Part shown: piece by piece, positions 1 through 26,970 of the stretch | Layout: every line of letters begins with the position of its first letter | Numbering within the stretch: position 1 is the first letter of the stretch | Source of the DNA: Clostridia bacterium | Lineage (GTDB): Bacteria > Bacillota > Clostridia > TANB77 > UBA1234 | NCBI GenBank assembly: GCA_017521465.1 | Contig: JAFXCN010000016.1 | Span: 1 to 26,970 of the forward strand | Direction of reading: 5' to 3' | Length of the DNA: 26,970 nucleotides | The notes under the pieces: generated by a model | The model's input: the letters and a program-made list of their open reading frames with translations, nothing else | The model's database searches: none | Told to the model about the DNA's origin: nothing | Position numbers and translations under genes: made by a program

Positions 1-1671
1 AAAAACATAACCTGGTCTTCTAGCAAACCAACAATTGCTAGCGTTGATCAAAACGGTACAGTAACAGCTTTAAAAACTGGTACTACCACAATTACTGCAA
101 AATCTAACAACAACAAAACTGCAAGTTGCACCATTACAGTTTCTGCAGCAGTAATAGATGTTACAGGTGTTTCTCTTAATTTTACTTCCCTAAATTTAGT
201 TGCAGGCAATACCAAAACGTTATCAGCGACAATTACTCCATCTACTGCAACAGATAAAACTATAACCTGGTCTTCTAGCAACACATCTGTAGCAACTGTT
301 AATAATAAAGGAAAACTAACAGCTATAAATTCTGGCAATGCAATAATAACCGCAACGACAAGTAATGGTATTACGGCAACTTGTAATGTTCAAGTTACTG
401 TAAATGTTTCTAAAATAACCATTCAACAAGATGATACTAGTGCCAAAATAGGTGATACCACGAGATTAGCCGTAACGGTAACTCCTGATAATGCAACTGA
501 TAAAACTATTACATGGAGTTCTAGCGACGATTCTATAGTAAGTGTAAATAGTAACGGTGAAATTAATTGTCTAGCATTGGGTACTGCAGAAATTACCGCC
601 ACAAGTTCAAACAATAAACGCGACAAAATAACAATAAAAGTTATACCAGATGTAGATGTAATTGAATTAAAAAACAAGGCTCCTGTAAGATATGTTGCAG
701 ATGTGAAAATTATAGATCCTTTTTCTCCAGATGATGAGATCAGCGATACTAGAGATAACGGAGCTGCAGAAGAAGCCCTAGAACGTGGTTTTCAAGATTT
801 TGATATTGACTTCAATTCTAATAGAATTAGTTTTATTGTTCCAGTAAAAGCATTAATAGATCCAAGCAAGTATAATTCTACATGGGACGAAAAATTACTT
901 ACTTCAATGATTATAAGGACAAATGCTTCAAATGTTACAAGAAATGCTGAAATATCAACAAACAATTCTCAAGTAACTTTTGTGAAAATTTCTGGCCAAG
1001 GACAATTTATGTATAAAGAACCCGGAAAGCCATACTATTGGACTTCTACTGATGGTAGAATTTTAGTATCCGGAAAAATCTGGGGTGGAAACAATGACAG
1101 TATTTCTCGCGTAAATTTTGATCCAAATAGTTTTGGAGATAATCCTACTATATCTACGACTTATTCTTTTAACGAATCTGAAACTGATAGATTTACTGCT
1201 TGGTGTGCTTTTGACTGGGAAAACGACCTAATGGCTGTTATTGAAGTTGAACTAGGCGTTGGTAGAACAGTACATGTTTATAACGCAACTAAAGCAAAGA
1301 ACGGAACACTAGAAGAGCTTTATACTTTTAGTATTCCAGCAAAAACATCATCTATGCCATCTACTTCTACGCAAGGTCATGCACTATATGGCGGATACTT
1401 ATACAGATATAGAGGTAATTATGCTGATGGAATTTGGATAGAAATTTTTGATATGTTTGGAAACAATGTTGAAACTCGAAGATTTAATCCAGGATATAAA
1501 GTAAGAAGACAAGAGGCTCAAGGAATAAAAATATATGATGGAAAAATATATATTGGTGTTATTTATAGACCTCAAGTAACGATGACAGAAAATGACGACG
1601 GAAGTTTTTCTAAAACTGGTGATATGAAATATATTAGCAATGCGATATTTACATTAGAAGAAAGAGATTAA
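1..1671 (+). CDS. Cell-surface protein, 5' end outside window: three Big_2 (bacterial Ig-like group 2) repeats followed by a ~340-aa C-terminal domain of unknown function
   Basis: Frame 1 is open from base 1 with no stop and runs into the listed 577..1671 ORF, so Met-577 is internal. Hand translation of 1-660 gives three ~85-aa repeats of the form TL.ATITP..ATDKTITWSSSN.SVATVN..G.LTA...G.A.ITAT...G..A.C.V.V, which is the Big_2 pattern. Stop TAA at 1669-1671. Confidence 0.85.
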   Translation, partial: KNITWSSSKPTIASVDQNGTVTALKTGTTTITAKSNNNKTASCTITVSAAVIDVTGVSLNFTSLNLVAGNTKTLSATITPSTATDKTITWSSSNTSVATVNNKGKLTAINSGNAIITATTSNGITATCNVQVTVNVSKITIQQDDTSAKIGDTTRLAVTVTPDNATDKTITWSSSDDSIVSVNSNGEINCLALGTAEITATSSNNKRDKITIKVIPDVDVIELKNKAPVRYVADVKIIDPFSPDDEISDTRDNGAAEEALERGFQDFDIDFNSNRISFIVPVKALIDPSKYNSTWDEKLLTSMIIRTNASNVTRNAEISTNNSQVTFVKISGQGQFMYKEPGKPYYWTSTDGRILVSGKIWGGNNDSISRVNFDPNSFGDNPTISTTYSFNESETDRFTAWCAFDWENDLMAVIEVELGVGRTVHVYNATKAKNGTLEELYTFSIPAKTSSMPSTSTQGHALYGGYLYRYRGNYADGIWIEIFDMFGNNVETRRFNPGYKVRRQEAQGIKIYDGKIYIGVIYRPQVTMTENDDGSFSKTGDMKYISNAIFTLEERD

Positions 1672-1672
1672 G

Positions 1673-1752
1673 AATGGTGAATAGTGAATAACGAATAGTA
1701 CAAAATGTGCTCGTATCTACACATTTTGAAATACCATCCACTATTCACTATT
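1673..1752. repeat. Imperfect ~80-nt inverted repeat (long hairpin) built from TAGTGAA / TTCACTA words
   Basis: Left arm is aatggtgaatagtgaata...caaaatgtg. Right arm is cacatttt...ccactattcactatt. Both stem ends pair well, with an internal loop between them. The same word recurs at about 1808-1840, 1885-1915, 4636-4650, 4755-4790 and 4833-4860. Confidence 0.7.
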
Positions 1753-1760
1753 AATACGCA

Positions 1761-1787
1761 CACAAAAATGTTCAATATATATTGAAC
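1761..1787 (-). terminator. Rho-independent terminator downstream of tRNA-Gln(CUG) and its structured trailer
   Basis: Perfect palindrome gttcaatatatattgaac (1770-1787). On the minus strand it is followed by ATTTTTGTG. Confidence 0.7.
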
Positions 1788-1803
1788 GCAAATTATTAAA
1801 TAT

Positions 1804-1931
1804 AATTAATAGTGAAAAATGAAGAGTGAATAGTGAAAAGTACAGACTTGCTTTTAAGTTTCTACCCTTAAATTAGTAAGATACTCTTCACTATTCACTA
1901 TTAGCTCTTCACTCTTGCGAAGCAAGTCTGG
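1804..1931. repeat. Copy A of a ~130-bp structured repeat abutting the 3' end of a tRNA-Gln gene
   Basis: Hand alignment with 4751-4879 gives about 10 substitutions in ~130 positions and no indels. It contains a long inverted repeat (gagtgaatagtgaaaagta / tactcttcactattcac). There is a local hairpin, cttgcttttaag...cttaaattagtaag. The segment cagacttgct (about 1853-1862) is also complementary to agcaagtctg (1921-1930), which touches the tRNA CCA end. Confidence 0.8.
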
Positions 1932-2004
1932 CTCGGGCGGTAGGATTCGAACCCACGTACTGTCAGAGTCAGAGTCTGATGCCTTACCGCTTGGCGACGC
2001 CCGA
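1929..2004 (-). tRNA. tRNA-Gln (anticodon CUG), CCA encoded
   Basis: Minus-strand read: TCGGGCG TC GCCAAGCGGTAAGGC A TCAGA CTCTGAC TCTGA ... GTGGG TTCGAAT CCTAC CGCCCGA G CCA. The 7-bp acceptor stem is perfect, the anticodon loop CTCTGAC gives CTG, and the D arm (AGCCAAGCGGTAAGGC) is Gln-like. Confidence 0.9.
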
Positions 2005-2027
2005 ATATATTTAACCATTTTAAAATA

Positions 2028-2063
2028 GCATAAAAATAACTAGGTGTCAAATGCCACCTAGTT
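2028..2063 (-). terminator. Rho-independent terminator after the glycosyltransferase gene (bidirectional shape)
   Basis: Stem aactaggtg (2038-2046) pairs with cacctagtt (2055-2063). T-runs flank it on both strands: ATTTTTA on the minus strand and ATTTTTT on the plus strand. Confidence 0.75.
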
Positions 2064-2068
2064 ATTTT

Positions 2069-3292
2069 TTAATTCATTTCTTTTATATCTACAGATCTTA
2101 CATGTGATATTTGTTTCCATTCTATGTTTGTATTAAATATTGCTAATATATTTATAAAGAACCAAGATATTAAAAATACTGGATACATAATAATTCCTTT
2201 AAATAATCTTTTTACGCCTTTTCTTTCGATTACAACAACAGCTAGTGCTTGAAGAATTGCTAACACAATACCAAAAATTATTCTTGCTGCATATCCCAAA
2301 ATATTCATTGGTAAGAAAATAAATTTTACAAGACTAACTGCAAATAATAGTAATGATATCCAAAGAATTGGCATTCCTAATAAGTAAATTATTGCATCTA
2401 TTGTACTTGCATTAAAATTCTTCGCCGATAACAGTTTAGGCATACAACATTTTAAACATTGTACGTGCCCAACTGACCAACGCATTCTTTGTCTCCAAGA
2501 TTGTTCAAATCCTAGAGGCTGTTCATCATAAACAATTGCATCTTTTGCCCAACCAATTGTATATCCTGCTGCAATTGAATTAATGGAAAACTCTATATCT
2601 TCTGTTAATGTTTTTGTGTGCCATCCTTTATTTTCTTTTATAATTGACATTGCTACCATAAACCCTGTTCCATTTATAAGTGGTGATAATCCAATTTTAT
2701 ATCTTGTATAATGATAAAATCTATTCATCATCCAGTAAAAAATAGCATAGTTTCCTGTAACCCATGTATCTTCTGCATTTTTTATATCTCTATAGCCTTG
2801 AACAATTTTTTCTCCAATACAAAGTTTCTCATTCATTTTTGAATAAAAATTTTTAGAAACTATATTATCTGCATCAAATACGCAAAATGCATCATATTCA
2901 TCCGGCTTGTTGGTTAAGATATAATCAAAAAACCATTCTAAAGCATAACCTTTACTTTTTTTAGTTTCAGAGTACCTTTCAAGAACAATCGCTCCAGCAT
3001 CTTTTGCTACTTTTGCTGTATTATCTGTGCAATTGTCGGCTATGACATATATATCTAATAATTCTTCTGGATAGTCTTGATTCTTTAAACTTTCTATTAA
3101 ATTGCTTATAACATTTTCTTCATTTCTAGCAGAAATTACAGCCATAAACTTATGTTTTTTATCAATAACTTTTTCTTTTTTAGGTTCTTTTGATAATGTA
3201 AAAAATATAATTACCACTTGATAAATACAGAAGAATGTTGTTATAAAAAATATTATTTGTTCAATATTTAATAATACTTCCATTATTTTCAT
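2069..3292 (-). CDS. Membrane-embedded processive family-2 glycosyltransferase (beta-glycan / poly-GlcNAc / cellulose-synthase-like)
   Basis: GT2 motifs are in the expected order: VISARNEE, IADNCTDNT, FDADN, LTEDIEFS (TED) and QRMRW (QxxRW). There is an N-terminal transmembrane (TM) segment and a C-terminal TM bundle. I prefer the in-frame ATG at 3292 (AAAGGA 8 nt upstream) to the ORF-track start at 3370. Confidence 0.9.
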   Translation of the reverse strand: MKIMEVLLNIEQIIFFITTFFCIYQVVIIFFTLSKEPKKEKVIDKKHKFMAVISARNEENVISNLIESLKNQDYPEELLDIYVIADNCTDNTAKVAKDAGAIVLERYSETKKSKGYALEWFFDYILTNKPDEYDAFCVFDADNIVSKNFYSKMNEKLCIGEKIVQGYRDIKNAEDTWVTGNYAIFYWMMNRFYHYTRYKIGLSPLINGTGFMVAMSIIKENKGWHTKTLTEDIEFSINSIAAGYTIGWAKDAIVYDEQPLGFEQSWRQRMRWSVGHVQCLKCCMPKLLSAKNFNASTIDAIIYLLGMPILWISLLLFAVSLVKFIFLPMNILGYAARIIFGIVLAILQALAVVVIERKGVKRLFKGIIMYPVFLISWFFINILAIFNTNIEWKQISHVRSVDIKEMN

Positions 3293-3397
3293 ATAAATTT
3301 TCCTTTTTACCTTATTTTGCCTTTTTATCCGGCGATTAATAATTATACCATTTTTGCACCTAAAAATCAATACATGTAATATAAATATGTAAACTAT

Positions 3398-3877
3398 TTA
3401 TATTACGCCTTTAATCATACCCTCTCCACTTCCCAAATTTCCATCTAGCATTTCATTTACGACATACTCTTTAAGTAATATTGGTAACTCTTTTGTTCTA
3501 AAACAATCTATAAAATATGTTCCTAGCGCATCCTCTATTTTTTCACTTTCCGGCGTTGCAACAAGATACATTACTTTCTCAGAAAGCGATTTTATTCCAC
3601 ACTTAACAATTGTATCCATTATATATTTAACATCTTCATGTTGAACATCTTGTTCTATTTTCTGATCAAACCATGTATTGTCTATTTTTTCGTTCGAAGA
3701 AGCACAATACCATAACTCGTCATACCATTCAGTAACCATACATAGATTTTTTTTGCCTACTTTTATGTTTATAACACAACCTTTTTCATCTAAATTGAAC
3801 CAAATTGGCAGTGTCTTTCCAAATATTTCTTGAATGTTTTGTACCAACGACATAACTTCTTCTTTTCTTTCTTCCAC
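3398..3877 (-). CDS. Hypothetical cytoplasmic protein (159 aa), upstream of and probably co-transcribed with the GT2 gene
   Basis: Long ORF with a GTG start preceded by GGAAGGTGAG 6 nt upstream. It lies 105 bp from the GT2 start on the same strand. I recognise no motif. Confidence 0.75.
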   Translation of the reverse strand: MEERKEEVMSLVQNIQEIFGKTLPIWFNLDEKGCVINIKVGKKNLCMVTEWYDELWYCASSNEKIDNTWFDQKIEQDVQHEDVKYIMDTIVKCGIKSLSEKVMYLVATPESEKIEDALGTYFIDCFRTKELPILLKEYVVNEMLDGNLGSGEGMIKGVI

Positions 3878-4040
3878 AATTGCTCACCTTCCTACTCATA
3901 ACCTAACACTTTTATTATAAGTCTTTTTAATAGTTTTTGTATAGTATTATTTTAATTTTATCAAATAAATACCACCATATCTGATTTAACGTAGCTTATG
4001 CTTGATCACCGTTATAATTACTTATGCTTATTTATAATAA

Positions 4041-4073
4041 AAATGTCAATCAGAAATCTACTCATTGACATTT
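4041..4073 (-). terminator. Hairpin (possible terminator) directly after the 4079..4303 minus-strand ORF
   Basis: aaatgtcaat (4041-4050) pairs with attgacattt (4064-4073) across a 13-nt loop. The flanks are A/T-rich and the T-run is weak. Confidence 0.4.
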
Positions 4074-4323
4074 TGGCTTTAGTCTTCTTTTACAATATTT
4101 TCTTCTATATTTTCAATATTTTCTTCGAGTATATTATAATAATTAATTTGTTTCAAGCTCGTTAGTTCTGTCCAAAAGATTTGAGTAATTGACTTTCTAG
4201 CAAATATATGGTATATTATGTTAGCTAACAGTTGTTTATTATAACTATTCATAATTAAGAATAACTTTAAATACTTTAGTTTTTTGTTAGTTCTATATAG
4301 CAAACAGCGAAAGGAGAACTCAT

Positions 4324-4587
4324 ATGCAAAAAAACAACCGGGCTGAAACTTGGAGGCTTGTCATTTCTCTTATTGCAACAGTAGTAATGCTTGCAACAGT
4401 TGTTTTGCAAATTACTATTAACAATCATTTGATACATATTATTGGTTGTGCCGTAATTGTTTTGTTGCTGATTCCTCTGCTTATTCTAGATAAAAAGTGT
4501 AGTACTGACAATTTTATCACTCATCTAATTTGGCTTGTTTTGTGGGTTGTCAATCTTGGAATAAATTGTATTTATTTTATTCGATAA
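4324..4587 (+). CDS. Small integral membrane protein (87 aa, about 3 TM)
   Basis: ATG preceded by AAAGGAG. Three hydrophobic stretches. A clean terminator follows at 4595-4632. Confidence 0.8.
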   Translation: MQKNNRAETWRLVISLIATVVMLATVVLQITINNHLIHIIGCAVIVLLLIPLLILDKKCSTDNFITHLIWLVLWVVNLGINCIYFIR

Positions 4588-4594
4588 TAATACT

Positions 4595-4632
4595 ACCGCC
4601 AATGAGTAAACACTCATTGGCGGTTTTGTTGT
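4595..4632 (+). terminator. Rho-independent terminator
   Basis: 13-bp stem accgccaatgagt / actcattggcggt with a 4-nt loop, followed by TTTGTTGTT. Confidence 0.85.
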
Positions 4633-4750
4633 TAATAATAGTGAAAAATGAAAAGCGAAGAGAATAAAGAAAAAAGAATAGAGAATAAAGAATAATACAA
4701 AAGCGGCACTTAATGCACAACATCTTTTATTTATTATCTTAAACATTCTC

Positions 4751-4879
4751 AAATTAATAGTGAAAAGTTAAAAGTGAATAGTTAAAAGTACAGACTTGCT
4801 TTTAAATTTCTACCCTTAAATTAGCAAGTTACTCTTCACTATTCACTCTTATCTCTTCGCTCTTGCGAAGCAAGTCTGG
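4751..4879. repeat. Copy B of the ~130-bp tRNA-Gln-associated structured repeat
   Basis: See copy A (1804-1931). It ends in the same ...cttgcgaagcaagtctgg junction, but here it is joined to a degenerate tRNA-Gln 3' end. Confidence 0.8.
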
Positions 4880-4998
4880 CTGGGCTGGGAGGATTAGATC
4901 CGCCTCGTAACGCAACAGTCCACTGGACTGTTGCTTGTTCGTTAATCTTCGCCTCTGGCTCGCTTAACTCACACTCGTTTTCGAATCCTCCCATCCCA
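4877..4998 (-). pseudogene. tRNA-Gln-derived element: a degenerate 3' end plus an inverted 3'-end fragment, closing a ~120-nt stem-loop
   Basis: 4877-4904 (tggctgggctgggaggattagatccgcc) differs at only 3-4 positions from the 3' end of the intact tRNA-Gln(UUG) (5044-5071). 4979-4998 (tttcgaatcctcccatccca) is the same motif inverted. The two arms give a ~14-bp closing stem. Internal hairpins are gcaacagtcc-act-ggactgttgc and gttaa...ttaac. No cloverleaf or anticodon loop can be drawn. Confidence 0.6.
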
Positions 4999-5000
4999 TG

Positions 5001-5036
5001 CGAAAACAAAAATCCCACATCTTACGATGTGAGATT
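5001..5036 (-). terminator. Rho-independent terminator of the tRNA-His/tRNA-Gln operon
   Basis: 11-bp stem aatcccacatc / gatgtgagatt with loop ttac. On the minus strand it is followed by TTTGTTTTCG. The single non-Watson-Crick position is G:U on the minus strand and A:C on the plus strand, which supports minus-strand function. Confidence 0.8.
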
Positions 5037-5043
5037 TCCGTTT

Positions 5044-5119
5044 TGGCTGGGCTGGGAGGATTCGAACCGCCGAGATGCCAGAGTCAAAGTCTGGTGCCTT
5101 ACCACTTGGCTACAGCCCA
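5044..5119 (-). tRNA. tRNA-Gln (anticodon UUG), CCA encoded
   Basis: Minus-strand read: TGGGCTG TA GCCAAGTGGTAAGGC A CCAGA CTTTGAC TCTGG ... GGCGG TTCGAAT CCTCC CAGCCCA G CCA. The acceptor stem is perfect. The T stem has one C:U mismatch. Confidence 0.9.
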
Positions 5120-5132
5120 ATATTTAATTTAG

Positions 5133-5210
5133 TGGGGTGAAAGATGGGACTCGAACCCACGACCTCCAGGGCCACAACCTGGCGCTCTAACCAACTGAGC
5201 TACATCCACC
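5133..5210 (-). tRNA. tRNA-His (anticodon GUG) with encoded G-1 and CCA
   Basis: Minus-strand read: G GTGGATG TA GCTCAGTTGGTTAGAGC G CCAGG TTGTGGC CCTGG AGGTC GTGGG TTCGAGT CCCAT CTTTCAC C CCA. The extra 5' G opposite C73 is the His hallmark. The acceptor stem has one U:U mismatch and one G:U pair. Confidence 0.85.
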
Positions 5211-5231
5211 ATCTTTTCAAATGCACAATTG

Positions 5232-5260
5232 ATTTTACAACATTTTTTCGCATTTGTCAA
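5232..5260 (-). promoter_or_regulatory. Sigma-A type promoter of the tRNA-His/Gln operon
   Basis: Minus strand reads TTGACA - 17 nt - TAAAAT, about 20 nt upstream of the tRNA-His 5' end. Confidence 0.75.
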
Positions 5261-5325
5261 TTATTAATCACTATTTTTACTGTGTTATTTTTATTATCCT
5301 TTATTTTCCTTTTTTTGCACAAAAT

Positions 5326-5356
5326 AACACCTGGACAAGATTCTCATCCAGGTGTT
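5326..5356 (-). terminator. Terminator hairpin after the 291-aa gene
   Basis: 10-bp stem aacacctgga / tccaggtgtt with an 11-nt loop. The minus strand then reads ATTTTGTGC. The plus-strand side has GTTTTTT. Confidence 0.65.
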
Positions 5357-5361
5357 GTTTT

Positions 5362-6237
5362 TTATGAAAAGAAACAGCTTGTTTCTTCGTTTACTTTTAT
5401 CCAACGCGTTTCATTACTCCAGTCTGTAGGATCATTATACCATGGATTTGGATCAAAAACATATATAATGCCGTTAACACTTTTTATATCTCCCGCAACA
5501 GACGCTGAGCTCGGAGTTGTAATTCCCTTATCTAAATTTATTTTTATTGCTTGTTTATTTGTAATAATACTTCCACGATTATTGTTATGTACGTAGCCAT
5601 TTTCTCTTACAATATAATATTCCCCATTGTACCCTATAACATCGCCTCTAACAATATTTAGCCCCTTATATTCATTAAGATTAGTTGGATTTTTTTCAAA
5701 TTCCATGGTAGCAATGTCGCCTATCAAAAAATAATTTGTACCACTTATTGTGATATAATTATTAACTCCACCTCCACTTGGAGTTTCTGGTTCATCAGGT
5801 TCAGCCGGTTCATCAGGGTTGCTTGGCGTACTTGGAGAAGATGGAGTATCTCCTTCTGCATATATTCTATCTAAAACAGTTATTGCTCCATATTTATCAA
5901 TTATATAAGAATTTCCTGTTTTATTAAATACTATCTTATATTCTCCTTTATCTGGATTTTCAGACACATAGCTTTCATCTATAATGGCGCTATGATCTTC
6001 TAGGCCTAATGCTAATTCTTCTTTTTCCACTTCACCTGTGAATATGTTTTCAGCATCTTTTAAAGCAATTTTTAATATTTGGGTTTCTTGAGCAATCTCC
6101 GCTTCTTTTTTTGCTTCTGCCGATTTGTTTATTGCATCCTCATTACCAATTAACGAAATAGCAGCCAGTATAATAACAACAATTATTGTAATTATTACTG
6201 TAATCATCGATACACCTTTATTGTTATTTATTTTCAT
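5362..6237 (-). CDS. Membrane-anchored protein with a type IV pilin-like N-terminus, a Pro-rich linker and an unknown C-terminal domain
   Basis: The N-terminus is [29 protein letters not shown]. That is a short basic leader, a Gly, then a ~22-residue hydrophobic helix, as in prepilin class III signals, but with Thr in place of the canonical Glu5. The linker is [22 protein letters not shown]. Confidence 0.8.
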
Positions 6238-6327
6238 CTTTCTTCCCCTCCGTACATTTTATTAATATAATATTACCAATAAAGAAATATAAAATCAACA
6301 TTATATGTTCTCAAATTTATTTTTTAC

Positions 6328-6365
6328 TAAATAAAAAACAAGAGTTACTTAATTGTAACTCTTGT
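6328..6365 (-). terminator. Rho-independent terminator of the VanW-family gene
   Basis: 11-bp stem acaagagttac / gtaactcttgt. The minus strand is followed by TTTTTTATTT. Confidence 0.8.
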
Positions 6366-6371
6366 GTCTTT

Positions 6372-8105
6372 TTAATTATAATATGGATTTTCTGGTGTAT
6401 CCCAACCGGTTGGCAAGTCACTACCGTGATCTTCTGGCGGTGTCACTGGAGTTGGTGGCGTTACCGGCTCCACTGCAGGTGGTGTAACAACAGGTTCATC
6501 AGGAATTTGTACAACAGGAGGTTTAACTTCAACCTTCTTCGTTCCTACTGCAACTATTTTACTTGTCTGTTTGTAATTGTCTTTTGATATTAGCGTTCTT
6601 GATATTACATTTCCATTAGCATCTTTTATTATCTTATATGCTTCAGATTTATATCCATTCATAGGTGATTGAAGAACTTTCGTAGTACCTTCATTCATAG
6701 TATTATCATATTGTGTAACTGTTGTATATTTTATTGTTTCTAAGATTTTACTCTCCAATTCAACTATAACGTCTTTGTCTGATTTTAATCCATATATTTT
6801 TGTTATAGCTTTGCCATTCTTTACCGTTGCTTCAATTTTTATTGGTGTCTCTCTATTATTTTTAAATTTAAAATCTATTGAGCCATAAACAACTGTTGCA
6901 TCCAAACTTGGGTCAACATATCCTGTATGCATCATATGTGCAGTTCTATCTGTTACATCTAAGTTTGCAAGCAATACAGCATTATAAAGTGTAGATGAAA
7001 CTTGGCAAATACCTCCACCTAATCCATCAACAACTTTTCCTCCTGAAAACACATGAGCTTCCTTAAATCCTCTTGCTGCTGTTCTTTCTCCAACAACTTT
7101 GTTATAAGAAAATTCGTCTCCAGGATATAAAATTGTTCCATTTATATTTTTGGCTGCAACTTGTAAATTAGTAACTCTCGCTGTATATGATTGATCATAT
7201 TTTGTTGTAAACTCTGCTAGGACATCTTTAAATAATACGTTGTCTAAATCTGCAACTTTTGTTTTTGGTTCTTCTTTTATCAAAATAATTTCTATTTTTT
7301 CTCCATCTTGCGCCTTATTATACGCTTCTTTTGCTTTTTCTTTATCGAAAGAAATTCCTTCTACTTCTTTTATTACTTCAAATGTTTCCCCAGCTTTATA
7401 TGAAGCATCAACTTTTTCTACATATACTTTTTCATAAAGTTCTTCAATGTCAATACGATTAGCTTTTCCAATATCTACTGGTACTTCTAACATGTTTTCT
7501 TTTTTATTATCGCTCAATATTTTTTCAAGTTCTTCTTTTAATTCTTCCTTCTTTATTGAAATTCCATCATGACCTTTCGTTATGATGATTTTGTCATTTT
7601 CAACAACATGTGTATCATTAACCGTAGAATCTTTAATATTTGCTATCATTTCTAAAGTTACGACATCAAGCCTAGAATTGTCTACTTCCAATCCTTCAGA
7701 AATCTTATATTCTTTTCCTAAATATGAAGATAAAATTGTATAATTGTCAGCAATAATATTACCACTTCTTCCATACTCATATGCACGAGATAATAATGTT
7801 TTCTCATATGAAAGACCTAAATCATTAAATGTGTATTTAAATTCTTCTCCATTTAGTTTTAATATTACTTCTTTTTCTCTTAGTTTCGAAAGTTCGCCTA
7901 CTATCTTTAAGTTAGCTTCTTCCTTTGTAAGCTCACCAACATATATGTCATTTACATATACGCCATTCAATATCTTTTCATTATTAATATTTATAATATA
8001 GAATATGACAGATACTAATATCGCTAACATAAATAAAATGCCTAAAGCAATTGCAATTCTTTTGGCTTTTTTTTCTTTTTTTCTAGAATATAGTATTTGA
8101 TTCAT
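6372..8105 (-). CDS. VanW-family protein with an N-terminal membrane anchor, a G5 domain and a Pro-rich C-terminus (YoaR-like)
   Basis: VanW core: YPGDEFSYN...GGGICQVSSTLYNA...TDRTAH...GLDATV...DFKFKN. G5-like segment: T.KYTTVTQYD..M.EGTTKV.Q.GMNGY....YKIIKD.NG.V....ISKD.Y....KIVAVGTK. There is a single N-terminal TM. Confidence 0.9.
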   Translation of the reverse strand: MNQILYSRKKEKKAKRIAIALGILFMLAILVSVIFYIININNEKILNGVYVNDIYVGELTKEEANLKIVGELSKLREKEVILKLNGEEFKYTFNDLGLSYEKTLLSRAYEYGRSGNIIADNYTILSSYLGKEYKISEGLEVDNSRLDVVTLEMIANIKDSTVNDTHVVENDKIIITKGHDGISIKKEELKEELEKILSDNKKENMLEVPVDIGKANRIDIEELYEKVYVEKVDASYKAGETFEVIKEVEGISFDKEKAKEAYNKAQDGEKIEIILIKEEPKTKVADLDNVLFKDVLAEFTTKYDQSYTARVTNLQVAAKNINGTILYPGDEFSYNKVVGERTAARGFKEAHVFSGGKVVDGLGGGICQVSSTLYNAVLLANLDVTDRTAHMMHTGYVDPSLDATVVYGSIDFKFKNNRETPIKIEATVKNGKAITKIYGLKSDKDVIVELESKILETIKYTTVTQYDNTMNEGTTKVLQSPMNGYKSEAYKIIKDANGNVISRTLISKDNYKQTSKIVAVGTKKVEVKPPVVQIPDEPVVTPPAVEPVTPPTPVTPPEDHGSDLPTGWDTPENPYYN

Positions 8106-8240
8106 AACACCTCTACCTTTCTTAAAACATCACATAATAATTTTACCATATTTTTCTACATATTTCAACAAAAAAAATAGGAATATTATAAATGTTCGCT
8201 TTTTAAGCAATCCAATTATAATTATCCCTATTTTTATACT

Positions 8241-8444
8241 CTATTTAAAAAATACCTCTTCTATACTAGCTTTAACAGCTTGACTTATGCTATACATCGT
8301 TTTCATAGACGGGTTTGTTCTTGAGCCATTTTCTAAGTGAGATAAATACCCGACAGATATACCTGTTTTTTCTGATAATTCTTTCAATGTAAGTTTTTGT
8401 TTCTTTCTATAATATCTAAGTTTATTATCGCACATACCTCTCAC
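8241..8444 (-). CDS. Small XRE-family helix-turn-helix (HTH) regulator (Cro-like)
   Basis: HTH_3 pattern: LTLKELSEKTGISVGYLSHLENG.R.NPS. The start is GTG at 8444 or ATG at 8435. It is divergent from the CI-like gene. Confidence 0.85.
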   Translation of the reverse strand: MRGMCDNKLRYYRKKQKLTLKELSEKTGISVGYLSHLENGSRTNPSMKTMYSISQAVKASIEEVFFK

Positions 8445-8469
8445 TTCTCCTTTGTTTGTCTTTTAGTCA

Positions 8470-8498
8470 ATAATATCATAACCGTTTTTTAAAATCAA
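8470..8498 (-). promoter_or_regulatory. Candidate promoter of the Cro-like gene
   Basis: Minus strand reads TTGATT - 17 nt - TATTAT. Confidence 0.5.
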
Positions 8499-8529
8499 TG
8501 TTTTATTGTCAAAAAAACAATTATACTAC

Positions 8530-8558
8530 TAGACAAATTTCTTGCTCTCTTATATAAT
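8530..8558 (+). promoter_or_regulatory. Candidate promoter of the CI-like gene
   Basis: TAGACA - 17 nt - TATAAT, about 30 nt upstream of the GGAGG RBS. Confidence 0.6.
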
Positions 8559-8588
8559 GTTTTCATAGATTTTATGGAGGAATTATAT

Positions 8589-9158
8589 ATGATTGGTAAG
8601 GTTATTCGAGAAGAAAGAATGAAAAGAAAAATCACATCAAAAGCATTTGCTGAAACTATTGGTATTGATAATGGTTTCTTGACTCATATTGAAAAGGGAG
8701 AAAGAAATCCTAGCAGAACCGTTCTTAATAAGATTTGCAAAGAATTAGATTTATCATACGATTTTATGCTTTCATTACTTCAAAATTCTTTATCAGATGT
8801 TTCTGCTGATTACGATGTAACTACTTATACCCCTACTAATAAAGTTTTATATGCTGAAAATATTTCTCTTATCGAATGCCCAAAGCTTTCAGATTCTGTT
8901 TCATTTGTTACTCGTATGCCAGACGCATCTATGGAACCCATTATTATGAAAGATAGTTTGCTACACATTAAATATACTTCCTTCATAAATAGCGGAGATA
9001 TTTGTATAGTAGTATTAAATAATAAAACTTTAATTAGAGAATTTAAATCGAACAAAGAAACTATTAAATTAATTCCTGGTAATTCATCATACGAAACTAT
9101 CAAAATAAATCCTGGCAAAGATTCTCTTGATATAATCGGAAAAATAATTGCATATTAA
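8589..9158 (+). CDS. CI/LexA-like repressor: an N-terminal XRE HTH fused to an S24 peptidase-like domain
   Basis: HTH: ITSKAFAETIGIDNGFLTHIEKGERNPS. The C-terminal domain has the S24 Ser motif (PDASMEP) and a downstream Lys context (TLIREFK). I prefer ATG 8589 (GGAGG 8 nt upstream) to the track start at 8574. Confidence 0.85.
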   Translation: MIGKVIREERMKRKITSKAFAETIGIDNGFLTHIEKGERNPSRTVLNKICKELDLSYDFMLSLLQNSLSDVSADYDVTTYTPTNKVLYAENISLIECPKLSDSVSFVTRMPDASMEPIIMKDSLLHIKYTSFINSGDICIVVLNNKTLIREFKSNKETIKLIPGNSSYETIKINPGKDSLDIIGKIIAY

Positions 9159-9170
9159 TTTAAAAATATA

Positions 9171-9199
9171 TTGCTATTTTATTTTTTTAATTATATAAT
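9171..9199 (+). promoter_or_regulatory. Candidate sigma-A promoter
   Basis: TTGCTA - 17 nt - TATAAT upstream of the 9244 gene. Confidence 0.6.
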
Positions 9200-9243
9200 C
9201 TTTGTATGAATATTAAACAAAAGATAATAAGGAGTGAGTTCGA

Positions 9244-9705
9244 GTGACAATTACTGATGCTGTTTTTTTTGATACAGACAAATTAATAGAAGGAAGAACT
9301 GTCAAACTTACATATAACGGAACTTTAGTTGAAAACGGAGCTTCTGAAATATATGTTCATTTTGGATTTGGTCTTTTATGGGACAATTTACAAGAATTAA
9401 AACTAGAAAAAGTGGGCGATGCATACGAAACTGAAATTACATTGATTTCTTCTGAAAATATTAATTTCTGTTTTAGAGATGGTGAAAATAACTGGGATAA
9501 CAATAATGCTCAAAACTACACAGCTCCAATTTCAAAAGTTGAAATTACTGTAGCAAAAGTAGACTCTACAGCAATTGAAGTACCAAGACTTAAAAAAGGT
9601 TATTTATTAATGAAGAAGATTAAACTTGCTTTTTATAAAACTGTTGTATTTTTATCAAACACTTTTACTGGTGAATGGAAAAAGAAAAAAGCAAAAGATG
9701 TATAA
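9244..9705 (+). CDS. Small protein with a CBM25/CBM53-like carbohydrate (starch)-binding module; tentative
   Basis: GTG start with AAGGAG 9 nt upstream. The segment VHFGFG..WDN........G..YE.EI......INFCF.DG.NNWDNNN.QNY resembles the W-DNN-G-NY signature of starch-binding modules. There is no N-terminal signal peptide, and the C-terminus is basic and hydrophobic. Confidence 0.7.
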   Translation: MTITDAVFFDTDKLIEGRTVKLTYNGTLVENGASEIYVHFGFGLLWDNLQELKLEKVGDAYETEITLISSENINFCFRDGENNWDNNNAQNYTAPISKVEITVAKVDSTAIEVPRLKKGYLLMKKIKLAFYKTVVFLSNTFTGEWKKKKAKDV

Positions 9706-9713
9706 AGTTTATT

Positions 9714-9746
9714 AAAAGATCGCAGTTATGCGGTCTTTTGTTTTTA
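9714..9746 (+). terminator. Rho-independent terminator
   Basis: Stem agatcgc / gcggtct (one G:U pair) with a 6-nt loop, followed by TTTTGTTTTT. Confidence 0.7.
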
Positions 9747-9757
9747 GGAGGTTATAT

Positions 9758-10480
9758 ATGAATAAAACTGTTTTAATTACTGGAGGTTCTCGTGGCATTG
9801 GAAAAGCCATGGTTTATAAATTTGCACAAGCTGGATATAATGTTTTGCTTAATTTTAATAAGTCAGAAGATATATCTAATCAAATTGCTCGAGAATTAAA
9901 TAATGTAAAAGTTTATGGAGCAGATGTTGCAGACAGAAACAAAGTTATCAATATGGTGAACTATGCTATTGAAAATTTTGGCAAGATTGATGTACTTATA
10001 AACAATGCCGGAATTTCTTCAAATGGACTTTTGCAAGATTTACCTTATGAAGAATGGCAAAGAATTATGAACGTTAATCTAAACGGCGTGTTTAATTGCA
10101 CGCAAGCAGTTCTTCCCGGAATGATTGAGAGAAAAGCTGGGAAGATTATTAATATTTCTTCTATATGGGGTATGGTTGGTGCTTCAAATGAAGTTGCATA
10201 CTCTACTTCAAAAGCCGCTGTGATAGGTATGACTAAAGCTCTAGCAAAAGAAGTTGGTCCTAGCAACATACAAGTGAATAGTATCGCACCAGGAATCATT
10301 ATGACAGATATGGTTTCAGACTACTCTCTTGAAGAAATGAATGCGATTACAGACCAAATTCCTCTTGGTAAAATTGGTTCTTCAGATGATATAGCGAACC
10401 TTGCTCTATTCCTTGCAAGTGACGAAGCAAATTATATAACTGGCCAAGTTATTTCTCCAAACGGTGGTTGGGTAATTTAG
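9758..10480 (+). CDS. SDR-family oxidoreductase, 3-oxoacyl-ACP reductase (FabG)-like
   Basis: TGGSRGIGKA (TGxxxGIG), NNAG, and S...YSTSKAA (YxxxK). ATG 9758 with AGGAGG 8 nt upstream; the track start at 9728 lies inside the upstream terminator. Confidence 0.9.
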   Translation: MNKTVLITGGSRGIGKAMVYKFAQAGYNVLLNFNKSEDISNQIARELNNVKVYGADVADRNKVINMVNYAIENFGKIDVLINNAGISSNGLLQDLPYEEWQRIMNVNLNGVFNCTQAVLPGMIERKAGKIINISSIWGMVGASNEVAYSTSKAAVIGMTKALAKEVGPSNIQVNSIAPGIIMTDMVSDYSLEEMNAITDQIPLGKIGSSDDIANLALFLASDEANYITGQVISPNGGWVI

Positions 10481-10486
10481 GGAATA

Positions 10487-10515
10487 TTGACAGGTTGACA
10501 TAAATGTGATATTAT
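10487..10515 (+). promoter_or_regulatory. Candidate extended -10 promoter
   Basis: TTGACA - 17 nt (ending TGa) - TATTAT, directly after the SDR stop codon. Confidence 0.55.
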
Positions 10516-10542
10516 ATATTCGTAAATTTTGACTCTAAAAAG

Positions 10543-10594
10543 GCTAAGATTATTATCAAAGCTATCAGCTTTTGTGTAAAATCTTAGCTTTTTT
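10543..10594 (+). terminator. Terminator-like nested hairpin (SDR gene terminator and/or leader attenuator)
   Basis: Outer 9-bp stem gctaagatt / aatcttagc encloses the inner hairpin aaagct-atc-agcttt. It is followed by TTTTTT and sits between the candidate promoter and the next start codon. Confidence 0.6.
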
Positions 10595-10619
10595 GACAAC
10601 AGAAAGGATGGTTTTCCAA

Positions 10620-11099
10620 ATGCGGCAAGAACTTCAGAACATCTTTTCACTTAACTATGACCCTACTGCATTTGATGACAAAGAAAAAGAAGTTAGACGT
10701 CTGCTCAACTTGGTGAAAGAGTGTTCTTCGGAAAAAGAACTGGTTAATTTTGCTACTGAAACAAAGTTTGACATTCGTGTACGTGTAGCTGCTGCAGAAA
10801 AGGTTAAAACTTTTTCGCACCTAGAGCATCTGCTGTGGCAAGCTTTTATCCAGTCTTCACTTGCCAACTGTACGGTAACGGTAATTGCAGCCAAAAAACT
10901 CAATGTGAATGACATGAAAAATCATGCGCTGCGTCCCGTGCTAATGACGGTAAATCTCTATGGTTTTCATGATCTCATCGAGGAAGCGATTCCTCTGGTA
11001 AGTGATGTGAATCTGCTGGAGGAATTCATTAACCTTGCCAAAAGGTTTTCACCAAAACTGGAACAGCTTGCATATGAGCGAGCTATGGAACTTCTGTAA
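10620..11099 (+). CDS. Hypothetical helical protein (160 aa), possibly HEAT-like repeats
   Basis: The ORF has clearly higher G+C than its neighbours. The track start at 10572 lies inside the hairpin, so ATG 10620 (or 10608) is more plausible. The segment DIRVRVAAAEKV is HEAT/PBS-lyase-like. Confidence 0.7.
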   Translation: MRQELQNIFSLNYDPTAFDDKEKEVRRLLNLVKECSSEKELVNFATETKFDIRVRVAAAEKVKTFSHLEHLLWQAFIQSSLANCTVTVIAAKKLNVNDMKNHALRPVLMTVNLYGFHDLIEEAIPLVSDVNLLEEFINLAKRFSPKLEQLAYERAMELL

Positions 11100-11103
11100 C
11101 AAG

Positions 11104-11140
11104 AACCGAGCGAAGAAATTTTCTTCGCTCGGTTTTTGTT
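11104..11140 (+). terminator. Rho-independent terminator
   Basis: 14-bp stem aaccgagcgaagaa / ttcttcgctcggtt, followed by TTTTTGTT. Confidence 0.85.
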
Positions 11141-11238
11141 GAAAAATTTTATACTCTATGCTATAATTTGCTCGATTTATAATTACTTTATTTATTTCAT
11201 TACGCTCACAACAAATAATTTTGAAGGAGGAAAACAAA

Positions 11239-11733
11239 ATGAGCGAACTTAAACTTCAAAAACGGGAATCTACATTTTTCACAACTTACAGCTTGCTAAA
11301 AGCTGGTGTGCGTCCTACTGACATCTCTGAGGTTAAAGGTCTTATCGGTGAAATTATGCTTCAAAATAACCTCAAAGAAGAAATGGTGCATGAAATTAAA
11401 ACACATTATTCTGCACAAAATGATGAGCTTGTTATTGACATTGTATATTGCACATTCATGAGTCCTAAAAAAATTGCAGCATTGCCTCGCGAAGAACTCA
11501 TTCATGCTGCATTGAATCAAATGGGATATTCTGACGAAAATATTATTGGCATTAAGTATGCACCTATTTCTGAATTTTCTACTGAAAAGACATGGATTGC
11601 TACAGTACATGATAAAAAGTATGATATGATGAAAGACGATGTCGCTACCTACAATGCAAGAGATTATTATTCTTCTCTCACTGCTATAGTAGATGAAGTC
11701 CTCGGATTCCACTTATGTTTTAATTTTGTATAA
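11239..11733 (+). CDS. Hypothetical protein (164 aa)
   Basis: ATG with AAGGAGG 8 nt upstream; the track TTG at 11221 is unlikely. I recognise no motif. G+C is higher than the window average. Confidence 0.75.
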   Translation: MSELKLQKRESTFFTTYSLLKAGVRPTDISEVKGLIGEIMLQNNLKEEMVHEIKTHYSAQNDELVIDIVYCTFMSPKKIAALPREELIHAALNQMGYSDENIIGIKYAPISEFSTEKTWIATVHDKKYDMMKDDVATYNARDYYSSLTAIVDEVLGFHLCFNFV

Positions 11734-11738
11734 AATTT

Positions 11739-11767
11739 AAGGAGCCTAGAGTAGGCTCCTTATTTTT
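11739..11767. terminator. Bidirectional terminator between convergent genes
   Basis: Stem aaggagcct / aggctcctt with a 5-nt loop. A/T runs are on both sides. Confidence 0.8.
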
Positions 11768-12533
11768 ATTTCACAAAAGGCAAAACATTAAAATAGTCAT
11801 TCATACTTATAAATTTCTGATAAACAAGACTTTCGGTAGAAAGAGGTACTTCAAAGCATACTTTATTAAGATACGTTAGCAGGTGCTCAATACGTCTAAT
11901 CTCTTCTATGCCAAAACCTTCACGATTAAAATATGCAAGTGTAATATGCGGAGTAAACGGATATGGCAACGAGCGTATTTTATCTACATGGCAGTACAGA
12001 TCCATGAGTTTTTCATAATCGTCTTCTGTAGCCGGACGCAGACCTAAAACCAAACTAGTATTTACCATGTTGAATGCACATGTAGTTATCATACTTATTG
12101 TTTGAGGCTTCACTTTCAACGCTTCAATCAAGCGCGCCATCAAAACTTCCGTTTCAAACATACTCTCCGTCACATCATAATCACATACGGCTGATGCATT
12201 CAAATCATGCAATGTCATATGCAAAGTATGTTCTTGTAGCATTTCTGCAAAGCAATGTGGCACAGCTTCATACAATGGTTTAATATATCGTTCAAAAATA
12301 ATTTTTTTCTGCACTTCACTTAAATTGAATACCACAGTGTCTCCTACAAAAGTACTAAAGCTTCTATCCTCTCTCACTTTGCCTGGTATCGAACCACTCG
12401 GCACAAATCTTTCAACTCCAAAATGAAAATCAGGCTTCTGAAAAGAAAGGATCCGATGCATAAAATTGTCAAAACCTTCATAGCTACTCATATTTTCGCC
12501 TAAATCAAACGACAGAAAATCTTCCCGTTTCAT
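11766..12533 (-). CDS. 2H phosphoesterase superfamily protein (LigT / cyclic phosphodiesterase fold, DUF1868-like)
   Basis: Two H-x-T-x motifs sit in the expected hydrophobic contexts: HTLHMTLHD (about 12204-12230) and TPHITLAYF (about 11929-11955). An upstream F.GDTVVF is also present. ATG 12533 with AAAGGAGG 7 nt upstream. Confidence 0.8.
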   Translation of the reverse strand: MKREDFLSFDLGENMSSYEGFDNFMHRILSFQKPDFHFGVERFVPSGSIPGKVREDRSFSTFVGDTVVFNLSEVQKKIIFERYIKPLYEAVPHCFAEMLQEHTLHMTLHDLNASAVCDYDVTESMFETEVLMARLIEALKVKPQTISMITTCAFNMVNTSLVLGLRPATEDDYEKLMDLYCHVDKIRSLPYPFTPHITLAYFNREGFGIEEIRRIEHLLTYLNKVCFEVPLSTESLVYQKFISMNDYFNVLPFVK

Positions 12534-12585
12534 GTTTTTTCCTCCTTTTAAGTTAGAAAATATTTGCATATATTAACGTATTGGT

Positions 12586-12614
12586 ATTATATAGAGGTAA
12601 TTTTATATTGTCAA
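12586..12614 (-). promoter_or_regulatory. Consensus sigma-A promoter of the 2H phosphoesterase gene
   Basis: Minus strand reads TTGACA - 17 nt - TATAAT. Confidence 0.7.
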
Positions 12615-12627
12615 GATGCTAAACTAA

Positions 12628-12651
12628 TGCCAATTGGGATGCCAATTGGGA
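12628..12651. promoter_or_regulatory. Tandem 12-bp repeat, each unit containing the palindrome CCAATTGG (operator-like)
   Basis: tgccaattggga occurs twice back to back, with palindromes at 12630-12637 and 12642-12649. A partial third half-site, cattggca, is at 12658-12665. The repeat lies just upstream of the -35 of the minus-strand promoter. Confidence 0.5.
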
Positions 12652-12703
12652 CGGACTCATTGGCATTTTATCATATAACTCTTTTTAAAAATGTAAAACA
12701 CAC

Positions 12704-12732
12704 TTGACATTTTGTTTAATAGGTAGTAAAAT
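12704..12732 (+). promoter_or_regulatory. Consensus sigma-A promoter of the XRE/membrane-protein pair
   Basis: TTGACA - 17 nt - TAAAAT. It is followed by the near-palindrome gtaaagtttactttac. Confidence 0.7.
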
Positions 12733-12777
12733 GAAAATGTAAAGTTTACTTTACTATTTGTGAAAGGAGCTGATTGT

Positions 12778-12975
12778 TTGCATAACAAAATAAAAGAATT
12801 GCGAAAAGAAAAGAAAGTAACACAAGATGATTTAGCTGGAGCAGTAAGCGTAACTAGACAAACAATTATTTCATTAGAAAACGGGAAATATAATGCGTCC
12901 TTACAACTTGCTCACAAAATTTCGAAATACTTTAACATGAAAATTGAAGATGTTTTTATTTTTGAGGAGGAATAA
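12778..12975 (+). CDS. Small XRE-family HTH regulator
   Basis: [50 protein letters not shown] is a classic HTH_3 pattern. I prefer the TTG start at 12778 (AAGGAG 8 nt upstream) to the track start at 12760. Confidence 0.85.
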
Positions 12976-12977
12976 CT

Positions 12978-13391
12978 ATGGATTTTAAAAAGACACTTAA
13001 ATCAAGATTGTATATTGCCATTATCTACATTGTACTTGGTATAATAATTTTTGCTGCATTTATAAATAGACAAGATGATAATTATATATCAACTTTTGGT
13101 TTTATTTTAACTTTACTAGGAATCGTTCGCATAAGAAATTATTTTCTTATTACTAAAGATGATGCAACTATAAAAAAACAGCAAATTATCGAAACAGACG
13201 AAAGAAATCTCACAATTATAAGCAAAGCTAAGAGTACTGCATTTTCTATATATATTATACTTTCGTGTTTATCAGTAATTATTCTTTCATTTTTAAATCT
13301 GCATGACATTGCACAACTAATTTCCTATTCCGTTTCTCTTTTAGTCGTATTATATTGGATTTGCTACTTGATATATCAGAAAAAATTATAG
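12978..13391 (+). CDS. Four-TM membrane protein paired with the XRE regulator (DUF2178-like arrangement)
   Basis: ATG 3 nt after the XRE stop, with a GGAGG RBS. It has four hydrophobic helices. Confidence 0.8.
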   Translation: MDFKKTLKSRLYIAIIYIVLGIIIFAAFINRQDDNYISTFGFILTLLGIVRIRNYFLITKDDATIKKQQIIETDERNLTIISKAKSTAFSIYIILSCLSVIILSFLNLHDIAQLISYSVSLLVVLYWICYLIYQKKL

Positions 13392-13425
13392 TTTATATAC
13401 CAAAAATAGTAAATATTTAAAAGTA

Positions 13426-13462
13426 CATGAAAAAAGCAGATTTCAAAAGAAATCTGCTTTTT
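13426..13462 (-). terminator. Terminator of the tRNA-Lys/Glu/Thr operon (bidirectional shape)
   Basis: 11-bp stem aaagcagattt / aaatctgcttt. The minus strand is followed by TTTTTTCA. It starts 2 nt after the tRNA-Thr CCA. Confidence 0.85.
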
Positions 13463-13463
13463 A

Positions 13464-13539
<76 letters not shown>

Positions 13540-13543
13540 GATT

Positions 13544-13618
13544 TGGTGACCCGTAGGAGAGTCGAACTCCTCACTCCGCCGTGAAAGGGCGATGTCTTAA
13601 CCGATTGACCAACGGGCC
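13544..13618 (-). tRNA. tRNA-Glu (anticodon UUC), CCA encoded
   Basis: Minus-strand read: GGCCCGT TGGTCAATCGGTTAAGACA TCGCC CTTTCAC GGCGG ... GGAGTTCGACTCTCC TACGGGTC A CCA. It is close to the canonical Firmicute tRNA-Glu. Confidence 0.9.
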
Positions 13619-13623
13619 ATAGA

Positions 13624-13699
13624 TGGTGAGCCATCCGCGATTCGAACGCGGGACAACTTGATTAAAAGTCAAGTGCTCTGCCAACTGAGCTAATGGCCC
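13624..13699 (-). tRNA. tRNA-Lys (anticodon UUU), CCA encoded
   Basis: Minus-strand read: GGGCCAT TA GCTCAGTTGGCAGAGC A CTTGA CTTTTAA TCAAG ... CGCGTTCGAATCGCG G ATGGCTC A CCA. Confidence 0.9.
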
Positions 13700-13727
13700 A
13701 CGTGCAGTCACCAACAACTGCTTCTCT

Positions 13728-13756
13728 ATACTACAACATTTTTCACCATCTGTCAA
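13728..13756 (-). promoter_or_regulatory. Sigma-A type promoter of the tRNA-Lys/Glu/Thr operon
   Basis: Minus strand reads TTGACA - 17 nt - TAGTAT, about 28 nt upstream of tRNA-Lys. Confidence 0.65.
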
Positions 13757-13871
13757 CAACTTTTTTGAAAAAATATTTTTATTTTTAATCAACAATGATG
13801 TAGCACTAAAAAACGCTTAATATCATTATCCTTATTCTACCTAAATTTGCTTTTTTCAGCACTTCTTGCTT

Positions 13872-15293
13872 CTATCTTTCTACTACTTCTTTCTTTTGTA
13901 TCACATTTCCATTTACTCTCAGTTTTTCTTCGAGTTCCCCCTGATATCTTTTTTCAAATTGTCTCGATAACGTACCACCTCTAGGCCATTGAATCCTTGA
14001 ACTTCCTTCTTTAAAAATAAAATCCAAGTCTAGTATAACCAATTCGCCCGGTCCTAATTCCTCTACTTGCTTATCTTCATCAAATCCTACATTATCATGA
14101 TGTACCTTTTCAATACCTTTAAAATGAACTCTATTACTTTTTAAAAGTCTTCCAACATTACTTTTTTTAGCATCCGTCCAAATCATCCCTTCTTCTCTAA
14201 GTTCCTTATAAATCATATATAATTCTTCTTCTGCAGGAGGTGTACTTACATCACATTTTTCTAAAATTTCAATATTTACTGGCTGTTTTATTCCAAGTGC
14301 ATTACACGAATTTTGAACGGTTCTAACAATTGGTTGTAAAAATCTTTTTGAATTTTTGGGAATACCATATGCTAACGGTGGTCTTCCTATTTTTAAAACT
14401 TTATCTCCAACCTCAAAGACATTGGCAAAACCACCCTTTGAAAGGTGTCTAATCTCAGAAGGTGCAACTTGTTCATTTTTTACAAGATCCTGTATCATCA
14501 AAACCAACATTTCTCTTACATTTGATTGACCATCTTCTATTGTATCGCTTATTTTTACTGGAGAGTTCTGTCCTAACATTTCTTTGGCAATATCATTAAT
14601 TCTAGAATCTACTATTTCATTTAAACCCTTCGTATCTACACCAGCATTTCCTAATTGTTCCAAAGTTTTTAACGGTGAATTTGTAACAGAAACTAAAGTA
14701 GCGGCATATTCGCTCAAAAAAGCTACTCCTTGTTCATCTTTTTTTATTTCTTCAATATAACCAGTTACATCGCTTGGATGAATACTGCCTGTTCGTACAG
14801 CATTAGCTAACACAGCCATATATTCTTCTCTAATTTCTTCTCCATAGAAGAACCCACCATTATTTTTAAAAAATAATGCTGATAAATCCACTTTATCCCT
14901 ATCTATTTTCCCATACAATTCTGCAACATTTCCTGTTAATAATTTATCTGAATATTCAGCGGCTTTAAGATTTTCAATTATTGAATACGAAACCCCGGGA
15001 TAACTTCTGTTAAGTAGTTCTATAATACTTTCTAAAGAATTTTGGGCAGCACCAAATACTAACTCTGCTATTTTAGAATCTTTTCCGCATTCTTCCAATA
15101 CTGTCCTAAATTCTGAAGGATCCATTTGTGATATTATATCTCCAAAATTTTTCAAAACATATTTAGCAGTATCTTTTCTCCAGAAATCTATTCCCTTTCT
15201 TTTTGGTTCTGTTAAAGTTTTTATCTGTTTAATCATCATATACCATGAAAATTCACCATTTTCTATTGCCTGCTTAATTTTAGGATTTACCAT
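13872..15293 (-). CDS. Two-domain protein: a ~290-aa helical N-terminal domain of unknown function plus a ~180-aa minimal protein-kinase-like C-terminal domain
   Basis: ATG 15293 with AAGGAG 7 nt upstream. The C-terminal region has three kinase motifs in canonical order. They are LSKGGFANVFEVGDKVLKI (Gly-rich loop plus VxxK, about 14380-14450), IWTDAKKSNVG (D-x-K-x-x-N catalytic loop, about 14161-14190) and LVILDLDFIF (DFG-like, about 14021-14046). Confidence 0.8.
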   Translation of the reverse strand: MVNPKIKQAIENGEFSWYMMIKQIKTLTEPKRKGIDFWRKDTAKYVLKNFGDIISQMDPSEFRTVLEECGKDSKIAELVFGAAQNSLESIIELLNRSYPGVSYSIIENLKAAEYSDKLLTGNVAELYGKIDRDKVDLSALFFKNNGGFFYGEEIREEYMAVLANAVRTGSIHPSDVTGYIEEIKKDEQGVAFLSEYAATLVSVTNSPLKTLEQLGNAGVDTKGLNEIVDSRINDIAKEMLGQNSPVKISDTIEDGQSNVREMLVLMIQDLVKNEQVAPSEIRHLSKGGFANVFEVGDKVLKIGRPPLAYGIPKNSKRFLQPIVRTVQNSCNALGIKQPVNIEILEKCDVSTPPAEEELYMIYKELREEGMIWTDAKKSNVGRLLKSNRVHFKGIEKVHHDNVGFDEDKQVEELGPGELVILDLDFIFKEGSSRIQWPRGGTLSRQFEKRYQGELEEKLRVNGNVIQKKEVVER

Positions 15294-15357
15294 CTTTAAC
15301 TCCTTAATTATACATTTTATATGTATAAAGTTTATCACAAATCAAACTACTTTATAT

Positions 15358-15396
15358 ATAAAAAAGATAGTTTAAATACATTTATGTTTTAAACTA
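15358..15396 (-). terminator. Rho-independent terminator of the DUF1858-type gene
   Basis: 9-bp stem tagtttaaa / tttaaacta. The minus strand is followed by TCTTTTTTAT. Confidence 0.65.
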
Positions 15397-15410
15397 CCTC
15401 CTTAAATTTT

Positions 15411-15602
15411 TTATTTATTTGCTTCATTAAGTTTATTAACTAATTCGTCAACATCAATTCCGTGTACAGCACAAGCTTCTTCAAGAGATTCAGCAGATGC
15501 TGCAGGACAACCTAAACAATGCATCCCAGCTTCTAATAAAATTGGAGCTAAATCAGGGTTGATTTCTAATACTTCTCTTATTATAGTTTCTTTTGTTATC
15601 AT
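15411..15602 (-). CDS. DUF1858-type small redox/disulfide protein (hybrid-cluster-protein-associated family)
   Basis: [14 protein letters not shown]....IL...[20 protein letters not shown]...L...LN is the family pattern and includes CLGC. ATG 15602 with GGAGGTG 6 nt upstream. Confidence 0.85.
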
Positions 15603-15730
15603 TCTCTTCACCTCCATTTTCACTATCTTACTTTACACATTTTTTAGCCAAAAGTCAAGATATTATTGCTTTGCCCGTCTTTTTGTCGAATTTTATCGAA
15701 CGGTTTTTACCCCTTTTTTATAAAAAAATC

Positions 15731-15758
15731 TAGACATTAAAATTTTTAATGCTATAAT
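15731..15758 (+). promoter_or_regulatory. Extended -10 promoter of the T4SS-like / primosome operon
   Basis: TAGACA - 16 nt (ending TGc) - TATAAT, about 25 nt upstream of the first RBS. Confidence 0.65.
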
Positions 15759-15781
15759 CCACTTAAAAGGTGGTGATAATT

Positions 15782-16045
15782 TTGAAGATATCACATTGCT
15801 ACCTTTGCTTATTTCTAATAACTTTTTTAGTTCCACTCATTTTGAACTCTATATTATCTTTTCAAGCAATTTTAAATTTATTCTTTTATTTTGTAATAAT
15901 TCATTTCGTTGTTTCATGTTATATTGTTTATTCATTGTTTGAGATTAATATTATGCACGAAAAGCAGGGCTCAAAACTTATTCTAAGCAAAGGTAAGATT
16001 TTGTCTGATAGGAGTGATTACGATTATAAATTCCAAACTCATTAG
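15782..16045 (+). CDS. Small two-TM membrane protein (about 87 aa), first gene of the operon
   Basis: AAAGGTGG lies 8 nt upstream of TTG 15782; the track start is GTG 15770. It has two long hydrophobic helices. It overlaps the next ORF by 32 nt in another frame. Confidence 0.6.
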   Translation: MKISHCYLCLFLITFLVPLILNSILSFQAILNLFFYFVIIHFVVSCYIVYSLFEINIMHEKQGSKLILSKGKILSDRSDYDYKFQTH

Positions 16046-17687
16046 TTCAAAATATTTTTTTATGCTTACTTTTATGATTTGCGGGGTAGTTTTTAACTAT
16101 TTATTATTTTTAAAACTATTCACCAAACACTCGATAAGCTTTATCCTCCTTGGCAACACATTTGACATTAATTCTTCTCTCTGGGAAGTTATAGCAATTG
16201 TTTATTTCCTAAGTGTTATTATTTCATACTTTTCAATTTCATATACTCTTTCAAAACATCTATTTAAAAACTTTTCTCCCTCAACTCCTGCCCAACATTA
16301 CGAAAACAGCAAAGCACATTTATTTATAGGTACTGATATAGAAAGTGATACACCGATTATTATTCCAGAAAAAGGACTTTATCAAAATATTCTTATAACC
16401 GGAACAATAGGTACTGGAAAAACATCTTCTGCCATGTATCCTTTTACAAAACAACTCCTCGAAAAAAATATTGGAATGTTAATATTAGATGTAAAAGGAA
16501 ACTTTCACACTAAAGTCCTCGAGTTTACCAAACTGCTAAATAAAAAAGTAACTGTTATTGAATTGAATGGTAAATATACTTATAACCCACTAGACAAACC
16601 AAATTTAAAACCTGCTATACTTGCCAATCGACTCAAAACAATTCTTACTTTGTTTTCAAACAAAAACACCTCAGATTCATATTGGCTTGATAAAGTTGAG
16701 TCGTATATCTCAGAATGCATCAAGCTGTGTAGGTTATACAACGACAAATATGTAACTTTTCTTGAACTTCACAAATTAATTAATTCTCCTTCATATCTTG
16801 AAGAAAAAATTTCCTATGTTAAAAACTTATTTTTAAGCGGTAGGTTATCTGATTCTGAAGTTTTCGATTTCAGCACTTGCATAGATTTTTTTAGAAATGA
16901 GTATGCTCATCTTGATTCAAAAGTTCTATCTATAATTCAATCTGAAATTACAAGAATAACTCAAATCTTTGTTAACGACCTCGATGTATCAAACACTTTT
17001 TGCCCTCCTAAAGATAAAAATACTTTTGAAGGTTTTCATAATTTGAAAGATGATATTGTTGTCTTAAATATGAATGTAGCAGAATATCGCAATCTTGCAA
17101 AAATTATAGCAAGCTATTTAAAACTTGATTTTCAATCTGAAGTATTAATGCGTTTATCTAAAAACACTCAGACACCAGTAGCATTTATATGTGATGAATA
17201 TCACGAATATGCAACAGAAAATGATGCAGATTTCTTTTCCCAAAGCAGAGAAGCTAAATGTATAAATATTGTTTCTACCCAAAGCTATACTTCTCTTCTA
17301 AATTGTATGAATAATCAGAATGCTGCAAAAGTTATTATACAAAGTTTAGTAAATAAAATTTGGTTTAGGACTGACGATATGTTTACTATTGAAGAAGCTC
17401 AAAAACAATTAGGCAAAGAAGATAAAACCAAAATTAACAGAAGTATTTCTGAAAACGCAAAAGAAACAAAATACAATTATCTTTTAAAAACTTTTAAATC
17501 TGACGGTTCAAATTTATCTGAAAGTATTAGTACAAATGTATACCACGATTACATTTATGATTTCAATACGTTTTCTAGAGATTTAAAAACTTTTCACGCA
17601 ATTTGCTTTATATCTACTGGCTTTGAAATTTTAAAACCTAAAGTAGTAAAACTATCCCCTATAAGCTCAATACATAAATTAATTTAA
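16014..17687 (+). CDS. Type IV coupling protein-like ATPase (VirD4/TraG/TraD family), membrane anchored
   Basis: The N-terminus has two to three TM helices. Walker A is ILITGTIGTGKTSS (about 16399-16430). Walker B and the TraG-D_C-like block are VAFICDEYHEYA...FFSQSREAKCINIVSTQSYTSL (about 17181-17290). The only start in the open frame is GTG 16014, so the start is uncertain. Confidence 0.8.
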   Translation: MITIINSKLISSKYFFMLTFMICGVVFNYLLFLKLFTKHSISFILLGNTFDINSSLWEVIAIVYFLSVIISYFSISYTLSKHLFKNFSPSTPAQHYENSKAHLFIGTDIESDTPIIIPEKGLYQNILITGTIGTGKTSSAMYPFTKQLLEKNIGMLILDVKGNFHTKVLEFTKLLNKKVTVIELNGKYTYNPLDKPNLKPAILANRLKTILTLFSNKNTSDSYWLDKVESYISECIKLCRLYNDKYVTFLELHKLINSPSYLEEKISYVKNLFLSGRLSDSEVFDFSTCIDFFRNEYAHLDSKVLSIIQSEITRITQIFVNDLDVSNTFCPPKDKNTFEGFHNLKDDIVVLNMNVAEYRNLAKIIASYLKLDFQSEVLMRLSKNTQTPVAFICDEYHEYATENDADFFSQSREAKCINIVSTQSYTSLLNCMNNQNAAKVIIQSLVNKIWFRTDDMFTIEEAQKQLGKEDKTKINRSISENAKETKYNYLLKTFKSDGSNLSESISTNVYHDYIYDFNTFSRDLKTFHAICFISTGFEILKPKVVKLSPISSIHKLI

Positions 17688-17692
17688 TAATT

Positions 17693-17793
17693 ATGGAAGT
17701 TCTATTAATGTGGTCCTTTTTTGTTTTTTCTATTAGCCCCCTTATCCGAAAAACATCATCCCCATTTTTGGGCCACATTAATAGAGCTTCCAT
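17693..17793. repeat. Near-perfect 23-bp inverted repeat separated by ~54 nt, in the gap between the ATPase and pilin-like genes
   Basis: atggaagttctattaatgtggtcc (17693-17716) pairs with ggccacattaatagagcttccat (17771-17793). There is one mismatch and one bulge. Confidence 0.8.
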
Positions 17794-17810
17794 ATAAGAA
17801 AGGATTTATT

Positions 17811-18125
17811 ATGAAAAAAACATTGATTTTAATTTTATTATTTCTATTTTTACTCACAAGCGTATCTTATTGCGCTTCAGATCCTAAACTTATAAAAACT
17901 ATAAATAGTGGCCTAACTAAGATAAAAGATTGGATTATAAAACTTTCGACTCCTGCAGCTGCAGTAGCCATTGGAACTGGAATTCTTATGAAAAAGTTTA
18001 GTTTCGGCGATGAAGATAGGATCGTTGCTGGTAAAAGATTAATTAAAAGCACAATATTTTCTTATGCTTTTATACTTTGCGTAGATTTAGTATTAAGCAC
18101 AATTCAAACATTAGCAAAAGGATAG
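17811..18125 (+). CDS. Secreted or membrane small protein with VirB2/TrbC pilin-like topology (tentative)
   Basis: ATG 17811 with AAAGGA upstream. The signal peptide is MKKTLILILLFLFLLTSVSYCA/SD. Two hydrophobic helices (PAAAVAIGTGILM and STIFSYAFILCVDLVLSTI) are separated by a basic loop. Confidence 0.75.
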   Translation: MKKTLILILLFLFLLTSVSYCASDPKLIKTINSGLTKIKDWIIKLSTPAAAVAIGTGILMKKFSFGDEDRIVAGKRLIKSTIFSYAFILCVDLVLSTIQTLAKG

Positions 18126-18134
18126 TGATTTTAT

Positions 18135-19019
18135 ATGGAACCTGTTTCAGAAGAAATTATAAATGAAATAGATATTGGTTCAGTAATTGTTGATACCATA
18201 AATTCTCTTTGTCACTCACTCTTTTCTTCTATAGACAATGCAATATATCCAATTTTAGATGACATCGTTTTTATTTCTCCAGATATAACAGAAACTAATT
18301 ATTTAGAAAGAATTTTTGGTACAAATTCAAACACAGGACTTCTTATTCTTGCAAATTCTCTCATCCTAGCATTTATATTGTATTATTCCGTACGAAGATT
18401 TATTTCATTCTATGCAGGAAATGAAGTTGAATCACCATATATATTTTTGATAAAAGGAATATTTATAACTATATTAATGAATTTTTCGTTAGAACTTTGT
18501 AGTACGCTAATTTCTTTTACTTATGAAATCACAAATTTTATCACTGCACTCGGCCAAAATATTTTTAGCAAAGAAGTCTCTTTCGCGTCTTTAATAAATA
18601 TTTTAAATTCATCTTTCGCATCAGACTTCAATGTATTTTCGTTAGATGGTGTATTAAGCGGAATGCTTTCTGTTTCATCATTCTCTTTAATAATTAGTTT
18701 TGCTCTTCGATATATAATGATTAAAGTTTTAGTTCTTTCCGCTCCTTTTGCTTTTTTGTGTCTTCTTAACAAAAGCACAACCGGATTCTTTAAAAGTTGG
18801 TATAGAAGTTTGCTTTCGCTTTTACTGGTCCAAATATTAATTGCACTAATTTTACTTTTGCCTTATGCAATTATCAAAGATTCTTCTTCAGAAATATTAA
18901 ATAAAATTTTAATTATTGGTGCTATAAACGCACTGCTAAAGTCAGGACAATTTATCAAAGAATTTATGAGTGGTATTGGCATAAGTAGTAATTTTCAAAG
19001 TCGGAGTTTCTGGTCTTAA
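18135..19019 (+). CDS. Polytopic membrane protein, VirB6/TrbL-like (tentative)
   Basis: It has 5-6 TM helices. The central block FALRYIMIKVLVLSAPFAFLCLL....GFFKSWYRSLLSLLLVQILIALIL resembles the TrbL/VirB6 core. It starts 9 nt after the previous stop. Confidence 0.75.
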   Translation: MEPVSEEIINEIDIGSVIVDTINSLCHSLFSSIDNAIYPILDDIVFISPDITETNYLERIFGTNSNTGLLILANSLILAFILYYSVRRFISFYAGNEVESPYIFLIKGIFITILMNFSLELCSTLISFTYEITNFITALGQNIFSKEVSFASLINILNSSFASDFNVFSLDGVLSGMLSVSSFSLIISFALRYIMIKVLVLSAPFAFLCLLNKSTTGFFKSWYRSLLSLLLVQILIALILLLPYAIIKDSSSEILNKILIIGAINALLKSGQFIKEFMSGIGISSNFQSRSFWS

Positions 19020-19040
19020 ATCAATTTTCTCGAGGTGATT

Positions 19041-19340
19041 ATGTTTAAATTTATATTTCCTTTAAATTACAAATATCCCGAAAAGCTATTAGGTATTATT
19101 GAATATAGAATTCTACTCCCCTTATGCTGCTATGCTGGACTACTCTTTTTGATTTTACATAATTTGAGTTTTGCTTTTTTTACTTCAGCAAGCATTTTCA
19201 TAATTTTGTTCTTTCCAATCTTTTTACTATCGATTAATAATATTAATGGTGAGCCAATTTACTCGTTTATTTTTGCTTTTATTTGCTTTCATTTAAATTC
19301 AAAAGTTTATTTGTTTAAAAATGATTGCAAAATTATCTAA
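19041..19340 (+). CDS. Two-TM small protein, PrgI/TcpE (VirB3-like) pattern (tentative)
   Basis: ATG 19041 with GAGG 5 nt upstream. YKYPEKLLGIIEYRILLPL, then a TM, a second TM and NINGEPIYSFIFAFICFHLNSKVY match the layout of PrgI-family conjugation proteins. Confidence 0.7.
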   Translation: MFKFIFPLNYKYPEKLLGIIEYRILLPLCCYAGLLFLILHNLSFAFFTSASIFIILFFPIFLLSINNINGEPIYSFIFAFICFHLNSKVYLFKNDCKII

Positions 19341-19374
19341 AAAACGATATTATTGGTACACGGGGTGAGTAAGA

Positions 19375-20343
19375 ATGAATTTTGAGCAAAATCTATCAAT
19401 GCTTTTTTCAGATTTAAATGTACCAGAAGTATTCATAACAGAGCATTTCTGTATGGCAAACGGTGACTATATAAAAGTATATATTTATTGCATGTTTTTA
19501 TGTAAATATAATAGTGAAATTTCTCCATTAGATCTTTCTAAGAAATTATGTTTGCCATTAAAAACTGTTGAACTTGCCCTTAAATATTGGGAAGAACAAG
19601 ACATTATAATAAAAAAGCAAAATACATACATATTATCTGATTTAAAGAAGCTTGAAGTGGATAAATTATATAAACCAAAAGTAACCTCTTCTTTAGAAGA
19701 TGCTTTAGATACAAATTCAAAAAATGTTCTTAGAACTCAAGCCATAAACGAAATCAATTCTGTATTTTTCCAAGGAGTAATGTCTCCTACATGGTATACA
19801 GATATAGATACACTATTTGTTAAATATCAATTTGATGAAGATGTTATGATTTCTTTATTCCGTTATTGTTTTGACAGACAAGCTCTTCATAAAAAATATC
19901 TTTTCACTGTAGCTGAAGCTTGGCATTCAAACAACATTAAAAACATGAACGATTTAGAAAAATATTATCTTCAATACGAAAAATCAAATCAAATGAAAAA
20001 AACTATCTGTAAAAAACTGGGGATTACAAGAAAACTTTCTCAATACGAAGAAGCCTATGTAGACAGATGGACTATTGATTATAATTATCCGATTGATATT
20101 ATAGAACTTGCTCTTAAGAAAACCACATCAAAAGCTAATCCAAGCTTTGATTATATCGATAAAATAATCACTGATTGGCACGAAAAGAAATTAGTAACAG
20201 CTGATGAAATTCAAGCTTATTCAAAAGAGCAAAAAGAAAAATATAAAACAGTTAAAGAAGTAGCAAAAACAATTACTCCCAAATATACAGATGGAGAAAC
20301 AAATCAATATAATGATTTAAGTAAATTTTATGCAAATATATAG
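19375..20343 (+). CDS. DnaD/DnaB_2-domain replication initiation and membrane-attachment protein (Bacillus DnaB/DnaD type)
   Basis: The N-terminal winged-helix segment is GDYIKVYIYC...SPLDLSKKL.LPLKTVELALKYWEEQ.II. Two DnaB_2-type repeats follow: SPTWYTDIDTLFVKYQFDEDVMISLFRYC...YLFTVAEAWHSNNIKNMNDLE and EAYVDRW..DYNYPIDIIELALKK......PSFDYIDKIITDWHEKKL. Confidence 0.85.
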   Translation: MNFEQNLSMLFSDLNVPEVFITEHFCMANGDYIKVYIYCMFLCKYNSEISPLDLSKKLCLPLKTVELALKYWEEQDIIIKKQNTYILSDLKKLEVDKLYKPKVTSSLEDALDTNSKNVLRTQAINEINSVFFQGVMSPTWYTDIDTLFVKYQFDEDVMISLFRYCFDRQALHKKYLFTVAEAWHSNNIKNMNDLEKYYLQYEKSNQMKKTICKKLGITRKLSQYEEAYVDRWTIDYNYPIDIIELALKKTTSKANPSFDYIDKIITDWHEKKLVTADEIQAYSKEQKEKYKTVKEVAKTITPKYTDGETNQYNDLSKFYANI

Positions 20344-20357
20344 AAAGGATTTTAAGT

Positions 20358-21344
20358 ATGCAGTCTGATGTTTTTAAAACAATCGAACGAAATTTTGAAT
20401 ACAAAAGAAACACTGCTATAAAAGATGCAAATGCATTAAAAGAAGAAACATATGAAAAATTTCCAAGATTAAAAGAGATTGATAATTTAATATTCAAATG
20501 TGGCCTTCAAGCTTCTAAAGCTACAATTGCCAACGCATCAGACAAAGACACAATTCTTTCTGAATTAGAAGAAAAAATGTCTGACCTAAAAAAAGAACGA
20601 GATGAAATATTAATCAAAAACAACATTTCGTTAGATCCAAAGTTTGAATGTACTAAATGTAATGATTCGGGATATGAATTATTATCAAACGGAACAAAAA
20701 TGTGTACTTGTTTCAAACAAGAATTAATTAATGAAGCATATAATAAATCTAATTTATATAGACTTCAAGAAGATACTTTTTCTTCGTTTGATTCTGCACT
20801 ATTCTCAGACGAAGTTAATACACAAAAATATGATGCAAGTATCTCGCCAAAGCAAAACATCGAACGAATAAAAAACATTTGTGAAGAATTCATTTCAAAC
20901 TTTGATAATCCATCTCAAAAAAATTTATTATTCACAGGAACACCTGGAATTGGCAAAACATTTTTATCAGGATGCATTGCAAACGAATTATTAAACAAAG
21001 GATACACTGTTTTATATCAAACAGCACCAGTTTTATTAGATCGTATTTTTGAATATAAATATAACAACAAAGAAACATCAAAAGAATTATATGACAATTT
21101 ATTTAATGTAAATTTATTAATTATTGACGATTTAGGCACAGAAAATCTTACATCAGCCAAATTCTCTGAACTATTCACAATAATTAATTCAAGATTATTA
21201 AATCCACAAACGAAAACAATAATATCAACAAATCTATCACTAGAAAACCTTGCAAAAAACTATGATGACAGAATATTATCTAGATTAATAGGAAACTTCA
21301 ATATATGCAAATTTTTTGGAGAGGATCTGAGATTAAAAAGATAA
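20358..21344 (+). CDS. DnaI/DnaC-type helicase loader ATPase with an N-terminal Cys-rich (zinc) module
   Basis: C.KCNDSGYE.......CTCF, then Walker A LLFTGTPGIGKTFL, Walker B LLIIDDLGTE, sensor STNL and the C-terminal ILSRL. Confidence 0.9.
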   Translation: MQSDVFKTIERNFEYKRNTAIKDANALKEETYEKFPRLKEIDNLIFKCGLQASKATIANASDKDTILSELEEKMSDLKKERDEILIKNNISLDPKFECTKCNDSGYELLSNGTKMCTCFKQELINEAYNKSNLYRLQEDTFSSFDSALFSDEVNTQKYDASISPKQNIERIKNICEEFISNFDNPSQKNLLFTGTPGIGKTFLSGCIANELLNKGYTVLYQTAPVLLDRIFEYKYNNKETSKELYDNLFNVNLLIIDDLGTENLTSAKFSELFTIINSRLLNPQTKTIISTNLSLENLAKNYDDRILSRLIGNFNICKFFGEDLRLKR

Positions 21345-21376
21345 AAAAGCAGGTGTTTTGACACCTGCTTTTTTAT
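21345..21376 (+). terminator. Rho-independent terminator ending the seven-gene operon
   Basis: Stem agcaggtg / cacctgct with a 6-nt loop, followed by TTTTTTAT, directly after the stop codon. Confidence 0.85.
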
Positions 21377-21379
21377 TTC

Positions 21380-21560
21380 TGATACTTCCGTGCGTATCGA
21401 AGCTTCCGAAGGAAACAATTCCGCTGACGGAAAAAGGCGAATCGCCACCCGCGTAGCGGCCGTCTGCGGAAACGAACTGCATTACAGCAATTTGCTATGA
21501 TGCTCACGCATTCAGTCTACGAACCAATCGCACTTCCTTTTTACATGCGACCGATTCGTG
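21380..21560. other. G+C-rich non-coding segment with several short GC hairpins; candidate structured RNA or foreign DNA remnant
   Basis: My hand count gives about 65% G+C for 21421-21480, against about 27% in the adjacent dnaI-like gene. Local stems: ttccg-ctga-cggaa, ggcg-aat-cgcc, ccgc-gta-gcgg, and gcattacagca-att-tgctatgatgc. No ORF has an RBS on either strand. Confidence 0.5.
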
Positions 21561-21568
21561 TCCACATC

Positions 21569-21597
21569 TTTACAAAACTCCCATTTTGTGGTATTAT
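21569..21597 (+). promoter_or_regulatory. Extended -10 promoter of the 59-codon ORF
   Basis: TTTACA - 17 nt (ending TGg) - TATTAT. Confidence 0.6.
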
Positions 21598-21685
21598 GTA
21601 AATGTATAGTTTTGTTTATACATTTTTCCTCGTTTCTCACCCGACTCTCTCAATCTTCAACTTACTTTAAGGAGGAACAAACACT

Positions 21686-21865
21686 ATGGCTAAGAAGAAT
21701 CGGAAGAAAAGTCTCCCTACCGGCGCGAAGGAAAGCACTGAAGGACGCGTGAACCGCATCAACAATACCCGAAAGTGCTGTACGTTGGTGCACCAGCCCA
21801 AAAAGGGGTGCGGATACCGCCGGAGGGACAAGTACCCCCATCGCTCGTGGGAGGGAGCGTACTGA
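21686..21865 (+). CDS. Small (59 aa) highly basic Cys/His-containing protein, G+C-rich gene; not in the supplied ORF track
   Basis: ATG 21686 is preceded by TAAGGAGG 8 nt upstream. Hand translation: MAKKNRKKSLPTGAKESTEGRVNRINNTRKCCTLVHQPKKGCGYRRRDKYPHRSWEGAY, stop TGA 21863-21865. It has a promoter upstream and a GC-rich terminator 5 nt downstream. Of the 8 Arg codons, 7 are CGN and none is AGA. Confidence 0.7.
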   Translation: MAKKNRKKSLPTGAKESTEGRVNRINNTRKCCTLVHQPKKGCGYRRRDKYPHRSWEGAY

Positions 21866-21870
21866 TTCGG

Positions 21871-21899
21871 GCACCCCGGTGAGGGGTGCTTTTGTTTTA
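21871..21899 (+). terminator. Rho-independent terminator of the small ORF, overlapping the gyrA stop codon
   Basis: Stem gcacccc / ggggtgc with loop ggtga, followed by TTTTGTTTTAT. Confidence 0.85.
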
Positions 21900-24329
21900 T
21901 TCTTCTATTTCTTCTGGACTTATTTTAGCAACGCTTACTACTTTTCCGCCATCGTTTGATCTCATTAAAGTTACACCTTGTGTTGATCTTCCTAAGATGC
22001 TAACTTCTTTTACTTCTAAACGAATTACTATTCCTGTGTCTGTAATTAGCATTACATCATCATCGTCTGTTACTATCTTTATTCCAATTACTTTTCCTGT
22101 TTTTGGTGTCGTTTTGTATGTTATTACACCTTTTCCAGATCTATTTTGAACTCTATATTCTTCTAGTTCTGTTCTCTTACCAAATCCATTTTCTGTAATT
22201 GCAAGCAAGCATGCTTTTTCGTTATATATTGGTTCCATTCCAACAACATAATCGTCGTCATCTAATTTTATTCCAATTACACCTTGTGAAACTCTACCAA
22301 CCGAACGAACATCACTTTCAGCAAATGTTATTGACATTCCTTCATGAGTAACCATTACAATATTTCTTTCGCCGTCTGTTAATCTAACATCTATTAACTC
22401 ATCTTCATCTTTTAATGCGATGGCTTGTAATCCTGATTTTCTTACATTGTTGTATTCCATTAACTTAGTCTTCTTTATCATTCCACCACGAGTTGCCATT
22501 AATAAATATTGATCTTCTGTGAATGCTTCTATTGGAATAACAGCTGTTACTCTTTCATCTCCGCCCAATTGTAATAAATTTACTAATGCTGTTCCTTTAG
22601 CCGTTCTACCAGCCTCTGGTACTTCGTATCCTTTTAATCTATATGCTTTACCTTTGTTTGTGAAGAACATTATTGTGCTATGTGTTGATGATGTGAATAT
22701 TTGCTCCACAAAATCTTCTTCTCTTGTTTGGATACCTGTAATACCTCTTCCACCTCTTCTTTGAGATCTATATGTATCTATTGGCATTCTCTTAATATAT
22801 CCAAAGTGTGTTAAAGCAATTACTGTATTTTCTTCTTTTATTAAGTCTTCAGCTTCAAATTCACCTTCAGCAGCGATTATTTGTGTACGTCTGTCATCAC
22901 CATATTTGTCTTTCATTTCAATCAATTCTTCTTTTACTATTTGACACACAAGTCTTTCGCTAGCTAAGATTTCTCTAAATCTTTCGATTTGTTTCATTAA
23001 CTCAGCATATTCTTCTTCAATTTTTTCACGTTGTAATCCTGATAACGTTTTTAATCTCATTTCAAGAATAGCATTTGCTTGGATTTCGGAAAGATTAAAT
23101 CTCTTCATTAATCTTTCAGCAGCATCATCATAAGCAGCTCTAATAATTGCGATTACTTCATCAATATAATCTAATGCAATTTTTAATCCTTCTAAAATAT
23201 GTGCTCTTGCTAATGCTTTATCTAAATCGTACTTTGTTCTTCTAACTATAATATTCTTTCTATGATCAATGTAGTGCTCTAACATTTCACGAAGTGTTAA
23301 TATTTTTGGTTCGTTATTTACAAGTGCTAACATTATTGCACCAAACGTATCTTGCATTTGTGTATTTTTTAATAATTGGTTTAAAACTATTTTAGGATTT
23401 GCATCTCTCTTTAATTCAATAACAATTCTCATACCATCACGGTCTGATTCATCTCTTAAATCTGAGATTCCTTCTATTCTTTTATCTTTTACTAAATCAG
23501 CAATATTTTCTACAAGTCTTGCCTTGTTTACTTGGTATGGAAGTTCATTTACAATAATTCTATATCTTCCATTTCCATGTTCTTCTATCTCTGTTTTAGC
23601 TCTAACAATAATTTTTCCTCTACCTGTTAGATATGCATTTCTTATTCCTTCTCTTCCAACTATAATACCACCCGTTGGGAAGTCTGGTCCTTTTACTATT
23701 GATAATAGTTCGTCATCTGATACATTATCTTCATCTATTAAAGCAACAATCGCATTTACTATTTCTGTTAAATTGTGCGCTGGTATATTTGTTGCCATAC
23801 CAACAGCAATACCTGAAGAACCATTTATTAATAAGCTTGGAACTCTTGCTGGTAAAACAGTAGGCTCTTGCAATTTTTCATCATAGTTTGGCATGAAATC
23901 AACTGTGTTTTTATCGATATCAGACATCATTTCTGATGAAATTTTTGGCATTTTTGCTTCAGTGTATCTCATTGCGGCTGCGCTGTCGCCATCTACGCTA
24001 CCAAAGTTACCATGTCCATTTACTAAAGGATATCTCAAAGAAAAATCCTGTGCCATTCTTACAAGAGCATCATATACAGAAGCATCTCCATGTGGATGAT
24101 ATTTACCTAAAACGTCACCAACGATAAACGCTGATTTTCTGAATGGTTTATCAGGTGTTAATCCTAATTCATTCATAGAATATAAAATTCTTCTATGAAC
24201 CGGTTTTAAACCATCCCTTACATCTGGCAAAGCTCTTTGCACGATAACACTCATTGCATAGTCAATGTAAGATTTTTTCATCTCTTTTTCAATGTCAACA
24301 AGTATAACTTTTTTTGCATTTTCTCCCAT
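21897..24329 (-). CDS. gyrA: DNA gyrase subunit A
   Basis: Canonical N-terminus: [34 protein letters not shown], and the catalytic region AAMRYTE. The GyrA box [10 protein letters not shown] is at the start of the C-terminal beta-pinwheel, which argues for GyrA rather than ParC. Confidence 0.97.
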
Positions 24330-24401
24330 TTTATATTTCTCTCCAATCTTTCATTTGTTTCAGTATTCATGCCGTTTTCACGGCACATAGACTACATGTA
24401 A

Positions 24402-24430
24402 ATTATACTAAAACAGATGTTTAAATGCAA
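24402..24430 (-). promoter_or_regulatory. Candidate gyrA promoter
   Basis: Minus strand reads TTGCAT - 17 nt - TATAAT, about 70 nt upstream of the start. The leader contains the hairpin tgccg-tgaaaa-cggca. Confidence 0.6.
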
Positions 24431-24492
24431 GGAAAAATGGGAAAAATATAGGTATATTTTGGGTGAAAACATACCTTTTTCTCGCAAATTTG

Positions 24493-24521
24493 TTGACTTT
24501 TTATGTAAATTATGTTATAAT
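24493..24521 (+). promoter_or_regulatory. Near-consensus extended -10 promoter of the small membrane peptide gene
   Basis: TTGACT - 17 nt (ending TGt) - TATAAT. Confidence 0.7.
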
Positions 24522-24606
24522 TTAATCGTTGGTTATAAATAAAACAAGTGACTTTTAGAGCAAGAGCTAGAAACTTGCTCTATACTAATCTTAAGGAGTA
24601 ATAAAA

Positions 24607-24786
24607 ATGAATAAAATTGAAAAACAGCTAAATACACCTAACAGCGCAAGTGTGTCTCTAGCCGTTAGAAATGTCTCACTAGCAAAAAAGAGAAATGCAA
24701 GAATACTTTGGTCTTTTATTTGTATTTCTTGCTTTACAATATCAGTGTGTATCGGATACGTAGGCACATTCTTATTATTTAATTAG
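24607..24786 (+). CDS. Small (59 aa) membrane peptide with a hydrophilic N-terminus and a Cys-containing C-terminal TM helix; not in the supplied ORF track
   Basis: ATG 24607 with AAGGAG 8 nt upstream. Hand translation: MNKIEKQLNTPNSASVSLAVRNVSLAKKRNARILWSFICISCFTISVCIGYVGTFLLFN, stop TAG 24784-24786. It has a strong promoter, an 8-bp leader hairpin (agagcaag/cttgctct) and two terminators downstream. Confidence 0.65.
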   Translation: MNKIEKQLNTPNSASVSLAVRNVSLAKKRNARILWSFICISCFTISVCIGYVGTFLLFN

Positions 24787-24803
24787 CTATAATCCCCGCT
24801 TCC

Positions 24804-24859
24804 GCAACTATGAAAATAGTTGCTTTTGACCGCCAAGCAAGATGCTGGTGGTTTTTTTG
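24804..24859 (+). terminator. Two tandem rho-independent terminators
   Basis: The first is gcaacta-tgaaaa-tagttgc followed by TTTTG (24804-24828). The second is accgcca(a)gca-aga-tgctggtggt followed by TTTTTTT (24829-24859); its G:U pair is on the plus strand. Confidence 0.8.
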
Positions 24860-24866
24860 TGTCCTT

Positions 24867-25562
24867 TTATGCTAATTTTTGGCACAATTCTATTTCAAAC
24901 TGCGATAATTGTTTATTGTTTTTGTTTTTATAAAGCTCACATTCATTTAAAATTTGTTTTCCTCTCTGTATAACATCTTCTATCGGCATCACTTTATTTA
25001 AATCTGTTTTTAATGTTTTAGATACCCTATCGATTGTTTTTTCATCATTTTCAGAGAATGCTTTTTCTATTTGAATACATTTTTTATTTATTCTTGAAAT
25101 TGTATTTTTTTGCTTTTCCATCACAGTTTTTAATTCATCTTCAAATGCTCTATCCAAAATTAAATTTTTACCAGACTTTATTGTATTTTTTACTGACGTA
25201 GGAATTTTAAAAGCCGATACTGCAAGATCAATTCCTTCTGAAAGCCCTTTTTTTAGATCACCTTCTTTTATTGCCTCAAGTATACCTTTTATATCATTAA
25301 ATGTACTTACTTTCATCCCCATACTTTTCATTCCACTTTTAAGCGCTGTTTCTGTAACATCATTTGCAATTCCTTTAAAATCAAACTTCTTAATTCCATC
25401 TTTTACTACATCCTTATATTTATCAGGAATTTCTATTAATTCTCCAATTTTATTTACTGCATTAGAAAATGCATCTCCAATATTTTCAAATATATTTTTA
25501 GATTCTTCCGTTAAAATAATTTCATTATTTTTTTCTAAATTTAATTCTAATACTTTCTCCAT
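24867..25562 (-). CDS. Hypothetical soluble, Lys/Glu-rich helical protein (231 aa), last gene of the Tad-like operon
   Basis: Long ORF that starts 11 nt after the T2SSF gene stop. It has no TM segment and no motif I recognise. Confidence 0.75.
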   Translation of the reverse strand: MEKVLELNLEKNNEIILTEESKNIFENIGDAFSNAVNKIGELIEIPDKYKDVVKDGIKKFDFKGIANDVTETALKSGMKSMGMKVSTFNDIKGILEAIKEGDLKKGLSEGIDLAVSAFKIPTSVKNTIKSGKNLILDRAFEDELKTVMEKQKNTISRINKKCIQIEKAFSENDEKTIDRVSKTLKTDLNKVMPIEDVIQRGKQILNECELYKNKNNKQLSQFEIELCQKLA

Positions 25563-25573
25563 AATTATCCTTT

Positions 25574-26509
25574 CTACTCGTCTACTTCTTTAACTTTTTG
25601 TGATAAAAATACTAATAACCACATACTAATAAAATTCCAATATAATATTAATTTTCCGACAATACTTTTTTGCATAATCATATAATTTTCTTTATTGTTA
25701 CCAATAAAAGAAAAATAGACTATTAAATCTAGTAGCACCAAAATCATTAATACTATTCTTGCTCCTTTTGTTTCCTCTTTTCTAGCTAGCTTTTCTTTTT
25801 GAATTATAGAAATCATATAGTAGCTTTTATTTATTAATTCGGCAAAAGAGCCTCCGCTTATGTAGCAGTTTTTTATATTACTAAAAAGTTTTTCCAATTC
25901 TTTTATCTTTATTTTTTCATTTAAATTATCTATTGCATTTTCAAATTTTATTCCACTATTTATTTCTATTAGAAATTTATTAATGTATGATTGCAACGGC
26001 TCTATTGTTTTTGATTCTTTAATAGCATATATAATGTCGTTATTTATTTGTGTATAATTTTTTAGTTGCAACAAAAAATTAGGTATTATTTTTTCAATTT
26101 TGTCATCATTATAATCTGCAATTAATTTTAATATCACAATAGGTGTAAACACTGTTGGCATCGCAATTATAAACGATAACACTCGTGCTTCAAATATTTT
26201 TAACGCAACTATATAACACAGTATTGAAAACATCAAACCTATAAAAATTAAACTCAATGGATTCATTAATATTCCTTGCTTTATTCCTGCCCTTTCAATT
26301 AAAATTCCTAATTTATGTATTGGATTAATTTTTGAATTAATTTTTATTTTTTTATTCTTTTTGTAATACTTCATTAATTCATCATGATATTTTTCATTTT
26401 TTAAAGCTAAATATTTTGATAGTTTTACAGTTAATTTTTCTTCTATAATTTTTATTGAGTATTGATAACAAACCGTAAATATTAAAACAAATAAAATAAT
26501 ATTTATCAT
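25574..26509 (-). CDS. Type II secretion system F (TadB/TadC-like) platform membrane protein
   Basis: The layout is an N-terminal TM, a helical cytoplasmic T2SSF-like domain (IPNFLLQLKNY......I..AI.......L..YIN.F..EINSG..FE.AI..L) and C-terminal TMs. Its start overlaps the ATPase stop (TAATG). Confidence 0.8.
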   Translation of the reverse strand: MINIILFVLIFTVCYQYSIKIIEEKLTVKLSKYLALKNEKYHDELMKYYKKNKKIKINSKINPIHKLGILIERAGIKQGILMNPLSLIFIGLMFSILCYIVALKIFEARVLSFIIAMPTVFTPIVILKLIADYNDDKIEKIIPNFLLQLKNYTQINNDIIYAIKESKTIEPLQSYINKFLIEINSGIKFENAIDNLNEKIKIKELEKLFSNIKNCYISGGSFAELINKSYYMISIIQKEKLARKEETKGARIVLMILVLLDLIVYFSFIGNNKENYMIMQKSIVGKLILYWNFISMWLLVFLSQKVKEVDE

Positions 26510-26970
26510 TATGCCATCGCCCTCTCTATTTCTTTTTTATATAAGTCTATTTTGGTTTTTACTCTTTCTAATGGTTTTCCAATTTTTTTAAATTTCCCAA
26601 TTGATTTTCCTTTTTCATATTTTTCAACCTTAAATTCAAATAATGGATTGTATGCGATATCGTCATTTTCATTATCATAATAAACTTCTGTAATTTCTTG
26701 AACCTTAAAATTACTCATATAAATAACAATATCGATTGACATTGATAGAAGTTTTCTTAAATATTTATCTGTATATGTTTGTGCCTTACTGTCTCTTTTC
26801 ATAAGCGTTACTAATCTATCAACTGTATTTTTACTGCTATCAGAGTGAACTGTTGCATATCCTCTATGTCCTGTTGAAATGGCATCTAAAAACACCATTG
26901 CTTCCTCGCCTTTTAATTCTCCTATTACAATAACATCATTAGACATTACTAGAGAATGTGCTGTAAGCAT
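26509..26970 (-). CDS. CpaF/TadA (VirB11/T2SSE superfamily) secretion ATPase, C-terminal part only (5' end beyond window)
   Basis: The frame is open to the window edge. The conserved block is DVIVIGELKGEEAMVFLDAISTGHRGYATVHSDS...VDRL (the GE.RG.EA ... TGH ... T.H motif). Confidence 0.85.
   Translation of the reverse strand: MLTAHSLVMSNDVIVIGELKGEEAMVFLDAISTGHRGYATVHSDSSKNTVDRLVTLMKRDSKAQTYTDKYLRKLLSMSIDIVIYMSNFKVQEITEVYYDNENDDIAYNPLFEFKVEKYEKGKSIGKFKKIGKPLERVKTKIDLYKKEIERAMA

Follow-up and report, generated by a model that had tools for sequence, protein, structure and literature searches.

Why would T4SS membrane proteins be encoded immediately upstream of the primosome genes dnaD and dnaI in a member of the Clostridia, apparently without VirB4? 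In the 26,970-base stretch of DNA analyzed here (the window), ORF analysis identified seven same-strand, closely packed genes (g1 to g7), preceded by a strong promoter-like site and followed by a hairpin terminator (Table 1). In our reading, the locus probably represents a domesticated monoderm T4SS, encoded by two operons and chromosomally fixed, with its descent and its role as a translocon included as proposals.

Layout of the locus

The original prediction of operon-like packing was borne out by the ORF coordinates and by junction lengths of −32, 123, 9, 21, 34 and 14 nt from g1 to g7, although six junctions were counted, not seven. Bracketing by a promoter and a terminator was likewise supported, as the site upstream of g1 is the best consensus match of the region (11/12 plus TG; pattern TAGACA-16-TGnTATAAT) and the hairpin follows g7. 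Promoter-like sites overall were not in excess of shuffle expectation (41 versus 35.3 ± 6.3). A divergently transcribed DUF1858 gene adjoins the cassette in 74 of 78 loci and is missing from the four deepest relatives.

Table 1. Features of the locus; positions refer to the window unless contig L094 is named.
Feature	Position	Strand	Remarks
DUF1858/redox-disulfide mini-protein	15411..15623	-	Pfam DUF1858 1.5e-22; TIGR03980 2.9e-27
Promoter-like site	15731..15758	+	Sigma-70-type with extended -10, TAGACA-16-TGcTATAAT; consensus match only
g1, 87-aa two-TM peptide	15782..16045	+	Overlaps ATPase start; cytoplasmic HEKQGSKL tail
g2, membrane-anchored VirD4-type coupling ATPase (T4CP), 557 aa	16014..17687	+	Alternative start ATG 16062
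g3, VirB2/TrbC-type T4SS pilin-like	17811..18125	+	Signal peptide, two hydrophobic helices
g4, VirB6/TrbL-like polytopic membrane protein	18135..19019	+	Pfam TrbL and fold matches
g5, VirB3/PrgI-like two-TM protein	19041..19340	+	Weak but recurrent assignment
g6, DnaD/DnaB_2 replication-initiation/restart protein	19375..20343	+	DnaB_2 2.5e-26; TIGR01446 6e-10
g7, DnaI/DnaC-type helicase loader	20358..21344	+	N-terminal Cys cluster; NCBIfam PRK06835, IstB_IS21
Hairpin	21341..21376	.	16-bp, GC-cored, A and T runs on flanks; bidirectional-looking intrinsic terminator
gyrA	21897..24329	-	ORF; Pfam DNA_topoisoIV and DNA_gyraseA_C; between two convergent T4SS operons
231-aa soluble helical protein	24867..25562	-	Last gene of TrsD-VirB4 operon; no TM segment, no family match
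TadB/C-like (T2SSF-like) membrane protein	25574..26509	-	T2SSF 0.008, weak
VirB11/TadA(CpaF)-type ATPase, 428 aa	26509..26970	-	Only 3' part in window; T2SSE 1.7e-23; TIGR02788 VirB11 2.3e-46, below cut-off
TrsD-like protein	L094 5082-5588	- (as VirB11/TadA gene)	Outside window
VirB4 ATPase	L094 5609-7426	- (as VirB11/TadA gene)	Outside window; would be window 29084-30901
TadZ/CpaE-like ParA	L094 7448-8725	- (as VirB11/TadA gene)	Outside window

The seven-gene block holds half of a T4SS

The block holds the VirD4 (T4CP), VirB2-like pilin, VirB6-like and VirB3-like half of a T4SS. Profile and structure searches agreed on g2 as a VirD4/T4CP-type ATPase: Pfam matches over cut-off were TrwB_AAD_bind (8e-11) and TraG-D_C (3e-7), and Foldseek searches with its AF2 model (pLDDT 89), which has two TM helices at the N-terminus plus an all-alpha insertion, ranked Cagbeta (2e-13) and TrwB (2e-11) highest, above HerA, DotL and VirB4. 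Walker A, Walker B and R412 of g2 were invariant across 44 sequences. The VirB2-like assignment of g3 was supported, with PF18895 (T4SS_pilin) matched by 32/32 orthologues (best 1.3e-7), TrbC by 11/32, and a nearly invariant loop, MKKFSFGDEE. For g4, the proposed VirB6/TrbL-like identity was supported by Pfam TrbL in 12 of 39 orthologues (best 7.8e-7) and by Foldseek against the PDB, in which the top seven matches of its AF2 model (pLDDT 73) were all TrwI/VirB6 of R388 (E of 2e-3 to 8e-2), at low TM-scores (0.31-0.41). The PrgI/VirB3-like assignment of g5 recurred among orthologues, though weakly: 7/35 matched PrgI (best 0.02), and 9/35 matched the N-terminal TM module of a model built on a Mycoplasma VirB3-VirB4 fusion (best 0.0034). 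In the closest relatives g4 and g5 are fused (401-417-aa ORFs P0393 and P0396-P0402), and g5 has its own conserved ribosome-binding site, GAGGTG. Profile searches gave no family match for g1 (dN/dS 0.07-0.19), whose orthologues in 22 non-identical loci have the HEKQGSKL motif in common. Both g1 and g5 were passed over by gene callers but are real genes, as their conservation among relatives shows (dN/dS of 0.04-0.19).

The other half lies beyond gyrA

VirB4, relaxase and integrase genes are absent from the window itself, as had been stated, but the description of the locus as VirB4-less proved to be an artefact of the window edge. Contig L094, 99.98% identical to the window over 11,397 nt, was used to read past that edge, and VirB4 with a TrsD-like partner was found just outside, in a second operon, located across gyrA from the cassette operon and convergent with it, that begins ∼4.5 kb beyond the window edge. 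The VirB4 gene lies 2.1 kb past the right window end. This operon is the other half of the T4SS, encoding the TrsD-like protein, VirB4 and a 231-aa protein, plus TadZ-, VirB11/TadA- and TadB/C-like proteins in this lineage; the TadB/C-like gene is restricted to the window's close lineage. VirB4 matched NF045971 (7.5e-87; 292 bits, under the equivalog cut-off of 325), NF045975 (1.5e-75), P-loop_TraG (1.4e-28), AAA_10 (4e-16) and PDB 4AG5 (2.5e-43), its best NCBIfam matches being CD1110 and Mycoplasma ICE families, and its motifs are intact (Walker A GASGSGKS and a DE Walker B). In many loci, a homologue of the 231-aa protein (23-45% identity) is encoded in the interval from VirB4/ParA to gyrA. 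No VirB8-like or VirB1-like components were identified.

Joint working of the two operons is suggested by their proximity and complementary gene content (VirB3, VirB6, VirB2 and VirD4 versus VirB4 and TrsD, with no component duplicated). Furthermore, a single Mycoplasma VirB3-VirB4 fusion model is tiled, segment after segment, by g5, the TrsD-like protein and VirB4; VirB4 is known to partner with VirB3 and VirB6 (PMC12857230); and co-localization recurs in other lineages in differing arrangements, with both operons ≤15 kb apart in L039, L057, L063, L064 (in same-strand order), L101, L110, L114, L127, L135, L147 and L153. All of this argues against the two gene sets being functionally unrelated neighbors, with the cassette acting alone or with another partner and the TrsD-VirB4/Tad-like operon forming a separate pilus or secretion device. 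We consider such independence unlikely, even though many lineages have the two operons unlinked, the Tad-like genes belong to the VirB4 operon rather than to the cassette, and Patescibacteria T4CP homologues are mostly encoded away from virB4, one being non-essential while other T4SS genes are essential (PMC12102498).

dnaD and dnaI are most likely housekeeping genes

The DnaD and DnaI-type identities of g6 and g7 were confirmed; both match the clostridial DnaD/DnaB_2 and DnaC/DnaI-like loader pair above curated cut-offs (for g7, PRK06835 1.7e-101, 340 bits against a cut-off of 215; IstB_IS21 1.4e-17), and they are under the strongest constraint of the whole block (g6 dN/dS 0.017-0.076). In the literature searched, no description was found of dnaD/dnaI-type genes directly behind T4SS membrane genes. 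The pair directly follows g5 in 54 of 61 informative loci; in the remaining 7, cell-envelope or cellulase genes take its place. The two operons are separable as well: among VirB4-anchored metagenome loci with enough sequence, dnaI/dnaD follow gyrA in only 6 of 22. The gap between g5 and dnaD has a median of 138 nt versus 12-25 nt within the cassette, leaving room for an internal promoter.

The original prediction had raised a VirB4-independent membrane module that couples a T4CP motor and channel proteins to helicase loading. Such a module would hand DNA directly to DnaD/DnaI, e.g., for priming or restart on translocated single-stranded DNA. The linkage is unusually persistent, being kept down to 35-38% ATPase identity despite fully reshuffled flanks; in the window, as in L088, dnaD begins just 31-34 nt after g5, and the four deepest cassette relatives have no VirB4 within 8-9 kb. 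However, VirB4 and TrsD lie 7.7 kb from the terminator here, at least 11 further loci have them close by, the g7 loader is an ordinary PRK06835-family protein, and mechanical coupling of motor to helicase loading is not needed given a separable linkage and a promoter-sized gap in most relatives, making such a module quite improbable. The primosome genes that directly follow the cassette on the same strand are most likely those that the cell itself uses for helicase loading; they would be tied to the cassette through shared transcription and position and not through mechanistic partnership.

Distribution and chromosomal setting

The block has relatives in at least 575 GTDB species-level genomes, and the same locus occurs in at least 80, with gyrA 68-87% identical. 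Apart from the DUF1858 gene missing in the four deepest relatives, the gene order DUF1858 | T4CP-pilin-VirB6-VirB3 is kept in every sufficiently long locus, and the expected conservation beside gyrA was borne out. ATPase identity tracks gyrA identity (Pearson r 0.85), in keeping with vertical inheritance of the system in a large, uncultured clade of gut Clostridia. Values of dN/dS of 0.03-0.19 for each cassette gene, with similar dS across genes, indicate strong purifying selection on the system. Its flanks are lineage-dependent housekeeping genes (mreBCD/PBP2/minC, mutL/miaA, ksgA, ruvX, valS).

Another reading would make the block a piece of an integrative conjugative element, plasmid or prophage, intact or in decay. 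DnaD and IstB-like loader pairs are common replication modules in Firmicute phages and ICEs; a tRNA cluster lies 2 kb upstream; and the ATPase family, at 28-32% identity, grades into T4CPs whose surroundings resemble mobile elements (a CagE/VirB4 gene in L090, SSB in L089). Against this, no relaxase, integrase or other mobile-element gene was found in the system's neighborhood, nor any repeat-bounded structure, and the flanks here are mreBCD, PBP2, minC and gyrA. The locus is kept across the species-level genomes above, selection acts on every gene, the unannotated small ones included, and the family is essentially missing from mobile-element collections (19/72,556 plasmids and 0/50,697 phage records, all at ≤31% identity). 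That the block is part of such an element, or what is left of one, is thus largely refuted and highly improbable, in line with the expectation that it is no conventional ICE or prophage. Of the earlier caveat that a complete ICE might have its VirB4 just outside the window, the position of VirB4 proved correct, but its setting is chromosomal and housekeeping.

Comparison with known systems and putative function

Compared by gene content and setting, the closest known systems are, on our best reading, those of Patescibacteria (PMC12102498) and archaeal Ced, and domesticated T4SSs have precedents in both (Ced/Ted, PMC9905601). The Patescibacteria T4SS, mostly relaxase-less, has the same monoderm MPF_FATA-like parts (VirB4, TrsD, PrgI/VirB3, VirB6 and VirB2-like pilins, PF18895/PF04956), is likewise chromosomal, broadly conserved in its clade and located beside DNA replication genes, and often has its T4CP encoded apart from virB4, as here (PMC12102498). 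The present system differs in its host (Clostridia, Bacillota), in a T4CP that shares an operon with pilin, VirB6-like and VirB3-like genes, in its replication neighbors (dnaD, dnaI and gyrA versus dnaA and dnaN), in one pilin gene instead of pilin arrays, and in the VirB11/TadA-, TadZ- and TadB/C-like genes added in this lineage. Ced/Ted is also a domesticated chromosomal conjugation derivative with no relaxase, and has a VirB6-like channel, VirB2-like pilin, small two-TM proteins and a VirB4-family ATPase in common with it (PMC9905601). In contrast, Ced/Ted is archaeal and UV-induced, lacks a T4CP, and its DNA import has been demonstrated experimentally, whereas here we infer it (PMC9905601); its proteins have no detectable sequence similarity to those described here.

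Conjugative MPF_FATA systems (pCF10 Prg/Pcf, pIP501/pGO1 Trs, C. difficile CTn CD1110 family) also combine a VirD4-type T4CP, VirB6-like (PrgH/TrbL) and VirB3-like (PrgI) proteins, VirB4 and TrsD. Unlike these, the system here lies outside any mobile element, its operon is split around housekeeping genes, and neither a relaxase nor a VirB1-like hydrolase or VirB8-like protein was found in it. It also includes a VirB2-type pilin and a VirB11-like ATPase, which are described as missing from Gram-positive systems (PMC12857230, PMC12102498). It probably originated as an MPF_FATA-like conjugation module that was later domesticated, with replication genes breaking up its operon or becoming the point around which it was rearranged. 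The products would form a cytoplasmic-membrane translocon of two membrane-anchored motors, a VirB6-like channel protein, a VirB3-like anchor and a pilin, transporting a macromolecule from cell to cell, or into or out of the surrounding medium. By analogy with Ced/Ted, chromosomal or environmental DNA would be the most likely candidate substrate, at somewhat below even chances; a more doubtful possibility, one suspected in Patescibacteria, is the transport of protein effectors or contact-dependent exchange.

T4SS-type genes in a seven-gene block

The window has a low GC content (about 0.27-0.39) and is matched at 99.98-99.99% identity by a 125-kb metagenomic contig of an uncultured Clostridia bacterium. 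Seven genes, g1 to g7, follow one another on one strand with junctions, in order, of -32, 123, 9, 21, 34 and 14 nt. They are preceded by the best promoter-like site of the region (as a class, promoter-like sites were not enriched relative to shuffles) and closed by a hairpin. Because the seven ORFs, the promoter-like site and the closing hairpin were all recovered, the co-oriented, tightly packed block of the original prediction is confirmed.

Coordinates of the seven-gene block and neighboring features in the window
Feature	Position	Strand	Remarks
488-aa protein	13872-15338	-	Between tRNA cluster and DUF1858 gene
DUF1858 / hybrid-cluster-protein-associated redox-disulfide mini-protein	15411-15623	-	Divergent from cassette
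Promoter-like site	15731-15758		11/12 consensus match, extended -10
g1, two-TM peptide	15782-16045	+	ORF
g2, 557-aa ATPase	16014-17687	+	ORF
g3, pilin-like	17811-18125	+	ORF
g4, VirB6-like	18135-19019	+	ORF
g5, VirB3/PrgI-like	19041-19340	+	ORF
g6, DnaD	19375-20343	+	ORF
g7, DnaI-type	20358-21344	+	ORF
Hairpin, 16 bp	21341-21376		Flanking A and T runs
59-aa basic Cys-containing ORF (MAKKNRKK...)	21686-21865	+	In dnaI-gyrA spacer

On its profile matches and modeled fold, g2 is a predicted VirD4-type coupling protein (T4CP). It matched the Pfam families TrwB_AAD_bind and TraG-D_C, both above cut-off, and in its AlphaFold (AF2) model (pLDDT 89) a pair of TM helices at the N-terminus is combined with a RecA-like core and, at residues 200-330, a helical insertion. 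This is the architecture of a T4CP (TM anchor, RecA-like Walker A/B domain and all-alpha insertion). Among the Foldseek matches, Cagbeta (2e-13) and TrwB (2e-11), both VirD4 proteins, ranked first, with HerA, DotL and VirB4 behind, so that the earlier VirD4/TraG-type assignment stands. Walker A, Walker B and R412 were invariant in 44 members of the family. A reading of the locus as a defense system was dropped because PADLOC returned nothing beyond weak, generic P-loop matches.

Among the small membrane proteins, no family match was found for g1, whose tail (HEKQGSKL) is conserved and which is under purifying selection. Orthologues of g3 matched the T4SS_pilin family in 32/32 cases and TrbC/VirB2 in 11/32, in agreement with the VirB2-like nature first proposed. 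The VirB6/TrbL-like nature of g4 was likewise upheld: 12/39 orthologues matched TrbL/VirB6 (best 7.8e-7), and the seven best Foldseek matches of a model built with database homologues were all R388 TrwI/VirB6 chains (with low TM-scores), as for a VirB6-type polytopic channel/stalk protein. Matches of g5, which has a two-TM topology, were weak but recurrent, both to PrgI (7/35 orthologues, best 0.02) and to the VirB3 module, the N-terminal membrane part, of the Mycoplasma VirB3-VirB4 fusion model NF045975 (9/35, best 0.0034). In the closest relatives g5 is fused in frame to g4 as a single ORF of 401-417 aa (proteins P0393 and P0396-P0402); this fusion and the topology would suit a small VirB3-type partner of VirB4. 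At 19017-19043 a TAA stop in the window corresponds to AAA in the closest relative's locus, L006 (11029-11334), and g5 keeps its internal ribosome-binding site (GAGGTG) and ATG in both fused and split forms. In another relative (L031, 10100-10889) the VirB6-like gene looks split into two overlapping ORFs, which may reflect a frameshift, loss of function as a pseudogene or misassembly; dnaD-dnaI do not adjoin the cassette (g1-g5) in that lineage.

A VirB4 operon beyond the right edge

The original prediction described this cassette as lacking VirB4. When the 99.98%-identical contig was followed past the right edge, the truncated "T2SSE" gene at the window end turned out to encode a 428-aa ATPase, best matched by a VirB11/TadA-type model. 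The same-strand genes upstream encode a TadZ/CpaE-like ParA, an ATPase of 605 aa and a protein of 168 aa; minC, a PBP2 gene and mreDCB lie further on. By its profile matches, the 605-aa ATPase is a predicted VirB4: it matched NF045971 (VirB4-like, CD1110 family; 7.5e-87), the Mycoplasma ICE (integrative conjugative element) VirB4 model (1.5e-75), TraC-F-type (3.7e-43), TIGR00929 (4e-22), the Thermoanaerobacter VirB4 structure PDB 4AG5 (2.5e-43), and P-loop_TraG and AAA_10 (both above cut-off), and its Walker motifs are intact. The best VirB4 models were those of two families, C. difficile CD1110 and Mycoplasma ICE. The 168-aa protein is TrsD-like, with matches to TrsD and to the N-terminal domain of Mycoplasma VirB4. 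The best models and the TrsD-like partner are indirect hints of a possible place in the MPF_FATA class of T4SSs. g5, the TrsD-like protein and VirB4 tile residues 25-98, 98-276 and 278-893 of one Mycoplasma fusion model. In window coordinates the VirB4 gene would lie at 29084-30901, which places it 2.1 kb past the right edge and 7.7 kb away from the terminator of the cassette. The VirB4 ATPase of a T4SS is therefore encoded just outside the window, and the "VirB4-less" claim is withdrawn as a window-edge artifact; a claim of absence drawn from a 27-kb window may be purely an edge effect.

Genes for TadZ/CpaE-like, VirB11/TadA-like and TadB/C-like proteins (window 25574-26970; L094, the matching stretch, 7448-10936) are embedded in this operon, which runs from TrsD and VirB4 to u231, a 231-aa protein. 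The trio was seen in the lineage of the window only; elsewhere VirB4 is followed by u231 directly or by ParA and u231. A VirB8-like identity for u231 was rejected because it has no TM segment and appears soluble and helical.

The TrsD-VirB4 operon occurs near the cassette in further lineages, in varying arrangements: VirB4-ParA-u231-gyrA beside an inverted dnaI-dnaD and the cassette (L039), VirB4-u231-gyrA-dnaI-dnaD-cassette (L057 and L063), and TrsD-VirB4-ParA directly upstream of the cassette on the same strand (L064). A VirB4-seeded metagenome scan recovered the full convergent arrangement in seven contigs (L101, L110, L114, L127, L135, L147 and L153), and TrsD preceded VirB4 in 45 of the 50 loci with room. 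This linkage is not found everywhere: dnaI/dnaD followed gyrA in only 6/22 VirB4-anchored loci with enough sequence, many of these contigs being near-duplicates of one human-gut lineage, and in the deepest cassette relatives no VirB4 was found within 8-9 kb. We infer that the two operons probably form one machine, since their gene content is complementary and non-redundant, their proximity recurs, and VirB3-VirB4 and VirB6 partnerships are known in T4SSs (PMC12857230).

Distribution and inheritance

To establish the distribution of the ATPase, one genome per GTDB species was scanned with a 14-sequence ATPase alignment as seed. Relatives were found in at least 575 species genomes, the best 80 of which were all uncultured Clostridia/Eubacteriales MAGs, and a homologue search with a distant family member returned only entries labeled "MAG: Clostridia bacterium". 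The order of a DUF1858 gene on the minus strand followed by T4CP, pilin, VirB6-like and VirB3-like genes on the plus strand was held in every locus long enough; the DUF1858 gene was divergent from the cassette in 74/78 loci and absent in the four deepest relatives. The position near gyrA proved to be conserved: gyrA lies a few kb past dnaD-dnaI in most loci, and ATPase identity correlated with gyrA identity (r = 0.85). Relatives with an ATPase 35-38% identical retained the six-gene order in quite different, housekeeping surroundings (mutL/miaA, ksgA, ruvX, valS).

At 28-32% identity the ATPase family grades into coupling proteins whose surroundings resemble mobile elements. Only 19 of 72,556 plasmids carried an ATPase relative. 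None of these exceeded 31% identity, and the neighborhoods of the plasmid matches (Agarilytica pSU3, a Clostridioides megaplasmid) were uninformative. No phage record carried a relative, and the small proteins beside mobile-element-type T4CP relatives (L089, L090) had no detectable homology to g3-g5. Coupling proteins act together with a relaxase or relaxosome, or with a defined set of effectors; about 37 kb around the locus, and the loci of relatives, contained no relaxase, and the further marks of an ICE or conjugative plasmid (integrase or replication/partition backbone, oriT, att sites, patchy distribution) were not seen. At least 80 species-level genomes share the locus, which has housekeeping flanks and is under purifying selection: dN/dS is 0.03-0.19 in all cassette genes, a range that dnaD and dnaI share, and dS is similar across genes. 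Synteny, tracking of gyrA, housekeeping flanks, near-absence from plasmids and phages, and low dN/dS therefore exclude both an ICE and a prophage, as well as a remnant in decay. The absence of a conventional ICE was correctly predicted. The locus represents a vertically inherited T4SS, relaxase-less in the stretches covered, in hundreds of species of abundant uncultured gut Clostridia.

Association with dnaD and dnaI

The replication identities proposed for g6 and g7 hold. g6 is a DnaD/DnaB_2 protein (DnaB_2 2.5e-26, in two stretches, and TIGR01446), and g7 scored 340 bits against PRK06835, a clostridial DnaC/DnaI-like family with an equivalog cut-off of 215. With the Cys cluster ECTKC...CTC in g7, the two combine a DnaD-domain protein with an AAA+ loader carrying an N-terminal zinc-binding region, as in a DnaD/DnaI pair. 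dnaD directly followed the cassette in 54/61 informative loci, whereas cell-envelope or cellulase genes followed g5 in six loci and dnaD-dnaI were inverted on the other side in one or two. The association is thus much more persistent than ordinary synteny, yet separable. The gap before dnaD is 34 nt in the window and has a median of 138 nt in relatives, compared with 12-25 nt between the genes of the cassette. Most simply, dnaD-dnaI would be the cell's own helicase-loading genes; if they depended at least in part on read-through from the cassette promoter, the gene order would be locked in place. That the translocon hands over mechanistically to the primosome is unlikely. It is also possible, although unlikely, that the domesticated T4SS is a core origin-region housekeeping machine of this large clade of uncultured gut Clostridia of low GC, as in Patescibacteria, its cassette operon functionally tied to DnaD-DnaI. 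DNA imported or exported via the translocon might then be handed to the helicase-loading primosome, or expression of the machine might be coupled to replication initiation. In either case, conjugation machinery would have been domesticated independently for a third time, here directly linked to the replisome.

Comparison with known systems

Domesticated conjugation machines have so far been documented in hyperthermophilic archaea (the Ced/Ted DNA importers, PMC9905601) and in Patescibacteria, where the T4SS genes are essential for the epibiotic lifestyle (PMC12102498). The chromosomal T4SS of Patescibacteria is the nearest analogue: it is relaxase-less, likewise lies beside replication genes, and shares VirB4, TrsD, PrgI (here g5, a weak match), VirB6 and VirB2-like pilins with the present system (PMC12102498). 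The present system differs in that its host belongs to the Clostridia, the T4CP shares a single operon with the genes for the pilin and the VirB6-like and VirB3-like proteins, gyrA, dnaD and dnaI divide the system, and the VirB4 operon of the window's lineage embeds a VirB11/TadA-like, TadZ-like and TadB/C-like trio. Gram-positive T4SSs are said to lack a VirB2-type pilin and a VirB11-type ATPase (PMC12857230, PMC12102498), whereas this system codes for such a pilin and a VirB11-like ATPase. No description of such a T4SS in Clostridia was found in the literature searched. If it works as proposed, domestication would extend to mainstream Bacillota, and the system would be a candidate source or sister of that in Patescibacteria and would point to a so far unrecognized way in which gut microbes exchange DNA or proteins. 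Its conserved linkage to dnaD, dnaI and gyrA is an odd feature that can be tested concretely.

Neighboring features

The 0.5-kb dnaI-gyrA spacer (21380-21896) has a GC content of about 0.39 (1-kb windows) against about 0.28 around it. Its 59-aa ORF is accompanied by a strong ribosome-binding site (AAGGAGG), a promoter-like site with an extended -10 (21569-21597) and a strong terminator (21869-21891); the ORF had no Pfam or Rfam match, and the spacer gave no Rfam match. The 488-aa protein had no family match and, where loci were comparable, no homologue in L004-L085, and was present in the same-organism contigs L001-L003. By eye it has kinase-like D-x-K-x-x-N and DLD motifs, and its gene may be a lineage-specific insertion beside tRNA-Thr/Glu/Lys (13464-13699). 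The closest genome (L006, JAZSHP010000025.1) is labeled Candidatus Fimenecus sp., a doubtful label because its locus has about 30% GC and the genomes behind the description of the genus have 50-60% (PMC8035907). GC skew of the plus strand is negative over the whole window, and cumulative skew drops monotonically; judged by skew, replication may meet the cassette and dnaD-dnaI head-on, on the lagging strand, and gyrA and the VirB4 operon may be co-directional with it, both readings being confounded by coding-strand composition.

Follow-up and report, generated by a model that had tools for sequence, protein, structure and literature searches.

What does a half-kilobase stretch of G+C-rich DNA encode between dnaI and gyrA in an A+T-rich clostridial genome, and is it a resident of that genome? 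The host lineage is Candidatus Fimenecus, gut Clostridia with about 30% G+C. By the window we mean the whole stretch of 26,970 nt that was analysed, and the G+C-rich islet occupies positions 21377 to about 21899 of it.

Composition and parts of the islet

The islet is the most G+C-rich part of the 27-kb window. Its G+C fraction over 21377-21899 is 0.489, against 0.270 in dnaI and 0.327 in gyrA, and it rises to 0.650 at 21421-21480 and 0.618 at 21721-21890, in agreement with a first-pass annotation that had put these parts at 57-65% against about 27% in the flanks. Sliding windows of 180 nt over the 26,970 nt have a mean G+C of 0.308 (sd 0.061). The highest of all of them (0.617, starting at 21711) falls inside the open reading frame (ORF) of the islet, so that the composition is indeed deviant, and the peak exceeds even the tRNA clusters of the window.

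This ORF, 59 codons followed by TGA at 21686..21865 on the + strand (MAKKNRKKSLPTGAKESTEGRVNRINNTRKCCTLVHQPKKGCGYRRRDKYPHRSWEGAY), uses codons in a manner foreign to its surroundings. Its GC3 is 0.73, compared with 0.15-0.38 in 23 host ORFs and about 0.17 for host genes, and its CAI-like index, trained on the genes of the window, is 0.25 against a host range of 0.46-0.77. The arginine codons read CGG, CGC, CGC, CGA, CGC, CGG, AGG and CGC; seven of eight are CGN and none is AGA. The odd codon usage first read off the bare letters is thus borne out, and measured against the genes of the window the ORF is strongly deviant.

The first-pass annotation described a complete expression unit, and we located all of its parts. 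At the left edge of the islet, a perfect 16-bp palindrome with A- and T-runs (21341..21376) is a predicted bidirectional terminator closing dnaI; the relative L002 has an analogous hairpin at this position, but a non-homologous one. A predicted sigma-70-type promoter (21569..21597, + strand) combines a -35 TTTACA, a 17-nt spacer and an extended -10 TGgTATTAT, and its motif CTTTACAAA...TTTTGTGGTATTATGTAAAT is kept in L014, L016 and L018. The 5' end of the predicted transcript (21600..21631, + strand) is formed by a stem-loop, AAATGTATA/TATACATTT, at 21600-21625, retained in L014 and L016, and then by TTCCTC at 21626-21631. TTCCTC is the complement of the ribosome-binding site and is kept in all four alleles covering the region. 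Minimum-free-energy folds pair it with GGAGGAA in L014 and L016 and leave it unpaired in this way in the window and L018; the stem-loop or TTCCTC may have a regulatory role. The Shine-Dalgarno sequence AGGAGG (21670-21675, + strand) lies 10 nt 5' of the ATG at 21686 and is kept in six of six alleles. Towards the 3' end, a short hairpin or SD-like GGGAGGGAG element, CGCTC-GTGGGAGG-GAGCG (21842..21859, + strand), ends 4 nt before the TGA at 21863 and, like the segment CGCTCGnGGGAGGGAGC near the ORF 3' end, has no synonymous-site change in any allele. The predicted intrinsic terminator, GGGCACCCC-GGTGA-GGGGTGC plus a T-run (21869..21899, + strand; hairpin 21869-21891), begins its stem 3-6 nt past the TGA and extends with its T-run over the stop codon of gyrA (21897-21899, - strand). 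The terminator is conserved, and in L017 one of its C-G pairs has become U-A by a compensatory change.

Two further modules precede the promoter. Block A (21402..21507, + strand) is a G+C-rich hairpin module made up of a degenerate GCTTCC-GAA-GGAA hairpin, a long stem CCGCTGACGG...CCGTCTGCGG around two small hairpins, and then AACTGCATTACAGCAATTTGCTATGAT. Homologous sequence in L014, L015, L016 and L018 lies downstream of the ORF terminator, so the order of modules is permuted in the window. A small hairpin, ATCGCAC-TTCCTTTTTACA-TGCGAC (21528..21550), is a mobile or mosaic module; an identical 23-nt copy stands in reverse orientation in L017 (406-428), and part of it upstream in L014.

In an A+T-rich genome an island high in G+C is usually an RNA gene, and a structured RNA, in line with the RNA-level alternative of the first-pass annotation, might be the functional product here, with the ORF incidental. 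Such a product is suggested by the 194-nt stretch 21377-21570, which holds block A and folds better than shuffles with z about -3 (-3.1 on the + strand, -2.75 on the - strand), and by the invariant synonymous sites of CGCTCGnGGGAGGGAGC. We nevertheless judge it very improbable. Shuffled sequences fold about as well as the ORF region (z -0.57). Substitutions in the ORF follow a coding pattern, with indels in frame and a dN/dS well under 1; block A shows hardly any covariation; and Rfam 15, searched at the gathering threshold and permissively, yields no relevant match in the islet (E <= 10) or in L014-L018 (E <= 1). What Rfam output there is consists of terminator-like noise only. Block A was also considered as a conserved structured RNA and set aside, as its sequences are too few and too similar, and the consensus structure of five sequences has just two pairs changed on both sides.

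An unannotated gene of Candidatus Fimenecus

The ORF is uncalled in public assemblies that hold the exact sequence, as the word "unannotated" in the first-pass annotation had implied, and the residue counts given there match the sequence: 59 amino acids with 17 lysines and arginines, cysteines at 31, 32 and 42 and histidines at 36 and 52. Taken alone, the window ORF matches nothing in Pfam, in NCBIfam or in a word search of 5.8 billion clusters. A HMMER scan of 1.84 billion representative proteins with the 59-residue sequence found a first homologue, P0001 (E 6e-11, full length), and three further homologue clusters followed. Across the alleles, the ATG, the Shine-Dalgarno sequence, the TGA and the frame are all conserved and indels measure 3 or 6 nt; dN/dS is 0.09-0.30 among the homologues and 0.43-0.63 against the window copy. 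Since the frame is kept in five diverged alleles with in-frame indels and this low dN/dS among homologues, the substitution pattern confirms the ORF as a real coding gene under purifying selection. The earlier caution that the frame might not be conserved in relatives is thereby answered.

Family members are 58-60 codons long, and their most conserved parts include an N-terminal MAKKNxKK..P.G.KE and a C-terminal HRSxEGAY. AlphaFold2 predicts one helix (18-31) at low confidence (pLDDT 59), as may be expected if the protein takes on its structure only at the ribosome. Gene callers missed the ORF in the window's species, an example of how small, compositionally odd genes escape annotation.

Comparison with the homologues also bears on the suggestion of a small, zinc-knuckle-like protein that binds metal through Cys and His. 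The window allele does present CC-x3-H-x5-C-x9-H. In the homologues, however, Cys31, Cys32 and Cys42 are replaced by R, F/K and G, and His36 by E or V, and zinc-finger families give no match. Because the cysteines are not conserved the idea fails, and we find it scarcely credible. The annotation had spoken of a basic, metal-binding, nucleic-acid-binding protein: the metal-binding part is lost with the unconserved cysteines, His52 alone being invariant, and the basic nucleic-acid-binding part leads in a fitting direction, the evidence indicating rRNA, in the ribosomal mRNA channel, as the likely partner.

On contigs of Fimenecus relatives from gut metagenomes, four diverged homologues are found at this same locus, downstream of dnaI. 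They adjoin the dnaI end or the gyrA end, and L016, the sole contig that reaches both, has the unit between them. In the next relatives the dnaI-gyrA gap is A+T-rich and without the unit (131 nt in L002, about 165 nt in L004 and L005), and tblastn found no match in L002-L007. By synteny, the islet is thus an addition relative to the nearest relatives that do not have it. The islet is identical across seven contigs from six assemblies (samples) of the window's species, which rules out an assembly chimera; this identity is uninformative on constraint because those strains are 99.6-100% identical overall. Between species, the gyrA tails are 93-97% identical in DNA, with a dS of 0.35-0.40 against the window, and the ORF family shows 45-58% protein identity and a dS of 0.45-0.9. 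A hypermutating or hypervariable locus was considered and rejected on these same dS values, that of gyrA being already 0.35-0.40. The ORF simply encodes a fast-evolving small protein. The window allele is the most diverged and behaves as an outgroup, so that polarising G+C to A+T changes by singleton sites is uninformative.

Recent acquisition from a higher-G+C donor had been one of two explanations first offered for the composition. A recently transferred cassette or mobile-element remnant, passively carried, would account for the GC3 and CAI-like values of the ORF, for the absence of the unit from the next relatives, for the permuted or inverted modules around it in different strains and for contigs that often break at the islet. 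Several findings make this quite improbable. The same locus is present across several Fimenecus-type species at a gyrA dS of 0.35-0.40, and all alleles of the ORF still retain a GC3 of 0.60-0.77; a rough, unfitted calculation suggests that neutral decay under the A+T bias of the host should erase about half of the G+C excess over that distance. Promoter and 5' UTR resemble those of the host and are conserved, and the protein is under purifying selection. All that the two edges have in common is a weak TTTTATT match and a 12-nt direct repeat of 83% identity (TGCTTTTTTATT at 21366-21377 and TGCTTTTGTTTT at 21887-21898); terminal inverted repeats are absent, as are a recombinase and a second copy in the window. 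A search for a donor found no match, as DNA or protein, in plasmids and phages (blastn, tblastn) or in IMG/VR and JGI metagenomes (pattern scans run for the single sequence as well as for the family alignment), and the sole match among the 1.84 billion representative proteins belongs to the same lineage. The claim of recent acquisition finds no support here. Together, locus comparisons and searches show the islet to be a resident gene unit, lineage-restricted to Candidatus Fimenecus.

Resemblance to the ribosome-rescue factor ArfA

ArfA corresponds to Pfam family PF03889 and to PDB entries 5H5U, 5MDV, 5MGP and 5U4I. PF03889 is the top match for four of the five members of the ORF family (E 1.6e-4 to 2.6e-3; 17.6-21.5 bits), for each of them independently the best among 24,736 Pfam families, and the match spans model positions 23-43 of 44. 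These scores lie below the gathering threshold of 25.5 bits, and the segment matched is about 21 residues long and rich in lysine and arginine. None of ten reversed or shuffled decoys matched PF03889. Likewise, hhalign places family residues 30-53 against ArfA residues 23-47, and the family HMM scores real ArfAs at up to 16.8 bits, compared with a maximum of 9.9 bits among 20,000 shuffled ArfAs. The reverse decoy test is weaker, ranking L014 third, L018 11th and L017 16th of 20,005. On these scores, the relatives are shown to fit the ArfA profile better than composition-matched controls do. The window copy itself has no Pfam match at E <= 10 and no BLASTP alignment to ArfA. Run against PDB chains at E <= 10, the family profile retrieved designed helical repeats only and no ArfA, and a profile built from 108 enterobacterial ArfAs was not diverse enough to improve on what Pfam had shown. 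The 174 kb of host genome covered contain no prfB, ssrA or smpB.

The matched segment of the relatives, FRxRV..KKGxGxYxRxxKH, falls on the RF2-recruiting strand and the channel tail of ArfA. Written as [helix]-F-R-x-R-V/I-E-x-KKG-x-G-x-Y-x-R-x-x-K-H, it aligns with ArfA residues 23-45, a region that holds the RF2 beta-augmentation strand, the mRNA-channel loop and the KH pocket motif (PMC8012679); the roles of F25, the Q27-E30 strand, the channel tail and the KH pocket have been described (PMC8012679, PMC6881298). The relatives have RFRPR(V/I)(E/V) aligned to LFRQRVE of ArfA, and then a tail of PKKGGAYKRxxKH. The window allele has lost the FRxRV strand and keeps the tail only (KKGCGYRRRDKYPH), in the form PKKGCGYRRRDKYPH with K and H parted by YP. 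Because CCTLVHQ takes the place of the RFRPRVE of the others, this allele may be altered or weakened in release-factor recruitment. Enterobacterial ArfA variants, for example ...YQRKEKYPVRGDREASG, resemble the ...YRRRDKYPHRSWEGAY of the window.

ArfA (YhdL) is likewise small (55-72 aa), basic and intrinsically unstructured. The family ORF ends (...WEGAY) about where active truncated E. coli ArfA does (...NWEASG), and in both the terminator hairpin sits at the very end of the coding region. In contrast, the N-terminal half of the family (30 residues) is unrelated to ArfA, the G+C content of the coding sequence is extremely high for this host, and ArfA ranges over beta- and gamma-Proteobacteria (PMC11633108, PMC6881298) whereas the host of the family belongs to the Clostridia.

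Because the middle and C-terminal parts follow the order of elements in E. coli ArfA, we propose that the family is a clostridial ArfA-like, release-factor-dependent ribosome-rescue factor, a reading that we prefer and hold to be about an even call. A strong vegetative promoter would drive a short mRNA that carries a stem-loop at its 5' end, a good ribosome-binding site, an ORF of 58-60 codons and a terminator. The product is small, very basic and largely unstructured. In it a short helix is followed by the F-R-x-R-V/I strand, which would add a beta-strand to RF2 as in ArfA, and by the KKG-x-G-x-Y-x-R-x-x-K-H tail, which, again as in ArfA, would plug the mRNA entry channel of the 30S subunit when this is empty. 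In this manner the factor would free ribosomes that have reached the 3' end of a truncated mRNA and stalled there. That it binds the ribosome, recruits a release factor or is regulated in any way is inferred.

We consider it rather doubtful, though possible, that the gene is a real lineage-specific small basic protein with another role (ribosome-associated, nucleic-acid-binding, or in spores or stress) whose likeness to ArfA is convergence or coincidence. The gene is real, and its match to ArfA is sub-threshold, short and rich in basic residues. The conserved MAKKNxKK..P.G.KE and HRSxEGAY have no counterpart in the conserved parts of ArfA, the window allele is without the FRxRV strand, and a non-stop arrangement is absent. 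Yet ArfA was the best Pfam family for four members, decoys of the same composition went unmatched, and the order of helix, F, strand, KKG loop and KH fits the functional map of ArfA (PMC8012679). Pfam, NCBIfam, PHROGs and the PDB offered no other family.

As an ArfA-like factor the family would also be comparable to other rescue systems. BrfA (YqkK) of the Bacillus subtilis group (PMC6881298) is also Gram-positive, lineage-restricted, small and basic, with a K-H motif in its C-terminal tail and, as in our family, a terminator that abuts or overlaps the ORF 3' end. Sequence similarity to BrfA was absent from the PDB profile search, which returned designed helical repeats only. ArfT of Francisella and the C-terminal tails of SmpB and ArfB share with the family the principle of a positive tail that senses the empty mRNA channel (PMC8012679), and have no sequence relationship to it. 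ArfT works with RF1, ArfB brings a GGQ domain of its own, and SmpB acts together with tmRNA.

ArfA, ArfT and BrfA are each confined to one narrow lineage and more such factors are expected (PMC6881298; PMC8012679); most Bacillota are without ArfB, and ArfA and BrfA have been reported only from Proteobacteria and some ten Bacillus species (PMC11633108). If the strand and tail of ArfA are truly shared, the family would extend to an abundant, uncultured gut lineage, provide a natural variant for probing the essential parts of ArfA, and bear on whether factors of the ArfA type go back to an older common ancestor or arose repeatedly.

The stop codon and possible control of the gene

Synthesis of arfA and brfA proceeds from non-stop mRNA, by way of an RNase III site or an internal terminator, and is repressed by tmRNA (PMC6881298). 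In brfA the terminator precedes the stop codon, within the ORF, which makes the mRNA non-stop (PMC6881298); in our family the stop codon comes first. An in-frame TGA stands 3-6 nt before the terminator stem in six of six alleles, so the mRNA is not obviously non-stop and the layout of arfA and brfA is absent; nor is a long RNase III-type duplex predicted inside the ORF.

TGA does serve as a stop codon in the host genome, where it ends 1 of about 36 genes. We regard it as unlikely that the ORF encodes a true Fimenecus homologue of ArfA with rewired control, in which the UGA end ties output to RF2 or to stalling at the 3' end. RF2, the presumed partner, is the only factor to read UGA, a stop codon nearly unused by the genome. 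In the ORF the UGA follows the invariant SD-like GGGAGGGAG and immediately precedes the terminator hairpin. The rare-codon, G+C-rich synonymous sites would then be kept for mRNA stability, RNase resistance or slow decoding. If so, this would be the first ArfA homologue outside Proteobacteria and the Bacillus BrfA group.

A gene that has persisted across species with a GC3 of about 0.7, where the genes of the genome have one of about 0.17, is in itself a puzzle of genome evolution. The ArfA model alone gives no account of the G+C richness of the gene.

An early count of TGA stops (0 of 31) had suggested that TGA is unassigned in this host and the mRNA effectively non-stop. The suggestion is weakened by the absence of in-frame TGA codons within genes and by an LtaS-like gene on the same contig, which ends in TGA with a TAA three codons later.

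The islet between dnaI and gyrA

The G+C-rich islet (21377-21896) fills the space between the perfect bidirectional terminator of dnaI (21341-21376) and the gyrA stop codon (21897-21899, minus strand). The first-pass annotation described it as a G+C-rich patch holding a complete expression unit, and both points hold. Its G+C content is 0.65 at 21421-21480 and 0.62 at 21721-21890, against 0.27 in dnaI and 0.33 in gyrA, and a sliding-window calculation confirms the deviance: the most G+C-rich 180 nt of all 27 kb start at 21711, within the ORF, and exceed even the tRNA clusters. The unit comprises a TTTACA-17-TGgTATTAT promoter (21569-21597), an AGGAGG ribosome-binding site (21670-21675), a 59-codon ORF (21686-21865) and a terminator hairpin (21869-21891). 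The encoded protein has 17 Lys and Arg residues, Cys at 31, 32 and 42 and His at 36 and 52, and seven of its eight Arg codons are CGN, exactly as first counted. Likewise, codon usage is unlike that of the host: GC3 is 0.73 versus 0.15-0.38 in 23 host ORFs, and a CAI-like index, with the genes of the window as training set, is 0.25 versus 0.46-0.77. The lowest host value, 0.46, belongs to ORF 10572-11099, whose composition is odd for the window (G+C 0.40, GC3 0.38); it has no Pfam match and could itself be foreign or be evolving fast.

The closest relative of the DnaI protein (95% identity) is from a MAG named Candidatus Fimenecus sp. (Clostridia). The next relatives keep dnaI and gyrA adjacent, with a short, A+T-rich gap of 131 nt in L002 (DnaI 78% identical, gyrA 86% at the DNA level) and about 165 nt in L004 and L005. 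These gaps show no similarity to the islet, indicating that it is an addition within the Fimenecus lineage. Since the adjacency is conserved in distant relatives, the locus is chromosomal. At 15770-21344 a TraG/TrwB-like coupling protein gene precedes 'dnaD' (DnaB_2 domain) and 'dnaI' (IstB/DnaC-like), and a Tad-like pilus set (TraC-like, DUF87/AAA_10, ParA/CpaE-like, T2SSE/CpaF-like and two membrane proteins) lies beyond gyrA.

Seven contigs from six assemblies (samples) carry the islet at 100% identity, ruling out an assembly artefact. These strains match the window everywhere at 99.6-100% identity, so the identity of the islet says nothing about constraint. Several independent assemblies break within or adjoining the islet: contig L001 ends inside dnaI, L010 104 nt past dnaI (window 21448) and L009 84 nt into gyrA. 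The breaks hint at strain heterogeneity or repeated modules at the locus.

Homologues, selection and G+C-rich coding

We consider it highly probable that the finding is real and that the ORF is a true gene, confined to this lineage and overlooked until now. No assembly carrying the identical islet has a gene call for it, and because gene callers skipped it, a word-indexed protein search with the window ORF returned no match. Scanning all 1.84 billion representative proteins with HMMER, the kind of search first proposed, found a single full-length homologue: P0001, 60 aa long and 58% identical (E 6e-11). A profile search then added three further clusters. All homologues lie on short, low-coverage gut-metagenome contigs (L014-L018) that represent the same locus in related organisms: the dnaI 3' end starts L014 and L016, and the gyrA 3' end, 93-97% identical to the window, closes L015-L018. 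In L014 (745-951) eno, not gyrA, follows the small gene and a hairpin module, block A; either the small-gene unit goes with the dnaI side, or this contig has a rearranged locus. One homologue, P0005 (L016 293-583), has a public gene call of 96 aa from an upstream start that reads TGA as Trp, showing that a code-4 model had been used; under table 11 it is MSKKNQKK...EGAYR, 59 aa.

From 5' to 3', the alleles retain the promoter (CTTTACAAA...TTTTGTGGTATTATGTAAAT), a stem-loop at the 5' end, TTCCTC, the SD and the ATG; they also keep the reading frame, the TGA stop and the terminator, and every indel within the ORF is 3 or 6 nt. Values of dN/dS are 0.09-0.30 within the set of relatives and 0.43-0.63 when these are compared with the window allele, which is the most diverged, above all at residues 17-36. 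Invariant positions form two clusters, MxKKNxKK..P.G.KE..E.R..R and PKKG..Y.R..K..HRS.EGAY. The Cys positions of the window allele hold R, F/K and G in relatives, which removes the basis for the Cys/His metal site proposed at first.

The first-pass annotation also suggested, as one of two options, recent acquisition from a donor of higher G+C content. GC3 is 0.60-0.77 across all alleles, despite gyrA tails that differ between the same contigs and the window by a dS of 0.35-0.40 (dN about 0.01). By a rough calculation rather than a fitted model, with a host equilibrium GC3 of 0.17, neutral decay per lineage over that dS should erase about half of the G+C excess. The ancestral GC3 would thus have to exceed 1, which is impossible. 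A recent transfer is accordingly unlikely, and some force maintains the high G+C of the synonymous sites. Plasmid, phage, viral and JGI collections yielded no donor-like sequence. Candidate forces are the stability or RNase resistance of the mRNA, decoding kept slow on purpose by codons rare in the host, and biased gene conversion; the ORF mRNA has no detectable excess of structure over shuffles (z -0.57).

Likeness to ArfA and the conserved stop codon

ArfA (PF03889), a release-factor-dependent factor that rescues ribosomes stalled on non-stop mRNA, was the top Pfam match for four of the five family members (E 1.6e-4 to 2.6e-3; 17.6-21.5 bits, all four below the gathering score of 25.5 bits), and the Fimenecus family stands formally outside PF03889. 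The alignment joins protein residues 31-51 to model positions 23-43 of 44; in relatives, the segment aligned to E. coli ArfA (sequence confirmed against PDB 5H5U) reads RFRPR(I/V)VEPKKGGAYKRxxKH. Ten reversed or shuffled family proteins gave no ArfA match in Pfam at E <= 10, and with the family HMM 93 real ArfAs outscored the best of 20,000 shuffled ArfAs (16.8 vs 9.9 bits). The reverse test was weaker, with L014 ranking third of 20,005 against a low-diversity enterobacterial ArfA HMM, and hhalign against E. coli ArfA as a single sequence gave a probability of 38% over 24 columns. Some enterobacterial ArfAs (...YQRKEKYPVRGDREASG, ...YSRKGKYSSRSNWEASG) resemble the window tail ...YRRRDKYPHRSWEGAY. 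The window allele keeps this tail but has CCTLVHQ in place of the relatives' RFRPRVE, and alone it has no Pfam or BLASTP match. AlphaFold2 gives this allele a helix at 18-31, with low confidence, as its only secondary structure.

The helix of ArfA spans residues 15-24, F25 and strand Q27-E30 recruit release factor RF2 through beta-augmentation, the basic loop after the strand fills the empty mRNA entry channel, and a K-H motif common to ArfA and BrfA binds a pocket in that channel (PMC8012679, PMC6881298). Judged by sequence, a putative helix, F/strand, basic loop and K-H occur in the same order in the Fimenecus family. The chance that the small protein is a rescue factor of the ArfA type, with a tail that detects the empty mRNA channel, is in our view about even. 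That it is a small basic protein with some other function is less likely; NCBIfam, PHROGs and PDB offered no alternative family. The persistent G+C-rich coding is an oddity separate from the ArfA-like reading.

Translation of both arfA and brfA uses non-stop mRNAs, which arise through an RNase III site or an intra-ORF terminator, and this places the two genes under negative control by tmRNA (PMC6881298). The terminator of the small gene lies in about the right place, but each of the six alleles has an in-frame TGA 3-6 nt ahead of the stem. The ORF has no predicted long duplex and, unlike arfA and brfA, the small gene lacks non-stop regulation. This conserved TGA stands out in a genome almost without TGA stops: 31 genes of the window and of L019 1-10000 end in TAA (22) or TAG (9) and never in TGA, and no in-frame TGA occurred in the genes examined. 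That TGA is not read as stop in this organism is countered by an LtaS-like gene (L022 18554-20401, same 125-kb contig), which ends in TGA with a TAA three codons later. Counted over the window genes, L019 1-10000 and L022 12361-20401, TGA is apparently a rare but functional stop (about 1 in 36 genes); in the more distant relatives L004-L007 it ends 8 of 28 long ORFs. Also in L022, a leader of about 300 nt (20440-20740) upstream of a threonyl-tRNA synthetase gene includes a terminator-like hairpin and is probably a T-box leader.

The small gene ends in CGCTCGnGGGAGGGAGC(G/A)TAC then TGA (21842-21865). An SD-like GGGAGGGAG ends 7 nt upstream of the UGA, with synonymous sites invariant in all alleles, and is as striking as the TGA itself; it superficially resembles the SD-like element that precedes the UGA of the prfB frameshift site, but the small gene has no slippery codon.

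Hairpin modules and a tRNA-Gln near-copy

Block A, a set of G+C-rich hairpins (21402-21507), precedes the promoter in the window and follows the ORF terminator in L014, L015, L016 and L018. L017 has a 23-nt hairpin (window 21528-21550) in the opposite orientation, and the remaining spacers vary between alleles and hold other G+C-rich palindromes. The 194-nt stretch that contains block A (21377-21570) folds better than shuffles (z about -3); covariation in block A amounts to two pairs in five similar sequences, and the region matches no Rfam family. We view it as a patchwork of small hairpin modules between genes. As read from the sequence, gyrA in the window arrangement would lack the private terminator present in L015, L016 and L018, and its read-through would be antisense to the small gene. 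Different G+C-rich palindromes at L014 130-280, L015 385-500 (for example CGTCGGCCACA...TGTGGCCGACG) and window 21537-21565 have a common TTTTTAC(G/A)T(C/G)G... motif and resemble a family of short hairpin repeats found between genes.

Elsewhere in the window, a G+C-rich non-coding stretch (4811-5040, minus strand, especially 4878-4905), which matches no Rfam family, lies directly downstream of tRNA-Gln(ttg). It ends in ...ggcggatctaatcctcccagcccagcca, a near-copy of the tRNA-Gln 3' end (ggcggttcgaatcctcccagcccagcca), which suggests that an integrative element left a duplicated attachment site here.
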